A stretch of DNA of 64,000 nt from a virus, in the IMG/VR virus record IMGVR_UViG_3300021142_000013, positions 38,075 through 102,074 of that record; one strand, written 5' to 3'. The notes beneath the pieces were generated by a model. That model saw only the letters and a list, made by a program, of their open reading frames with translations, was not told the origin of the DNA and searched no databases. This document shows positions 1 to 64,000 of the stretch, piece after piece. The number at the start of each line of letters is the position of its first letter. Positions within the stretch are counted from its first letter, which is position 1. Both the position numbers and the translations under genes were made by a program.

Positions 1-1
1 A

Positions 2-958
2 AAATCTTTAACAGACTTAAAAACTGCTGCTGAAACATATGGTGCTGAACAAGTAAAGTTACCTGATCAAAATTTTGTAATTAAAGATAAATACGGAACA
101 ATTACAATTAATCCTTCACAGCATATAAATTTCATAAACAAACTCAAAGATATAAACAATTATATCCAAGAACATGCACAAGTAGAGGGTGGTACAAGTA
201 GTACAGGTATTTCTACAGGATATACTTCTAAAAAAGAATATGAAAAAGCACAACAAGAAATATTTGACAAATATAAGAATGATCCTGATTATGAATTATT
301 AAAAAGAATATATTCTCAAAATCTTCAAACAGAAATTGCTAAAACAGTAATAAATCCTTATGATGAAGCAATATCTAAAAGAAGACAAGCAGTTAACGAA
401 TATTATACCAATCAAGGTAAAACATTAAATCCTGAAGGTATTAATGTTCAAGGAAATCCTAAGTTAGAAAAAGAAGTAGAAGGATTAGCTAAAAATGCAT
501 ATACCGCAGCACACCCTGATTCAAAGTCTTTTCCTAAGAATTTTGAAGTATTAAATACTTATTATGATAGTAAAGGATTACCACATGTACAATATGTAGC
601 GGATGGTGTACGAGAAGATTCACCGCTTACTACTTCAGGAGAACTCTCTTTTATGAAAAGAGATCCTTATGATTGGGCTGAAAACGCAATTGAATATTCT
701 CCAGCAAAACAATTAACTACTACAAGTAGTAATGGTAAAATAACGTATTCAGTAGGTAAAGATAGTTATGGTTCATATTCTTTATATTTATTAAATAATG
801 GTAATCGTATAAGAATACCTACTCCACAACCATTAATTTCTGCAGGAAATGCAATATCTCAAATTGAAGATTTTGCAAATGCTAAAAATGGAGATGGTTC
901 TCCAATGACCTCTCAACAAATAATTGAAACAATACAAAACGAATATTTAAATAGATAA
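2..958 (+). CDS. 3' part of a large virion/cargo protein truncated by the window edge (the 653..958 ORF is only its tail)
   Basis: The frame is open from nt 2 (KSLTDLKTAAETYGAEQVKLPDQNF...) through the ATG at 653 to TAA 958. It lies directly upstream of the virion RNAP gene, where crAss-like phages encode ejected cargo proteins. Confidence 0.7.
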   Translation, partial: KSLTDLKTAAETYGAEQVKLPDQNFVIKDKYGTITINPSQHINFINKLKDINNYIQEHAQVEGGTSSTGISTGYTSKKEYEKAQQEIFDKYKNDPDYELLKRIYSQNLQTEIAKTVINPYDEAISKRRQAVNEYYTNQGKTLNPEGINVQGNPKLEKEVEGLAKNAYTAAHPDSKSFPKNFEVLNTYYDSKGLPHVQYVADGVREDSPLTTSGELSFMKRDPYDWAENAIEYSPAKQLTTTSSNGKITYSVGKDSYGSYSLYLLNNGNRIRIPTPQPLISAGNAISQIEDFANAKNGDGSPMTSQQIIETIQNEYLNR

Positions 959-960
959 TA

Positions 961-3900
961 ATGCCTGAATACGCACCTATAATTAATCCAGATAATACCA
1001 GACCAATTCTACCTAATCAATCACCTTTAAGTGATAATATTAGTAAAGAACCTGTTATTGGTAATTCTAAGGAATTAGATGCACAATATAGGAAACAACA
1101 GTTCAATAATATATTTTCGGCTCCTTATAAAGATAAGGATGCGATGAAAACTTATTATACGCCTGAACCTGAAACTAGAAAATATCCTTTATTTAATCCT
1201 TTGGTTGATAATGAAGAGATTTATGCACAACAGCAAAGTCCTTTAACACAGACTTTTCACGGTATTACAAAAGGTGTAGCAGATGCAGGTATATCTTTTG
1301 CACAAACGTTATTATTTCAACCTAATGCACAATGGGCAGAAGATGCTAAATCTCGATTAGAAAATTTTCTACCCAATTATTATTCTCATTGGCAACAACA
1401 ACATCCTGTACAAGCAGCGATACCTTTTTTTGGTAGCGGAGCAAACTTTTGGTTTGATAAAGTATTTAAGGGTACAGCCGATATGCTTGGTATGATTGGT
1501 GCAAACTATATACAATCGGCTCTTATAGGACTCGCTACAGGAGGAATTGGTGAAATAGGTACTTTATCTGAAGGAGTAGGTAATATTTATTTAAAAGCAA
1601 GTAAATTTTTATCAGGTGTAGATAAAACAGCAGAATTTCTAAAAGATATGAATCTTGAAGGAAGAGAGCTAGAAGCTATACAAGGATTTGAAAAAACTTA
1701 TACTCAAAATGTAGGTAGGGAATTTCTTCAGAATACAGGACATGTTGCTACAAATACAATATTTTCTCATATGATGGCTTCACAAGGAGCTAAAGAAACA
1801 TATGATACAATACATAAAGATTTACATAATCAATTTGTTCAGGAAAATGGTTACGAACCAACAGGAGAAGATTTAACAAATATAGAGAAAACAGCTACAT
1901 CCGCGTCTAATGTAAAATATGGTACGGATTTCGCATTATTTATGGTTCAGGCACTTGCTATGCCACACTTACTTAATTCTTTTAAATCTGCTATAAACCC
2001 TTCTTTTAAAGGAGTTGAAGAACTTACCTCTAAAATGAGCGGTAAAGTTTCTTTGGAAGAAGGTGCTAAAACATTAACAGATGCGGATAAACTTAAATAT
2101 GAGAGTACTAAAGGTAATCCTTTTGTAAATAATTATATTAAGCCTTTTACCAAAAACATGATAACTCTTGGAGGAATTACTGTAGGAACAGAGACCTCTA
2201 AAGAAGCAGTTAAAAAATATTTTGAAGATAAATATAATAAAAAGATAGTAGGAAATTTAAATGATATTATAAAATCAACTGTTTCTGGACTAGAAAATAC
2301 TTTTGGTTCTAATGAGGGTTTAGAAGGCATTTTAAGCTCTATGATGACGGGTGGTATACTTGGTATAGTTGAACATGCTTTAGAGGCTAGAAACGCTCGT
2401 AAATCAGGTCAAATGACTCCTGAAGAAAGGGGTAATTATGCATATAATCAAATGAATAATTGGTCGGCGTCAGGTATATTTGAAAACAATTATGCTGAAG
2501 CTGCTGCTACGATGAAGTCAGTTGATGATATGAATCAAGCTATTAAAGATAACGATCCTTTGGCTTTTAAAGCGGCTAAAGATGATCATTTCTTTAATTT
2601 TATTACTTCAGGTATTAAAAATAATTTGTTTGATGTACGCATTGCTCAATTGGAAGCAATGAAAGAAATTCCTTTAGAAGAACTTAATAAATCATTAGGT
2701 TTACCAAAAGATACAGATTCTCATAAATATATAGATTCTTTAATAGATAAAGCGCATGAACTTAAAAGAGCACATGACGCAATGAATAAAACATTAGGTA
2801 ATCCTTTTGTTTATAAAAATAATCCCAAAACAGAAGAAGAATTAAAACAAAATGAACTTTATCAAACATTTGAAGATTATAAATCTTCTCTTGTTAAATT
2901 ATCTTATAATAAAAGAGAAATAGATAAAGATGTTAAAAATATTGAGCAAGAAGCTAAAAAAGTAGATCCTCGTATAGATAAAGATTTGTTATCTAAATTA
3001 ACAGATCCTAATAAATTGCGTGATCTCAAAGAAGAATATAAAGATAATATACGAGATTTAGAAGAACAACTGAGAGCAAAATTGTTTTCTGGTAAAGATC
3101 TTATTAATAAAAAAGAACAATTAAAACATTTAAATACGCTTGTTTCTAAAATAGAAAAGACATTAGATTCAAAAACATTTAATGGTGTTGAGTACCATCC
3201 TTTATTTAATGATTTATTGAATTATGAAGTAAATGGTAGAAATTTAGAAAATCAAGTACCTATTGATAAAGTACATATCGCTGATTTATACGATAAAGGA
3301 TATGATTTAAATAAACTTACGAAACAAGTTAAAATTGCAGATTTTGCATATGATTTCCAATTCTCTAAAGATGGCTATGATGATTTTATAGCCAGAACAG
3401 ATGAAGCAAGAAAAGCTTTAGATATATTCAGGAGTGAAGCTGAAATGAAAGCCTACTCTCCTATTAAGGATGCAGATGAAATCAAAGACAATAAAGCAAA
3501 ACCTGAAGAAAATCGCCAATGGAATCTTAATAAAGAACATAATCCTTATACAGTATCACAAGATGGTGATAAATGGAATGTAAAAAATCCATTCGGAGAA
3601 CCTATACAATCATTTGATACAAAAGCTGAAGCTGAAGAGAATAGAGATTATGAAAATAAAAATCTATCCGATTTAAAATCAATAACTCCTACTGGAAAGA
3701 AAGCAGATGATGGACGAATTGAAGTTGTAGATAGTAAAGGTAATGTTCAATGGTTAGATCCTAGAATGTTAGAAAACTATCAACCTACTAAAACAGAAGC
3801 GGAAATTGTTGCTGCTAGAAAAGAATTTAATAAAAATCTTCAAGTAAGTGTAAAAAAACAAACAGATAAAAATAAACCAACAGTTCTTCCTGAAAACGAT

Positions 3901-6900
3901 GATTTTGCAGAACAGATTGTAAAAGATAATGAAGCTAGACCTGAAGCTAAAAAACCTTCTTTATCAACATTATTTTTGAGAGGAACATATAATGAAAAAG
4001 ATGGTTCTCCAATACATAAACGTAGAGAAGCTTTTGCTGCAAAAATTGATAATTTACCTAATCACAATAATTTAAGATTAATTTTAATAACTCCTAACAC
4101 AGAAGAAGCATTTGGTCTTAAAGGATTAAGTGATGCTTTTTTAGATAATTTAGGGGAAGTTATTAATAAGAATGACCCTGAACAAGGTCTTGTAATGCGT
4201 GCGATGGTTGAACAAGATGCCGATGGTTCTTTGTATTATGTAAACAATAAAGGAGAACGTATTGGTAAAGCAGGTGAAGAAATACCTAATATATTAGAAA
4301 AAGGTATTTTTGATACCATGCCTACTACCGATTTATCGTGGAGAAGTAAACCAGATGAAAAACGCTTTCATTATCAACAAGGACAAACGGAAGAAGATGC
4401 TTTAGCTTATCAAAAAGCATGGAAAGCTAAACGCAAGCAAATATTTAAATGGAAAGGTGATAAAGAAAATCTTTTAGGTAATACTGAAGTTTATGAATTT
4501 TTAACTTCAAGAGGTATCGCGCAATTAAACGATTTGACTCCTACAGGAAAAGTAGATGAGAACGGAAAAGAAATTAATAAAAGAGCTAGAAATGCTGTAG
4601 GAGGAACTCTTATAGATGAAAGTAAAATAGGAAATGAAGGATTAATTGAAATATCTACTACAGGTAAAATCTCTCATAATGGAGAGGATATATCTGTTTC
4701 TAAAGGTGTTCCATTATTCCATAACGGTTCTACTCTAGAATATCTTTCCAATAGAAAATTAATAGATAAAGAAATATCTAATATTTATAATATTTTAAAG
4801 TATTCCGCAAAAGAAGGCAAATTTAATCAGGATGTTATAGATTATCTACAAGGAGTTATTAACTTTACAACTACCGAAACAGGTAAATCTATTTCAAGGA
4901 ACCAAGTATATCTTAAAGATGGTTTCTTATATTTTGGTAATAATGAAAACGGTGTACCCTTTACAGAAAAAGGTATTAAACAAAATAGTAAACTTATCGA
5001 AGAATACTTGGGTAAGATGTATAATGGTGTAAACAATAGATATCTTAAAGAAAATCGTCCGTTTACAGAAATATCTATCAACGATAAAGGAGAATTAGAA
5101 TCTTTTACTTGGAAATCTTATCAACATTATTTACTGTCTGATAAATATATATCTGATGACGCAGAACATAATTTACATAATAAATCTAGAGGAGGTGTAG
5201 ATTCTATTCCACTTACTACTCCAATTAGGAAAGTTGTGGAAGATGTTCCTAACGATAGTAATTTTATATATAAATCTTTTATAATTCAAAATCAACAAGA
5301 AGGTGCGGAATTTCTTAAAATAGAAAAAAAGAAAGAACAACCTGAACCTATAAAAGAAACTAAACCAAAAGATACTAAGGAAACGCCTATAAAATTCGAT
5401 ACTACTACTAAGTATAAATTCAAATCTTCTACAGGAGAAGATATTGCTTATACTGCAGGTATTGATGAAAATGGTAAAGCTCAAATAAATTGGGTAGAAG
5501 AAGATCAATTAGGTCTTAGACGAGCTGTTGCAAAAATATTAACTAATAAAGGAAAGGACTTAAATGATCCTGAAAGTCAATATGAAGCAGTAAATCAATT
5601 AGAAAAAGAAGTTACGGATTATCTTAATGAAAGGTTAGATAAAAAGCGTGCGACAACAGTAAAAGATGAAAAAAAGATAGATGAAAAGGCTAAAGAAATA
5701 AAAAAAGAAAAGAAACCTAATAGTAAGAAAAAGCCTAATCCTGGTTTTGGAGAAGAACAATATCGTATAGTAGATAATTTTGATTATGTAAAAGCCGATT
5801 TAAATAAAGAAGAAAAATGGATGAAAGAGAACTTGTCAACAGTTCCTTTTAATCGTTTAGAAAATATTATACGTACTACTAATGGAGGTACTGCTTTTGG
5901 TGTATTTAAAGATGCTGCTATTCATATATGGGAAAATGCTGAAGTAGGTACAACCTATCACGAGGCTTTTCACTCTGTATGGGATATGTTTACAACTTTA
6001 CCTGAAAGAGAAACTCTTTTAAAAGAATTTAATAGCAGAGAAGGTAGTTTTATTGATAGAGAAACTGGTGAAACTGTTGATTATAAAAATGCAGACGAAC
6101 ATCAGATTTTAGAAAAAATGGCGGAAGAATTCCGTAATCATGTTATTACTAATAATAAACCTCAAGGAAATGCTTTAACACGTTTTTTTAGAGATTTGGT
6201 TAACATGATTAAAAAATTAATATCTCCAGAATCTAAAACTATTGATCAATTATTTAAGAGAATAAATTCAGGTTATTATAATACAGGTACTTCAGTATCA
6301 GAAACTTTTGATAGAGCAGATTCTAAATATAGAGTTCCTGGTATAAGTGCGTCTAAAAGTTATCATCTAGTAAAAGATATTACTTCTCGTATTATTTCCA
6401 GATTATTTGCAACAGATGAAGGATTAAATACACTTGTTAATTTTGAAAATCCAAAAGATACTCCTTCTAAAGTATTTGAAGATATTTATAATGAGCGTGC
6501 AACTTATTATACAGATAACGATACCGAAGGAACTATTCCTGACCAGTTTGAAAACGGTTTAATAAATGAAGATCAATTCAAATCGTATCAAAATTTCTGG
6601 GCTAATGTAGATAAAGGATGGGATACTGTAAAAGCAGATATTGTAGATTATCTTAAAACATTAGGTATTGATACTAAATTCTCTGGAGAATATGTATCAT
6701 TAGCAAATGAAGAGTCTTATATTGAGAATAACTCTGAGAATGCAGATAGCGCAGATTATGACAAATCTGATAGACAAGAACAGTATCTTAAAGACGAATT
6801 TAAATTAGATGCTAAACGCTCTGCAGGAGTTCCTATTAAACTTTTATTATCTACTTTATTTGAAGCTAGTTTTCAAAAAGAAGCACAACCTATAAATGGA

Positions 6901-9900
6901 TTAATGCCTGTTTCAGATGTTATTGATCCTAATACAGGTTTGAGAAAGATGTTACCGTATGCTAAAACATTTAATACGTTAATGTCTACATTGTATAACT
7001 TAAATACTCCTAGTGAAAAACAAGAAAAACTTAAAGAACTTGCACAAAAAGACCCTAATTATGTACGTCTTTATAATCGTCTTGGTTTTAATAAACCTGC
7101 TGATCAAATAAATGCTGCAGAATTAAAACTTCAAACAATATTCTTCAGTGTTTTCTCTAAACAGAGACCTGAAACAATGACTACTATAAAAACTGAAAAT
7201 GGTAAAGAAACTTCTACATTTTCTTCTAACACAGTAGCTAATACAGGTAGATTGTTAGAATCTTGGATGACTAATCTTGTAGAAGAAGGTTTGAAATCTG
7301 GTTTAGTTGAAGAAAGAGAAGGTGTTCCTACATTTAAAGCAAGTAAACTTAGAGATGCCTCATTAAAAACAAATGCAGATAAATCTAAATTCTTATCTTC
7401 TTTTGGGATTCAGTTTGATCCTTCTTTAATGGAAAAGCTTTCTGCTAAAGATCAAAAAGATTTATCTAAAGCAATTAATGGATTAAAAGAAGGTATTATA
7501 AAAAATCCTATAATTGTAGATGTTAATAAAAAGACATTAGGCGAACAATCTAATCTAGAGCGTATTGCTGAAATTTTAACAAGAGCTAGTGGTGAAGGAG
7601 AAGAAAGTACTATATTTGGTCTTAAAAGCGAGCAGCGTCAAACATATTTAAATAATAATACAGTAAGTAACTGGTCTAACGATTTAAATAATGTTAAGAC
7701 TAAAGAAGAATTATTTAACAAACTTCCTTTTTTAGAAAACGATCCTTATAGACAAGATTCTTGGTATTTAAGTAATTTGTTTAATGAAGATGGTACTCGC
7801 AAAGCTATTAAATTAGAAACTAAATACACTCAAGGGATAAATGATCAATCAGATAATAGAAATCCCAGAAAGCCTATAGGAGTATTACCATATGCAGAAC
7901 GTGTAGTACATCAGATAAATCAAGAACTCAATAAAAATTATTATATACTTACTCCAGGAGATTCTAAAACAGAATGGATGTTAAGTATGGAACATATTAT
8001 TCCATATTCTAATTTCAAAGGTGCTTTAGTAAACGATAAAGTATATAATTTATTTAATAAATATTATAAAACTGAAAAAGAAATTGCTACTGAAGCAGAT
8101 GGTAAAATTAATGAATCTTATAAATCTTTAACATATCCTATCAACGGTGATTACAATACTGAAGAATTAGGTAAGGAAAAACTAACTAAATTCGTTACTG
8201 ATAGAGTAGAAGCTACCAAAAAGACGTTAATGGATTTTGGCTTTATTCAGGATACAGGTAAAGGATTTAAGTTAAAAGGCTTTGATAAGAATTTTATGAA
8301 AGCAAACGATCTTAATAAAAATTTATCTGCTCAAGAAGTACATGATTTTATTAAGTTTCGTGAAATTAATTATATGCTTAACAACGTTGAACAAACAAAA
8401 CTATTATTTGGAGATATTGTTAGTAAAGCAAAAGATTGGGAAAAACGTGTAAAATCATTTCTATCTCCAAGACAATCTTCTTATTATGGAAATGATGCAT
8501 ACAATAATATTTTAAACGACGAATATAATAAAGTAGGAGATACTCCTTTGAAACAAGGTGATCCTGGGTACTGGAATCATAAAGATAATATGAAGACAGC
8601 TACTATCAAAGATGTATATTCTACAGAAGATAGAGAGTATAACGGTAATCGTAAAAGTATCGTAAATGATGCTTCTTTACCTAAAGAAATTAGAGAAGCT
8701 TATGAGAAAAATAATGTTGCGGATGCTGGTGCATGGGTAAATGCGACTGCTTATAGAGAAATACTGACAAAAAGTCAGCAAACATTCACTAAAGAACAAG
8801 AACAACAGTATCAGTATGAATTAGCAAAAGATAGAATGCTGATAGATAAAGATAGTAAAGCAGGTATTTTACCTAAATCATTATCTTGGCAGTATTCTTC
8901 TGAAGAATTAAGAAAAGCAGATGAAGAACTTTTATCTAAAGGAGATCCTAAATCTGGAAAATTTGCAATTCTTAAAACAGTAGGTACTGGTGTAGATGCA
9001 GAAGGAAATACTTTCTTGCATAAAAAATCTATTGCCCCACAATTCTATTCTATGTTTAGAAAAGAAGAAAATGGTAAAGTGTCTATTGGAAATGGTGCAT
9101 TAGCTTATCTTAAAGATCTTCGTCAAGGAGTTTCTTATCACATTGCAGAAAGTGGTGTAAAAATAGGTGCTAAAGAAAAAGTAGATTTTTACAATAAAGA
9201 AGGACAACCTAATATAGAACAGTTTAATCTTAATCAAATATCTTCAATTCCTTTTAGATATTATGGTATACAGGTAGAAACACAAGGCTCTAAAGAAAAA
9301 CAAACTTTAGGTAGTCAGGTATCTAAGCTAGTTAAAATGAACTTTTTTAATGGTGGCTTACCTATTGATATTCAGGATAAATATAATTTAGATACATGGA
9401 ATGGTTTATCTGAAAAAGAAAAATTAGATAATTCTCCTGTATATAAAGCAATTAAAAGATATTCTGATGTGTATAGTGCGATGCATGATCACGGATACAA
9501 TATCTTTTTAAATAAATTAGGTATTGAGGATTTAGGTGATAGATTTGCTATACCTGATAAAAGTAAAGTACTTGCATTATTACAAAACGAACTTCTTCGT
9601 AGAGAAGCTCCTGAAAATATAAAAGATGCAATTAAACTTAATGATCAGGGAGAATTTGTAACTGCTTTTGAAGCATTACCTAATTATAAACAAATTAAAG
9701 ATATATTCTCTTCTCAAATAGAGAAGAATATTGCAAAGCCTAAAATGAATGGTGGTCCTAAAATCATGTTATCAAATCTTGGATTTGAAGTAGGTGATAG
9801 GAAAATAACTCAAAAAATGGTTAAAGGTAATCCTGTTTATGTATCTTCAGGATTAGAGTTTTATACTGCAGAATATGATAATGCAGGTAAAAGAACAAAA

Positions 9901-12648
9901 GTAAACCATATGGAAATAATGCTACCAATGTGGTTTAAAAACAAACTTAAAGGAAGTAAAAAATGGAAAAATTCATCTAATGAAGAAATCCTCAATCATT
10001 TAAACAATACAGAAGAAGGAAAGAACATTTTAAAAGGTATTGGTTTTCGTATTCCTACACAGGAAACAAATTCATCTGAAGCATTTATTGTAAAAGATTT
10101 CCTACCAGATATGCTAGGAGATACAATTGTAGTACCAGAAGCACTTACTACAAAAGCAGGTATCGACTTTGACGTGGATAAAATGAATACATATCTTAAA
10201 AATGTATATGTAGATTCAAATGATAACATTAAAGAAGTTCCTTTTTTTGGTATAGGACATGATGCATTAAATAAAGTAAAAGACTTTATACTAGGAAATA
10301 TATTTGAAAAAAAAGTTACTGAGAGATTAGATGCTATTGATAATTTAAGTGATGAAGATTTAGAATCAGATGGATTATATTCAGAATCTGATAGAATATA
10401 TAAAGAATCATTAGAAAATGAATATTTCAATTCAATGAATAATTTAATTCTACATCCTGATAACTATGAAAGATTAATTGTTCCTAACTCCGCAGATAAA
10501 TTTAAAAAAATAGCAAGTAATTTAACAGAATTAGCTCCTGAAGAGTTTGGTGATAAAGGTGTTAAATCTCCTTTAGATAGTTCTTATATGGCTAATGGAC
10601 GACATGGTGCGCTAGTTGTAGCACAGGGTGGTGTGGGTATCGCTGCTGTAGGACAAACAAACAATGCTTATAATCAATTACAACCAATATATCTAGATCC
10701 TGCAAAATTAGCAAATGTACCCAAAAAACAAAGAGATTGGTTAGGTACACTAGATATAAAACTTCCACACAATACAATTAATATTAACGGGATAGATCTT
10801 CCATCATTTTCTTCAAAGGAAGATACGAAAGGGAATTTAATATCTAACAATATTTCTCAGGTAATAGATGGTACTGTTGACTATGTTAAAGACCCTTGGT
10901 TATCTAAATTGGTATACTCTAAATCTTTGCTTTCTCCAGCATTAACTATAATGAAACTAGGTACAGATCCAGAAACAACTTTTATGTTTTTGAATCAACC
11001 TGTTATTAGAGAGTATCTTAAATTCATGGATAAAAATGGTGAAACATTTTTAAATAATGATAAATTAGTAAAATCTTTTTATAAAGTACAAGAGTTTAAT
11101 TCAGGAAAAGCAAAATCTACTGAAATTAATACTAAAGATCTTAAAAATAATATTTCTAAATACTATAAAGATAAAGGCAAGTTTACAGAAGCAGAAAACG
11201 CAGAACAAAAATTAATTTTACAAGAATTTTTAAAATATAATACAATTTCTTCTAATTTATTTGATGTTTCTCGTGTTAGTGATAACGATACAAATCCAAT
11301 TGTTACTGATGCTGATATTATAAAAGAAAATCTTAATCGAGAAAAAGCATTAAATAATAATGTTATATCTGGAATAAATAATCTTTTAAATAATACAGGA
11401 CAAGATAATTTGTTTAAAAAACAAGTTGATGCTGTAAATGCTGTTTCGGAATCATTAAGTAATTTAGATTATGTAAAAGATATTAGAAATTCTGTAATAG
11501 GAGATATTGCAAATATAAGTAGACTTAATAAAGAAGACTATAATAAAGCTGCTCGTGATATAGATAGTTCTTTAATTACATATATGGTTCAAACAGAATC
11601 TGGTTTATCAGATAGAATTAAAGAAATGATGATTGACAGAGAAACTTCTGTTGCAAATAAACTTTTAAATTTAAAGAAAAGTATTCCTAAAAACTCATCT
11701 CTTACCAGCAATAGTTTTTTAAATAAACTATTTGCTAATATCAAAGGAGATACTAAAAATATAGGTCTTTTAACTAAAGTAAATGATATATTAACATCTG
11801 ATACTTATACCAATGATCTACGTGAATTAAGAGATAACGCATCAACCAATGAACTATATAAGGATTTAGTTAATTTATCTTTTCTACAATCAGGTGTATC
11901 TAAAAATGCATTATCGTATTCAGAATATCTTCCACACGAAGATTATAGTGAAATGATACAACCATTAATAGAAAACATCAGTCATTATGATTTAACAGCT
12001 TTTAAAGAAAATGGTGCATATTTTAGAAATGCTTGGAGTAATACCCGTGTAGTTCCTGAAACACATGAAAGTAGATTTGAACCAACTTTCTATAATCCTG
12101 AAGGAGGTGTAAAAGTAGGTCGTATGGAGTATGAACCTTGGCACAAAAGTCTTAGAGAGAAATATAATATAAAAGAGTTTTGGAATAGACCTTATAAAGT
12201 AGGTACTGGTTATGGTGTAGCAGATGCTTCATATATAACAATGAACTTAATAGAAAAAGATAATTTCGGAGAAGATGCTAATTTTGGTAAAGTACTTCTG
12301 AAAAGATTAGAAGATTCTCAAGGTAATCCTATTATAGAAGGTAGTAATTTTACTAATTATGTATATATTCCAATAAATGCTTGGGGTAATGGTGTGAAAG
12401 CACAAGAATATTATTCTGAACCTAAACAATCAGAATTTAAAAATGGATATCGTAAAGTAACAGAAATACCTGCAGAAGAATTATTAAATTCTTATAATAA
12501 AACAGAAGAACTTTTGGAAAATCCAAAAATTAATCGTACTTTTGATAAACCTGAAGAAAAATCGTTATCTAAAGATAATGAGCCAGAAGTTCCTTGGGAT
12601 GAATGTACAAAACCTGCTTTTACTCCTAAAAAACCAAATAAAAAATAA
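961..12648 (+). CDS. Giant virion-packaged two-barrel RNA polymerase / cargo polyprotein with zincin-like domain
   Basis: 3895 aa. Catalytic-like AGIDFDVDKM (DxDxD, nt ~10165-10179) is preceded by GFRIPTQ, as in crAss-like virion RNAPs. HEAFH...E.MAEEF zincin motif at ~5959-5973; hydrophobic N-terminal helices. Confidence 0.9.
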   Translation: MPEYAPIINPDNTRPILPNQSPLSDNISKEPVIGNSKELDAQYRKQQFNNIFSAPYKDKDAMKTYYTPEPETRKYPLFNPLVDNEEIYAQQQSPLTQTFHGITKGVADAGISFAQTLLFQPNAQWAEDAKSRLENFLPNYYSHWQQQHPVQAAIPFFGSGANFWFDKVFKGTADMLGMIGANYIQSALIGLATGGIGEIGTLSEGVGNIYLKASKFLSGVDKTAEFLKDMNLEGRELEAIQGFEKTYTQNVGREFLQNTGHVATNTIFSHMMASQGAKETYDTIHKDLHNQFVQENGYEPTGEDLTNIEKTATSASNVKYGTDFALFMVQALAMPHLLNSFKSAINPSFKGVEELTSKMSGKVSLEEGAKTLTDADKLKYESTKGNPFVNNYIKPFTKNMITLGGITVGTETSKEAVKKYFEDKYNKKIVGNLNDIIKSTVSGLENTFGSNEGLEGILSSMMTGGILGIVEHALEARNARKSGQMTPEERGNYAYNQMNNWSASGIFENNYAEAAATMKSVDDMNQAIKDNDPLAFKAAKDDHFFNFITSGIKNNLFDVRIAQLEAMKEIPLEELNKSLGLPKDTDSHKYIDSLIDKAHELKRAHDAMNKTLGNPFVYKNNPKTEEELKQNELYQTFEDYKSSLVKLSYNKREIDKDVKNIEQEAKKVDPRIDKDLLSKLTDPNKLRDLKEEYKDNIRDLEEQLRAKLFSGKDLINKKEQLKHLNTLVSKIEKTLDSKTFNGVEYHPLFNDLLNYEVNGRNLENQVPIDKVHIADLYDKGYDLNKLTKQVKIADFAYDFQFSKDGYDDFIARTDEARKALDIFRSEAEMKAYSPIKDADEIKDNKAKPEENRQWNLNKEHNPYTVSQDGDKWNVKNPFGEPIQSFDTKAEAEENRDYENKNLSDLKSITPTGKKADDGRIEVVDSKGNVQWLDPRMLENYQPTKTEAEIVAARKEFNKNLQVSVKKQTDKNKPTVLPENDDFAEQIVKDNEARPEAKKPSLSTLFLRGTYNEKDGSPIHKRREAFAAKIDNLPNHNNLRLILITPNTEEAFGLKGLSDAFLDNLGEVINKNDPEQGLVMRAMVEQDADGSLYYVNNKGERIGKAGEEIPNILEKGIFDTMPTTDLSWRSKPDEKRFHYQQGQTEEDALAYQKAWKAKRKQIFKWKGDKENLLGNTEVYEFLTSRGIAQLNDLTPTGKVDENGKEINKRARNAVGGTLIDESKIGNEGLIEISTTGKISHNGEDISVSKGVPLFHNGSTLEYLSNRKLIDKEISNIYNILKYSAKEGKFNQDVIDYLQGVINFTTTETGKSISRNQVYLKDGFLYFGNNENGVPFTEKGIKQNSKLIEEYLGKMYNGVNNRYLKENRPFTEISINDKGELESFTWKSYQHYLLSDKYISDDAEHNLHNKSRGGVDSIPLTTPIRKVVEDVPNDSNFIYKSFIIQNQQEGAEFLKIEKKKEQPEPIKETKPKDTKETPIKFDTTTKYKFKSSTGEDIAYTAGIDENGKAQINWVEEDQLGLRRAVAKILTNKGKDLNDPESQYEAVNQLEKEVTDYLNERLDKKRATTVKDEKKIDEKAKEIKKEKKPNSKKKPNPGFGEEQYRIVDNFDYVKADLNKEEKWMKENLSTVPFNRLENIIRTTNGGTAFGVFKDAAIHIWENAEVGTTYHEAFHSVWDMFTTLPERETLLKEFNSREGSFIDRETGETVDYKNADEHQILEKMAEEFRNHVITNNKPQGNALTRFFRDLVNMIKKLISPESKTIDQLFKRINSGYYNTGTSVSETFDRADSKYRVPGISASKSYHLVKDITSRIISRLFATDEGLNTLVNFENPKDTPSKVFEDIYNERATYYTDNDTEGTIPDQFENGLINEDQFKSYQNFWANVDKGWDTVKADIVDYLKTLGIDTKFSGEYVSLANEESYIENNSENADSADYDKSDRQEQYLKDEFKLDAKRSAGVPIKLLLSTLFEASFQKEAQPINGLMPVSDVIDPNTGLRKMLPYAKTFNTLMSTLYNLNTPSEKQEKLKELAQKDPNYVRLYNRLGFNKPADQINAAELKLQTIFFSVFSKQRPETMTTIKTENGKETSTFSSNTVANTGRLLESWMTNLVEEGLKSGLVEEREGVPTFKASKLRDASLKTNADKSKFLSSFGIQFDPSLMEKLSAKDQKDLSKAINGLKEGIIKNPIIVDVNKKTLGEQSNLERIAEILTRASGEGEESTIFGLKSEQRQTYLNNNTVSNWSNDLNNVKTKEELFNKLPFLENDPYRQDSWYLSNLFNEDGTRKAIKLETKYTQGINDQSDNRNPRKPIGVLPYAERVVHQINQELNKNYYILTPGDSKTEWMLSMEHIIPYSNFKGALVNDKVYNLFNKYYKTEKEIATEADGKINESYKSLTYPINGDYNTEELGKEKLTKFVTDRVEATKKTLMDFGFIQDTGKGFKLKGFDKNFMKANDLNKNLSAQEVHDFIKFREINYMLNNVEQTKLLFGDIVSKAKDWEKRVKSFLSPRQSSYYGNDAYNNILNDEYNKVGDTPLKQGDPGYWNHKDNMKTATIKDVYSTEDREYNGNRKSIVNDASLPKEIREAYEKNNVADAGAWVNATAYREILTKSQQTFTKEQEQQYQYELAKDRMLIDKDSKAGILPKSLSWQYSSEELRKADEELLSKGDPKSGKFAILKTVGTGVDAEGNTFLHKKSIAPQFYSMFRKEENGKVSIGNGALAYLKDLRQGVSYHIAESGVKIGAKEKVDFYNKEGQPNIEQFNLNQISSIPFRYYGIQVETQGSKEKQTLGSQVSKLVKMNFFNGGLPIDIQDKYNLDTWNGLSEKEKLDNSPVYKAIKRYSDVYSAMHDHGYNIFLNKLGIEDLGDRFAIPDKSKVLALLQNELLRREAPENIKDAIKLNDQGEFVTAFEALPNYKQIKDIFSSQIEKNIAKPKMNGGPKIMLSNLGFEVGDRKITQKMVKGNPVYVSSGLEFYTAEYDNAGKRTKVNHMEIMLPMWFKNKLKGSKKWKNSSNEEILNHLNNTEEGKNILKGIGFRIPTQETNSSEAFIVKDFLPDMLGDTIVVPEALTTKAGIDFDVDKMNTYLKNVYVDSNDNIKEVPFFGIGHDALNKVKDFILGNIFEKKVTERLDAIDNLSDEDLESDGLYSESDRIYKESLENEYFNSMNNLILHPDNYERLIVPNSADKFKKIASNLTELAPEEFGDKGVKSPLDSSYMANGRHGALVVAQGGVGIAAVGQTNNAYNQLQPIYLDPAKLANVPKKQRDWLGTLDIKLPHNTININGIDLPSFSSKEDTKGNLISNNISQVIDGTVDYVKDPWLSKLVYSKSLLSPALTIMKLGTDPETTFMFLNQPVIREYLKFMDKNGETFLNNDKLVKSFYKVQEFNSGKAKSTEINTKDLKNNISKYYKDKGKFTEAENAEQKLILQEFLKYNTISSNLFDVSRVSDNDTNPIVTDADIIKENLNREKALNNNVISGINNLLNNTGQDNLFKKQVDAVNAVSESLSNLDYVKDIRNSVIGDIANISRLNKEDYNKAARDIDSSLITYMVQTESGLSDRIKEMMIDRETSVANKLLNLKKSIPKNSSLTSNSFLNKLFANIKGDTKNIGLLTKVNDILTSDTYTNDLRELRDNASTNELYKDLVNLSFLQSGVSKNALSYSEYLPHEDYSEMIQPLIENISHYDLTAFKENGAYFRNAWSNTRVVPETHESRFEPTFYNPEGGVKVGRMEYEPWHKSLREKYNIKEFWNRPYKVGTGYGVADASYITMNLIEKDNFGEDANFGKVLLKRLEDSQGNPIIEGSNFTNYVYIPINAWGNGVKAQEYYSEPKQSEFKNGYRKVTEIPAEELLNSYNKTEELLENPKINRTFDKPEEKSLSKDNEPEVPWDECTKPAFTPKKPNKK
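12513..12544 (+). promoter_or_regulatory. Bacteroidetes sigmaA-type promoter embedded in the 3' end of the RNAP gene
   Basis: TTTG (12513-12516), 20 nt, TACTTTTG (12537-12544); same spacing as the intergenic promoters in this window; about 100 nt upstream of the glycosyltransferase start. Confidence 0.6.
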
Positions 12649-13468
12649 TGAAACTAGAAGCTGTAATTATATGCGTAAACTACTCAGATTTTCTGGCGCA
12701 TACTTTACCACAAAATAAACAGTTTTTTGACAAGTTAGTAGTTGTCACAGATACGAAAGACACAAAAACAAAACAATTATGTGATTATTACAACGTGTTT
12801 TGCATTCAAACAGATGTTTTTTATAATGGAGGTAGTCCTTTTAATAAAGGAATGGGTATAAATGAAGGATTGAAGTGTTTAGATAAAGATGGGTGGGTAT
12901 TACATATAGATGCAGATATTTATCTACCACCTTTAACAAGAGAAATCCTTGAAAAAATAAATTTAAATCCTATTTTTTGTATGGGATAGATCGTATGATG
13001 TGTCCTACATATGAAGAATGGATTAAATTTAAAGAAAACCCTACTCCTACACATACAGCACATGTTTTTGTACATCCTACAATATTTCCTATGGGTGTTA
13101 GAATATGTGATTATACTACTAATCAAGGTTATCATCCTATAGGATATTTTCAGTTATGGAATCCAAAAGGTTCTGGAATATTCAATTATCCAATAGAACA
13201 TGGTCGTGCAGATAGGACAGATGTGCTTTTTTCTAAAAATTGGACAAGAGAAAATAGAGTATTAATTCCAGAACTAATATGCATCCATTTAGAATCAGAA
13301 GATTTGAATCTAAAAGAAATGGGTAAGAACTGGTCTGGTAGAAAAACAACTATTTTTTCTAAAAATGCCGAACCAATTATTATAAAAACCAAACCTATAC
13401 GAGGATATAAATCAGATATGTTTAGACATCTATGTATTCTAATAGGTCGAATATTTGATAAAAAATGA
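12648..13468 (+). CDS. GT-A fold (GT2-like) glycosyltransferase split by a 1-nt frameshift at a T6 run
   Basis: ORF 12648..12989 has CVNYSDFL, FNKG..IN.G and HIDAD (DxD). ORF 12977..13468 continues with YGIDR...GYFQLW. One extra T in ATTTTTTG (12972-12979) joins them as ...NPIFLYGIDR. Confidence 0.75.
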
Positions 13469-14037
13469 TTTTAATTTCTGCACATAAAGATACTGTTTTT
13501 AATAATCCTAAAATGGATTACAAAGACGGTAAACATATTGGTTTACTAGATAATCAAATAGGTATACTTGTAGCGAATCTTTCATTATATAGTAACGATA
13601 TTATATATGAATTAGAAAAATCAGGTAAAATACAATATTATTTTAATGAAGGAGAAGAATTTGGATTATTAACAAATCCACCTAAATTAACTAAAAAAGA
13701 TATTGTAATTGTTGTCGACGTATGTTCAGATAAGAAATATAAAGGATACGATGTCGCTATTGAAAATATCTGGAATATCGAAGATATTGACGGAATAATT
13801 GAAAATCTTAAATGGGAGGGCTATAAGGTATTAAAATCTGACTATACAGGAGATCTTTCAGATGAAGATGAAGCTTTCTCTTGGGTAGAACAAAAAGTGC
13901 CTGTAATGAGCTTTATAATACCAATAGAGGCTATTAATGATGGATGGCATAGAATACAGCAAGATAATACAATAACCTATCAAAAGGTTAAAAAAGCAGC
14001 TAATTGTTTAACTAGATTAATTTGTTATACTATATAA
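13465..14037 (+). CDS. Minimal Zn-dependent amidohydrolase/aminopeptidase (M28/M20/M42 clan)
   Basis: Metal-ligand motifs in canonical order: SAHKD, GLLDN..G, GEEFG, VVDV, C-terminal WH. Confidence 0.75.
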   Translation: MILISAHKDTVFNNPKMDYKDGKHIGLLDNQIGILVANLSLYSNDIIYELEKSGKIQYYFNEGEEFGLLTNPPKLTKKDIVIVVDVCSDKKYKGYDVAIENIWNIEDIDGIIENLKWEGYKVLKSDYTGDLSDEDEAFSWVEQKVPVMSFIIPIEAINDGWHRIQQDNTITYQKVKKAANCLTRLICYTI

Positions 14038-14038
14038 T

Positions 14039-16378
14039 ATGAGCATTAAAGATAAAAAAATTCTAATATTTGACACAGGTTCTTTCTTTGAAACAGCTTT
14101 AAAATTAGCAGATTATTTTCAGCAAGTATACTATTATTGTGCTTGGGAATCTGGATTTCCTGGTATGGATAAAGCAGTTTTAGGTAGTGAATGGAAAGAT
14201 GGTAAACAATTAGATACTTTTGATGGTAAAAATCTTAAACGCGTTTTAAGTTTTTATGATTATATAGATGAAGTAGATGTTATTCTATTTACCGATGTAT
14301 ATTGGGGTGATTTGCAAGAATATCTTCGTAACCTAGGATATAATGTTTTTGGTTGTGGATATGGTTCTGAATTAGAACTTGATAGATGGGATACAGCAAA
14401 AACATTTAAAGAAAATGGTATGGATGTTGCTTCTATGAAAAAAATAATTGGAATAGATGCACTTAAAGAAGAACTACAAAAAGTAGAAGATAAATATATA
14501 AAAATATCACGATATCGTAAATGTACAGAAACTTTTCATCATGAAACTTATGAATTATCTTTACCTATAATTCACAAAATGCAAAGTGAATTAGGTCCTT
14601 TATCTAAAATAGCAGAATTCATAATATGTGATCCTATTGAAGCAATAGTAGAAGAAGGAATTGATTCTTATACGGTTAATGGTGAATATCCGAATGTGGT
14701 ATTAGTAGGTGCAGAAATAAAAGATGCTGCTTATGCAGGAGCCATTATGCAATACAAGGATTTATCTAAAGGAATATTAAAAACAAATAAACAAATTTCT
14801 CCATTATTTAAAGAGTGTCAATATAAAGGATTCTTTTCGACAGAAGTACGTTCTACTAAAGATGATAAGAATTATCTTATAGACATGACTTGTTTTTCAG
14901 AAGATACTGAAGTGCTTACTAACAACGGTTGGAAACTGTTTAAAGATTGTGTAACTGAAGATAAATTTGCTACTTTAAATATAGAAACTAAAGAGATAGA
15001 ATATCAATATGCTTCTAACTATATAGAAAAGGACTATATAGGTAAAATGATTCATTTATCGAATAAAAGAAATACATTTGATTCTTTAGTTACTCCTGAT
15101 CACGATATACTTAGATATGATGAAAAGAAAAGAAAACTTTTTAAACAAAAAGCAAAAGACTTAAATACTAAAGGATATATTCCTCGTACAGGTGTATGGA
15201 AAGGTAAAAATACTGAATTCTTTGAATTACCTTCTTATCATAAAGAATGGGATTGGAATAGTAATCTTCATGGGGGATATAAGATATGTACTAAAATAAA
15301 ACACGAAGATGTTAAGCAGATAAAGATGATTGATTGGGCTTCTTTTATGGGATGGTATTTATCTGAAGGGAGTAACAATGGTTATATAGTAAGTATAACA
15401 CAATCTAAAAGACTAATCGAATTGGAAGAATGTTTAAAAAAGCTTCCTTTTAATTATTCTAAAACTTCTTCAGGATTTCAAATTTCTTCTGTGCAATTAT
15501 GCGAATATTTAAATAAATATGGATTATGTAATGAAAAATACATTCCCGATTATATTTTAAATGCTAATAAAGAAATTATTGAAAGTTTTTTATATTCTTA
15601 TTGGTTAGGTGATGGATCTTCATCTAGTGATAGACAACGATATTTTACTACATCTAAAAAAATAGTAGACGGATTACAAGAATGTATTTTGAAAGTAGGT
15701 TCTGTTGCAAATATTAGAACAGGAAAAGGTGGTAAAGGTTCTGTAATGTCTGTTAATGGTGGAAAAGAATATATAAGAAATCATGATTTATATATTATAG
15801 AACGCTATCGTGAGAGAACAGATTATTGGTTTGAAACAACTTCTCGCAAAGATCGTTATATACACGAAATTGATTATAACGGAAAGGTATATTGTGTTAC
15901 TGTACCAAATGGCACTTTGTATGTAAGAAGAAATGGAAAACCAACATGGTCTGGAAATTGTAGAGAACCTCAACCACCGTCACATTTATATTGTGAAATG
16001 TTTGCGAATCTTGGAGAAATTATATATGAAACAGCTACAGGAAATCTAATAGATGTTATACCAAACGGTAAGTATGGATTATATGCAACAATAACTTCAG
16101 ATTGGTACGATGAAAGCCATCAGGCTATATATTTTCCTCCAGAGATAAGAGATAATGTAAAGCTTAATTATCCTATTAAAATAGATGGTAATTATTACTG
16201 TCTAAATATTAATAATTTTCCAGAAGTAGGTGCTTTAGTATGTTGTGGAGATTCTTTTGAAGAATGTAAAAAGAAAATGGAAGAAATGGCTCCTAAGATA
16301 AAAGGTTATGGTATTAGTATTAAAATGGATAGAATAGATAAAGCAATTGAAGAATTTAGTAAAATGCAAAAATCATGA
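14039..16378 (+). CDS. PurD (GAR synthetase)-like ATP-grasp ligase with intein
   Basis: Removing the intein leaves about 423 aa with VFG.G..SELELDR, YIK, E.I..EEG.D, FSTEVR and YLIDMTCR.P.P (position of PurD EFNxR.GDPE), plus a PurD-like C-terminal domain (G.LV..GDSFEE). Confidence 0.7.
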   Translation: MSIKDKKILIFDTGSFFETALKLADYFQQVYYYCAWESGFPGMDKAVLGSEWKDGKQLDTFDGKNLKRVLSFYDYIDEVDVILFTDVYWGDLQEYLRNLGYNVFGCGYGSELELDRWDTAKTFKENGMDVASMKKIIGIDALKEELQKVEDKYIKISRYRKCTETFHHETYELSLPIIHKMQSELGPLSKIAEFIICDPIEAIVEEGIDSYTVNGEYPNVVLVGAEIKDAAYAGAIMQYKDLSKGILKTNKQISPLFKECQYKGFFSTEVRSTKDDKNYLIDMTCFSEDTEVLTNNGWKLFKDCVTEDKFATLNIETKEIEYQYASNYIEKDYIGKMIHLSNKRNTFDSLVTPDHDILRYDEKKRKLFKQKAKDLNTKGYIPRTGVWKGKNTEFFELPSYHKEWDWNSNLHGGYKICTKIKHEDVKQIKMIDWASFMGWYLSEGSNNGYIVSITQSKRLIELEECLKKLPFNYSKTSSGFQISSVQLCEYLNKYGLCNEKYIPDYILNANKEIIESFLYSYWLGDGSSSSDRQRYFTTSKKIVDGLQECILKVGSVANIRTGKGGKGSVMSVNGGKEYIRNHDLYIIERYRERTDYWFETTSRKDRYIHEIDYNGKVYCVTVPNGTLYVRRNGKPTWSGNCREPQPPSHLYCEMFANLGEIIYETATGNLIDVIPNGKYGLYATITSDWYDESHQAIYFPPEIRDNVKLNYPIKIDGNYYCLNINNFPEVGALVCCGDSFEECKKKMEEMAPKIKGYGISIKMDRIDKAIEEFSKMQKS
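14891..15958 (+). mobile_element. Intein (356 aa) with LAGLIDADG homing endonuclease
   Basis: Starts CFSEDTEVLTNNGW; block B VTPDH; endonuclease blocks FMGWYLSEG and FLYSYWLGDG; ends VYCVTVPNGTLYVRRNGKPTWSGN followed by Cys(+1). Confidence 0.93.
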
Positions 16379-16692
16379 ACATTCACGATTCACGAAAAAT
16401 CTTTTTGAATAAAAGATATATTATCCCAAACGATAAAAATATTTATTATTTTGCAAGTGGTGGTAATTTATTTATATTTAAAGAAGATGGCGGTCAATTA
16501 TCTACAAGATATACTATATATCAGGAAGGTAGTGATTGTTTTATAAAAAGTCCTGCTTTTTATGGTAATCAACCATTATTAGTTGATAAAAATAAAAAAA
16601 GTTTAATCAAATTAACTCCTAAAAATCCAAAAGATGAACACGATTTCATATATTTACAATTATATGCAATCTTTGGAATGTCTTTTTCATAA
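16375..16692 (+). CDS. Hypothetical protein
   Basis: 105-aa ORF overlapping the ATP-grasp stop (ATGA coupling). Confidence 0.6.
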   Translation: MNIHDSRKIFLNKRYIIPNDKNIYYFASGGNLFIFKEDGGQLSTRYTIYQEGSDCFIKSPAFYGNQPLLVDKNKKSLIKLTPKNPKDEHDFIYLQLYAIFGMSFS

Positions 16693-16706
16693 TTTAAAAT
16701 AATCAA

Positions 16707-19700
16707 ATGGCTTGTAGAGTAACATATCTATCTAATGGTAATATATCTAAAGTTTTTGCACCAGATGGCAAAGAAAGCGATCTTTATAAAAAAATATTAG
16801 ATAAAGTGCTTGAATTAGATAAAACTGAAAGATTAGAATTACAAGACAAATATACTCCTTGGGTAGGTAAACATATACGTGGATTAGATGATAGGAATAT
16901 TGCTTTGGCTGTTTATAAAGGAACAGATTCTAAAGTATTCAAAGAAAAGTATCCTGATATAGAAAAAGATGCAAAAGGTGATCCTAAAATATCTCCTGAA
17001 GAGTTATTTAAAACTCAAATGAAAGAATTGCCTAAATTATCTCACGATTATGCTGTAGAGATAATGAATAGAATGGGTATTGATGCTAAAATGTTTGATA
17101 AAAAAGAATTAGCAGAACTCCCTAAAGGAGTAACAGCTTGGGCAGATGTTGGTGGAAAATTTATTCAATATGTACAAGGACATGAAACAGATATACCCCA
17201 TGAAATTTCTCACTTTGGTGTTGCAATTACCCGCAGTAAAAATCCTAAACTATACAAGGAATTAGAAAATAAAATAGGCTCTAGTAAAGAATATGAAGAA
17301 GTAAGAAGACTATATAGTAGTAGTGAAGCTTATAAAAATGAAGATGGAACGCTAAATATCAAAAAACTCAAAGAAGAAGCTATAACTCAACTAGTAGAAA
17401 AGCATCTCGTACGGAAACTTGAAACAAACGAGAACCCTGAGACTTTAGTTGCTGTACAAAATTGGTGGAACAAAGTAAAAGATTGGTTTAAAACTCTATT
17501 ACAAAAAGCAGGATATAAAGACCCGTTTGAAAAAGTTGCAGAAAATATTAAATCTGGAGATATAGGAACTACCAAAGATGTTAGTGAAAAACTATATCCT
17601 GAAGGAGACGAAGCTAAATACTTTAAATTAGAAGATGATACTAAGAAAATTACAGATAAACTTGAAAAAGAACATCTTGATACTGTAAAAACGAAAGAAG
17701 GATTTTTAAGAAATAACGAAAAAGTAAAAGACTTATTTGAAGTTAAATCAAAAGAAGATAAGACTAAAAAAGAAGAAGTTATCGAGAAGAAATCTGAACA
17801 AGGACATAATGATATGTCTGATGTAATGAGTAGACTTTTTGATGAAAATAATCATTTACATGAAAAACCTACGGATAGTAATTATGCTTCAGAATTAGAT
17901 CCTAAAAATAGGATATATGATAATTTCTTTAATAATATTAAAGAACGTATTGAAAACGAGCATTTTCCTGAAGGAACTAAATTTTATCATGATTTAAATA
18001 TTTATAATCCACAATTAGATAGAGCAGGGAGTTTAGACTTTTTAGCTGTTACACCTGAAGGAAAAGCTAGTGTATGGATGTTTAAATTTATTAATGGCGA
18101 TGGCACTAAAGATATTTCGCTATCTAAAAGAGAAAGTTTCCAAAAAGAAATTGGTAATTATAAAAGAACACTTAAAGATAATTATGGTATAAATGAATTT
18201 GACCAAACACGAGTTATTCCTGTGTTCATGAGTTTTGATGTTAAAAATGGCGAATATTCATTGAAATCTGCTAAAATAGGTAATTCTAAAATAGAAGTTG
18301 AAAAGAATGAAAAATTATTGCCTATTTCAACACTTGATGAAAGAACAGGTGATTCTTTTGTAGATCATCTTATTAAGAAATTAAGTGATTTATATGATGT
18401 AAAAAGAGAATTTCTAAAGGATAAAGAAAAAGTTAACGAAATCAATAATATTTATAAAGTAATACGAGAATTACAAACAAAGCATCAATTTAATTATTTA
18501 TTTAGTCAAATTGATTCTACTGTAGCAAATACTCATAAAATAGTAGATAAATATAAAGATAACTTTAAAAAAGAGAATCTTGCAAATATTTCTAATGAAG
18601 AATGGGAAAAACAAGCAATAGAACTCAATAAAACGCAAAATGAACTTTCTATATACAAGGAGTTAGATAATATCTTTGAAGATACATATCCTAATCCTAC
18701 AGATAAGCAAAAAGAAGAATTAGCTAAAATTAGAGAATATTCTAATAAAGCACGTAATGAACTTTTTCAGCTTAATAAAGTAATACGTGAATTTGCTAAT
18801 GAAAATGCTAAGAGATTTGGGATTGAAGATTTACTCACTCCTGAAAAAAAACCAGGATGGATTGCATCTATGTTTAATACTCAATCAGAATTCAATCTAT
18901 CAGGAGTATTAACTCTTAATAGAATGATGGATACTATGCAAAATTATAGAGATAATGAAACACGTACACATGTAAATGAATTGTTATCTATAGGTAAAGA
19001 TGTTAAAAACTGGTTAAAAGGTAAAAACGCTAAAGATCTTATTAAAGCTGTACGTAAAGAAGATAAAAATGAATTGATAGATCAATATGATAGAAAGTTT
19101 TATCAGGATTTATATTCTAACATTGAAAAAAAGAATGTTAAATGGATAAAAGAGAATGTTGATAAAAAAGCTTTTGCGCAATGGGCTGAAAAATATAAAA
19201 AAGAACGAATGGAAGCTATTCGTAATGAAGTTTATATTGGTACAGAAGAAGAAAAGAACGAACAAAAGCGAAACGACATTGAGAAACTAAATTCTATAAC
19301 AAATTTAGCTTCAGATTCAGCATGGCTGAATTATAGAAATATTAAAAACTTTCCGTTAGAGAAATGGCACTCTACAGAATATTCTAATTTAATAAAAGAA
19401 GAGAATAAACCCGTATTAAAACTTTATAATTTTATTAAAGATTTAAATCAACAAGCTGCAGAAGTAGGTTATATTGAACATGAAAGGAAACGTAATTTCT
19501 TACCTTTCATTAAAAAATCCCTAGCAGAAAAAGTTGTAATGGGTGGTTCTTATAATTGGGTACAATCCGTATTAGATTCCGTAACTATACAAGAAAGTGA
19601 TACTGACTATGGTGTTATTAATAAATTAACTGGTGACGTTATAGATACTATTCCTAAGTATTTTACAAGCGAGACAGATAACGTGGAATATGCCTCATCA

Positions 19701-21494
19701 GATTTATTAAAAAATATAGGACTTTACGCAGTCAAATTATTAGATTATAAATATAAACAAAGTATCGAAAATCAATTAAAGCTAATGCTTTATATTGAAA
19801 AGAATAAAGGTTCTTTACAAACTAACTTCTTAGGTAGAGTTGTTAAAGATGCTGAACCATCGCCTTTAAATGAAAATAATTCCAAAATATTGGAAGATTA
19901 TATCAAGAATCAAATATATGGACAATCTTATGTAAAAACTGATTTTTCAGATGCTGCTAGTAAAAAGATAGGTAAAGTATATAACGAAACTTCTGAGAAA
20001 ATAAATAAAAAACTTGGATTTGAATTATTTCCTAAAATAGGAGGTGAGGATAGGCTTTCACTTATTAAAGGATTAGATACTTTAATGCGTACTCAGCAAT
20101 TAAAAGTGTTAGGATTCAACTTAGGTACTTCTGCTTATCGTTTCTTAGGTACAAATATTCAAGCATTAATCAGTACTGGCACATACGGTACTGCTGCAGA
20201 TTATATGAGAAATGAGCTAAAACATACTCAAATGAAATTCTTAAAAAATGACTTTGATGTACATATAGCTGCTTTAAAAGAATTTCTACCTGTAGATGGT
20301 CAAATAATGCACGAATTAGGTAATTTATCTTTTAGTAAACTCACACAAGAATCAATAGGTGATTTTATGATGAGTTGGATACGTACTGCGCATGATTTTA
20401 TCCAATACGTTAATTTTGGTGTATTTATGGATAATGCAATCGTAATAGATGGTAAAATTCATAACGCAAGAGAATATTATAGAAATACTCCTGAATATAA
20501 GGCGAGATATGAATCATACCAGGATTTAAGACAAAAAGAAAAAGACTTTGAAGACAACGTTAAAAAGTTAATTGATGAACACGGATTGGAAAAAAGAATG
20601 TCTGTTAAAGATAGTCGTTTACAGATTGATGGAGTAGATATGAATGGCGAAAGTTTTGCTGCTTATAAACAACTAATTAGACAAATAGGTCGGAGATTAA
20701 GTGGTAATATAAGCAGAGAAGATGAATCGCGTATTAGAATGATCGTATTAGGTCGTCAAATTATGACTTTCCATAATTGGGTTCCTGGAATGATGAAGAC
20801 TCGTTTTAAAGGATTATCTTATAATGATGGTACAGATACTCATGAATGGGGTAGAATGCGCATGGTTGGTAAACTTTTATTTCAAAACGGATTAAATTCG
20901 GTTTCTCGCCTTATTTCTATGACAAAAGGTACAGATAAAGGTATTCAATTATTAGATAAACTCTGGGAACAAAAACAAAAAGAATATAAGGAACGTACAG
21001 GTAAAGACTTAAAAATGGATAAAGAACGTTTTTTCGATCTTGTTCGCGCGAATATTAAAACAGAAGCAAAGGAACTATTGGCTTTAACTTCTCTTATAGG
21101 AATGTTCATCGCAGCAAAAGCTTTATCTAAAGAAGAAGAGGACAAATATACTAAAGGTTATTGGAATTATGCTTTACGTATATTAGATAGAACAAAAGAA
21201 GAAATTAATTTTTTTTATAACCCAATAGCTTTACAAGGAATGCTCAACGGTTCTATTTTTCCAGCATTAGGTGTATTAACTGATTTTACTCGTTTCGCAG
21301 AGAATTTCCTTCGAGAGGGTTTAGGATATGTAATTCAAGATAAAAAAATAATAGATTCTGCACATCCTGCTAAATATTTCTTTAAGAGTTTTCCTGTTTC
21401 TCGTGAAATGTTAAAGTATTTTGCAATTTTTGAACCAGATGTAGCAAAATCAATGGGTGTTGAGTTTAATGCTCAACCATTCATACAAAGATAA
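16707..21494 (+). CDS. Large virion cargo/ejection protein with zincin-like and degenerate PD-(D/E)xK domains
   Basis: 1595 aa; PHEISH...EEAI zincin motif (~17199); RAGSLDFLAVTPEGKASVWMFK nuclease-like motif; helical C-terminus with a hydrophobic segment; located downstream of the RNAP gene as in crAss-like phages. Confidence 0.7.
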   Translation: MACRVTYLSNGNISKVFAPDGKESDLYKKILDKVLELDKTERLELQDKYTPWVGKHIRGLDDRNIALAVYKGTDSKVFKEKYPDIEKDAKGDPKISPEELFKTQMKELPKLSHDYAVEIMNRMGIDAKMFDKKELAELPKGVTAWADVGGKFIQYVQGHETDIPHEISHFGVAITRSKNPKLYKELENKIGSSKEYEEVRRLYSSSEAYKNEDGTLNIKKLKEEAITQLVEKHLVRKLETNENPETLVAVQNWWNKVKDWFKTLLQKAGYKDPFEKVAENIKSGDIGTTKDVSEKLYPEGDEAKYFKLEDDTKKITDKLEKEHLDTVKTKEGFLRNNEKVKDLFEVKSKEDKTKKEEVIEKKSEQGHNDMSDVMSRLFDENNHLHEKPTDSNYASELDPKNRIYDNFFNNIKERIENEHFPEGTKFYHDLNIYNPQLDRAGSLDFLAVTPEGKASVWMFKFINGDGTKDISLSKRESFQKEIGNYKRTLKDNYGINEFDQTRVIPVFMSFDVKNGEYSLKSAKIGNSKIEVEKNEKLLPISTLDERTGDSFVDHLIKKLSDLYDVKREFLKDKEKVNEINNIYKVIRELQTKHQFNYLFSQIDSTVANTHKIVDKYKDNFKKENLANISNEEWEKQAIELNKTQNELSIYKELDNIFEDTYPNPTDKQKEELAKIREYSNKARNELFQLNKVIREFANENAKRFGIEDLLTPEKKPGWIASMFNTQSEFNLSGVLTLNRMMDTMQNYRDNETRTHVNELLSIGKDVKNWLKGKNAKDLIKAVRKEDKNELIDQYDRKFYQDLYSNIEKKNVKWIKENVDKKAFAQWAEKYKKERMEAIRNEVYIGTEEEKNEQKRNDIEKLNSITNLASDSAWLNYRNIKNFPLEKWHSTEYSNLIKEENKPVLKLYNFIKDLNQQAAEVGYIEHERKRNFLPFIKKSLAEKVVMGGSYNWVQSVLDSVTIQESDTDYGVINKLTGDVIDTIPKYFTSETDNVEYASSDLLKNIGLYAVKLLDYKYKQSIENQLKLMLYIEKNKGSLQTNFLGRVVKDAEPSPLNENNSKILEDYIKNQIYGQSYVKTDFSDAASKKIGKVYNETSEKINKKLGFELFPKIGGEDRLSLIKGLDTLMRTQQLKVLGFNLGTSAYRFLGTNIQALISTGTYGTAADYMRNELKHTQMKFLKNDFDVHIAALKEFLPVDGQIMHELGNLSFSKLTQESIGDFMMSWIRTAHDFIQYVNFGVFMDNAIVIDGKIHNAREYYRNTPEYKARYESYQDLRQKEKDFEDNVKKLIDEHGLEKRMSVKDSRLQIDGVDMNGESFAAYKQLIRQIGRRLSGNISREDESRIRMIVLGRQIMTFHNWVPGMMKTRFKGLSYNDGTDTHEWGRMRMVGKLLFQNGLNSVSRLISMTKGTDKGIQLLDKLWEQKQKEYKERTGKDLKMDKERFFDLVRANIKTEAKELLALTSLIGMFIAAKALSKEEEDKYTKGYWNYALRILDRTKEEINFFYNPIALQGMLNGSIFPALGVLTDFTRFAENFLREGLGYVIQDKKIIDSAHPAKYFFKSFPVSREMLKYFAIFEPDVAKSMGVEFNAQPFIQR

Positions 21495-21526
21495 TGCTAT
21501 ATAATGGTCGTAAATTTTATACAAAA

Positions 21527-21558
21527 GTTGTCAGATTCATTAATTATACTTATCTTTG
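21527..21558 (+). promoter_or_regulatory. Bacteroidetes sigmaA-type promoter (variant -33)
   Basis: GTTG, 20 nt, TATCTTTG in the intergenic gap before 21604. Confidence 0.6.
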
Positions 21559-21603
21559 TTATGAAATAATAATATATTATTTTACATATTAAACAAATTT
21601 TTT

Positions 21604-21963
21604 ATGGGTTATAATCGTTCAAATGATCCAGGTCTAAATTTAGATCTTAATATACTACTCCAGAAGCAATTTAGAGATTTGCGGCAAATGATGTGTTGTA
21701 AATTGACAGAAATCGCTAATGGTTCAGGTATTGTTAGTAATTCTATCATGTTTACTATAGGAGATGGTCATGCAGGAACACCTCTTGTAGGAACTACTAC
21801 TTATACAAATACTGTTTTAAATAATAAAACACTACTCATTTTAAAAAATGGTGTAGGATTTTTAACTGCTGGAGTTGACTTTAACTCTTTAACAGGCGGA
21901 GGATTTGTACTTATAGGAGGAGAATTATTTAATACAGGTGAAACATATACAATTTTATATTAA
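21604..21963 (+). CDS. Small beta-rich structural protein (paralog of the next gene)
   Basis: Shares F.IGDG...TP..G...Y.N...KNG.G.L..G..F.....GG..L.G...FNTGE.YTI.LY with 21963..22199. Confidence 0.65.
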   Translation: MGYNRSNDPGLNLDLNILLQKQFRDLRQMMCCKLTEIANGSGIVSNSIMFTIGDGHAGTPLVGTTTYTNTVLNNKTLLILKNGVGFLTAGVDFNSLTGGGFVLIGGELFNTGETYTILY

Positions 21964-22199
21964 TGAATAGAAAAATTATCCAATTTCAAATAGGAGATGG
22001 TCAACTATATACTCCTATAACAGGTTCAAGTCAGTATATTAATCCTGATATTAAAAATGACAATTATTTAGTGTATAAAAACGGAACAGGCTATCTATTT
22101 GAAGGATTGCAGTTTTCTAAAATATATACAGGAGGTCTTTCTTTATCAGGAACCTCTACTTTTAATACTGGTGAACAATATACTATAATTCTATATTAA
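21963..22199 (+). CDS. Small beta-rich structural protein (tandem paralog)
   Basis: See the previous gene; TAATG coupling. Confidence 0.65.
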   Translation: MNRKIIQFQIGDGQLYTPITGSSQYINPDIKNDNYLVYKNGTGYLFEGLQFSKIYTGGLSLSGTSTFNTGEQYTIILY

Positions 22200-22208
22200 A
22201 ATAAAATC

Positions 22209-23912
22209 ATGAAGAAACTATTACTCATATTAGGTTTATTAATAACGTCTTTTGCATCGAACGCGCAATGGTATAATCAGCCATATTATAACGCACATAA
22301 CTATGGTAACGAATTTGGTAAACTGCAAATAGACAGTACATTCACTCTATTGTTATTAGATACAAATAATTTATATACAGGAACTGGACACTATCCTTTT
22401 ATTCTAAGGCTGAATAGTGCAGATAGTAACTTATATCTTTACAACGGTCTTAATTGGAAAAAAGTAGGTGGAAGTTCAGCTACTCCAACTTTAGATCAAG
22501 TATTAACCACTGGAAATACTTCGACACATGGTATAACTCTTACAGGTAGTTCTGGTAATATATCTGCACAAGGTATATCAGGAACTTCTTTCACACAAAC
22601 AAGTTCTAGTACAGCTAATCAGTTTCCTGGTGGATTACAGACACAATTTATAAATGTAAAAGGAACAGGTGCTACTTTTCAATATCAATTTTTACCTAAT
22701 CCTAATATATCTCGTAATACAAATTACTATTTTGGTGTACAATCAAATTTAGTAGATACTATTGTTACGGACACTAGGTTATTAAATGACACTTTGTCAG
22801 GAAGTGGTACTAATGCATTATTAATGACTACTGCAGGTACTAATACTAAACTTAGTACTATAACTTTAGATAAAGCAATACAAAACGGACCAAATACAGC
22901 TAGAACTCCAGATTTTATTAATGGTTTTACTGTCAATACACCAACTGCTGATGGTGCTCCTCGATGTTATCTCACTATAAATGGAGGAGTAAATATATAT
23001 GATACGGCAACAGGTAGTACTAAAGTAGGACCTTTTGGTGGAGAATATGGTGCAGGTAATGCAAATAATACTATTTTTGGTTATAATATACAAGTACATA
23101 GTGAACAATACGCTTCTTTATTTGGTTATCATGCGGGACAGAATATATCAGGACAAAGTTATAACTCTGGATTTGGTTGGATTGCGTTAGAGAATGTAAG
23201 TGGTCCAAGAAATAATGGATTTGGTGTGGGTGCTTGTGATGCTTGTGGTACAGATAATTGTGGATTTGGATATGACGCAGGAGCTTATAATACTGGTATA
23301 AATAAATCTATTTTTATAGGTAATAAAGCGGGTTATAATCTTGGACATGGAGTTCCTAATATAGATGGTATGTTTGTGATAGATTGTTCTGCTGGAAATG
23401 GATACAATTCTTTCCTAATAGGAAATGGTGCTGCAGATGGTGGTGGAAATATTACTTCAACTTCTTATTTAGCGAGAAACTATTCGCTAGATAGTCTTTA
23501 TGGTAAAACTGTTTATTATGATAAAGTTGGTACACAAGGAGAAGGTCTTGTACCTATATATGCCTATAATAAAATAACTGGACAAACTTCTGCAGGAAAT
23601 ATAACTACTTATACAACTACGGCAGACGGTGTATTTGAAGTAAGTGGTTACTTAGCAGTAATAGCAGTTGCTACAGATGTAATAAAATATCAAGTTAGTT
23701 ATACAGATGAAAACAATAACGCTAGAACTCAAGACTTTTATCCTCAAGGTACAACTACTGCTACAATAGCAGCTACAGGTAGTTATCCTTATAGTAGTAT
23801 GCAAATATGGGTAAAAGCGAGTACGGTAATAACATTAAAAACATTCCTTACTAATAGTTCAGGTAGTATAACCTTTGATGCTTGTGGTAGTATTAAACAG
23901 ATAGGTAAATAA
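22209..23912 (+). CDS. Tail-fibre/adhesin-like protein with N-terminal signal-peptide-like sequence
   Basis: MKKLLLILGLLITSFASNA|Q; TLDQVLTTGN motif; N..FG..A...N..G beta-roll repeats; Thr/Gly/Asn-rich. Confidence 0.6.
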   Translation: MKKLLLILGLLITSFASNAQWYNQPYYNAHNYGNEFGKLQIDSTFTLLLLDTNNLYTGTGHYPFILRLNSADSNLYLYNGLNWKKVGGSSATPTLDQVLTTGNTSTHGITLTGSSGNISAQGISGTSFTQTSSSTANQFPGGLQTQFINVKGTGATFQYQFLPNPNISRNTNYYFGVQSNLVDTIVTDTRLLNDTLSGSGTNALLMTTAGTNTKLSTITLDKAIQNGPNTARTPDFINGFTVNTPTADGAPRCYLTINGGVNIYDTATGSTKVGPFGGEYGAGNANNTIFGYNIQVHSEQYASLFGYHAGQNISGQSYNSGFGWIALENVSGPRNNGFGVGACDACGTDNCGFGYDAGAYNTGINKSIFIGNKAGYNLGHGVPNIDGMFVIDCSAGNGYNSFLIGNGAADGGGNITSTSYLARNYSLDSLYGKTVYYDKVGTQGEGLVPIYAYNKITGQTSAGNITTYTTTADGVFEVSGYLAVIAVATDVIKYQVSYTDENNNARTQDFYPQGTTTATIAATGSYPYSSMQIWVKASTVITLKTFLTNSSGSITFDACGSIKQIGK

Positions 23913-23924
23913 ATTAATTATATA

Positions 23925-24383
23925 ATGCCTTTTTTTGTACCTTCTTATCCAGGAATAACTAGTACCAATGTATCTATTAATACGGATAACATTGTAACTA
24001 CTGTTACAAAGGATTGTAAAAGTGCAAATAATTTAAATGTATTTCAAATAATATTAACCAATAATCATGGGAATAATATTATTTGGGAATATGTAGATAA
24101 ATCCAGAAGAGATAGTGATTATAGTCTATTATTAAGTCCTTCCGTTACAGCAAATGTAACTGTATCCGATTTTGTTTATGGAGAAATTGCAACAGGTGTT
24201 ATAAATGGTTCTAATAATGTTTTTACAACAGCATTTAATTTTATAATAAGTACTATACAAGTATTTGTTAATGGAATTGAGCAAACTGTTATAAATGATT
24301 TTGTACTTAGTGGTCAAAATATATTATTAAATACTTCTCCTATAACAGGAGATATTGTTACAGTTAATTACGTTAAATCTTAA
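23925..24383 (+). CDS. Putative tail-associated protein
   Basis: C-terminal domain (E...G.INGSN..FT.A...NG..Q....DF..S...I.L.T.PI.GDI...Y) is shared with the next gene. Confidence 0.6.
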   Translation: MPFFVPSYPGITSTNVSINTDNIVTTVTKDCKSANNLNVFQIILTNNHGNNIIWEYVDKSRRDSDYSLLLSPSVTANVTVSDFVYGEIATGVINGSNNVFTTAFNFIISTIQVFVNGIEQTVINDFVLSGQNILLNTSPITGDIVTVNYVKS

Positions 24384-24386
24384 AAC

Positions 24387-25283
24387 ATGAGTTCTACACA
24401 AATTGCAACTAGACAGATTCAAAACGGAGCTATTAATGATGCTCAGGTAAATGCTAGTGCTGCAATAGCGTCTAGTAAACTAGCAGATGGTGCTAACTTT
24501 GTAAAAAAAGATGGTACTGTTGCGTTTACAGGTAGTCCTAATGCGGGTAATAATAAAATTATAAATGTAGGTACTCCATCTTCTTCTACAGATGCTACTA
24601 CTAAAGGATATGTGGATACTGCTATATCTAACTTAACTTCTCTTTATCAATATAAGGGTGAGGCACGAGCAGCTACTACAGGAACACTTCCTGCAAATAC
24701 TTATGCAAATGGTACAGCGGGTACAGGTGCTACATTAACAGGTAATAGCAATGGTGCTTTGACAGCACAAGATGGCGTTACATTAATAGTTAATGATTAC
24801 CTATTAGTTAAGAATGAAGCTACTGGTGCTAATAATGGTTTATATCAACTTACTCAGGTAGGTGATGGTTCACATCCATATATCCTTACTAGGGCAACAT
24901 CAATGAGTACTACTACTCAGTATCCTGGTGCTATGATTATAGTACAGTCTGAAGGTAGTACATTAGCTAACACTATCTGGTTGTGTTCTAATGCGGAAGG
25001 CTTGACAGTAGGTACTACCGCAATTACTTTTGTACAAAGTGCAACAGGTGGATTACAAGCTTCTAACTTTGTAGATAATGAAGTTGTTTCTGGTACTATA
25101 AATGGTTCAAATACAACATTTACACTAGCAAATACTCCAGTATCAGGTACAGTCAAATTGTATTTGAACGGCGTTAGACAACAGTCAGGAGCAGGTAATG
25201 ACTTTACAATATCTTCAGGAACTATAACAATGCTTACTGCTCCGATATCAGGAGATATATTAATCGCCGATTATAGAAAATAA
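24387..25283 (+). CDS. Tail fibre protein
   Basis: DATTKGYVD fibre motif, AATT...DGV.L...LLVKNE....NGLY...LTRA domain common in phage fibres; Thr/Gly/Ala-rich. Confidence 0.75.
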   Translation: MSSTQIATRQIQNGAINDAQVNASAAIASSKLADGANFVKKDGTVAFTGSPNAGNNKIINVGTPSSSTDATTKGYVDTAISNLTSLYQYKGEARAATTGTLPANTYANGTAGTGATLTGNSNGALTAQDGVTLIVNDYLLVKNEATGANNGLYQLTQVGDGSHPYILTRATSMSTTTQYPGAMIIVQSEGSTLANTIWLCSNAEGLTVGTTAITFVQSATGGLQASNFVDNEVVSGTINGSNTTFTLANTPVSGTVKLYLNGVRQQSGAGNDFTISSGTITMLTAPISGDILIADYRK

Positions 25284-25290
25284 TAAATAA

Positions 25291-26319
25291 ATGAGTGCTA
25301 CTAAATTAGCTTTTAGACAAATGAAAGGTGGAGAACCTTCTCAAATGTTAACAGATGCATCAACTATATCTTGGGATTGTAACCTAGGATATGCTGCATA
25401 TGTTACTATAACTGCTAATAGAACCCTTTCCATAACTAATATGCAAGATGGTACTGCAGGTATGTTAGAGGTTATTCAGGATGGTACTGGTGGACATACT
25501 CTTACAGTTACAGGTGGTACTGTTACTTTAAATAGTGCTGCTAGTTCTAGTACAATGATAACTTGGGCATATGTAAATGGTACTTTCTTTTGGGGTACAG
25601 GTACAGCAATTCCTACAGCAGGAAGTATAACAAATGCCATGTTAGCAGGGTCTATAGCTCCTTCTAACTTACTATATAGAGGGCTATTAATTAATATACA
25701 ATATCTTACTTCAGGAACTACATATACCCCAACTACAGGAACTAATACTGCTGTACTACATATGGTAGGTGGTGGTGGAGGCGGTGGTGGTTGTACTGGT
25801 GTATCTTCTGATACTGCTGCTGGTGGTGGTGGAGCATCTGGAGCATTCTTAATGAAAAGAATTACTGGTGTTACAGGTACATATACTTATGCAATAGGTG
25901 GTACTGGTTCAGCAGGTTCTACTTCTGGTGGTAACGGTGGTGTAGGTGGCGATACTACATTTACAAATGGTGGTACAACATATACTGCAAAAGGTGGTAA
26001 TGGTGGAATTGGTATGACAGCAGGTACTACAAATGCTGTTTCTGCTGGTGGTGCAGGTGTTATAGCTACTAATGGTGATATAAATACGGGTGGTCAAGCT
26101 GGTGGACCTGGAATAAGATTTAGTGGTACAATAGCTATAAGTGGTAACGGTGGTTCTAATATATATGGTGGGGGTGGTGCTGGAATATCTACTACTGCTG
26201 CTGGTAATAATGGTACTGGTTATGGTTCTGGTGGTGGTGGTGCAATGTCATCATCTTCAACTGCAAGAGCAGGTGGTGTAGGTCAAGGTGGTATTATTGT
26301 AGTTTATGAATTTGCATAA
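25291..26319 (+). CDS. Glycine-rich tail fibre protein
   Basis: LTDASTISWD...QDGTGG N-terminal domain; long GGGGGGG glycine-rich C-terminal domain ending GG.G..GIIVVYEF. Confidence 0.75.
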   Translation: MSATKLAFRQMKGGEPSQMLTDASTISWDCNLGYAAYVTITANRTLSITNMQDGTAGMLEVIQDGTGGHTLTVTGGTVTLNSAASSSTMITWAYVNGTFFWGTGTAIPTAGSITNAMLAGSIAPSNLLYRGLLINIQYLTSGTTYTPTTGTNTAVLHMVGGGGGGGGCTGVSSDTAAGGGGASGAFLMKRITGVTGTYTYAIGGTGSAGSTSGGNGGVGGDTTFTNGGTTYTAKGGNGGIGMTAGTTNAVSAGGAGVIATNGDINTGGQAGGPGIRFSGTIAISGNGGSNIYGGGGAGISTTAAGNNGTGYGSGGGGAMSSSSTARAGGVGQGGIIVVYEFA

Positions 26320-26321
26320 TA

Positions 26322-27122
26322 ATGCTAAATACAAATAGATATTATTTTAATAGTCCTGCTATTGTATCAGCATATGATACTGATGCCGTTACATATTTTA
26401 ATGCCGTTGCATTAGCTACCACAGCATTATCTACTACTGTAAAAGGTTATATAAATACATTAGTTTTAGTAGCTAAAGCACATGGTTGGTGGACAGGTTC
26501 TATTGCAATATATCCTGTACCTAATACAGATCCATTGGCTTGTGCTATTAATTTAAGAACTCCTGGAACATATAATTTGACATTACATAATTCTCCTACT
26601 ATAACAAGTAGCGGTATAACTTGGAATGGTACAAGTCAATATGCTCAAACAGGGTTAAATGCCAGTACTAATCTTACGGTTGACAACGTATCTTTTACAT
26701 ACTATACCCCAAGCACTACTTCGTCATCAAATGGGGCAGATATAGGATGCTATGATGGTACTAATGGAGATGAATTATGGATTCAATCTTTTGGTAGTAC
26801 TACAACAAATATGAATACCGCAAACGGGGTTATTTTTACCAATGCTGTAATAAAAGGTTTATATATAGCAAGTAGAGTTTCTTCTACAGATGAAAGACTT
26901 TATATAGGTGGTGTACAAAAGGGCTCAACTTACACAACGTCTTCTGGTAGTACAAAACCGAATTTAGAAATTTATTTAGGTTGTGATAATCAATCTGGGG
27001 CTCCATCAAATTATGTAGATAGAACTTGCGGATATGCTGATATTGGAGGAGGAGTTAATAGTACATTAGCTGCGACAAAATCAACAGATATACAAACTTA
27101 TTTAACATCAATAGGTAGATAA
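26322..27122 (+). CDS. ConA/LamG-like lectin-domain tail protein (putative receptor binding)
   Basis: DTDAVTYF, AIYP, G...NGTSQYA.TG, LYIGG, IYLG..N, TYLTSIGR pattern. Confidence 0.6.
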   Translation: MLNTNRYYFNSPAIVSAYDTDAVTYFNAVALATTALSTTVKGYINTLVLVAKAHGWWTGSIAIYPVPNTDPLACAINLRTPGTYNLTLHNSPTITSSGITWNGTSQYAQTGLNASTNLTVDNVSFTYYTPSTTSSSNGADIGCYDGTNGDELWIQSFGSTTTNMNTANGVIFTNAVIKGLYIASRVSSTDERLYIGGVQKGSTYTTSSGSTKPNLEIYLGCDNQSGAPSNYVDRTCGYADIGGGVNSTLAATKSTDIQTYLTSIGR

Positions 27123-27138
27123 AATTAAAAAACTAAAT

Positions 27139-27918
27139 ATGAATATTGCTCTTATATGTTGTACTTATAATCGTTATACTTGTTTAAAAAGAGCAATTAA
27201 ATGCTTTTTAGATCAAGAAATAGAAGATAACAAAGCAACATTATTAATATATAATAGTAGTAATATTCCAATTATATTAGGAGAATTTATAATTCCTTCA
27301 AATAAGAAGATAGTTATTGTAAATAATACAAAAGATGCTAAAACAGGAGAAGATTATACTTCAGTAGGTGCTAAATACAATGATGCGATTAATTATGCAA
27401 AAACATGGTTAGGAGATTTTGATTTATTTAATTCCTGGGATGATGATGATTTGCGATTGTCTTATTTTATACAAGATGGTATACAAGGAATAACTAAAGC
27501 ACATCTACAAGGAAAGAAAGCATTTAAACCCAAATATTCTTATTTTAAATATAATGGAAATATTGGATTAGCAAGTAATGTAATGGAACCTTCTATATTT
27601 GTTGATTTTCAGCATATTGTAGAGAATGGATTTCTAGAAAACTCTGTGAAATATCACGATGGATGGTTGTTACCTTTAGTTGAGAAGAATGAAATCTTAG
27701 TAGAAAATACAAGAAGTTCTTTTATATACGATTGGTCTGGAGAGATTCCTGTATATAAAATGAGTGGAAGAGGCGAAGATACTCAACAAAATTTTGTAAT
27801 GCATAAAAACAGCTCTGTTGATACAGGTAATAATGTACCAATACTTCCTATAACAGATGAAGAAATGCAGAGGTATTACAAAGAAATTGAATTTTTAGAA
27901 GTAAACCAAACAAATTAA
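27139..27918 (+). CDS. GT2-family glycosyltransferase
   Basis: CCTYNR..L.RAI..FL.Q N-terminus, G.KYN.A, WDDDD (DxD). Confidence 0.8.
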   Translation: MNIALICCTYNRYTCLKRAIKCFLDQEIEDNKATLLIYNSSNIPIILGEFIIPSNKKIVIVNNTKDAKTGEDYTSVGAKYNDAINYAKTWLGDFDLFNSWDDDDLRLSYFIQDGIQGITKAHLQGKKAFKPKYSYFKYNGNIGLASNVMEPSIFVDFQHIVENGFLENSVKYHDGWLLPLVEKNEILVENTRSSFIYDWSGEIPVYKMSGRGEDTQQNFVMHKNSSVDTGNNVPILPITDEEMQRYYKEIEFLEVNQTN

Positions 27919-27925
27919 ATATATA

Positions 27926-28951
27926 ATGAAACCAATTTTTTTAACGATTGTTCCCGATGATAATACTTTCGTCTGGGAATTAGAAGTACATCTGCAAAAT
28001 ATTTTAAATAAAGGTTATGATAATACAGTACATTGCCTTATATTTAGACCTATTATTAGAAGTACTTGGAATCCAAATATTCTTAAATTAGAAGAAAAAT
28101 TTAAAAATACAAATATTAAGTTTTTTTATTATGAAGGAGATGCTAAATTACAACAAGATACTTCGTTAATAGATTATATACCTCTATTAAGAATTTATAG
28201 TTTAATAAAGCATTTTGAAAAATATCCTGAGTTATCTAAAGAATCTATTTATTATAATGATAGCGATACTTTATGGGTAAAAAAATTGGATTTCTCTAGA
28301 TTTACAAACGATGATATTTGTTATCTTTCAGATACTTCCAGTTATTTAAATTTACAATATTTAGACAATAAAATAAACGATTGTTTACCAGAAAAGAAAC
28401 AAGAATTAATAGATTTTAAATCTGTAGATAAACTTTTTCAACTTTGTGGTATTTCTCGTGAAATTGTAGAAAATAATAACTTAGGTACAGGTGGAGCGCA
28501 GTATTTATTAAAACCAGGATTAACTAAAGAGTTTTGGGAAAGTGTATATAAAGATTGTATTGTTATTCGTTCTTTTTTAAAAATAGTTAATAAACAATTT
28601 TTTAAAGACGAGAATAATGGATATCAGTCTTATTGTTCTGATATGTGGTCCTTATTATGGAATTTATGGAAATTCGGTTATAAGACAGAATGTCCTGAAG
28701 AAATGAATTTTGCATGGGCTCCAGATAAAATATCTAAGTTAAAACAAGTTTATATATATCATAATGCAGGAGTATCCGCAAATACCATGCTGATAGAAGG
28801 AATCCCAACAAAACTATTTAATAAAATCAAATATCGTAATAATATAACTTCACCACATAAAAACGTAGCAGATATAGTAGATGTTTCACAGAACTATTGT
28901 AGTTATTTTTATGTAATGAATCTTATTAATATACAAAATCCCGTATTCTAA
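27926..28951 (+). CDS. GT-A glycosyltransferase resembling peptidyl-serine galactosyl/hydroxyproline arabinosyltransferases
   Basis: F.WE.EV, Y.P..R...L..HF, YYNDSD (DxD), GGAQY, DMWSLLW..W, IYHNAG motifs. Confidence 0.6.
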   Translation: MKPIFLTIVPDDNTFVWELEVHLQNILNKGYDNTVHCLIFRPIIRSTWNPNILKLEEKFKNTNIKFFYYEGDAKLQQDTSLIDYIPLLRIYSLIKHFEKYPELSKESIYYNDSDTLWVKKLDFSRFTNDDICYLSDTSSYLNLQYLDNKINDCLPEKKQELIDFKSVDKLFQLCGISREIVENNNLGTGGAQYLLKPGLTKEFWESVYKDCIVIRSFLKIVNKQFFKDENNGYQSYCSDMWSLLWNLWKFGYKTECPEEMNFAWAPDKISKLKQVYIYHNAGVSANTMLIEGIPTKLFNKIKYRNNITSPHKNVADIVDVSQNYCSYFYVMNLINIQNPVF

Positions 28952-29136
28952 TGAGAAATATACCAAGCGTAGCAGAACAACATATCCGAGAGGATATTGG
29001 TAATATAAAAAATACAGATCATAAAGTCAAATGTTTTCATCAACTTGACTTATATCTTGCAGCAGACCTGCAGTTTTTAGACTTATCTAGTGATTTACAA
29101 GAAATCATACTGTCTCATATATTTGAGCAGGAATAA
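28951..29136 (+). CDS. Hypothetical protein
   Basis: 61-aa ORF coupled (TAATG) to the upstream gene. Confidence 0.5.
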   Translation: MRNIPSVAEQHIREDIGNIKNTDHKVKCFHQLDLYLAADLQFLDLSSDLQEIILSHIFEQE

Positions 29137-29165
29137 TGTATTTTTAACCTTAAAATAGAATTAAA

Positions 29166-29672
29166 ATGGCTTTTACAAACAAAAGAAATCCTCGTCTAAG
29201 ATTGTTCCAGAAATACGATAAAAACAATCAGGCAATACCTAGTTCAAGTGTATTGCGTTATCACATTCCTAAAGATGGTAAATGGAAAGATATTTCTATT
29301 TATAACGATCTTTGTTGCATAACAACAGAAGATTGTGGTGGTAATATTTATGTTGTATTTGAAAATGCTAGTACAAATGGTCAGACCATTACTGGTATAA
29401 GTTTTCCAGATTTTACTCCTACTATAACTCCTATTGCGTTAGGTGGTCTTTATGTAGTAGCCGTTCCTAAATCTACAACTAGTGTAACTATAACAGTAAA
29501 CCCTAATGGACATACTATAGCTGCTGCTAGTAGTGCTACATCAGTAGGTACTGGTACTGCGTCACCTGCTTGTCAGGCTGCTGGTGCAGGTAATCAGTAT
29601 ACATTCACCCTTGCAGGAAACGCTTGTGATACATTTTTAATACAATTACTTAATGTAACTACTTGTTCATAA
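29166..29672 (+). CDS. Putative structural/decoration protein
   Basis: Basic N-terminal motif (KYD.....IPSS.VLR...PK.GKW..I...CC) followed by a Thr/Ala-rich beta domain. Confidence 0.5.
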   Translation: MAFTNKRNPRLRLFQKYDKNNQAIPSSSVLRYHIPKDGKWKDISIYNDLCCITTEDCGGNIYVVFENASTNGQTITGISFPDFTPTITPIALGGLYVVAVPKSTTSVTITVNPNGHTIAAASSATSVGTGTASPACQAAGAGNQYTFTLAGNACDTFLIQLLNVTTCS

Positions 29673-29872
29673 TGAAAAATAATAATATTTTGGAACTATC
29701 ACAACAGCCAGACGACTTGCGAACAGGAACTACTATATTATTAGTGTCATTACTATCTGATTTGATTCATTATATAACAGAATCAAATATAACCTTTTTT
29801 CTATCTTCAACGGTAGCAATAATGGCTATAATATATTATTTTGTTATGATAAGAAAGAATTGGAAAAAATAA
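29672..29872 (+). CDS. Putative holin-like membrane protein
   Basis: Two hydrophobic segments and basic C-terminus (IRKNWKK); likely start ATG 29672. Confidence 0.5.
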   Translation: MKNNNILELSQQPDDLRTGTTILLVSLLSDLIHYITESNITFFLSSTVAIMAIIYYFVMIRKNWKK

Positions 29873-29891
29873 TGAATTAAAAACCAAAAAT

Positions 29892-30551
29892 ATGAATTTT
29901 ATCAAAGAATATTGGGCTAGTATGTTGTTATATCTAGCCCTTCTTTTACTTTTTGTGATTTCAATAGAAGTAAAAACATGTAAAACATACATTAAACCTG
30001 TATCTTTACAATTACAAGCTCCTATAAAGCAGTTTAAAGACCCTTCAGGTGCTCAACATTCAATTGTAAACTTGCAAGAGACTACAAGTATGCAAAATAT
30101 AATAGATTCGCTTAAATTAGCTCTAAAAGCTAAAAAAGTGCAAACTGTTATAAGAACTGTTGTACAAATAGATACTGTATTTCAAAATTTACCTGTTTAC
30201 ATAGATACTACTACAGGTGAAATTAGCACAGATAAACATGATGATTATATAGATATAACGGTCGCAATAAATCTAAAAAACAAAATGTCTAGTATAGGAC
30301 TTGTTTCAATAGATACTTTAACGCAAGTTATAGAAAAGAAAAAACACTGGTTTAAAGCCAATGAATTATTTATAGAAAATATTAACAAGAATCCTTACAA
30401 TCATATTGTAGCAGGAAACGCTATAACTCTAAAAGAACCTAAAGTATTATTTACAGTAGGACCTGCTCTAATCTATAATCCTTTTACAAGTAGAGTAGAT
30501 CTTGGTATAGGAATTACGTATAATTTATTTTCAATAAAAGCCAAAAAATGA
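29892..30551 (+). CDS. Membrane-anchored protein, possible spanin-like lysis accessory
   Basis: N-terminal TM helix, coiled segment, C-terminal beta hairpin (VGP....DLGIGITYNLF). Confidence 0.5.
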   Translation: MNFIKEYWASMLLYLALLLLFVISIEVKTCKTYIKPVSLQLQAPIKQFKDPSGAQHSIVNLQETTSMQNIIDSLKLALKAKKVQTVIRTVVQIDTVFQNLPVYIDTTTGEISTDKHDDYIDITVAINLKNKMSSIGLVSIDTLTQVIEKKKHWFKANELFIENINKNPYNHIVAGNAITLKEPKVLFTVGPALIYNPFTSRVDLGIGITYNLFSIKAKK

Positions 30552-30835
30552 AAATAAAGTCAAATATTGCCAGTATGCTTACTGACAATTCATATCTTTA
30601 TCTTGAATTTATTAAATGTGTTTGTGTTTATTCTGATCCAGGCGCAGATTTAGAAATAAATAAAAAAGAAGATTTTATAGGAATAACTATAAAACCATCT
30701 GATCCTATTTTTAAACAAGATATTATAAGAAATGTACTTGGGCTACATCATCTACTAGGAATCAAAATAGTATTCAGTAGTTCATTAGCAATACAGAAAA
30801 ATATATTTTTTACAGTAAATTTGGTAAATTCGTAA
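30548..30835 (+). CDS. Hypothetical protein
   Basis: 95-aa ORF with ATGA overlap. Confidence 0.6.
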   Translation: MKIKSNIASMLTDNSYLYLEFIKCVCVYSDPGADLEINKKEDFIGITIKPSDPIFKQDIIRNVLGLHHLLGIKIVFSSSLAIQKNIFFTVNLVNS

Positions 30836-30851
30836 ATTTGTTGTACATTTG
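30820..30851 (+). promoter_or_regulatory. Bacteroidetes sigmaA-type promoter
   Basis: TTTG, 20 nt, TACATTTG, 15 nt before ATG 30867. Confidence 0.75.
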
Positions 30852-30866
30852 TAGAAATTAATAAAT

Positions 30867-31124
30867 ATGCCAGAAGATAAACCAAAATTTGTACCAGGTA
30901 CTAAGTATACTTGGGAACCTACTGCTCAAATAGTAATGACTGGAGCAGAATTCAATATCCTTTATAATCATTTAAAGCAAATTATGCAAGGACAAACTAA
31001 TCAAATTCAAATGGCTCTTATGATAGCTGATATATTTGGATTAGGTCAGTTTATATTAGAGCGTAACATTGAAAATGGTATTATTATACCAGAAACACAA
31101 CCAGAAGTAGTACAAGAAAGTTAA
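30867..31124 (+). CDS. Small hypothetical protein, paralog of 40112..40381
   Basis: WEPTAQIVMTG versus WEDNAKIEVTG; ILERNIENGII versus IFATNLNSGLI. Confidence 0.7.
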   Translation: MPEDKPKFVPGTKYTWEPTAQIVMTGAEFNILYNHLKQIMQGQTNQIQMALMIADIFGLGQFILERNIENGIIIPETQPEVVQES

Positions 31125-31149
31125 TCACCTTCGCTGCATCATAAAAATT

Positions 31150-31176
31150 AAGCCCTGTTTCTACAGGGCTTTTTTA
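31150..31176 (+). terminator. Intrinsic terminator at the convergence of the + and - strand gene blocks
   Basis: AAGCCCTGT-ttct-ACAGGGCTT followed by a T run; A-rich on the upstream side. Confidence 0.85.
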
Positions 31177-31201
31177 TTTTTCACAATTAAACAAGAAGTA
31201 T

Positions 31202-31528
31202 TTATACAGATTCTCCTATATGGATATCTGTTTCAATGTTCTTTTTAGGTTTTCCTGTCTTGAAAATATCAAGAAAACGAGAAGTATCTTCTGCATCTAA
31301 ATGAATTTCTGAACATACCTGCACTTTACGTTTTTCCAAACGTACTGCTTGAGCTTTATTAGTTTTCATTGGTACAGGAATTTCACGAATATCTTCATGA
31401 AAATCATCAAGAAGTATTACAGATTCTCCTTTTTCTAAACCAAATAGACGAATTACGTAATCTAAATTAAAAGCATCCGTAAAGACTTCATCTCCTTCTT
31501 TACGATTGTACACAAACAAATTAGGCAT
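31202..31528 (-). CDS. Hypothetical protein
   Basis: 108-aa ORF, last gene of the - strand block. Confidence 0.65.
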   Translation of the reverse strand: MPNLFVYNRKEGDEVFTDAFNLDYVIRLFGLEKGESVILLDDFHEDIREIPVPMKTNKAQAVRLEKRKVQVCSEIHLDAEDTSRFLDIFKTGKPKKNIETDIHIGESV

Positions 31529-31727
31529 TTAGATCTTTTTTAACGTTAGAAATTGTTGCTTTAATGTCTGCAACGTGATTGTTCAAATTTGTATCCAAAT
31601 TATCTACTTTAGTAGTAGTCGCATCAATTTTAGCTGCTATCTTCTGAGATAATTTACCGTTCTTATAAACCATTACAAGAATCCAAAATAAAGATGTAGC
31701 CAACGCTACAATAACATTTGTTACCAT
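31521..31727 (-). CDS. Small membrane protein with coiled coil
   Basis: N-terminal TM helix followed by a heptad-like segment. Confidence 0.6.
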   Translation of the reverse strand: MVTNVIVALATSLFWILVMVYKNGKLSQKIAAKIDATTTKVDNLDTNLNNHVADIKATISNVKKDLNA

Positions 31728-31745
31728 GAGTTTAATTAATTTTTA

Positions 31746-31777
31746 CAAATTTACAAATAAAATTTCATTTTACCAAA
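31746..31777 (-). promoter_or_regulatory. Bacteroidetes sigmaA-type promoter
   Basis: Minus strand TTTG, 20 nt, TAAATTTG upstream of ATG 31727. Confidence 0.75.
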
Positions 31778-31778
31778 T

Positions 31779-32114
31779 TTAATCACAGATATATTCTTCT
31801 TCCATATCTTCCCACGGTTCTTTAGTTACTAAGTAACCCATTCTATTTATCCAATGATATCCTGTTACAATATACATATTTCCATCATCTCCATCTAATA
31901 TAGTCCATACATTATTAGGAAAGACTTTTGCTTTTTCTAATACATATTTACCTTCTTCGCCAAAAGTTTCATACATTCCTCCTTCAAAAGGTGCTATATC
32001 TTGAAAATTTTTGATATCTTTTTTATCTTTTGCATACTTCTTTACAAGGATTTGATTAGGTTCTACTGTATATTTCTTAAAGAATATATCATCTGAAGGA
32101 ACTTTTCTATTCAT
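31779..32114 (-). CDS. Conserved phage hypothetical protein
   Basis: YETFGEE..YV...VWTILDGD...G.HW.NR.GY.VT..PW motif. Confidence 0.65.
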   Translation of the reverse strand: MNRKVPSDDIFFKKYTVEPNQILVKKYAKDKKDIKNFQDIAPFEGGMYETFGEEGKYVLEKAKVFPNNVWTILDGDDGNMYIVTGYHWINRMGYLVTKEPWEDMEEEYICD

Positions 32115-32331
32115 TTTCTAATTCTTTTAATATATTTAACAATTCGGCAGAATTCAACTTACATATTTCACAAGGAATAAGAAAATTTATTAAATATTGC
32201 TCATCTTCAAAGGAAATTCCACATTTTACTTCACCTTCTGCATTATTCCTCCAAAAATGATATTTAATTGCTACTAAAATCCTCATTTTAACGTTCTCGT
32301 ACAATCTATTTAACTCGATACTATTCTTCAC
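32107..32331 (-). CDS. Hypothetical protein
   Basis: 74-aa ORF in the coupled gene string. Confidence 0.55.
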   Translation of the reverse strand: MKNSIELNRLYENVKMRILVAIKYHFWRNNAEGEVKCGISFEDEQYLINFLIPCEICKLNSAELLNILKELENE

Positions 32332-32764
32332 GATATTTCCATTTAAAAGTAAAACAATCTTGATCTGCGTCTTTAGATTTTTTATAGTTATTGATATAAC
32401 TTTGAATATTAGTAGCTCCCATTGGATTAAATGAGTGTACTGCTATTTTTGTATCCTTTAAGGAAATATTATTTTCTTCACAAAATACACATAACCATTT
32501 AGCACAATCCATGCCTGTTTTCTCTTTAAACTTAGAATACATTATAGGAGAACCTAAAGGCTTCATTTGGTAATCTGTATAGTGCTCTGTCGAGAGATCG
32601 TGATCTAGCGATAATAATTTAGGTAATTCTTTATGATTACCGTAGAAAGTAGTTATAAATTCTACAAATTCGTTGTAACTTCTAACTGTATACCATTCAT
32701 CTATATATCGTGGTTTTTCATCTATAATTCGCACATCATCTAAAAATAATCCGATTCTATTCAT
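32321..32764 (-). CDS. Cyclic-phosphate-processing receiver-like domain protein
   Basis: LFLDD.R, VRSY.EF, SLDHDL, KTG.DCAKWL, VHS.NP.G motifs. Confidence 0.75.
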   Translation of the reverse strand: MNRIGLFLDDVRIIDEKPRYIDEWYTVRSYNEFVEFITTFYGNHKELPKLLSLDHDLSTEHYTDYQMKPLGSPIMYSKFKEKTGMDCAKWLCVFCEENNISLKDTKIAVHSFNPMGATNIQSYINNYKKSKDADQDCFTFKWKYREE

Positions 32765-33020
32765 TTACAACCTCCAATTTAATACAGTCTTCTTCTATAG
32801 TTATGTTTTTAACTATATTTCCTTTTAATTCTTTGCCAAAACCTCCTAAATCTTCTCCTTTTCTTATCCAAGGACCTCCTGAAGGATCTATTCCTACAAT
32901 TTTATCATTATCATTGGTAGTTACTTGCAAAAAGTCTAATAAATAACCTCTCATAATAACAAAACTGCCTTCCTTTTCAAAAGTAATTTTATCTTTATAT
33001 CTATTTATATATGTTACCAT
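32757..33020 (-). CDS. Hypothetical protein
   Basis: NRY.D...F and IDPSGGP.I..G motif typical of small phage proteins. Confidence 0.6.
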   Translation of the reverse strand: MVTYINRYKDKITFEKEGSFVIMRGYLLDFLQVTTNDNDKIVGIDPSGGPWIRKGEDLGGFGKELKGNIVKNITIEEDCIKLEVVNE

Positions 33021-33079
33021 AATGTATATTTTTCTTTTGCTCTAAACTATAAAAGGTAATAAATTTATTCTACGTTCAC

Positions 33080-33658
33080 TTATAATTGTATTATTTTTGT
33101 TATAGGATGAATTTCCCAAACGGTATGTCGCCAAAGATTACCTTTGCCATTATCTATAGTAGAGTTAGCTTTATGTTCATCATCTCTAAATAGATATCCA
33201 CATACTCGTACATGTTTCCCTACTAGTTTCTTTAAATCATTTGTTGTTCCTAGTATAGATTTAAATCTAGGAGTTGCTTCTACTATTATTGCGTTTGCTT
33301 TATTAGTTTCATTAGAATCTTTTACTATATAAATATGCGTATCTTTATATATAGAACTATGGCAATTACAACTTTCTAAACCACCATCCTGTATTTCAAG
33401 TATATATCCATCTAAATATACAGAAGTATCCCAAGTCATATTATTAGTAACAGTAAGAGAAGCCATATCATCAAACTTTATCTCTGTATACCTATAATTA
33501 CTTATAGTAGAGCTTCTATTTTTGCAGGAATCTACAAATTTATGATGATTTGCTGCAACAGTATTGCCTTTAGTGTCTCCATATATAGAACAAGTATTCC
33601 CTGTTTGAGAGAATACTTGATTACTACATAATAGAATTAATATTATTAATTTTTTCAT
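33080..33658 (-). CDS. Exported OB-fold-like protein
   Basis: Signal peptide (MKKLIILILLCSNQVFS|Q); ESCNC, DTHI, IVEATPR, V.V.GYLF.D.EH, R.TVWEIHP. Confidence 0.55.
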   Translation of the reverse strand: MKKLIILILLCSNQVFSQTGNTCSIYGDTKGNTVAANHHKFVDSCKNRSSTISNYRYTEIKFDDMASLTVTNNMTWDTSVYLDGYILEIQDGGLESCNCHSSIYKDTHIYIVKDSNETNKANAIIVEATPRFKSILGTTNDLKKLVGKHVRVCGYLFRDDEHKANSTIDNGKGNLWRHTVWEIHPITKIIQL

Positions 33659-33970
33659 TTATTTAGATTTTTCTATGATATTCCAAATATAATATTTATT
33701 ATCTAATTTATTGTAAAACATATCATAGTAGGATATTATATATGAAATATCATATCCTACTGTTTTATAAACCATATATCCTTGTATAGCTAGTACTAAA
33801 TGTGTATTAAACACGGTATCTTTCTCAGATACCATGAACCAGCATTTAATTGTATCTAGTTTTATACAAGTACGAATACTATAAATAGTATCTGTTGAAA
33901 ATATTTTAGAAGGTTGCGCAAAACAAGTATTACATATTAATACTAATATTAATGTATATATTATTTTCAT
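33659..33970 (-). CDS. Exported hypothetical protein
   Basis: Signal peptide MKIIYTLILVLICNTCFA|Q. Confidence 0.55.
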   Translation of the reverse strand: MKIIYTLILVLICNTCFAQPSKIFSTDTIYSIRTCIKLDTIKCWFMVSEKDTVFNTHLVLAIQGYMVYKTVGYDISYIISYYDMFYNKLDNKYYIWNIIEKSK

Positions 33971-34773
33971 AAAAATCTATCTTTAAAATCATTAAAATCC
34001 TTTATTCTCTTATATCCTGCAGAAACATGTTGATTATGTTTTGCATCCATAAGAAAACAGCATATACCAGCTTCATTAAGCTCATTAAAGTTCATTTCTC
34101 TATCGTCTATAAACCAATCTATATCTAGACTTTTTATAATATCTACTTTAGATTCTAGATGTTTTACTGTATAAACTGGAACACACGGAAATCCATTTTT
34201 TTGAATCCATTCTTCAGTCCAAGAAGTAGGAATCATACGAGAGGTTATATAGGCTACTGGCTCTAAAGGTAAATCTTTAGCGTCTAATTTTGGAGGAATA
34301 GATAACCAAAATTCCTTATTATCTTTTAATATTTCAAATTTTGATGCTATATCCATATCAAAATTCCAGAATGAAGGCAGATCTTGTTTATGATATCTAG
34401 TCCAATGTCCTATCCAATCTGCTATGACTTCATCAATATCTAGAGCTATTCTAGGTTGTTTCTTATTTACATATAATCTGTTATCCAATTCTGGACAACT
34501 TTTATAATATTCTAACAAAAACATAGCGTTTGTTATCAAATGAGATAAGTGTAATAATCCACTCTCTGAATCATAATCTACGCCCTTTTCATACTCATTA
34601 AGATGTCTTTTTAAAGAACCTATGCACTTTCTCCATTTCATTCCTGACATCCAGTCATTTTCATTATATTTAGCACAACCAAAAGTTAAAACCTTTCCAA
34701 CTTCCTCTAGTAATACTGGAGGAACTAAGTCTAATCGATTCTTATTTTGATCATACCTCTTTGCTTGATTCAT
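33967..34773 (-). CDS. dATP/dGTP diphosphohydrolase-like domain fused to HAD-type 5'(3')-deoxynucleotidase
   Basis: RYD..K.RLDLVP...VL.FG..KY..NDW..G.....S..RH...D.ESGL.HL.H..N; C-terminal ALDIDEV...YITSR...K...FIDD. Likely start MNQAK at 34773. Confidence 0.8.
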   Translation of the reverse strand: MNQAKRYDQNKNRLDLVPPVLLEEVGKVLTFGCAKYNENDWMSGMKWRKCIGSLKRHLNEYEKGVDYDSESGLLHLSHLITNAMFLLEYYKSCPELDNRLYVNKKQPRIALDIDEVIADWIGHWTRYHKQDLPSFWNFDMDIASKFEILKDNKEFWLSIPPKLDAKDLPLEPVAYITSRMIPTSWTEEWIQKNGFPCVPVYTVKHLESKVDIIKSLDIDWFIDDREMNFNELNEAGICCFLMDAKHNQHVSAGYKRIKDFNDFKDRFL

Positions 34774-35776
34774 ATATTTTCCAATTATAATCCATATAGT
34801 ATTTTCTACTTCCATTAAGTATTCTTAATATATACTTTTCTTTGTATTCTATATTTTCCTTTGTTATTTGCTTTATATTATCCCATAACCTAATAACCTG
34901 TCCACTTTTATCTATTTGTTCTATTTTACAAAATTGATAAGTCGTTTTTAATACACATTTTTTAGGAAATTGTTCATATCTAGTTATTATGAAATTTTTT
35001 ATCCTATTACGTTTATTAGTATAACACATTCTTATTTCTGCATCTTGACAATTTAGAAAATCAGTAGCATCTTTTATTAAAACTCCCGACTTTATTAATG
35101 TATATTCTAATGTATATATATCTACTTTAACCCTTTCTGTTCTCTTTTTAATATATAATAAATCAGATTCTGTAAGAACATCATTATAATATAATATAAC
35201 ATATTCATTATACACTAATTTTCTTTTATTTAGTATATTTGATATATGTGGTCTAGACAAATGTGTATCTTCCGATAATAATTTACAAGAGGGATATTCT
35301 TTTATTAATTCTCCATTAAGATTATATAATGTAACTGCTTTATTTAAGCCTATTTCTTCACTATCATGCCCACTAACTCTAAAAGCTTTTTCTTTCTTTC
35401 TTTCAGAAGTTTCTTTTAAATGCGATTCTGATATTTTATATTTAAATTTATACTCTTTTACTGAAGCTATGTTATATCCAAATTTTTTATCATTTGAATT
35501 AAATATTTTTATAAATTCCGCTTCGTATTTTTCACATTCATTAGATGGGCATAATAGTAAAATTTCAAAACTAAAGTTTTCTTCACCGTATTTATTCCAA
35601 GCATTTTGTAAATGTTCGTTATAATGAGTGTTATTAGTAAGGTGTGACAAATGACTTCTTTTTCTATGTCCTACTCCTACTTTAGAGCTACCAATATAAA
35701 GTTTACTATTGATTAAATTTTTAATACAATATATTCCTGATTTTTCTGAATTTCCTTTGTAATTTACAAGTTTCAT
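34751..35776 (-). mobile_element. Free-standing GIY-YIG homing endonuclease with NUMOD-type C-terminal repeats
   Basis: SGIYCI.N..N.K.YIGSS, H.N.HLQNAWNKYG, GYN; repeated V..Y.L.G..I..Y.S modules; has its own promoter. Confidence 0.85.
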
Positions 35777-35797
35777 ATTTAATAAAAAAGGTACTTA

Positions 35798-35829
35798 CAA
35801 ATATACATAATATAATTAAAAATACCAAA
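35798..35829 (-). promoter_or_regulatory. Bacteroidetes sigmaA-type promoter for the GIY-YIG gene
   Basis: Minus strand TTTG, 20 nt, TATATTTG. Confidence 0.75.
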
Positions 35830-35867
35830 TTTATTTTATATTTTATTATTTATTGTATCGCAAAGCT

Positions 35868-36071
35868 TTATTTTCTTCCATATTCTTTTTCTATTAGTGC
35901 TCGAATTCTTTCTCCTGCTACAGTATCATTACCTTCTTCTTTTAATATCTTTTTTATGCGATTAACTACATTAATATTTAATTCATTTTCTCGCATAAAT
36001 TCCATAAAATCATTCTTTTTTGTTTTTATTCCTTCAGAAGTGAATTCAAAAGGTTTTTCTTTATCTTCCAT
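35868..36071 (-). CDS. Hypothetical protein
   Basis: 67-aa ORF. Confidence 0.55.
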   Translation of the reverse strand: MEDKEKPFEFTSEGIKTKKNDFMEFMRENELNINVVNRIKKILKEEGNDTVAGERIRALIEKEYGRK

Positions 36072-36072
36072 A

Positions 36073-36342
36073 TTAATGATTTTCTAATATATTAAAACAT
36101 TCATCAATTGCTAATTCTGTAGCTTCTTGACGACTTTTTGCGAAATCTAAAAATATACCATTTATCTCTATTATCCAATCAATACCATCTTTATCAACTG
36201 TAATACCTATTAATAGTTTTTCATTGTCTAAAAAATTAATGAAATCAGAATAATTTGTAATTATACCTTTTTGTTTATCTTTAAACCAATTGAAAAAGGT
36301 ATCATATATATTGGGATATTTTTCTCGTAATTGTTCTATCAT
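36073..36342 (-). CDS. Hypothetical protein
   Basis: 89-aa ORF coupled to recA. Confidence 0.6.
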   Translation of the reverse strand: MIEQLREKYPNIYDTFFNWFKDKQKGIITNYSDFINFLDNEKLLIGITVDKDGIDWIIEINGIFLDFAKSRQEATELAIDECFNILENH

Positions 36343-37325
36343 TGTCTCATTTTTTCTTTTATCTGTTGTTCTATTTCCAATCTTAATTCGTCATTATCCT
36401 TTAAAATCTGAGTTAACACATCCACTCCCTGTACTTTTATGTCTTTATAAGTACACCATCCTGCACCTGCTTTGTGAATTATATCTAATTCTATAGCCAT
36501 ATTCACAAAATCTTTCATTTTATCTATTCCTTGACCATAGATACACTCTACTTCTGTTGTTAAAAATGGAGTTGCTAATTTATTTTTAACACATTTTACT
36601 TTAATTGTTACTCCTTTTACTTCAGTTCCTTCTTTAATTTGCGATTTTGATAATTCAAAACGTAAAGAAGCATAAAATCTCAACGCATTTCCTGCAGGAG
36701 TTGTTTTCATAGGAACATATCCTCCAAGAGCTTCACGTAACTGATTTAACATAACTAGTGTTGTTCCTGTTTTTCCTATTTTAGCAGTTACTTTTCTAAA
36801 AAATTGACCCATTAAACGAGCCATAACACCCATATTAGAGGCTCCAAAAACATTTTGAAGTTCCGCGTTTGGTGATAAAGCAGCAATACTATCTAATATA
36901 ATTAAATCTATTTTTTTTGTTTCTACTAATTTATCAATTATTCCTAATGCTTCTTCGGCTGAAGCGGGATGTATCAATATAAGTTTTTCATTATCTACAC
37001 CAATTGTTTCAGCATATTCAGGATAATAACTATATTCAGCATCAATAAATGCACAAGTTAACCCTTGAGATTGTGCTTGTTTAACTAATTCTAACGTGAA
37101 AGTTGTTTTAAAAGTACCATCCATTCCATGAATTTCTGTAACACGTCCTCTTGGTACTCCTCCTATTCCTGTAATAGCATCTACTGATAGTATTCCAAAA
37201 GGAATCACTTCTAAATTTCCTATTTCTTCAGATGCATATGTTATAACTCCTTCACCAAATTCTTTAGATATTTCATTCAATGAATCTTGTAAACTTTCTT
37301 CTTTTACTACTTTTTCTTTAGCCAT
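36339..37325 (-). CDS. recA: RecA recombinase
   Basis: GIGGVPRGRVTEI.G..G.FKTT, FIDAE, IILDSIAAL, ARLM, NQLR, GNALRFYAS.R, KNK. Start placed at MAKEK (37325) because the promoter overlaps the longer ORF start. Confidence 0.95.
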   Translation of the reverse strand: MAKEKVVKEESLQDSLNEISKEFGEGVITYASEEIGNLEVIPFGILSVDAITGIGGVPRGRVTEIHGMDGTFKTTFTLELVKQAQSQGLTCAFIDAEYSYYPEYAETIGVDNEKLILIHPASAEEALGIIDKLVETKKIDLIILDSIAALSPNAELQNVFGASNMGVMARLMGQFFRKVTAKIGKTGTTLVMLNQLREALGGYVPMKTTPAGNALRFYASLRFELSKSQIKEGTEVKGVTIKVKCVKNKLATPFLTTEVECIYGQGIDKMKDFVNMAIELDIIHKAGAGWCTYKDIKVQGVDVLTQILKDNDELRLEIEQQIKEKMRQ

Positions 37326-37342
37326 TAATGATTTATTTGGTA

Positions 37343-37374
37343 CAAAATTACAATAAAAAAGGGAGAATAACAAA
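37343..37374 (-). promoter_or_regulatory. Bacteroidetes sigmaA-type promoter for recA
   Basis: Minus strand TTTG, 20 nt, TAATTTTG. Confidence 0.7.
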
Positions 37375-37387
37375 TATTTCTCCCTTT
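37355..37387 (-). terminator. Intrinsic terminator after the MazG gene
   Basis: AAAGGGAGAA / TTCTCCCTTT stem with a T run on the minus strand; overlaps the recA promoter. Confidence 0.7.
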
Positions 37388-37408
37388 CATGTATAGTAAT
37401 AAACCATA

Positions 37409-37741
37409 TTAACGGTTATCTCCTGATCCTTGTATTACTCCTCGTTTTTGTCTATCTTCTAATTTTGATAGATTGTTTATAGCAATTATCTCTAAATCAA
37501 TATCTATATCATTAGATAGTGCGGCCATATACCATAAAACATCTCCAATTTCATCAGAAATTTGTTTTCGACTTTCTTCATCAAAATTACCTTCTTTGTC
37601 TCGAAGAACCTTTTTGATTTTACCCAAAACTTCTCCTGCTTCGTTAGCTAATCCTAATGCGGGATATATAATTTTATTTCCTGTTCCGTAAATTGCTGTT
37701 TTTATTGCTTTTTTTTGATATTCTTTAAAATTCATATCCAT
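37409..37741 (-). CDS. MazG-like nucleotide pyrophosphohydrolase
   Basis: YPALGL..EAGEV..K.KK..RD, EIGDVLWY, N..KL.DR..RG...GSGDNR. Confidence 0.9.
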   Translation of the reverse strand: MDMNFKEYQKKAIKTAIYGTGNKIIYPALGLANEAGEVLGKIKKVLRDKEGNFDEESRKQISDEIGDVLWYMAALSNDIDIDLEIIAINNLSKLEDRQKRGVIQGSGDNR

Positions 37742-37744
37742 AAT

Positions 37745-40030
37745 TTAAATTCTTACAATTTCACATGAATTTCCACTACATGCCATAGCACCCATTTCAT
37801 CCATATTTTTATATTCTGGTTTATTTAATATTTTTGTAAAATCAACTTCTTTAAATTCTCTATTAACTAGATTCCATTTGTGTCTAAGATGAACATCTTT
37901 TAAACAATAAATCATAAAATTAATATCTCCTTTAAAGTAGTTTTTAGCAAATTTCTTTGCTCTTTTGATCCAATCTTTTTTTATAAATACATCTGTCCTA
38001 TGTCCATGTATTTCACGATCTCTATGTAATATACATTCACAAGCTTCCCAAAGATTATCTTTAAAAGCATGTAATCCATCAACAATTAAACCTGATGCAA
38101 ATAAAGAACCTTCACCATATTTAATATATATTTCTTCAAAAGATAGAACAGAAGTATTAGGTGCTTGATTATAGTCTTTATCTCCAAATACAGACATGAA
38201 ACTAACAGCACTAAAACTATCTTGATTATCAAAAATATAATTAGTTATATCATTATAATTATCTATTATAATTGTATTTGATACATTATGTGAAGTAGAA
38301 GGAACAATACAATTTTCCTCATTTTTACCTTCTTTTATCCAAGAATTCATTATAAGTTTAATCTTTTTAAGATGTTCTACTCCTTGTAGATCTGACTTAT
38401 AAATAGTGCCTTTAGGATTTTCAATAGGAACATAAACAACATAATCTGTATTTCCCTCTGAATATACACTTTCTTCTATTAAATAAGGCATACTCTTTTG
38501 AATATATTTTGCTGTTTCAGTTTCCTTATTAAGTTGCATTACTCTAAAATAATTTTTAGAATGCTCAGGTGTAACTCCACTAGCACACATTAAAACAACA
38601 GGACCATTACCTCCTGGTTTTACAGTTGTTCCTCTCGCTGTTGAATTAATACCTAAAATATCTGCAACTTCTTTATTTGTATCTAATACTATTTTTGCTG
38701 CGTTTTTAAGAATTTCTTCATTGAATAACCATGGAGAATTAGTCCATCCTGCAATAGAAACACCTAAAAGAGCCTCTTTTTTAGTTATTATAATAGATTC
38801 CTCAAGACAATCTTCTAAATGATTGAAATTAGTATATCCTGCTTGTAAAGTTCCTGTTATAGCGGCGGCTCGACAAGCTTCGTAGAGGTCATTTGGATTT
38901 TTAAGAATAGCTCCATTTATTTCGTTTAAATTACAAGCTTGAACACCAGTAGTAACTCCTTCATCTAATATTGTAATATCAGATGACATTATTCTATTTA
39001 TAATATTTTTATTATCATAACCGAAACACAAAGGAGTGAATCCTATTTCAAAACAAGGATTATATATTTCAAATATATTATTTAGAAATACAAATCCGAT
39101 ATCAGAAGTTCCTTCATTTATTTTTAATAATTCTAAGAATTCTTCTTTAGTAAAACTTCCTTTAATAAGTCCGACTGAATTATTAGAACGTTCTCGTTGT
39201 CTATTTTCTTTTCTCCAATTACCTGATTTAGCAAAAATCATATCTTTATTTTCAGGAGATATTATAATTGAACAAGCACTTCTTCTAACACCTCCAGACA
39301 ACACCGCATCTGCTAAATGCATAAACACATCATATAATAGAATTGCTTTAAATTCTTTTGGAAAATCTTCTACATAAGAATTTAATAATTTCTCAATTTT
39401 TTCAAAAGCATTTCTGATTCCATCAGAACCTGGTGCTTTGAATCTTCTTCCTACTTTTGCTCCTTTTTCTCTTATTTGAGAGTAATCGAACTTAATTTCG
39501 TATCCTTGATATTCTTTAAATTTATCAGATACTCCTTCATATAAATATGAATTTATCAGAATATGTTCTGCTTCAGCCCACCCTTCAATACTATCTTTTA
39601 TAGTAAAACTTTTAATTCCTTTATTTCTTTTTACTACTGTAGGAATTCTTTCGATAAAAGGATTCATCATGTTAACGCCTACACCACAACCACACAATAA
39701 GAGATAAAAAGCATTTCCTAAAAAAGAAATCTTATCTGCATACATTGTGATACAATTATACATGCGAAATTCATGTTTAAATATATCGTTTCCTCTGAAT
39801 TGTAAATTTCTTTGAGAAGCTAGGAAAATCTTTTCTTTATACTTCTTTTTAGCAAAATTCACATAAGGTTCTAGTTTTTCAATTTTATCGGGATATTTGT
39901 AAGCATGAGTATCAAATACCTCGTCTACAGCTTCCTCCCATGTTTCATACCTATCTGCTAAATCGTTCCATCCTAAATAGTCAGAATATAATTTCAAATC
40001 TGACAAAAATTTCCGTCCTTTTTTATCCAT
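37745..40030 (-). CDS. nrdJ: Class II (AdoCbl-dependent, monomeric RTPR-type) ribonucleotide reductase
   Basis: RYETW, YNC, LLLCG.GVG, VLSGGVRRSA, R..SNNS, NPC.EI, CNL.EI, T.VKP.G, C-terminal CSGNSC; no nrdB adjacent. Confidence 0.85.
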   Translation of the reverse strand: MDKKGRKFLSDLKLYSDYLGWNDLADRYETWEEAVDEVFDTHAYKYPDKIEKLEPYVNFAKKKYKEKIFLASQRNLQFRGNDIFKHEFRMYNCITMYADKISFLGNAFYLLLCGCGVGVNMMNPFIERIPTVVKRNKGIKSFTIKDSIEGWAEAEHILINSYLYEGVSDKFKEYQGYEIKFDYSQIREKGAKVGRRFKAPGSDGIRNAFEKIEKLLNSYVEDFPKEFKAILLYDVFMHLADAVLSGGVRRSACSIIISPENKDMIFAKSGNWRKENRQRERSNNSVGLIKGSFTKEEFLELLKINEGTSDIGFVFLNNIFEIYNPCFEIGFTPLCFGYDNKNIINRIMSSDITILDEGVTTGVQACNLNEINGAILKNPNDLYEACRAAAITGTLQAGYTNFNHLEDCLEESIIITKKEALLGVSIAGWTNSPWLFNEEILKNAAKIVLDTNKEVADILGINSTARGTTVKPGGNGPVVLMCASGVTPEHSKNYFRVMQLNKETETAKYIQKSMPYLIEESVYSEGNTDYVVYVPIENPKGTIYKSDLQGVEHLKKIKLIMNSWIKEGKNEENCIVPSTSHNVSNTIIIDNYNDITNYIFDNQDSFSAVSFMSVFGDKDYNQAPNTSVLSFEEIYIKYGEGSLFASGLIVDGLHAFKDNLWEACECILHRDREIHGHRTDVFIKKDWIKRAKKFAKNYFKGDINFMIYCLKDVHLRHKWNLVNREFKEVDFTKILNKPEYKNMDEMGAMACSGNSCEIVRI

Positions 40031-40046
40031 TTATTTTTTATTTTTA

Positions 40047-40095
40047 CAAAAATAATAAATATTTTTGGTAATTACAAATTTTTTTTGTAGTTTTG
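40047..40095. promoter_or_regulatory. Overlapping divergent sigmaA-type promoters (RNR on -, 40112 ORF on +)
   Basis: Minus: TTTG(40078-75), 20 nt, TATTTTTG(40054-47). Plus: TTTG(40064-67), 20 nt, TAGTTTTG(40088-95). Confidence 0.75.
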
Positions 40096-40111
40096 TATAA
40101 AATATACAATT

Positions 40112-40381
40112 ATGCTACCTTTTAAACAAATCCCAATATGGGAAGATAATGCAAAAATAGAAGTAACAGGAAAACAATTAAAAGAAATCAAAGAATTTTG
40201 TGATTCTATTTCTAAATTCATTCCTATTATTGAAGATATTTTTGCAACAAATTTAAATTCAGGTTTAATTAAAGTTCATTATGAAGACCTTGAAGGAAAC
40301 GAGTTATCGCAAGAAGAAGTTGAAAAAATGTTTATCGAACTTTCTATTAAACATAGTACTCCTGAATTAAACGCAAATTAA
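40112..40381 (+). CDS. Small hypothetical protein against the operon direction, paralog of 30867..31124
   Basis: Own promoter and terminator; shared WE..A.I..TG motif. Confidence 0.75.
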   Translation: MLPFKQIPIWEDNAKIEVTGKQLKEIKEFCDSISKFIPIIEDIFATNLNSGLIKVHYEDLEGNELSQEEVEKMFIELSIKHSTPELNAN

Positions 40382-40400
40382 TTTATTTAAAATTAAAGTT

Positions 40401-40433
40401 AAGACTAGCTTTACGGAGCTAGTCTTTTTTTTT
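40401..40433 (+). terminator. Intrinsic terminator
   Basis: AAGACTAGCT-ttacgg-AGCTAGTCTT plus T run. Confidence 0.85.
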
Positions 40434-40647
40434 ATATATTTTCGTTATATGCCTTATATTTTACACGGTCATTATAAATAGTAATTAATTCCCTATATTC
40501 TTTTTTTAAAGAACGTGTTTTCTTTCGATCTTCACATTCTGCAATATCAATATAAAGGTCATCTATTTTTTCTTGTAAAATATCCAAAGGCATATCTACA
40601 GGATTTTCTTTTTCTAATTCAAACTCCATAAGCATTTCTTCAATCAT
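40432..40647 (-). CDS. Hypothetical protein
   Basis: 71-aa ORF. Confidence 0.6.
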   Translation of the reverse strand: MIEEMLMEFELEKENPVDMPLDILQEKIDDLYIDIAECEDRKKTRSLKKEYRELITIYNDRVKYKAYNENI

Positions 40648-41129
40648 AAAATGTTTCTTAATATATTAAGGAAATATTGTTTCTTTACTTTATATTCAAT
40701 TTCTACTTCTGGTTTTAAATACCATCCCTCTTCTTTAACCATTATATTTTGCCCATTGTCGTCCATAAACTGAGCATCTTGATGAACAAATAGATCGGGA
40801 TTAATTTCATGATCTATTTCTCCATATTTCTCCCGCATATAAGATTTTGTTAATGCGTCAATTGCTTCTCGAAGATCTAACCTTCTCAATTTAGGATCTT
40901 CAACATCTAAACTTTTTCGTAATTTGAATGGAAGTTCTTTTATTGATTCAATTTTAAAATAATGGTAATCAATTTCTCCACGTTTTATATACGAATCAGT
41001 TAATTCCTGACGAAAATCACTCCACGCTTTATTTTCAGCATCTCTATAAGGAGTATCTTTCAATAACATTGGAAGTGGATAAGTGAATTCTTTACAAAAT
41101 TTTACTATGATCCTTGTTCTATTACCCAT
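40644..41129 (-). CDS. Hypothetical protein
   Basis: 161-aa ORF, coupled. Confidence 0.65.
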   Translation of the reverse strand: MGNRTRIIVKFCKEFTYPLPMLLKDTPYRDAENKAWSDFRQELTDSYIKRGEIDYHYFKIESIKELPFKLRKSLDVEDPKLRRLDLREAIDALTKSYMREKYGEIDHEINPDLFVHQDAQFMDDNGQNIMVKEEGWYLKPEVEIEYKVKKQYFLNILRNIL

Positions 41130-41718
41130 TATTGTTCTTTTTAAATCTTAATATATTTCGTATATGTTTTTTATGACATTTGTTATATTCTTCTAAATGT
41201 GTGTCTATCGCAAAACAAGGTATGATAGTAGTTAGTTCTATTCGTGCATAGAAATCAGCTAATTCATTCATATTAACAATAACTTCTTCTTTTTTATTAA
41301 TAGATTCTTCTTCTTCGATTTTAGCAAGTACTTTCCTACCTTTACTATCGATCGTGACTTTCTTGTTTCTCTTTTGATCATTTGCTGGTACAAATTCCAC
41401 TTCCATTGGTGTAGGAACAACCTTTTCATATCTAAGTGCAAAATTTTCATCGATTCTGAAGCTTCTTGGAGTCTCCCTATTTATAAAATATATACTATTG
41501 TCAGGATTCCGTATAGCATGTAAATAATTAGGAGGTCTAATACCAGCTTCTAATTCGTTATAAAAACCGACCATCTCTTTAAATCGTTCTTCTTCTATAA
41601 GCATAGCACCTCTATCCAGAGGCTTGCATGGAACAGGTACTCTACCATCCATATAATAGTAGGTATGTTTTTTTTGTTTAGCTATTAATTCATCAAGACC
41701 ATTTCTTATGTCTGGCAT
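41122..41718 (-). CDS. Hypothetical protein
   Basis: 198-aa ORF, coupled. Confidence 0.65.
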   Translation of the reverse strand: MPDIRNGLDELIAKQKKHTYYYMDGRVPVPCKPLDRGAMLIEEERFKEMVGFYNELEAGIRPPNYLHAIRNPDNSIYFINRETPRSFRIDENFALRYEKVVPTPMEVEFVPANDQKRNKKVTIDSKGRKVLAKIEEEESINKKEEVIVNMNELADFYARIELTTIIPCFAIDTHLEEYNKCHKKHIRNILRFKKNNNG

Positions 41719-41719
41719 A

Positions 41720-41992
41720 TTAAATATTTTTTATTAAAAGATGTTTATAACCTTGCATTTGAGCAGTTGTTATGAATTGATTAAATTTTAAACTATTTTC
41801 ATTCATATTTCCTTCTACACGAGTGTTTATATTTATTATATAGTAATCGCAATCTTCAAATTTACCTTTCTTACCCATAGGATGCAATGTGTTATTTTCA
41901 GGATTACAAATCATTTCTAAAAGTTCTAAAGATAGACCTATTTGATTATTATCTATATATAATACTTTAACATCCTCCTTGGTATTTTCCAT
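41720..41992 (-). CDS. Hypothetical protein
   Basis: 90-aa ORF. Confidence 0.55.
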   Translation of the reverse strand: MENTKEDVKVLYIDNNQIGLSLELLEMICNPENNTLHPMGKKGKFEDCDYYIININTRVEGNMNENSLKFNQFITTAQMQGYKHLLIKNI

Positions 41993-42317
41993 CTTTAATG
42001 TAATTAATTATTTTTTGTGTTTTTTCATCTATACAAAATTCACCTAATTCTGCAATTTCTTCAGTAGATAATTCTTCAAAAATATTAAACATTATAACAC
42101 CTCCACGTAAAAGAACATCCATAAATTCTCTCATTATAAGAGTTTTATCAGGTTTATGTAAAATATCTTTAGTGTGATACTTTACCAAAACTTCTTGTAA
42201 TTCTGATAATTCCTCTAGGAGTTTTAATAAATTATATTCTTTTGTGTTATGTTGTGATAAATATTCAAGCAGTAAATCATTCTTTTCAAGTAGTTTTTCT
42301 TTAGTTATCTTGTTCAT
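41967..42317 (-). CDS. Second MazG-like (all-alpha NTP pyrophosphatase) protein
   Basis: KLLEELSELQEVL.K ... REFMDV (EExxE...ExxD); likely start MNKITK at 42317. Confidence 0.55.
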   Translation of the reverse strand: MNKITKEKLLEKNDLLLEYLSQHNTKEYNLLKLLEELSELQEVLVKYHTKDILHKPDKTLIMREFMDVLLRGGVIMFNIFEELSTEEIAELGEFCIDEKTQKIINYIKDGKYQGGC

Positions 42318-42999
42318 GTTCTTTTGTTTTGTATCTATAATATTCTTCATCTCTCCTAGGAGCATCCCATATTTCATCAACTTTATCTAAAATACTTCGT
42401 ATTTCTTTATAGCCTACTTCATCTAAAATAACTCCTTTGTTATCACAGGGAGTCAATTTCTTAGCAACCATGTTCTTTAAATTTGCAGATTTATACATAG
42501 CACCCCAAACAATAGATTCTGTTAGTTTACCATCTGATCCTTTTACATCTTTAGGAAATAATTTCTTATATATCTCGGAAAATTTAGAATATCTACCTGC
42601 TTTGAAATGATAATAATCTTCTTTCCATCTATCAGGAATCCTGAACACAAACATTATTAAATCAGCTTTATCTTCTTTGCCAACATTATAATCCAAGATT
42701 AAATGTTTTGCCAAAGGTTCTTTATAACGTATTACTTTAGTGAACTCAATCCATTCCCTTGAAAATACATCTGTTACTTTAAATAATACAAATAAAGGAC
42801 GTACCAAATCATGTTCATATTCTTTATCATCTAAATATGCATTTACAAAATATTTAGCGACAAGTCGTTCTCTAATATTTAACTCAATCATATTTAATAA
42901 GAAAAGGGAAGTTTTGTTATACTTTCCATTGAAACTAGATTCGTGTGGTTTCCATTTTTCTTGAATTATTTCATCTATGTCAATTTCATTTTTTGTCAT
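42301..42999 (-). CDS. Conserved crAss-like hypothetical protein
   Basis: NKTS.FL, FVNAYL.D, VF.IP..W..DY..F..G.YSKFS..YK..FP, E.W..P motifs. Confidence 0.65.
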   Translation of the reverse strand: MTKNEIDIDEIIQEKWKPHESSFNGKYNKTSLFLLNMIELNIRERLVAKYFVNAYLDDKEYEHDLVRPLFVLFKVTDVFSREWIEFTKVIRYKEPLAKHLILDYNVGKEDKADLIMFVFRIPDRWKEDYYHFKAGRYSKFSEIYKKLFPKDVKGSDGKLTESIVWGAMYKSANLKNMVAKKLTPCDNKGVILDEVGYKEIRSILDKVDEIWDAPRRDEEYYRYKTKEHEQDN

Positions 43000-44114
43000 C
43001 CGTTTAGTAAATTTACCATTAAAAATCCATTTTCATACATTTCTTTGGGTTTATCCCATTTATTATTAAAATAATGCCAAGCAATATCTTTCAATACACT
43101 TTTCCATCCTTTTTTGATTTTCATATTATGATCGTGCGTTTGAAATATACTGAATAAATATTCTCGATTTCCCTCAGAAGATAAAAGCAAATCATTCCAA
43201 TTATATTTGTATACATATGGAATTTTATCACTAATATCTATCACAATATTTATAGGAGGAATTACCTGATATCCACAATATTTTCCTTCACAATATATTG
43301 AAAGCCATTCTCTTAATAAATAATCATAAAAACTTAACTGATCGCAATAACCATATTGTTTAATACTTTTTATAAAATCATGTGCAGAATATGAACTTTT
43401 AAAATCAATTATCTGTACTGTTTTATTCTTATGATCAAATCTAACAATATCTAAAGCTCCCTTTAAAGGAATCTTCTTATCAACATCGTATTCAAAATCT
43501 ATGAATATTTCGTGTTGAAACAATAATAAATTATCTGCATTTTCAACAAAATAATCTTTTACTGTAGAATCTGTTCTGAGTATTTCACAAAGTTGTATTG
43601 CTTCCATATTCATTTGAGGAGAAATTATTTTTCTTCCTTGTGATTTACATAAGGAATTAAAATAATCTGTTCCTTGTTCTATCAATTTACTTATACGAGT
43701 TTCTGCTTTCCAGTTATTATTCCATCCTATTACATCTTCATTTTTATAATTATTTGCATAATATAATAATTTTTCATGTAAATCTTCTAAATTCTCTTTT
43801 ACAGGAATTTCTTCTGGTAGTTGTGAAGATAATTCCAACGCTTTTTGCATACTATCATAAACATTTTTTATAATAATCGCAACTGCTTTAGAAGGGAGTT
43901 TTTCTTCTCCAATGTAAAATCTATCATTTAATGTATCAGGAGAGAATAACATGGTATCTATCAAAGAACCCATTGTGAAATTATCTTCATTTTTATCTAA
44001 ATCTTGCTCTCCATCTATCCACAAAGCTTTCCACTTTTTTGGAGATTTTAACATAAATTGCTTTATTGCTGACTGACTGATCCCAAATCTACTTCTATAA
44101 TCATCTTTTTGCAT
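42996..44114 (-). CDS. PD-(D/E)xK exonuclease (RecE/Cas4-like)
   Basis: ISQSAIK, GSLID, LKGALD......IIDFKS, Y..Q..FY. Confidence 0.8.
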   Translation of the reverse strand: MQKDDYRSRFGISQSAIKQFMLKSPKKWKALWIDGEQDLDKNEDNFTMGSLIDTMLFSPDTLNDRFYIGEEKLPSKAVAIIIKNVYDSMQKALELSSQLPEEIPVKENLEDLHEKLLYYANNYKNEDVIGWNNNWKAETRISKLIEQGTDYFNSLCKSQGRKIISPQMNMEAIQLCEILRTDSTVKDYFVENADNLLLFQHEIFIDFEYDVDKKIPLKGALDIVRFDHKNKTVQIIDFKSSYSAHDFIKSIKQYGYCDQLSFYDYLLREWLSIYCEGKYCGYQVIPPINIVIDISDKIPYVYKYNWNDLLLSSEGNREYLFSIFQTHDHNMKIKKGWKSVLKDIAWHYFNNKWDKPKEMYENGFLMVNLLNG

Positions 44115-44123
44115 ATATCCTGT

Positions 44124-44525
44124 CTATTTTTCTAATTCTAAATCGCGCCTGAAGAATCTAGAGAGCACGTTATCATTGTATGTATCTTTATTTAACACGT
44201 CATACTTAAATTGATAATAAACTTCAAAATATGTAAGTCCTTTTCTGGTTTTACACTTTTTTAAAATTTTCATTGAAAAGTTTTCTTTACCATATTTTTC
44301 AATATCTTCTTTTAATCTTTTGGAAGAACCCCAATAATCTTTCCATCCACTATCTACATACTCTATTTTATATTTTGGTTTTCTACCTTTTTTCGTGATT
44401 GCGTCTAATTCTTTTTTAGTTAATTTCTTTTTTATTCTATGCAGATACGCTTTTTTACCTATATATATCTGTTTAGTTAACTTATTAGTTATTAGATATA
44501 TATATCCATAGTATTTTTGTTCCAT
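44124..44525 (-). CDS. Free-standing short GIY-YIG endonuclease
   Basis: YGYIYLITN......YIGKK, W.DYWGSS, YND motif. Confidence 0.8.
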   Translation of the reverse strand: MEQKYYGYIYLITNKLTKQIYIGKKAYLHRIKKKLTKKELDAITKKGRKPKYKIEYVDSGWKDYWGSSKRLKEDIEKYGKENFSMKILKKCKTRKGLTYFEVYYQFKYDVLNKDTYNDNVLSRFFRRDLELEK

Positions 44526-44530
44526 AAATG

Positions 44531-44576
44531 TAAAGGTAAGAAATATTTAGCATAATACCAAATATTCTTACCTTCA
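44531..44576 (-). promoter_or_regulatory. Promoter (TTTG-20-TACCTTTA) inside an imperfect inverted repeat
   Basis: AAGGTAAGAAATATTT ... AAATATTCTTACCTT palindrome between the amidoligase and GIY-YIG genes. Confidence 0.5.
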
Positions 44577-44615
44577 TTTATGAATTAACAACCAATCTAT
44601 AGTACTAAATCCAAA

Positions 44616-46369
44616 CTAAAACAATCTTGTAACTCCTTTATAAGTAAAAGAGTACTTTTTATCTTTTGTGAGATCGTGATTACTTACATAATCTCCTTCT
44701 TTAAAATCTCTTGCAAATATTCTGCATTTTTCTTCATAGTATGCGATTAAATATTCACTTAAAAACGAAGCTGTCTTATCTCCTTTAAAGAATTCTCTAT
44801 AATGATTTAGGACTCCTGTAAATGTTATTTTTTCAGGAGAAGTTATTATTTTTTGTTGATTATATTCTGTATATTTAATAATAGCTAAACACATAAATAA
44901 CCAATTAATCATCTTTTGAGGATTTAAAGTAGCTGAAGATAACCTTGATTCAGCAGTACCTCTTTCAGAAAATATCATGTTCTGATAATTCCACCAATAA
45001 TCATTGTGTTAACATATAGGCTTTTTATCCTACATTTCTATATATTTCTATATAGTTCAGACTATATCTTCACCTAAATAGGTGTTGGATGCTCGTGGTA
45101 ATTTCATAACCGTTCTGGTCGTTTATTACTAGTCGTTGAACCTGCTATCTATTCCTAGATAGGTCGGCTGCTGATTGGCATAGATTTCTCCTTAGCGTCC
45201 CAGCAATTCTTCCAATTTATAGTCGGCAGTATTGGAGTTTACCGACTTTTTCTATTCCATTTTTCTCTGATAGGATGCTTTTTTCTTTGACGATTGTAAT
45301 TTATATCTGCAGGAGCACCGTCAGATAAAAACTTAAATATATCTTCATATACTTCATTGACATATCCTTTATATCCTTCTTTAGATTTATCCTGAAGAGG
45401 GTATATATGTAAGCGATCAAGTTTTTGACAATAATTCTTATGTTTAATACCGTCAGGATTTGTCTTATAATAAGGAAACATTTTAAATACATCATCTTGT
45501 ATCTGATGGCAAAGAATATAAAGAGCTACCATATAACCTCTGTCTAAAGGAATATTTCCAAAATGTATATGATAAGAACAATTAATGTCTACATTACATC
45601 TTTTAGATAATTCCTCTGCAATAGTTACAATGTTTTGCAAACATTTTACTCCTCCCATAGGTACTGTAACCCATTCTGCGCCTCCTATAGAACCATCTCT
45701 ACAGGATACTACTCCGTGACGATATTGAAAATTATTACTACAGTTTCCTGCAGAAGTTTCAATTTCAATACCTATTGTAGTATCTCCAAGAATTTTTCCG
45801 TAAGGAATTACTTCTCGACTAATAGATAAAGGATAATTCTTATATGTTTTTTTCTTTTCTGCAAATTCTTCTACATTATCTTCAATATTGTATCCCTTAT
45901 GTTTGAAGTCTTTTTCCGCACGAATTGATTGAAATTTTTTAATATCCGCTTCAGACCATTCATCTTTATCATACCAAACACAATTTGAAATTTCTTCAAT
46001 ATAATTGTTTTCCAGAAGAATTTCTTTATTTATAGCAGTAAAGTTACCAAATTTCTTACTACGTCCTGCTACATTATTATAAACATTTGGAGTAAAGAAT
46101 TCAAAGATAGGTGTTTTATCTTTGAATCCTATAACTCCTTTTATTAATTGAGGGTTGTCTTGAATAACTTTCCATTCACGTAATTCATAGTCAAAAGCTA
46201 TTTTTCCTGAACATTTACGATACCACTTTCCGTTTATTTCAAAACAATCTTTATCAATTACATGATATGCATCTAATATATGTTTACAATTTATACGATA
46301 TTCCTTTTCACCAGTAACTGTTTTTACTACTTTTAATTTCAAGTTAGGATTATCACTATATAAAATCAT
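44616..46369 (-). CDS. Amidoligase (glutamate-cysteine ligase/GS-fold), two exons 46369-45241 and 45001-44616, 504 aa spliced
   Basis: TIGIEIET, RDGSI...EWVT.P, CSYHIH, NYC; splicing restores ..RKSR|YYWWNYQNMIFSERGTAESR (RY..N...T.E.R motif). Confidence 0.85.
45002..45240 (-). ncRNA. Group I intron (IA-type, 239 nt, no ORF) in the amidoligase gene
   Basis: P1 AGTCGGT/GCCGACT with U-G at the splice site; P AATTGCTGGGA, Q AATCAGCAGC, R TTCAACGACTA, S AAGATATAGTCTG; terminal G; P10 CCAATA/TATTGG; removal restores the reading frame. Confidence 0.92.
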
Positions 46370-48510
46370 ACATTAACTGTTGTTTTTTTATTTAATTCTT
46401 CGATAAATTCTTTTAACGCGTCTTGATTTGCTTCAGAAATAGTTTCTAAACTCTTTTTGATATTATCTATTACTTTATACAAAGCATTTGCTACTTCTTG
46501 AGCTAAATCATTGTTTTCTAATCCTTGAAGATCATCTGCAACACTATTAATATCTTGTGTAAAAAGAACGGTATCTTCCATTAAAGCCTTAATTTCCATA
46601 ATTTGTTTTTCTTTTTTTTCAGTTAAATCTTCATGTTCAGTTAATGTTTTCTCTATTGTCTTTTCTTCTGTTTTAGCTCCTACTCTTATCCATTTAGCGA
46701 CATCTTCCAGAGAAGCATCTTTGTCAGATGAATTCTTAGAAATTTCAAAGAAATAATCTAAAGTTTCAAAGGTATCTCCTAATTGAGCACGAATTGAAAC
46801 TCCTGTAAGTACAGCTTTGTTGATAGAATTAAATAAAAATGCCTCTACTTCTTCTGTATCAGGATCTAATTCGCAAGTTCGTGTTAAATAATCTGCACAA
46901 TATTGTAAAAGTGCATTAAACTCATTTTTAGAAAATCCTCGTAAAGCAGTTTCAAATTTATCAAAAACAATATCAAAACCTATACCATCATCTTTAATAG
47001 ATGTTTTACAAGCAATATTACAAGAACCAACATTTTTTTGAATGTTAAAGGGAAGTTGCGATTGAAATGATTCATCTATATCCAAGGCTTTATCTCCACG
47101 AACGGAAGAAGTTATGCCTGTAAGATAACCATTACTTACAATATAAACCCGTGAACTGAATTTAAAATCAATATTCTTTTCATAAGGACGACCTGAAAGA
47201 TACCACATAAATCGTGTTTCAGGTGAAATTTCCAAAGATTCTGTAGGTAAATTTGTTACGGGATATATGGAATAATGGCTTATCAATACAGCAAAATTGG
47301 TTCTATTGGAAATCCAATGTCCTTTCGTTGCTTCTTTTGATAAGTATTGAAAATTATCCAAACTCTTAACCATAACTCCTGCGTAAAAGAAATATTGCTT
47401 TGCAGTAACATCTTTCATATCAGAAATTTCACCCCTATGTTTCAACCAGTAAGTGCCATTACAAAGGAGTCCTTTATAATAATATCTACCAAATCTAACA
47501 TATATACTATCTTTATCTGCTTTTTCAGGAATAGTTTCTTTCCATACCAGAGAAATCTTACTATTTTTCTCAAATACAGAAGCACTTTCAGAAGCGGATT
47601 TTATAATATTTTTTATAATATTATTGTTTATTCCCTGATTCTGGTAAGTAAATTCCAAATTAGCATCTTTTCTATTAATTTCCTTACGATATCCTGTGAT
47701 AACTCCATTAGTAACTCTAAATATCGTGTTGTATTCGAGAGTTTCAACTTTTTGGCGATTTTCGCGAATAGATTCTAAAGCAGATGCCATAGAACTAAAA
47801 TAGATACCTTCAGGCGTTTTCATATAGTGCATTGGTCTCTCCTCATAGAGTTCTCCTTTAGGAGTTTTACGCGTTGCACCATGATATAAATAAAGACTAT
47901 TAGGCTGTCCTTTTTTAGTCCAAACTAATGCTGCAGCACCCTTATACTTTTCAAGGATTTCCACGCCTACTTTGTCTATTAACATTCCTAAAGCTTTACT
48001 ATCTACATGTATTTTAATGTGATCTATATCATTTACTCTACATAATTCCCATATGTTTTCAATACGTCCGTTATGTACAATAATCATGTCATTTTTTTCA
48101 TCACCACTTACACTTTTGATGTAAAATGGATGATTATTTTCAACAGTCTGTGCTCCATGAGTAGCTTGCCTTGCGTGGCATATCATCAAATTACCTTTTG
48201 TTATATCTATTAAAGGTAATTCGTAATTTGCAATATAACTACTAAAGAGTCTAGTGTCTAATTTAACTTCTGTATCATTATGTCCTTTGTAAATACTCCC
48301 GTTTACAAAAAATCCACAACCATGTTCGCCTCTACTCTGATTATAAAGACCAAGAATCGCAATCTTCATTCTAATCATGTTTAATTGGACAGGTGTAGGA
48401 GCTTTTATTGCAGAAATACCCCAAATACCACAAAATGTCATACTATGATCTCGTTTAAATATAAACGAAAATAGTAGTTGAACTAATAAATAGATTGTTA
48501 TTATTGTCAT
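46366..48510 (-). CDS. Class II (Ntn) glutamine amidotransferase with long C-terminal extension
   Basis: CGIWG, N..RG.H.CG, CHARQAT.G....N.HPF, VHNG.I.N, VDS, ERPM. Confidence 0.85.
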   Translation of the reverse strand: MTIITIYLLVQLLFSFIFKRDHSMTFCGIWGISAIKAPTPVQLNMIRMKIAILGLYNQSRGEHGCGFFVNGSIYKGHNDTEVKLDTRLFSSYIANYELPLIDITKGNLMICHARQATHGAQTVENNHPFYIKSVSGDEKNDMIIVHNGRIENIWELCRVNDIDHIKIHVDSKALGMLIDKVGVEILEKYKGAAALVWTKKGQPNSLYLYHGATRKTPKGELYEERPMHYMKTPEGIYFSSMASALESIRENRQKVETLEYNTIFRVTNGVITGYRKEINRKDANLEFTYQNQGINNNIIKNIIKSASESASVFEKNSKISLVWKETIPEKADKDSIYVRFGRYYYKGLLCNGTYWLKHRGEISDMKDVTAKQYFFYAGVMVKSLDNFQYLSKEATKGHWISNRTNFAVLISHYSIYPVTNLPTESLEISPETRFMWYLSGRPYEKNIDFKFSSRVYIVSNGYLTGITSSVRGDKALDIDESFQSQLPFNIQKNVGSCNIACKTSIKDDGIGFDIVFDKFETALRGFSKNEFNALLQYCADYLTRTCELDPDTEEVEAFLFNSINKAVLTGVSIRAQLGDTFETLDYFFEISKNSSDKDASLEDVAKWIRVGAKTEEKTIEKTLTEHEDLTEKKEKQIMEIKALMEDTVLFTQDINSVADDLQGLENNDLAQEVANALYKVIDNIKKSLETISEANQDALKEFIEELNKKTTVNV

Positions 48511-48514
48511 TGTT

Positions 48515-49339
48515 TTAGTTTTTTTCTAAGAATTTTAGTTTAGCAATTTTTGGTACTTCTTCAATATATTTCTGTAAAGTGATAACTCCCATTGATGGAG
48601 CAGATGCGCTTTCTATAACAATCCACTCTGGATTTTCTCGTTTACGATTCTTTTTATCCTGAGCAGATTGTACTCGAACATCAAATGCAGCTATGTCAAG
48701 ACCTAAATGTTGAAGAGCATCTACACAATCTTTAACAATAGAATCCCAATTAACAGGCTTATTGAACTCCTCATTGTTTTCAAGAATCCATACACAATTA
48801 TCATCATGTCTTTGCCATTTGTTTTTTTCAGGAGCATCTCTTTTCAACATTTTTCTACAAGTATAGAAACATCCATTTTTAGTTACATGTAGACGATATT
48901 CTCTTGTATAAGAGTAATATTTTTCTAATATGTAATTGGAATTATTTTTCCCTTGTATAGTTATATTAAATTCTTCAAGATTATCACAGAGATAATTACC
49001 TGTACCTCTAGATCCTAATACATGTTTAATAACTATAGGAAAAGGTAACTCTTTTGTTGCGATTTCTTGTTTCGTTTCAGCATCAATGATAATCCCTTTA
49101 TCAAAATAAAACCATTTAGCTGTTTTGATATTCCCTTTATTGAAACATTCCTTCATCAAATGTTTATTTGATGAGTTTTTAACCCCTTCTACGCTATTTA
49201 TTTGTATATATCTAGGATCTACTATCTCTGTAGTGCTACCTAGCCTTAAAACGCTTCTAAATGGCAATAATGGTAGTAAATTTCTCAGTTCTTGATGGCT
49301 GGGATGCCTCGACCTCAATCTTGTTCTAAAGAGTTTCAT
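48515..49339 (-). CDS. ATP-grasp ligase (RimK/phiEco32-like)
   Basis: RSRHPSH, RLGSTT, NSSNK..MK..F, P.V.K...GSRG.G, E.Y....EYR.HV, GLD.AA.DV, IES.SAPS.G. Confidence 0.85.
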   Translation of the reverse strand: MKLFRTRLRSRHPSHQELRNLLPLLPFRSVLRLGSTTEIVDPRYIQINSVEGVKNSSNKHLMKECFNKGNIKTAKWFYFDKGIIIDAETKQEIATKELPFPIVIKHVLGSRGTGNYLCDNLEEFNITIQGKNNSNYILEKYYSYTREYRLHVTKNGCFYTCRKMLKRDAPEKNKWQRHDDNCVWILENNEEFNKPVNWDSIVKDCVDALQHLGLDIAAFDVRVQSAQDKKNRKRENPEWIVIESASAPSMGVITLQKYIEEVPKIAKLKFLEKN

Positions 49340-49940
49340 CTAATAGTTTATTTAATAAGTTTTGGAAATATTTAACAGTTTCATGATTCTCAGGCATATA
49401 TTCAGGATGAGGTTGTATACCTAATGCTTTTATTTTAGGATAATATACTACTTCGCACTCTAATGGCGGATTCATTTCTTCCTCATTACCGCCTTCATGA
49501 TAAGGAGAGATATCTTTTGTCCATCCAAGAATTTTATAATCTGTTTTAGGTAAATTAAACGGATATTGTGCCTGATGATGAGTAGATGTTACCATTAACT
49601 CCTTACCATCATACGTTTTCATTTTATGATTACCTGGATTATATTGATGTTGAACGAGTTTTCCTCCTGCAAGTATCGAAGAAATGAATTGTGATCCCCT
49701 ACATACACCGCATATGGGTATACCTAAATTAATTGCTTTTTCAGCTTCTTGTTTTTCTTCAACATCGCGCTGTTTATTATTTCCTGTACGAGGATGTTTT
49801 TTTTCACCATACATTGAAGGGCTTACGTCTTCGCCGCCTGTGAGAACTACAAGATTAGCTTTTTCCATTTTATTGGTTATTTCTCCTTGCATCCAGTTGG
49901 CATATCCTTTAGAGCCACCTATGACATAGATTTTTCGCAT
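49326..49940 (-). CDS. Class I glutamine amidotransferase / peptidase C26-like
   Basis: LTGGEDV.P..Y, RD..E, GVCRGSQ nucleophile elbow, STHHQ, QPHPE. Confidence 0.9.
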   Translation of the reverse strand: MRKIYVIGGSKGYANWMQGEITNKMEKANLVVLTGGEDVSPSMYGEKKHPRTGNNKQRDVEEKQEAEKAINLGIPICGVCRGSQFISSILAGGKLVQHQYNPGNHKMKTYDGKELMVTSTHHQAQYPFNLPKTDYKILGWTKDISPYHEGGNEEEMNPPLECEVVYYPKIKALGIQPHPEYMPENHETVKYFQNLLNKLLDETL

Positions 49941-50614
49941 TCTATTATTTTTAAGTAGTTATTTAATAATTCTTCTTTAGTCTTACTATCCTTTAGAGCT
50001 TTTTCTAGTTTTGTATTTGCAGGATAAGTTTCATACATATCTTTTAGCTTTACAATACCGAAGTTCTTTTTTAAATATGCATTCACTAAAGTACCCTCTG
50101 GTGTATCAGAATTCAAAATGTATTTTAAGTATTCTTCATGATTTACAAATCGTACTAATACATGCGCAGGACGAAAAGAATGCATCTGATCACATACATA
50201 TGTACATAAAACAAATATATTCCATAATTCAGATATCTCAACAACATCTTTTGAGAATTTTAAGAACGCTTTTACAATTAAATAGAAATCTCCCTCATAG
50301 ACATAACGAATACTATTAATAAGTATCTTACCTACTAAATAAGAGTTTTCACTAACAATTATATCCACGATCCATTTTTCTTTTGTATTTTCATATGTGA
50401 ATATGAAACCTAATTTTTTCAAAAGAGAAAAATATCTTATTACTTGATTTTCACTTAATCCGTCGTACCAATCTTTAACAATATATATTTTAATCGATTT
50501 AACTTTGGATAATTCACAATAAATGTGTGAAAAACAAGAACTTCTGTCAATTTTTACTTCCTTGTCTGTATTTGTTATATAATCGTAGGTTACTATTTGA
50601 TTACAATATTTCAT
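49919..50614 (-). CDS. Hypothetical protein, tandem paralog of 50601..51248
   Basis: Colinear similarity (VK.W...L.E......LKK..F.FTY.NT.E.W...NS.LV.KIL.N..R..Y...F..IVK.FLKF, LWNI). Confidence 0.75.
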   Translation of the reverse strand: MKYCNQIVTYDYITNTDKEVKIDRSSCFSHIYCELSKVKSIKIYIVKDWYDGLSENQVIRYFSLLKKLGFIFTYENTKEKWIVDIIVSENSYLVGKILINSIRYVYEGDFYLIVKAFLKFSKDVVEISELWNIFVLCTYVCDQMHSFRPAHVLVRFVNHEEYLKYILNSDTPEGTLVNAYLKKNFGIVKLKDMYETYPANTKLEKALKDSKTKEELLNNYLKIIECEKSMS

Positions 50615-51248
50615 TTAATAATTCTTTACAATTTTTAGAATTTTTTACAGCATCAATATACTTTTGTTTACAGTTATTGTATTTGTCTTGTCCAGGTAGT
50701 CCAAATTCATGTTCTATATAATGTCTAATGTGTTCGTTAGTACTTGCTTTTAAAATTTTTTCTTGAAATTCTTGCAATGTAACTAAACGTACTCCTATAT
50801 ATGGATTAAATGAATGATTTGAATTAGACCGTGTATCTACGTAAGTAGACAATAACAAGATATTCCATAAAGGTTGTTTCTGCTTGTTTTTTACAAATTT
50901 TAGAAATGTTTTAACAATATCTGGAAAATTTTCAGCATATAAAAAACGAAAACAATTCAATAGAATCTTATTAACCAACATACTATTCTTTTCAGGTTTT
51001 ATTTCAAATATCCACTCCTCTTCTGTATTCCGATATGTGAATTTGAATTTCATTTTTTTTAAATATCCTAAAAAAGATAATATTTCCTCTTCTGTTAGTG
51101 CATTACTCCACTTCTTCACAAAAAATACTTGAACCGTTTCTATATTATATAAGTTTCTATAAAAACGATTGTAACACGCATAATTTTCGCGTAATTGAAA
51201 ATTTTCATCTGCTTTATATTTTAAACGATATTCTACATCACAATGCAT
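50601..51248 (-). CDS. Hypothetical protein, tandem paralog of 49919..50614
   Basis: See the paralog. Confidence 0.75.
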   Translation of the reverse strand: MHCDVEYRLKYKADENFQLRENYACYNRFYRNLYNIETVQVFFVKKWSNALTEEEILSFLGYLKKMKFKFTYRNTEEEWIFEIKPEKNSMLVNKILLNCFRFLYAENFPDIVKTFLKFVKNKQKQPLWNILLLSTYVDTRSNSNHSFNPYIGVRLVTLQEFQEKILKASTNEHIRHYIEHEFGLPGQDKYNNCKQKYIDAVKNSKNCKELLNEIL

Positions 51249-52046
51249 TTATACTAAATTTATTTGAAAGTCTTTAATTAAATTCTCAGCTAATTCTCTA
51301 TTAGAATTATTTATTGTTTGTTGAATAATATCGCCCAATCCTTCTATTTCATTAATGCGATTATTGTTCACAAAATCAACAGCTTTTTTAGTATTTTTAA
51401 AAGTCCATGTTATCAATCTCTTATTGGAAGAAAAAAATGAAGATAAAGTTCTGTATTCAGCACCCCATTGAGTGTGGCGCATATTACCTGCACAACCATA
51501 TCCAACTTGTTTTCTTTCATTTTCTGGTTCAATGAGTATAGATGGTACTCCTAGAAATAAATCACATGCTTTTATTAATGCATAATTTGCCTCTTCAGAT
51601 GGATTATCATAGCCCATATGAATGTGATATCCACAAGCACGAAGATTATCTCCTGTTGGTTGAGGACGTATTTCTTCCAATGTCCAACAATTCCATGACG
51701 GGTCACAACCGAAATGCTTTGCATTATCTGTTTGCAGATATTTTTCATCTAATCTTGCAGAAGGCATTGCTATCGCTTCTAGATTAGCAGGAATAGTTGC
51801 GTTAATATAATTAATTAATTTAGCAACATTCTTATAGAATTCATAAGCAGTCTTTACAGGTGGAATATTTCCTTCTGCAGATACATTATCCAAAGAAGTT
51901 GCGAAAAACTTATTTCCTGCTACAAATTTAAAAGGTTCGTCCTTTGTTCCTCTTATTATTCCTTCTGCGGATACTACTTCTTTAGTTTTTTTATCTCTTA
52001 GGAAATACTCAATATCGCTACCTAGCGTTAAATTATTTATTTTCAT
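51249..52046 (-). CDS. COOH-NH2 ligase type 2 (phiEco32-like)
   Basis: TLGSD.E.F, G.I.GTK..P, DNV.AE.NI.P, FGCDP..N, R..G.HIH.G, DL.LGVPS, YG.AG..R...G.EYRTLS.F. Confidence 0.9.
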   Translation of the reverse strand: MKINNLTLGSDIEYFLRDKKTKEVVSAEGIIRGTKDEPFKFVAGNKFFATSLDNVSAEGNIPPVKTAYEFYKNVAKLINYINATIPANLEAIAMPSARLDEKYLQTDNAKHFGCDPSWNCWTLEEIRPQPTGDNLRACGYHIHMGYDNPSEEANYALIKACDLFLGVPSILIEPENERKQVGYGCAGNMRHTQWGAEYRTLSSFFSSNKRLITWTFKNTKKAVDFVNNNRINEIEGLGDIIQQTINNSNRELAENLIKDFQINLV

Positions 52047-52049
52047 ATA

Positions 52050-52490
52050 TTAATGTTTATTATTCCAATTACCAGATTTAATTATATTTTTGCGTTCAAA
52101 AGCATCATCATTATGCATTACATACATGTATCCTTTACCATACGGAGTATCTACTGCAATTATATCATACCAATTATCACTATCTCCAGGAATCCCTGTA
52201 CATCCTTCTAAGCGATGTACTCTATTTAAAACAGTGTTACTTGTTATTTTAAATACATCACATTCAATAGAACCTTTACCATTATCTATAACAATAGGAA
52301 AATGATCATTTTTTCCATACATTGTATAATTTGCATCAGTTCTAAATGTGCCTAAATATTCTGATTTGTGTTCTAGAAACGCTTTGTAATTATTTCTTCC
52401 TAAGCGCAAAGTTCCATAAACACATATGAGAACTTCTGGATTTTCTTCTGTAATTTCAATTCTTTTTGTTTGTTTTAGTACTGCTTCCAT
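52050..52490 (-). CDS. Gamma-glutamylcyclotransferase (AIG2/YtfP-like)
   Basis: VYGTLR.G..N, FP, RLEG, I.SG.W. Confidence 0.85.
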   Translation of the reverse strand: MEAVLKQTKRIEITEENPEVLICVYGTLRLGRNNYKAFLEHKSEYLGTFRTDANYTMYGKNDHFPIVIDNGKGSIECDVFKITSNTVLNRVHRLEGCTGIPGDSDNWYDIIAVDTPYGKGYMYVMHNDDAFERKNIIKSGNWNNKH

Positions 52491-52648
52491 TAGTTTGTTA
52501 TTTTTTTAGTAAAAATTCCATTATTAGAATGTATGATTATTTTATCTCCTTTCTTTTGTAATCTTTTAACAATATTATCAGTGATTTTATAGTCGATAGT
52601 CATATCGTAATAAATCTTAATCGCTTTTTTTGTGTTAAAATTACTCAT

Positions 52649-52918
52649 TTATAGTTGTTCAGGGGTTACTAATAGCATGTCGTATCCATAATTTACTAAT
52701 CGCGAATTAATATTGTCACATAATTCTTCTACAGTGAATTCCTCACATAGAAATTCATAAGAATTCGCTTCATCTAGAAAATTGTAATCTTCTAATTCTC
52801 TATTTTTAGCAAAACTCTTAAAAATATCTATAACTTTTGAATACAATTTCTTTTCGCTACTAGAAACATAACTTTCTTGTACAATTCCATTTCTTAGAAC
52901 TAAGATTACTTTCTTCAT
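52649..52918 (-). CDS. Hypothetical protein
   Basis: 89-aa ORF coupled to the primase. Confidence 0.6.
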   Translation of the reverse strand: MKKVILVLRNGIVQESYVSSSEKKLYSKVIDIFKSFAKNRELEDYNFLDEANSYEFLCEEFTVEELCDNINSRLVNYGYDMLLVTPEQL

Positions 52919-53925
52919 AATAGATTTTTACTAATGAATAATTCTTTTAACATATCTAATCCATAATATTTTACATAATCACTTGCATCTTTAATTTTGA
53001 ATCGTTCGTACTCCTTGTATGGTATATTGAAGTAGCCAAAACCTTTATTATTCAATTTAATAGATGAATTTACACCTGTAACATCATTATCAAAAAAAAT
53101 GACTATCTTCTCAAAAGTATTCAGTAGTCTTTGTTGTAATTCCTCTGGAAAAGCTCCTTCTGATTCATTTTGCGTTGCAAGAACATTTTTGAAAAGTTTA
53201 CGGCAAATTATTAAATCTTTTTTACTTTTCGTAATAATACAAATCTTTTCATTGGAATTCCAATCAAAGTTAGATAATCCAAATGGAACTGTTAAAGGTA
53301 AAGAACTAACCCATTTCATTTTATCATCATGTGGACTATATATTTTTACTCCTACTTTATCCTCGTAGGGTTCAGGATATGCGAAACGCAATATGTTTTT
53401 AGTCCAAATTTCTTTTTTATTGATAAAAAGTTTCTTTATTGGATAGACATTTTCTCTTTCTAATTCTTCTTGTTTTATTTCATATTGTCGCCAAAAAGAT
53501 AGATTTTCTTTATTCCATTTATCTTTAACAAATTGAATGATTGTAGATTCTTTAATTTCTTTATCCAACGAATTGCTTTCTATAAATACCTTTTCAGGAA
53601 CCCTATTAGTAGTTCTATCTATTAATCCAAAGTCTTGTGCTATTCTTTCTAATGCTTGATAAAAATTACAATTATATAGAGTTTTAACAAAATCAAAGCA
53701 ATCCCATGTCTGATTATTACGAAAATCAGTATATATAATTTTGCCATTTTTACCAATAAAGAAAGAACATGAAGGATTTTTATCTTTAGAAAATTTTGAA
53801 CAATACGCACGACCTATCTTGAAGGAACCATGATAATACATAAATATTGCTTCTTCAGTTATCCTGCTAAGAATCCATTCTTTAGATAATAAAATTTTTA
53901 CAGTTGCTTTGTTAAAATCATACAT
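52915..53925 (-). CDS. DNA primase (DnaG-like TOPRIM)
   Basis: D.NPSCSF, Y.DF, D.FDFV, KIY.P, IITKS.KD, QNE, FFDND.TG, KDASD. Confidence 0.85.
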   Translation of the reverse strand: MYDFNKATVKILLSKEWILSRITEEAIFMYYHGSFKIGRAYCSKFSKDKNPSCSFFIGKNGKIIYTDFRNNQTWDCFDFVKTLYNCNFYQALERIAQDFGLIDRTTNRVPEKVFIESNSLDKEIKESTIIQFVKDKWNKENLSFWRQYEIKQEELERENVYPIKKLFINKKEIWTKNILRFAYPEPYEDKVGVKIYSPHDDKMKWVSSLPLTVPFGLSNFDWNSNEKICIITKSKKDLIICRKLFKNVLATQNESEGAFPEELQQRLLNTFEKIVIFFDNDVTGVNSSIKLNNKGFGYFNIPYKEYERFKIKDASDYVKYYGLDMLKELFISKNLL

Positions 53926-53941
53926 ATATAAGATTTAAAAT

Positions 53942-53972
53942 AAAAAAAAAAGAGTGCCTGGAAAGACACTCT
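53942..53972 (-). terminator. Intrinsic terminator after the SSB gene
   Basis: Minus strand AGAGTG-loop-CACTCT followed by a long T run. Confidence 0.75.
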
Positions 53973-54020
53973 GTAACTTATTAACTATAAAAACAAAACT
54001 ACACATTACAATTATTTATA

Positions 54021-54611
54021 TTAAAATGGAAGATCGACAAGAGGATCTCCTTCTTTTGTATCTGAATCTGGAAGTATTACATCGTTTGTTGTTGTAGATA
54101 GATTCTTATCTTTAGTAACAAACATATTCCAGTTAGCAGAACCTTTTTCAAAAGGACCTTCGTCTATATCCATTTTATCAGGTAGTATATAATTTGAGTA
54201 AGGAAAACATGCATATACTTTACCAGTATTAGTTTCTTTTCCTCCTACACAATACATTTTCTCAATTTTTTTATGCATAAATACTTTTTCAAAATATGCA
54301 GCAAGTAGATCTGAACTAGCAAAACTCCTATCACATTTTTTATCAAAAAGCATCAAATGCAAATATTGCAAACGATCAATTGCTTTTGGTGTTAAGAAGA
54401 ATTTTTCAGTCATTTGACCTTCTTTTCCTTCAAATTTAATCGCTAAATAAGGAGTTTTCTTTTCCATTGTACCCGTTTTAACTCCGTCGGGTTGTACATA
54501 CTCTACTTCACTAATAACCAGTTTATAATGGCCTGGTTGTAAATATTTGGTATCTTTTGGTATTTCCGTTGCTGCAAAATCAAATGTTTCGTCTACTCGA
54601 ACTTTTTCCAT
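54021..54611 (-). CDS. Single-stranded DNA-binding protein (DUF669-like)
   Basis: YL.PG.Y.L.I..V, acidic tail ending DLPF; adjacent to the Sak4-like ATPase. Confidence 0.65.
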   Translation of the reverse strand: MEKVRVDETFDFAATEIPKDTKYLQPGHYKLVISEVEYVQPDGVKTGTMEKKTPYLAIKFEGKEGQMTEKFFLTPKAIDRLQYLHLMLFDKKCDRSFASSDLLAAYFEKVFMHKKIEKMYCVGGKETNTGKVYACFPYSNYILPDKMDIDEGPFEKGSANWNMFVTKDKNLSTTTNDVILPDSDTKEGDPLVDLPF

Positions 54612-54614
54612 ATT

Positions 54615-55352
54615 TTATATTTTTTCTTTTACAATTTTTTCTTTAACTATTACTTCTTGGTCTTCTTCATTATAATATGCGTTTATAGTATCGTTTACAT
54701 ATTGTAAATCATTATCTATAAATGCTTCTTTAAACATACCTATAGGAGTTTTAACTGTACTATAGGCATCTCTTGTTTTAAAATAATACTTTATTTCATC
54801 GTTTTCATTAACTTTACAAGCTAGAAATACAATTTCATATTGTGCTTCAATACTTGCGAGTTTATCAGATATCATCTTTCCTGAAGATTGTGCTTTAATT
54901 GTTTTAGATTCAATTATACCATCTCCTTCTACTTGGATATGATGCAAAAAGTACACATTTAAATCATCTCGTAGAGTATTCGCAATTTCAGATAGTACTA
55001 AGAATTCATGTGCAATATCTCCAAATTTAAAATATCCTTGTTCTTCCCTTCTCCTATCTAGTTCTTTTGCTGCGAGGAAAGTACTATCGTCAATAACTGC
55101 CATTTTTATATGAGGCATTTTATCACTGATATGCTTCAACCAAGCAGCAATTGCTTTAGACGAAGAACTGTTTATTACATTACCTTTAGGATTTTTCTCT
55201 TTATCCCAAATGGTATAATTCTTTTTACTCCCACGAAAAGGTAATCCTTTACCTAATGCTGAAAATATTATTACTTCTTTTGGATTAACTGTTCGTAAAG
55301 AGGATGTTTTTCCACTACCAGCTTCTCCTAAAATTAACACGCTTTTTCCCAT
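54615..55352 (-). CDS. AAA_24/Sak4-like P-loop ATPase
   Basis: LILGEAGSGKTSS, VIDD, G..KF, KTP.GMF...IDND. Confidence 0.8.
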   Translation of the reverse strand: MGKSVLILGEAGSGKTSSLRTVNPKEVIIFSALGKGLPFRGSKKNYTIWDKEKNPKGNVINSSSSKAIAAWLKHISDKMPHIKMAVIDDSTFLAAKELDRRREEQGYFKFGDIAHEFLVLSEIANTLRDDLNVYFLHHIQVEGDGIIESKTIKAQSSGKMISDKLASIEAQYEIVFLACKVNENDEIKYYFKTRDAYSTVKTPIGMFKEAFIDNDLQYVNDTINAYYNEEDQEVIVKEKIVKEKI

Positions 55353-55374
55353 CTATTAGTCATATTTTGTTTTA

Positions 55375-55406
55375 CAAAGTTACTAAAATAATTCCTGTTT
55401 TCCAAA
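55375..55406 (-). promoter_or_regulatory. Bacteroidetes sigmaA-type promoter overlapping the helicase 3' end
   Basis: Minus strand TTTG, 20 nt, TAACTTTG. Confidence 0.7.
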
Positions 55407-56814
55407 TTTTTCTTTTCTTTCTTTTTCATAAATTATTATCCTGTCATATATCTCATTTAATTTTTCTTTATCTGTTGGAAGAGGCATTTCTTTAAAAATT
55501 TCACGTTTACCATCAAAATATAAACCACATCTGGGAGCCATTTCACCCTCGTTATTTTTAAGCATTAGAAGCGATTTGAACCTATCTCGTAGTATTTCTA
55601 TATTATAACCATCTGCATTGGGATACCATGGAATTTCATATCTCCAAGGAGAAAATAAAGCAAACATTACAAAGAACATTTTGTTATCATACAAGCTCTT
55701 TATCTTGTATATCTGTATTTTATTTTGTTATATATACAGCTCAGACTATGTCTTAATCAATTTTCATTGATTTCCCGCTTTCGTGGTAGAATTATATCCT
55801 CGACTTTACGTTAGGAATCACTACTAGTCGTTACACATTCTCCTTTATTTCTAAAGGGTTTAGCTCGGCGTTGCCTTCTTCAAGGTTTTCACCGAATTAA
55901 CGGGATTTCTCGTGACTTCATATTTTGTATTTCATACTATCATAAATATAATCTTGTATTAAATGAAAAAACAATTTTAAACTATTTCTTCTTATATAAA
56001 TTTCAATTTATTTTATAGTATTTGTTAAAATATTTACTCTATCACGCATAATTACTTTTGCGTCTCCTATGCTGGAAATATTAGGTTCAACTGCAGATAA
56101 ATTTACTTTTCCAGCATTACGAAAAGTATGTTTCTCTGTTTCAGCATCTACTTGTAATACTGCTACTACAGTCATATTTAATTTTTTACATAGATCTAAT
56201 CTTATTACATTCCTGGATAAGGTTTTGATTGCCTCCCATTCTGTATTATGATGTGCGTCTTTTGTAATATTTGAATAATTATCTATAATAGCTATTAAAT
56301 GATGCGTTTCTCCATATTTTTTATGTAATTCATGAGATACTTTTTGTATTTCAGAAGGAGAAGAACAATTATTTATAATATAAACGCTTTCGTCGAACTC
56401 CTTGTAAAAATCTGCATCCTGTTTCAAATAATTTAAATATTTATCAGGAATAGGTACATCTTTTGAATCGAGATATTTAGCAGATATATCTATATGATGA
56501 CGAGTATATAAATAATGTATCATCATTTTTTTATATATAGCTTCATCACCATCTTCCAATGCGAAATATAATATTTTTACAGGATAATTATTTTTTTTAG
56601 AAAATTCCAGCGTTTTATAAACAAAAGCATCTCTTATCCATCTACTTTTACCTATACCAGAAGAGCCTAATATTCCTATATAAGAACCTTTATCTATTGA
56701 AGGAATATAATCTTTATATCGTTCAAAGGGAAATGGTATTCCATTGTGTAATCCCTTTTCTTTTCTTTCTTTTTTATTGATAATACTCTGTAAAACTCGT
56801 TCATATAATCCCAT
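55383..56814 (-). CDS. DnaB-like (SF4) replicative helicase, two exons 56814-56041 and 55676-55383, 355 aa spliced
   Basis: Walker A GSSGIGKS, YFALE, IIDN, VLQ; splicing gives GDAKVIMRD|FFVMFALFSP.RY ... LKNNEG. Confidence 0.85.
55677..56040 (-). ncRNA. Group I intron (IA-type, 364 nt) in the helicase gene
   Basis: P1 CGTGAT/GTCACG with U-G at the splice site and a long AT-rich loop; P AATTCGGTGAA, Q AACGCCGAG, R TGTAACGACTA, S AAGACATAGTCTG; terminal G; in-frame exon joining. Confidence 0.9.
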
Positions 56815-57031
56815 TTTTTAATCCTTTTACTAATCTTAATAAGCTTTCTCTATCAAATTTGTCTTGTACATTATTTTCAGGTATTAATTTATGCGTTATA
56901 CAAAATTCAAGAAGTTCTTTATCTGTAAACGCGTTGTAATATTCTTCCATTTCCTGTGTTATATTCATCCATTCTTTTTTTAATTTTTCTTGTCCAGCCT
57001 TTTGTAAAACATCTCTACTTGTCTTTTCCAT
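56801..57031 (-). CDS. Hypothetical protein
   Basis: 76-aa ORF. Confidence 0.6.
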   Translation of the reverse strand: MEKTSRDVLQKAGQEKLKKEWMNITQEMEEYYNAFTDKELLEFCITHKLIPENNVQDKFDRESLLRLVKGLKNGII

Positions 57032-57681
57032 TACACTAAATCCATTATAGAAGTATCTACAACATCATCTTTCTTATCTAAGAATTTATCACACCATGCT
57101 GCTAAATCAGATACTCTACCTTCTTTTTCATTTTTAAATATAAAAAATATTGCTTTTCTTGTAAAAGCATGTCCTGAATCACTGTTTTCCTGATGTTTAA
57201 TATACATTTTAGTAGCTCCTAGTATAGTGTCTTTATCAAAGTTGTAAAGTTTCATAAATTTATCTAGGCGCACTACTATATCATTAACATTCGATCTATG
57301 TGATTTAGGGAAAATTTCTACATACTCTGTAGCCCAATGATCTACAGGAATTCTTAATGTTTCTGCGGTTACTTGTATTCCATTTTCGGAAAATTCTTTT
57401 TTTATCTGATATACTAATTCTCTACCTTTCTTTGTTAAATTAAATAGAGGTAATTCATCTTCATCAGAATGTATTAATAATTCTCTTCGTTCTAATTGTC
57501 GATATAGAATAATTGCACGTTTTTCGCGATTATTGTCATCAAATTCATCTAATAAATCATATCTCATTTCATCAAGAGCAAACATAATAAATAAAGCAGA
57601 ACCAAAATAATCTACATGTAAATTATGTGATTTTAACTTTTTTATTATGTTTGCGTTGAATTGTATTATTATATTATTCAT
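57031..57681 (-). CDS. Putative replication initiator/helicase-loader-like protein
   Basis: wHTH-like LTKKG, EY.E.FP, IL.AT..Y, FI.K....SDL..W; upstream of the helicase. Confidence 0.45.
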   Translation of the reverse strand: MNNIIIQFNANIIKKLKSHNLHVDYFGSALFIMFALDEMRYDLLDEFDDNNREKRAIILYRQLERRELLIHSDEDELPLFNLTKKGRELVYQIKKEFSENGIQVTAETLRIPVDHWATEYVEIFPKSHRSNVNDIVVRLDKFMKLYNFDKDTILGATKMYIKHQENSDSGHAFTRKAIFFIFKNEKEGRVSDLAAWCDKFLDKKDDVVDTSIMDLV

Positions 57682-57684
57682 ATA

Positions 57685-59253
57685 TTAACATAGTTTTTCT
57701 ATATTCCTTCGTACTTGTGATAAAGTAGTTTGATTGTAAAACGCACCATTTTCATATATAACTTGCAATATTCCTTTATCTTCTTCTTCAGGAGTACATT
57801 GAGTATATACATTGAAATTATGATCCACAGCAACCATTCCTTTCAAAGATTTCTTAGTACCATCATCCGTTATAGGATCTTTATATATGTCATACGCAAT
57901 TCGTTCTACTTCATATTCATAATCTACAGGAATTCCTTGTGCATTTTTTACAACTCTTGCAAAACCACCTTCTTTTTTTTGAAGGATTTCAAACCAAGAG
58001 CCCTTAACAGCAAATCCAAAAGTATCGCGAGTATTCATTTGATAAGTAAAAGAACCTACACCGAGAACAATATTAGTACAAGCAAATCCTTTAGCTTCTA
58101 AACGTCTATAAATCTCCATTTGTCTATCTAGAGTAATAGAATCACCATAAATAGCTCCTATATGAGAATCAAGTACTTTATAACCTTGTTTGTTAACTGT
58201 ACCACCAAACATATCCCAAAGTAATTCAATTACACCCTTTTCTTTAGAATTTGATTTGATTTTAGAATGTTCATTTTTCCATTCTTCTTTATTATCCCAT
58301 ATAACTTCACCACAAATTATATCTACAGGATCACCAGAATCAGGACGTATTACTAATTTACCATCACGAGCCATTATGGCTTCTTTATTAGCTGGTAAAT
58401 ATTCGGTAATGAGTTTCCATAAATCAAATGTATCTGAAACAATTGATAATATACCTATTGGAAATTCTTTTAACCAGTCAGCAATCATTTGTTGTTCACC
58501 TACAGTAAATATTTTTGTTGTGCTTACTGAGTGTTCAGACGCATTGACAGAATTGATAGAAACCTCATTCTCAGGCTCGTTATAGAAGTATCTAGCTCCT
58601 GGTATAACTATAAGTGTATCAGAACCTCTAAACGAAGATGCGTGACCTAATCCACTAGCTAGCATATCAAAAGGAGATAATCCTCTAGCACTAAAATCAT
58701 GAGCTAAATATGGAAGAAGTCCAATATTCTTCTCATCTGTTTTATTTATCCATTCTTTTAGATTTCTACGATATTGTAAAGCAATAGTTGCAGAAGTAGA
58801 AGATTTCCAAGATAATGCAGAAATAATTGTTTCTAGGTATAATGTTAACCAAGCATATCCATCTATTGTATTAATAAATGTCATATGTGGAACATTTGCA
58901 GAAGTTTCTATACCTTCTGGTAAAGCTTTAATTTTAATAGGTAAATAACCTAATTTATGGAGTTTGATAAAATGATCTCCTTTAAATTCCATATCAAGAT
59001 ACATAGACATATCTCTAATAAAACTAGCTGCTTCTTCTTGTGTTTTATCAAAGAAATTCTCTTTAAATTCGTCATGTAACCATTTAATCATAAGCTGATG
59101 ACCAAATGAAAGAATTTTAGTTATTCCTTTAGGTGCATGTTTTACACTTCTCGGTATCAATGTTCCATATAAACGAACTGTTCCAGGAGCTAACATTTTT
59201 TTGTGTCCCACTTTATATCCATCTGAATAGTAGAGACTTAATGGTTTAAACAT
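57685..59253 (-). CDS. Nicotinamide phosphoribosyltransferase-like protein (Namat of NARP1)
   Basis: DGYK.GH, HDFSARG, GSDT, SV.ASEHSV, SIVSDT.D, VIRPDSGDP, IYGDSIT, GVGS.TYQ..TRDT.G.A.K, KDP.TD.G.KKS.KG. Confidence 0.9.
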   Translation of the reverse strand: MFKPLSLYYSDGYKVGHKKMLAPGTVRLYGTLIPRSVKHAPKGITKILSFGHQLMIKWLHDEFKENFFDKTQEEAASFIRDMSMYLDMEFKGDHFIKLHKLGYLPIKIKALPEGIETSANVPHMTFINTIDGYAWLTLYLETIISALSWKSSTSATIALQYRRNLKEWINKTDEKNIGLLPYLAHDFSARGLSPFDMLASGLGHASSFRGSDTLIVIPGARYFYNEPENEVSINSVNASEHSVSTTKIFTVGEQQMIADWLKEFPIGILSIVSDTFDLWKLITEYLPANKEAIMARDGKLVIRPDSGDPVDIICGEVIWDNKEEWKNEHSKIKSNSKEKGVIELLWDMFGGTVNKQGYKVLDSHIGAIYGDSITLDRQMEIYRRLEAKGFACTNIVLGVGSFTYQMNTRDTFGFAVKGSWFEILQKKEGGFARVVKNAQGIPVDYEYEVERIAYDIYKDPITDDGTKKSLKGMVAVDHNFNVYTQCTPEEEDKGILQVIYENGAFYNQTTLSQVRRNIEKLC

Positions 59254-59263
59254 ATTAATAATT

Positions 59264-59683
59264 TTAACCTATTTCATCTAGGTGTGTTTGTGAACGAATA
59301 AATGCTCTTTGTCGATACATCGCTTCTTGTAAAGTATCTAATGCTTGATCTAGACCTGCACGATCATCTAGAAATATATTAGCATATATTTTATTTTGAT
59401 TACCATATGGTAAATCGATAGGATTTTGATTAATTGTATCTATATGTAAATCTTTAGAATCACAATATTTACGAATTTCTTCATAACGATTTTGTTTACA
59501 AGCAGTAAAAATTACAATATATGCACCAACTCTTCTTGCTTCTTTTAATAGTTCAATAACTTTATCACATTTTTGTTGATTTGTTAACTTCCAAGGACAA
59601 ATTGTATCATCAAAATCAACTGCGACGATTATCTTACCATGAAGATTCCATTCTTCAACTAATCTTTTTATATAATCGTTCAT
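59264..59683 (-). CDS. Small HAD-superfamily phosphatase-like protein
   Basis: IVAVDFDDT, IFTA, KIYANIFLDDRAG. Confidence 0.75.
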   Translation of the reverse strand: MNDYIKRLVEEWNLHGKIIVAVDFDDTICPWKLTNQQKCDKVIELLKEARRVGAYIVIFTACKQNRYEEIRKYCDSKDLHIDTINQNPIDLPYGNQNKIYANIFLDDRAGLDQALDTLQEAMYRQRAFIRSQTHLDEIG

Positions 59684-60528
59684 ATATTTATAATTTTAAC
59701 GTAATCTTTAATTCCTGAAAATTGTTCAAGTATTTTTATGTGTTTTTCATCACTATAAAAAGAATTTGTAGTGTAAACATTTTTAAAATACTCTTTTAAT
59801 TCACTAAAACCATTATGGAAGATACCATGTGATACAACGAGATATAAATTACCACAATTCAAAAGTTTTAGTCTCTTTGCAATTTCTATAAAAGTTCTAC
59901 CACCATCACAAATATCATCAATAATGTAGACATCTTTGTTCTGTAGATCTACTATTGTAGTATCTACTTTAGTTTCAATGATTTTTCCAGTAGATAACTC
60001 ACGTATTTTTTGACATTTAATTAAATCTCCAGTAAATTTTAGATATTTACATAGTTCATATATCTTTTTTTCACTACCTGCATCAGGTGAACATATACAA
60101 TAGTTAGTTCTTGTTTTTAGAATGCTCTCTACAAAAGTATAATTTGTTAGACAAGTTAAATTATTTATACAAGCATCTGCTAAAACTTCGTTATGTACAT
60201 CGTAACATATAATTTCTTCTAGATGTAACGAATTCAGAATAGGAGCAATTACATCTTTTAGATATTTAGTTCCTCCATTTTGAAATTGTCTATCAGAACG
60301 AGCTCCTAGTAGATACGGAATGTATAGAATGATATTTGCTCTATTATTTAGATTTCTAATCGCTGTAACAGCACAAATTATTAATTCTAAATGTTGAAAA
60401 TTGTTAAAAGAAGAAACAATTTGATAATGTTTTTCATAAATATTAATCACTACATTTTGTTGTCCATCTGGATAAGAAAATTTCTTGAAAAATAAAGAAT
60501 CCTCTTTTCGTAAATCTATTGTTATCAT
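59680..60528 (-). CDS. Ribose-phosphate pyrophosphokinase-like protein (Adps of NARP1)
   Basis: YPDGQ, PY..GAR.DR, D.H, SPDAG..K, K.R, IIDDICDGG.TF, VSHG.F, TTNS. Confidence 0.9.
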   Translation of the reverse strand: MITIDLRKEDSLFFKKFSYPDGQQNVVINIYEKHYQIVSSFNNFQHLELIICAVTAIRNLNNRANIILYIPYLLGARSDRQFQNGGTKYLKDVIAPILNSLHLEEIICYDVHNEVLADACINNLTCLTNYTFVESILKTRTNYCICSPDAGSEKKIYELCKYLKFTGDLIKCQKIRELSTGKIIETKVDTTIVDLQNKDVYIIDDICDGGRTFIEIAKRLKLLNCGNLYLVVSHGIFHNGFSELKEYFKNVYTTNSFYSDEKHIKILEQFSGIKDYVKIINI

Positions 60529-60539
60529 AATATTTTTAT

Positions 60540-61052
60540 TTATTCATTCCAATCATACATCATATCGTATTTAAGTACATGTGTTTTATACAAAATAGAT
60601 AGTGTTTTTAATAAATTATTTTTCAATGCACCTTTTTGAATAGTACTCCAATAATGAGAATCTAAAAAAGGTATTGTATTATGCCTAAAATGCGAAATGT
60701 ATACATGTAATTTCCTACCATTATAATCTACTTGGAATCTTTCATATAAACCTTCATGAAAATCTAATGTTCTCAACTGTTGATATGTCATTTCGTATAT
60801 GACTCCTTCTACAGATTCGTTTGCATTTTCTCTGATATTTGCAAAAGTTGGTACTTTTACTCCGCAATCAAATATTAACTCATATCCAGGAATAACATGT
60901 GTTGCAATTTGTTCACAAAAACCTACTCTTACATCAAGACGATATTTATGAAGATTAGAACCATATGCAAAATATAGAACTTTTTGATTCAATTGTTTTT
61001 GAGTGAACTTCTTTTTCATATAGTTTTTAAGTTGTTTCAGGATATTTCTCAT
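60540..61052 (-). CDS. Second gamma-glutamylcyclotransferase-like protein
   Basis: LYFAYGSNL, ANI, VEGV.YE, LD..EG.Y, Y...I..GA. Confidence 0.8.
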   Translation of the reverse strand: MRNILKQLKNYMKKKFTQKQLNQKVLYFAYGSNLHKYRLDVRVGFCEQIATHVIPGYELIFDCGVKVPTFANIRENANESVEGVIYEMTYQQLRTLDFHEGLYERFQVDYNGRKLHVYISHFRHNTIPFLDSHYWSTIQKGALKNNLLKTLSILYKTHVLKYDMMYDWNE

Positions 61053-61263
61053 AGAATTCTAATATAGCTCTATATATTGTTTGTTGAAATGTTTCTTTTG
61101 GTTTTTGCTCTACATATACAAGTTGTCTTTCTTCGTAAGCATCTATACTTTCTCTAATATGTATTCCAGAAGTTTTAGGCTTTAAAATTTCAACTTCATC
61201 ATTATACCAAATATGTACTTCATACTTTTTACCAATTTTATTTAATTCTTCTAGTATATCCAT
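61027..61263 (-). CDS. Hypothetical protein
   Basis: 78-aa ORF. Confidence 0.55.
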   Translation of the reverse strand: MDILEELNKIGKKYEVHIWYNDEVEILKPKTSGIHIRESIDAYEERQLVYVEQKPKETFQQTIYRAILEFYEKYPETT

Positions 61264-61798
61264 AATTATTATTTTTTAGCTTCCCATCCAGCTTCAAAAG
61301 CACGAAGAAGTAATTCATAATATACATATTCATATTTTAAATTACTGTCTTGAAATTCATCAGAATTATTTTCTGGAGGATAAAAGTTATATTCTTCACA
61401 GAATTTCTTAAAAGCTTCATACATATCATCCATAATTAATCTTCATTTATAGTTAAAAATAAAGCACCTATCAAGATATATAAAAGAAACCATAATTTAT
61501 TATAAGTTACTGCTAAATATGCAGGTACAAATAATACACCTAATATTATTCCAATTGCAATAAAAGACTCTATAACTAGAACGATATTCATTAAAAACTT
61601 TTCCATAACTAATGTAATAATAAGTATTGATTAAGAAATAGTGTTGCTATGAATATTCCTATCAAAATCATTGCAGTATATATTTTTCTATTACAATCTT
61701 TTGTAAATTGTGTAATAAAAAGCACCACAAATATACTTAACATCGCAGATATTAAAATTAAATTTACTGCTTCCATTATTTCTTTCATATATTTTATT

Positions 61799-62395
61799 TT
61801 AAGGTATATATAATATTGTTAGATTATCTTTATGTAAATCAAATAATTTCCAAGTTTCTGTATAATTTCTTTGAAATTCTTCTACATTAAATGGTTTACA
61901 TATTACATGAAATCCATTCTTTGTTCTTAGAATATCTTTGATTTTGTCACCTACTGGCAAAACATTATAAAGTTCCTTACTTAATTGATTAGTAAAATTT
62001 CCACGATCTTTAAAGTCAAAATCTAATATCCAACTTTTATCAGACTCATTTGAATAAGTTCCTGCTACAGATTCATAAGCTTTTCTTACAGATTTGAAAT
62101 CTTTGTTCATTATTTGATCTGTAACTTTTTTCAAAGTATGAAATGCAAGTTTCTCGAAAGAACGTTTATTAAGATTTATTCCTGCACGAGCATTATGATA
62201 ATTACAAAGAACTTTAATTTCTTCGTACTTCCTATCAAGATATTCCAATGAAGATACATAATAAGTTTTTACTATATAAGAATTATTTCCTAATTCAGGA
62301 TGTTCTTTTTTACGTTTAATTATTTGAAGATGATAGAAATCATCCTCATTATTAAACTTTAATAAAAATTTTATTTTATCAATATTATCTATCAT
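61799..62395 (-). CDS. Conserved phage protein with AEP (primase-polymerase)-like motifs
   Basis: WILDFD (DxD), TKNGFH (sxxGxH), HKDN. Confidence 0.5.
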   Translation of the reverse strand: MIDNIDKIKFLLKFNNEDDFYHLQIIKRKKEHPELGNNSYIVKTYYVSSLEYLDRKYEEIKVLCNYHNARAGINLNKRSFEKLAFHTLKKVTDQIMNKDFKSVRKAYESVAGTYSNESDKSWILDFDFKDRGNFTNQLSKELYNVLPVGDKIKDILRTKNGFHVICKPFNVEEFQRNYTETWKLFDLHKDNLTILYIP

Positions 62396-62645
62396 CTTTC
62401 TTGTTTTTTAAATCACCTATTTCAGAATACATAGCTAGTAATTCAGGTAACAATGCTCCAAATCCTATCCAAGAACCTAATATGAAGAATCCTAGATAGT
62501 CTATATCCTTCAAGTAGATTTTGAAAATATTTGCGTTTGTTTTAAAAATTAAATTATTTATATAGTTATTTAAAATAACTAATATATACAGTAAGATAAT
62601 GGTGCATCCTACACCTATTAAATAAATCCATAACAACGTTGTCAT
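62385..62645 (-). CDS. Membrane protein
   Basis: Two hydrophobic segments. Confidence 0.6.
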   Translation of the reverse strand: MTTLLWIYLIGVGCTIILLYILVILNNYINNLIFKTNANIFKIYLKDIDYLGFFILGSWIGFGALLPELLAMYSEIGDLKNKKDDR

Positions 62646-63427
62646 ATTTTTGATTTTACGAGGTTAAGCATGTCTCCTTTAGTTACTACATATACATTAC
62701 TAGTGCTAACAGATAAATTGTTTTCTTTCAAATCCTTTAAACTCAATACTGGTTTATTCCATAGTATATATTCATCTCTAGCAGATTCTGTAGAAAAAGC
62801 AATTAAGTCGCTATTTTTTATTATATCTGCAGGAAAACAAACAATTTTATTAAAAGATTTATCTGTAGCATAAATAAAACTATCTTCTTTATAAACGTCT
62901 ACTCCATCATTAGTAGTAAGTATAGGCACTTTAGCTTTTTTAACATCTTTTAGATATTCAAAATAAGAGGCACATCCTTTAGTACCTGTAATCATAACCC
63001 TATCGTTTTCACAAATGGTAATACGAGAAATTATTAAATCATTATGTCTATTAATATCAATTCTGTCTCCAATAGTGAATATTTCTTCATCCAAAAGTCT
63101 CTTAACAGAATGTATACGATACAAATTGTTTGTTAATATATGTGATATATGCATAGGAGAAGTATAATCATCAGAAGCAGACCATTCATCTATTCCACGA
63201 TTCTCTAACCATATTCTACCAGAAGTACGTTGAATAAAAGATAGTATTTTATAACTTGTATCTACTATTTCTTGCCAGAATTCGGAAAAATCTTCTATAT
63301 TAGGAAGATAAATTCTATTTTTACTATCTTTTAAACAATACCATCCTTTTCCTACAGAATTATAAATAACAGTTCCTTTTATTAAATTACAATTAGGATA
63401 ACTCTTTATTAGTGCATATCGTTTCAT
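62642..63427 (-). CDS. Hypothetical protein
   Basis: Y.LIK.YP, EFW.E, I.SVKRL.D.E.FTIGD, TT.DGV, FST..A...YI..NKP.LS..D motifs seen in Bacteroidetes phages. Confidence 0.65.
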   Translation of the reverse strand: MKRYALIKSYPNCNLIKGTVIYNSVGKGWYCLKDSKNRIYLPNIEDFSEFWQEIVDTSYKILSFIQRTSGRIWLENRGIDEWSASDDYTSPMHISHILTNNLYRIHSVKRLLDEEIFTIGDRIDINRHNDLIISRITICENDRVMITGTKGCASYFEYLKDVKKAKVPILTTNDGVDVYKEDSFIYATDKSFNKIVCFPADIIKNSDLIAFSTESARDEYILWNKPVLSLKDLKENNLSVSTSNVYVVTKGDMLNLVKSKI

Positions 63428-63624
63428 AAGTTATTTGCTTTATATAGTTTAGTAATCTGTTTTAGGCAATAAAGTTCCAAAAGCATTTTCAACCTTTTCT
63501 AAGGTTAATACATTATTCATAAGATCTTTAGTTGTAGTTTTATCTCTATAGCTAGCAAATAAATCTACTAATTCTTCATATGACATTTCTAAGAATTGTC
63601 CATTATAATATATACCATTTTTCA

Positions 63625-63999
63625 TTAGAATAATGTTAATTGTCTTTTATTAATTTCAATTTCTTCTATTATTTTTCGTGTTTTTGCAACGTAATGATTA
63701 TAATTTATATTATAATCTTGCCATTGTTTCTCCTTATAGGTATTAAACAATATTACAGGATCACCTACATGCAAATGTTCCATTGTATTTTTTCCTTTCT
63801 TTCGTTTGAAAAGTAGTGGCGCAGGTGTTGAAAAATAATATCTATTTAAATTTTGTTGCTTTTCATTATTATAAAAGATTTCATATCCTTTATTAACTTT
63901 TTTACTACAACAATAATCATAAATATGCAAATTGTGTTCTTCAGGATTCTTTATAGTGCTTTCTATAGCAATATTTTTAATAAAATAATTTTCTAGAGC
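63625..63999 (-). CDS. polB: DNA polymerase family B, C-terminal part (gene runs off the window)
   Basis: Frame is open to the window edge: ALENYF...IESTI....IYDYC...NRYY.S...FN...DYNINY..Y......I..I...QL.LF, typical of the crAss-like PolB C-terminus. Confidence 0.7.
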   Translation of the reverse strand, partial: ALENYFIKNIAIESTIKNPEEHNLHIYDYCCSKKVNKGYEIFYNNEKQQNLNRYYFSTPAPLLFKRKKGKNTMEHLHVGDPVILFNTYKEKQWQDYNINYNHYVAKTRKIIEEIEINKRQLTLF

Positions 64000-64000
64000 T

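What the first reader, a model, noticed from the sequence alone, without database searches (positions are those of the whole stretch)
44616..52490. Eight-gene glutamyl/peptide-ligase operon: GGCT, COOH-NH2 ligase, two paralogous unknowns, GATase I, ATP-grasp, GATase II, amidoligase
Seen: three amide-forming enzymes (two GS/GCS-fold, one ATP-grasp), two amidotransferases of different classes and a gamma-glutamylcyclotransferase in one coupled string of about 7.9 kb. Known: a related cluster was predicted computationally in phiEco32-like phages, with a proposed role in peptide or cell-wall modification; to my knowledge its product is not established. Inference: the phage makes a gamma-glutamyl/amidated peptide, tags proteins, or remodels peptidoglycan precursors (superinfection exclusion or anti-defence), with GGCT/C26 as the removing activities.
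Basis: partly seen in the sequence, partly recalled or inferred. Interest (0 to 1): 0.75.

Follow-up and report, generated by a model that had tools for sequence, protein, structure and literature searches.

The report
Known phage amidoligase cassette, crAss-like copy
This crAss-like gut phage carries an intact copy of the "phiEco32-type" cassette of amide-bond-making and glutamyl-cleaving enzymes, which is already known from hundreds of phages but whose product nobody has identified, so the gene calls are right but the system is not new.

Summary
Window 44616-52490 (minus strand) carries eight tightly coupled genes:
- a GGACT/AIG2 cyclotransferase;
- a COOH-NH2 ligase type 2 (PF14395);
- two paralogous unknowns (38% identity);
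- a class-I GATase/Peptidase C26;
- an ATP-grasp ligase;
- a 714-aa class-II (Ntn) GATase;
- an Amidoligase_2 gene split by a 239-nt group I intron (45002-45240).

The window comes from a 102-kb crAss-like phage contig.

The cassette is the published phiEco32/RIO-1/LUZ24-type "amidoligase / putative peptidoglycan-modification cassette" (Iyer 2009; Hardies 2013). It is already annotated in crAss-like phage cr108_1. This scan had noted it on at least 82 other genomes. I found no paper that identifies its product.

Additions from this work:
- The two unknowns belong to an unnamed ~230-aa family with invariant Cys, Arg and His. Its AF2 model is confident but has no clear structural neighbour. Every member I found lies in or beside the cassette.
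- One related locus encodes a natural GGACT-COOH-NH2-ligase fusion.
- The class-II GATase lies next to Amidoligase_2 in 40 of the 41 related loci.
- Many class-II GATase homologs carry a hydrophobic leader before the catalytic Cys.
- The same intron site is occupied in related phages.

Most likely chemistry: ATP-dependent amide assembly, with a gamma-glutamyl group added and later removed, plus glutamine-dependent amidation. The target is unresolved.

The parts
52050..52490 (-). GGACT/AIG2-like gamma-glutamyl(amine) cyclotransferase, 146 aa. The YGTL motif and the HRLEG glutamate are present.
   Evidence: PF06094, 51.4 bits; phrog_2520, E = 9e-16; sequence read.
51249..52046 (-). COOH-NH2 ligase type 2 (phiEco32-like), 265 aa.
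   Evidence: PF14395, 42.9 bits; phrog_3815, E = 1e-53 over the full length. The family-invariant residues D11, E13, E58, H141, E197 and R199 are present.
50601..51248 (-). Unknown A, 215 aa. Member of an unnamed ~230-aa family with invariant C25, R101 and H145 and near-invariant E105.
   Evidence: No Pfam, PHROG or NCBIfam hit. 78 cluster representatives. Alignment A2. AF2 pLDDT 90.6. No clear fold match.
49919..50614 (-). Unknown B, 231 aa; tandem paralog of unknown A.
   Evidence: 38% identity, E = 1e-38. Only one copy was detected in the close relatives L006 and L007; two copies are present in cr108_1.
49326..49940 (-). Class-I glutamine amidotransferase / Peptidase C26, 204 aa. The GVCRG nucleophile motif and the HPE motif are present.
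   Evidence: PF07722, 63.5 bits; PF00117, 32.4 bits; phrog_7218, E = 9e-41; sequence read.
48515..49339 (-). ATP-grasp ligase (RimK/Ddl-like), 274 aa.
   Evidence: PF02222, 23.3 bits and PF08443, 19.8 bits, both just under their cut-offs. phrog_2599, E = 2.5e-23. Several ATP-grasp NCBIfams. 41% identical to the annotated ATP-grasp protein of cr108_1.
46366..48510 (-). Class-II (Ntn) glutamine amidotransferase, 714 aa. Residues 1-26: hydrophobic leader. Cys27: predicted nucleophile. Residues 27-286: glutaminase domain. Residues 319-478: beta-rich domain of unknown fold. Residues 509-711: helical domain.
   Evidence: PF13522, PF13230 and PF13537. AF2 model, pLDDT 78.8. VIA Z = 22.6 to PurF, 22.0 to GlmS, 19.6 to AsnB and 19.5 to EgtC over residues 27-281. 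Foldseek matches only the glutaminase domain. The leader occurs in 13 of the 22 aligned sequences.
45241..46369 (-). Amidoligase_2 exon 1 (codons 1-376 plus the first base of codon 377).
   Evidence: 113 homologs, most about 503 aa with PF12224. The invariant E202, E204, D225 and H267/H269 are present.
45002..45240 (-). Group I intron, 239 nt, without an ORF.
   Evidence: RF00028, 79.7 bits, E = 2e-20. P1 AGUCGGU/GCCGACU with a U-G pair at the 5' splice site, and an omega-G at 45002. The spliced frame is open and matches its homologs.
44616..45001 (-). Amidoligase_2 exon 2, including the stop codon at 44616-44618. The spliced product is 504 aa.
   Evidence: 40% identity over residues 13-504 to the 496-aa intronless homolog of Leptolyngbya phage Lbo-JY46.
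44518..44590 (-). Strong hairpin after the last cassette gene. Its 3' arm covers the ATG of the next gene.
   Evidence: -30.8 kcal/mol, z = -5.6, and 0 of 200 shuffles fold as well.
44124..44525 (-). Free-standing GIY-YIG (SegE-like) homing endonuclease gene, just downstream of the intron-containing gene.
   Evidence: PF19835, 81.8 bits.
52915..53925 (-). Primase-like gene heading the same co-directional string. A terminator-like hairpin lies upstream at 53972-53951.
   Evidence: phrog_12622, E = 5e-40; terminator-like site. Homologs lie upstream of the cassette in most related loci.

Best explanation
This is the crAss-like-phage version of the known phiEco32/RIO-1/LUZ24-type amidoligase cassette, encoded in the same gene string as the replication genes.

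Shown:
- Three ATP-dependent amide-forming ligases are present: COOH-NH2 ligase-2, Amidoligase_2 and an ATP-grasp enzyme.
- Two Cys-nucleophile glutaminase-type proteins are present, one class I/C26 and one class II/Ntn.
- A gamma-glutamyl cyclotransferase is present.
- Catalytic motifs in all of these are intact.
- The last gene needs a group I intron removed.

Inferred:
- The enzymes act in sequence on one carboxylate- or amine-bearing small molecule or peptide.
- COOH-NH2 ligase-2 attaches a gamma-glutamyl (or similar acyl) group through an acyl-phosphate. The adjacent (elsewhere fused) GGACT later removes it as 5-oxoproline. This would make it a transient protecting or activating group, as with BtrJ/BtrG in butirosin synthesis.
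- The class-II GATase either supplies glutamine-derived ammonia to its neighbour Amidoligase_2, turning a carboxylate into a carboxamide, or acts as an EgtC-like gamma-glutamyl amidase.
- The ATP-grasp enzyme adds one more residue.
- The ~230-aa Cys/Arg/His family is a lineage-specific accessory enzyme or specificity subunit.

The acceptor is unknown. Among the candidates, a cell-envelope (peptidoglycan stem-peptide) precursor is the one I rate most likely, at about one in three.
For: - Family hits and intact motifs.
- Literature: the cassette is described as a conserved seven-gene 'peptidoglycan modification cassette' in RIO-1, phiEco32, 7-11, PA11, tf, LUZ24, PaP3 and CW02 (PMC5498523). It is attributed to Iyer 2009 in PMC10580990.
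- Gene sets: the same enzyme families are present in cr108_1, Leptolyngbya phage Lbo-JY46 and PaP3, and most of them in Slicky01.
- Spread: 217 phage records encode the COOH-NH2 ligase.
- Gene order across the 41 related loci: the class-II GATase is adjacent to Amidoligase_2 everywhere except Slicky01, and GGACT abuts the COOH-NH2 ligase in several loci.
- L026:2827-4308 is a single 494-aa ORF with both GGACT (56 bits) and COOH-NH2_lig (38.6 bits).
- The glutaminase domain matches PurF, GlmS and AsnB, and EgtC almost as well, with Z = 19.5-22.6.
- A primase-like gene lies upstream and a PD-(D/E)XK nuclease gene lies beyond the GIY-YIG gene downstream.
Against: - No substrate, product or phenotype is known for any member. 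All step assignments beyond 'amide ligase', 'glutaminase-type hydrolase' and 'cyclotransferase' are inference from families and gene order.
- The C26 and Ntn proteins could each be an ammonia donor or a gamma-glutamyl amidase, and I could not tell which.
- The middle and C-terminal domains of the 714-aa protein and the ~230-aa family have no assigned fold or function.
- The ATP-grasp Pfam scores are below the curated cut-offs.
Confidence: 0.8

Rival explanations
1. Cell-envelope target (the published hypothesis). The cassette amidates or extends peptidoglycan stem-peptide precursors (D-iGlu or mDAP carboxylates; gamma-glutamyl linkages). This would change cross-linking or lysin sensitivity and exclude superinfecting phages. 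It is a specific sub-case of the best explanation.
For: - The idea was proposed by Iyer 2009 and Hardies 2013, as quoted in PMC5498523 and PMC10580990.
- From established knowledge, the two known peptidoglycan carboxylate amidations (MurT/GatD and AsnB/LtsA-type) are both glutamine-dependent, which parallels the two ligase/GATase pairs here.
- The ten commonest host genera of phages carrying the COOH-NH2 ligase are all diderm bacteria.
- 13 of the 22 aligned class-II GATase sequences carry a hydrophobic N-terminal helix, which might place the enzyme at the membrane.
Against: - No Mur-ligase, transpeptidase or lipid II-binding domain is present, and no experimental muropeptide data exist.
- The hydrophobic leader must be cut off to free the Ntn cysteine, so it may be only a propeptide.
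- Amidoligase and GATase genes are also reported in viruses assigned to Poseidoniales archaea, which lack peptidoglycan (PMC11706807), although that host assignment is itself predicted.
Confidence: 0.3
2. Protein tagging or modification. The ligases add glutamate or another amino acid to side chains or termini of a host or phage protein (RimK-, tubulin-ligase- or Pup-like), and GGACT, C26 and the Ntn protein act as erasers.
For: - The ATP-grasp protein is closest to the RimK-type PHROG.
- From established knowledge, GGACT acts on epsilon-(gamma-glutamyl)-lysine.
- Aravind-lab papers predict peptide-tagging roles for linked ligases.
- Weak structural echoes of unknown A to Dop (Z = 4.6) and to phosphagen-kinase-like folds.
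Against: - No candidate tag or target gene is conserved in the cassette. The 52-aa ORF upstream is only marginally conserved.
- The structural echoes are below the noise level the tool itself states.
Confidence: 0.15
3. DNA or nucleotide hypermodification. The ligases and amidotransferases decorate a modified base in phage DNA, as suggested for amidoligase/GATase genes that co-occur with thymidine-hypermodification genes.
For: - Lee et al. report amidoligase and amidotransferase Pfam domains co-associated with 5-HMUDK/aGPT-Pplase clusters in viral contigs (PMC8989533).
- The cassette sits among replication and nucleotide-metabolism genes.
Against: - The 102-kb genome (88% complete) has no thymidylate-synthase-like hydroxymethylase (PF00303) and no PurZ (PF00709).
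- None of the genes I scanned near the cassette matched a base-modification family. I did not search the genome for 5-HMUDK, aGPT-Pplase, TET/JBP or DpdA.
- To my knowledge, carriers such as phiEco32 and LUZ24 are not known to have hypermodified DNA.
Confidence: 0.06
4. General nitrogen or glutamate auxiliary metabolism, or support of NAD+ reconstitution (for example amidation of a deamido intermediate), working with the NARP1-like genes 5-8 kb upstream.
For: - A nitrogen-metabolism AMG role was proposed for Phage-ZRK32 (PMC10945688).
- Adps-like and Namat-like genes lie near the cassette in this window and in Lbo-JY46, Slicky01 and L021, with an Adps-like hit also in L006 and L025.
Against: - Most carriers examined (PaP3, cr108_1 and most of the 37 viral loci) have the cassette with no detected NARP1 genes.
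- The NARP1 preprint I searched does not mention these families.
- Six dedicated enzymes would be excessive for bulk glutamine/glutamate turnover.
Confidence: 0.07

Closest known systems
phiEco32 / RIO-1 / LUZ24-PaP3-type phage amidoligase cassette (Iyer et al. 2009, Mol Biosyst; Hardies et al. 2013; Pfam PF14395 'Phage phiEco32-like COOH.NH2 ligase-type 2')
   Same: - The six enzyme families are the same: GGACT, COOH-NH2 ligase-2, class-I GATase, ATP-grasp, class-II GATase and Amidoligase_2.
- The cassette is one co-directional block next to replication genes.
- PaP3 orf42-orf50 contains all six families.
   Different: - The host phage is a crAss-like (Crassvirales-related) phage of about 102 kb, not a 45-77-kb podophage.
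- The accessory proteins differ. The ~230-aa Cys/Arg/His family shows no detectable similarity to PaP3 orf49 or orf50.
- The class-II GATase is 714 aa, with two extra domains and a hydrophobic leader; the PaP3 protein is 517 aa.
- The amidoligase is about 504 aa (398 aa in PaP3) and is intron-split.
Cassette of uncultured crAss-like phage cr108_1 (MT774385, Steigviridae), genes QOR59006-QOR59012
   Same: - It is the closest annotated crAss-like phage carrying the cassette.
- It has the ATP-grasp (41% identity), class-I GATase (38%), COOH-NH2 ligase (39%), class-II GATase and a 487-aa amidoligase (29%) after the primase gene.
- It also has two paralogous members of the unknown family.
   Different: - The gene order is different.
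- tblastn found no GGACT in the stretch fetched.
- The class-II GATase is shorter (493 aa).
- There is no intron.
Leptolyngbya phage Lbo-JY46 (PP438436) cluster
   Same: - It gives the best match of any cultured phage: COOH-NH2 ligase 47%, amidoligase 40% over the full length.
- The order is the same: GGCT, ligase, ..., ATP-grasp, a 730-aa class-II GATase, a 496-aa amidoligase.
- The same NARP1-like neighbours are present (Namat-like 63% identical).
   Different: - It is a cyanophage.
- A second class-I GATase occupies the position of the unknown family.
- The ATP-grasp protein is 536 aa.
- There is no intron.
Gamma-glutamyl 'protect and remove' logic of butirosin biosynthesis (BtrJ ATP-grasp / BtrG gamma-glutamyl cyclotransferase), and the Puu pathway (PuuA GS-like ligase / PuuD C26 hydrolase)
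   Same: An ATP-dependent gamma-glutamyl ligase is paired with a GGACT-type or C26-type remover. This analogy comes from established knowledge and was not tested here.
   Different: No sequence-level orthology was shown. There is no carrier protein, decarboxylase or oxidase gene here, and the substrates are unknown.

Membership tests
phiEco32-type phage amidoligase cassette | COOH-NH2 ligase type 2 (PF14395) present | tested here: met
   42.9 bits against a cut-off of 25; phrog_3815, E = 1e-53.
phiEco32-type phage amidoligase cassette | Second GS-like ligase, Amidoligase_2 (PF12224) | tested here: met
   Neither exon gave a Pfam hit on its own. However, most of the 113 homologs (34-57% identical, about 503 aa) carry PF12224, and the invariant acidic and His residues are present.
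phiEco32-type phage amidoligase cassette | Class-II (Ntn) glutamine amidotransferase linked to the amidoligase | tested here: met
   PF13522, PF13230 and PF13537. Z = 22.6 to PurF and 22.0 to GlmS. Adjacent to the amidoligase here and in 40 of the 41 related loci.
phiEco32-type phage amidoligase cassette | ATP-grasp ligase | tested here: met
   Pfam scores are just under the cut-offs (23.3 against 27; 19.8 against 21). phrog_2599, E = 2.5e-23. 11 ATP-grasp NCBIfams.
phiEco32-type phage amidoligase cassette | GGACT/AIG2 gamma-glutamyl cyclotransferase | tested here: met
   PF06094, 51.4 bits. The YGTL motif and the catalytic-position Glu are present.
phiEco32-type phage amidoligase cassette | Class-I GATase / C26 | tested here: met
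   PF07722, 63.5 bits. The Cys and the His-Pro-Glu motif are present.
phiEco32-type phage amidoligase cassette | Located in the replication/early-middle gene block of a tailed phage | tested here: met
   A primase-like gene lies upstream; the GIY-YIG gene and then a PD-(D/E)XK nuclease gene lie downstream; RecA, RNR and DnaB-like genes are on the same strand. Expression timing was not measured.
phiEco32-type phage amidoligase cassette | Biochemical product or target | not testable with these tools
   No member has a determined product in the literature I searched.
Group I intron (RF00028) | Covariance-model score above the gathering threshold, with P1 U-G at the 5' splice site, an omega-G, and restoration of the reading frame | tested here: met
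   79.7 bits against a threshold of 50. P1 and the omega-G were read from the sequence. The spliced ORF is open and collinear with intronless homologs. Splicing in vivo was not tested.
Glutamine amidotransferase (ammonia-channelling) versus gamma-glutamyl amidase, for the Ntn and C26 proteins | A partner synthase domain of known type with an ammonia channel | tested here: inconclusive
   The domains fused to the Ntn domain match nothing known. EgtC, an amidase, scores nearly as well as PurF and GlmS (Z = 19.5 against 22).

The most novel reading that the evidence does not exclude
The cassette is not a peptidoglycan modifier. Instead it would build a new small molecule or modification used in host takeover or counter-defence. 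The newly delineated ~230-aa Cys/Arg/His family (duplicated here and in cr108_1) would be its specificity-determining enzyme. The membrane-type leader on the Ntn amidotransferase would be a zymogen control. The cassette would be functionally tied to the NARP1-like NAD+ reconstitution genes found beside it in several unrelated phage lineages.
Probability: 0.1. Interest if true: 0.8.

Novelty: new member of a known kind. Interest (0 to 1): 0.38.

Why it matters
The cassette is one of the most widespread multi-enzyme modules in phages that still lacks a known product. Here 217 phage records carry the COOH-NH2 ligase, and this scan has noted the cassette in at least 82 other genomes. Working out its chemistry would explain a large investment of coding capacity in phages of Pseudomonas, enterobacteria, marine bacteria, cyanobacteria and gut Bacteroidota.

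This copy does not open the question. It adds usable constraints:
- a natural GGACT-ligase fusion;
- a near-constant GATase-II/Amidoligase_2 pairing;
- a new accessory family with a confident model;
- a likely propeptide on the Ntn enzyme.

It also shows that the module reaches crAss-like gut phages.

Tried and rejected
- ESM Atlas look-ups for unknown A and for the C-terminal 425 residues of the 714-aa protein gave only sub-threshold hits.
- A word-index homolog search for unknown A found only the protein itself. The exhaustive profile search was needed to find relatives.
- No Pfam family matched any of the 54 aligned members of the unknown family, the two window paralogs included.
- PDB sequence searches, with single sequences and with profiles, found nothing for the COOH-NH2 ligase, the amidoligase or the unknown family.
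- Foldseek on the unknown A model found nothing at E <= 0.001.
- VIA-wide on unknown A gave at best Z = 7.5, to a pterin-dehydratase-like alpha/beta sandwich over residues 1-105. Hits to McsB/phosphagen kinases and to Dop were Z = 6.1 or lower. By the tool's own calibration these are not decisive, so I do not claim a GS-like fold.
- hhalign of the unknown family against the amidoligase family and against PaP3 orf49 and orf50 found no relation. PaP3 orf49 and orf50 are not paralogs by BLASTP.
- Complex prediction for COOH-NH2 ligase plus unknown A returned no verdict (score 0.00). That is neither support for binding nor evidence against it.
Whole-model searches were dominated by the Ntn domain and by helical-bundle noise.
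- A whole-window Rfam search at gathering threshold missed the intron. Only the local search found it. The same happened with the related loci.
- The sigma-70 promoter scan showed no enrichment over shuffles.
I therefore have no read-level evidence of splicing or expression.
- Iyer et al. 2009 (PMC3268129) is not held in the library. Its content is cited only through papers that quote it.

Full report
**Where the window comes from.** The window is bases 38075-102074 of a 102,074-bp IMG/VR viral contig, estimated 88% complete. It is AT-rich (about 28% GC) and has two divergent strand blocks. The best annotated relative of the region is the uncultured crAss-like phage cr108_1 (Crassvirales, Steigviridae). 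I found no tRNA genes, and at gathering threshold no Rfam hits.

**Checking the observation.** Eight ORFs lie head to tail on the minus strand from 52490 down to 44616. They are separated by gaps of 0-4 nt or overlap by 4-22 nt. In transcription order, Pfam, PHROG and NCBIfam scans give:
- GGACT/AIG2 cyclotransferase, 146 aa: PF06094, 51.4 bits.
- COOH-NH2 ligase type 2, 265 aa: PF14395, 42.9 bits; phrog_3815, E = 1e-53, full length.
- Two proteins with no family hit, 215 and 231 aa.
- Class-I GATase/Peptidase C26, 204 aa: 63.5 bits.
- ATP-grasp ligase, 274 aa: Pfam just below cut-off, phrog_2599 E = 2.5e-23, many ATP-grasp NCBIfams.
- A 714-aa protein with an N-terminal class-II GATase domain.
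- A 376-aa ORF with no family hit, followed after 260 nt by a 120-aa ORF.

The two unknowns are paralogs (38% identity, E = 1e-38). The expected catalytic motifs are visible in every enzyme:
- GGACT: YGTL and a Glu in HRLEG.
- COOH-NH2 ligase: D11/E13, E58, H141/H143, E197/R199.
- Class-I GATase: GVCRG and HPE.
- Ntn protein: Cys27-Gly-Ile.
- Amidoligase: ExE, DGS and HxH.

**The split last gene.** A local Rfam search finds a group I intron at 45038-45278 (RF00028, 79.7 bits, E = 2e-20). I read the splice sites from the sequence. P1 pairs AGUCGGU with GCCGACU, with a U-G pair at the 5' splice site after position 45241. The intron ends in ...AAUG at 45002. It is therefore 45240-45002, 239 nt, with no ORF.

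Joining the exons gives an open 504-aa frame. Its junction, KWNRKSR-Y-YWWNY, is collinear with intronless homologs; the Lbo-JY46 protein reads KWNRPSRYYWVNF there. Exon 1 has 113 homologs. Most are about 503 aa and carry PF12224 (Amidoligase_2). About a dozen are 376-385 aa, as expected if the same interruption cut their gene calls short.

In related viral contigs the same site (after residue 376) is interrupted in two loci. L007 has a 918-nt insert with an RF00028-like hit of 43 bits and a 271-aa internal ORF. L028 has an insert of about 890 nt. A second site near residue 400 is interrupted in L024 and L036. An earlier first-reader note on this window gives the same intron coordinates.

**Operon ends.** Downstream of the stop codon lies a strong hairpin (44518-44590; -30.8 kcal/mol, z = -5.6). 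Its 3' arm covers the start codon of a free-standing GIY-YIG (SegE-like) endonuclease gene at 44124-44525.

Upstream, the coupled string continues through 52-aa and 89-aa ORFs to a primase-like gene at 52915-53925 (phrog_12622). A terminator-like hairpin with a T-run precedes that gene at 53972-53951. The transcription unit therefore probably runs from about 53.9 kb to 44.6 kb. This boundary is inferred; the promoter scan was uninformative.

**What is already known.** The literature describes exactly this gene set. PMC5498523 calls it a conserved seven-gene "peptidoglycan modification cassette": a gamma-glutamyl amidoligase, a second amidoligase, an ATP-grasp enzyme, a gamma-glutamyl cyclotransferase and a glutamine amidotransferase. 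It lists the cassette in RIO-1-like phages, phiEco32, 7-11, PA11, tf, MR299-2, LUZ24, PaP3 and CW02, citing Iyer et al. and Hardies et al. 2013. PMC10580990 and PMC11706807 repeat the superinfection-exclusion idea for phiEco32 and stress that the function is unexplored. Other proposals are nitrogen metabolism (PMC10945688) and involvement in thymidine hypermodification clusters (PMC8989533).

My full-text searches found no experimental identification of a product. The primary paper, Iyer 2009, is not in the library. This scan had already logged the cassette 95 times, in at least 82 genomes, with the same verdict.

**Comparative anatomy.** tblastn of the COOH-NH2 ligase hits 217 phage records. 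The ten commonest host genera (Pseudomonas, Vibrio, Aeromonas, Proteus, Salmonella and others) are all diderm bacteria. I compared the cassette with four annotated phages and with 37 IMG/VR loci recovered using an amidoligase profile.
- The class-II GATase is adjacent to Amidoligase_2 everywhere except in Slicky01.
- The GGACT gene usually lies just upstream of the COOH-NH2 ligase. It abuts the ligase in L003, L007, L013, L019, L022, L038 and in this window.
- In L026 the two are one 494-aa ORF with both Pfam domains above their cut-offs. This Rosetta-stone fusion ties a gamma-glutamyl-type ligation to a gamma-glutamyl-removing cyclisation.
- The ATP-grasp and class-I GATase genes are frequent but move around within the cassette.
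- A primase-like gene lies upstream in most crAss-like loci.

**The two unknowns.** The word-index search found no relatives. An exhaustive profile search found 78 cluster representatives at E <= 1e-3, mostly 220-260 aa. None of the 54 aligned members, the two window paralogs included, matches a Pfam family. The alignment has invariant C25, R101 and H145 and near-invariant E105.

With that alignment AlphaFold2 gives a confident model (pLDDT 90.6, pTM 0.89). It has a five-stranded alpha/beta N-terminal half and a helical C-terminal half. Foldseek finds nothing in the PDB. VIA-wide gives at best Z = 7.5, for a generic alpha/beta sandwich over residues 1-105, which is within the tool's stated noise.

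An HMM of the family hits ORFs in 11 of the related loci, always inside or next to the cassette. Among them are both "hypothetical" proteins of cr108_1, which are themselves paralogs (E = 4e-11). The close relatives L006 and L007 have one detected copy, so this phage carries a tandem duplication.

I conclude that this is an unnamed, cassette-specific family, probably enzymatic or metal-binding given the conserved Cys, His and Glu. Its role is unknown.

**The 714-aa protein.** With 21 homologs in the alignment, AlphaFold2 (pLDDT 78.8) resolves three domains: an Ntn glutaminase domain (residues 27-286), a beta-rich domain (319-478) and a helical domain (509-711). The first domain matches PurF (Z = 22.6), GlmS (22.0), AsnB (19.6) and the gamma-glutamyl amidase EgtC (19.5). 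Structure therefore cannot decide between an ammonia donor and a gamma-glutamyl hydrolase. The other two domains match nothing informative.

Thirteen of the 22 aligned sequences, the window protein among them, have a 24-39-residue hydrophobic helix followed by basic residues directly before the catalytic Cys. The other nine start Met-Cys. An Ntn nucleophile must be N-terminal, so this leader would have to be cleaved off. That makes it a propeptide, possibly a transient membrane tether. This is inferred, not shown.

**Mechanism.** Shown: the families, the intact motifs, the gene coupling, the fusion and the adjacency. Inferred: the proteins act in sequence on one substrate. I infer two modules:
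- COOH-NH2 ligase-2 with GGACT (and perhaps C26) adds and later removes a gamma-glutamyl-type group. This parallels BtrJ/BtrG and PuuA/PuuD, an analogy from established knowledge.
- The class-II GATase with Amidoligase_2 performs either a glutamine-dependent carboxylate amidation or a ligation followed by an amidase step.

The ATP-grasp enzyme would add a further residue.

The target is open. I give the published envelope hypothesis about 0.3. It gains some support from the parallel with the two glutamine-dependent peptidoglycan amidations and from the diderm host range. I give protein tagging about 0.15. I give DNA modification about 0.06, because the genome has no hydroxymethylase-type thymidylate synthase homolog and no PurZ. 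I give general nitrogen or NAD-linked metabolism about 0.07.

**Comparison and novelty.** Every defining enzyme of the phiEco32-type cassette is present, so this is a member of that kind. It differs in four ways:
- It sits in a crAss-like genome.
- Its accessory family differs from those of PaP3.
- Its class-II GATase and amidoligase are longer.
- Its amidoligase gene carries an intron.

The module is already annotated in cr108_1. I rate this a new member of a known kind, and the interest is moderate. It does not raise a new open problem, but it adds constraints to an old one.

**Limits.** The complex prediction gave no verdict.

Noticed in passing
window 57685-60528 (minus strand): This looks like a NARP1-like NAD+ reconstitution operon. 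It has an Adps-like Prs homolog (59680-60528, phrog_619, E = 3e-56) and a Namat/NAMPT-like gene (57685-59253, phrog_448, E = 3e-148; 63% identical to the Leptolyngbya phage 'PncB'). Between them sits a 139-aa HAD-type protein with a DxDxT motif (59264-59683, phrog_1238). The published extended pathway, NARP1-AP, has a macro-domain ADPR-1P phosphatase in that position (bioRxiv 10.64898/2026.01.28.702374). A HAD-fold gene there could be an analogous phosphatase of a different fold. The same three-gene order occurs in L021.
   Followed up: partly
window 60540-61052 (minus strand): A second GGACT/AIG2-like cyclotransferase (170 aa; PF06094, 39.4 bits) lies just upstream of the NARP1-like genes. 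A homolog (37% identity) sits at the matching edge of the Leptolyngbya phage locus (L003:39-440).
   Followed up: no
window 33967-34815 (minus strand): This protein joins a MazZ-like dATP/dGTP diphosphohydrolase N-terminal domain (PF18909, 101 bits) to a weak, sub-cut-off match to NT5C-type 5'-nucleotidase at its C-terminus (23.1 bits against a cut-off of 24.8). No PurZ (PF00709) is found in the 102-kb genome, so this is not a complete 2-aminoadenine (Z-genome) pathway. Its role in dNTP pool editing is open.
   Followed up: partly
window 44124-44590 (minus strand): A free-standing GIY-YIG (SegE-like) endonuclease gene lies about 90 nt after the intron-split amidoligase gene. Its start codon is buried in the 3' arm of a very stable hairpin (-30.8 kcal/mol, z = -5.6). 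The arrangement resembles an ORF-less intron working with a neighbouring homing endonuclease, and hairpin-controlled translation of T4 intron or seg endonucleases.
   Followed up: partly
L007:11129-12046, L028:4176-5068, L024:11279-12182, L036:4628-5531: Related phages have inserts of about 0.9 kb in the amidoligase gene, either at the same site as this window's intron (after residue 376) or at a second site near residue 400. The L007 insert has a group-I-like Rfam hit (43 bits) and a 271-aa ORF. The conserved KWNR.SRYYW-coding stretch looks like a recurrent homing site.
   Followed up: partly
L026:2827-4308: A natural fusion of GGACT and COOH-NH2 ligase type 2 in one 494-aa ORF of a related viral contig (IMGVR_UViG_3300014059_000065).
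   Followed up: yes
L006:3086-4366: A 426-aa ORF with no Pfam hit is inserted between the GGACT and COOH-NH2 ligase genes of the closest viral relative. It is absent from this window.
   Followed up: no
window 34751-35776 (minus strand): A second GIY-YIG endonuclease with a NUMOD1 domain (341 aa) lies in the replication block, near the RecA gene (36339-37373) and a ribonucleotide-reductase-like gene (37745-40030, phrog_367). The phage carries several mobile endonuclease genes.
   Followed up: no
window 961-12648 (plus strand): A 3895-aa ORF. Earlier first-reader notes on this genome call it the virion RNA polymerase gene. The same notes report a separate glycosyltransferase / M20-M28 hydrolase / PurD-like ATP-grasp cassette with an intein at 12648-16692. 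That would be a second set of amide-bond enzymes in the same phage. I did not examine it here.
   Followed up: no
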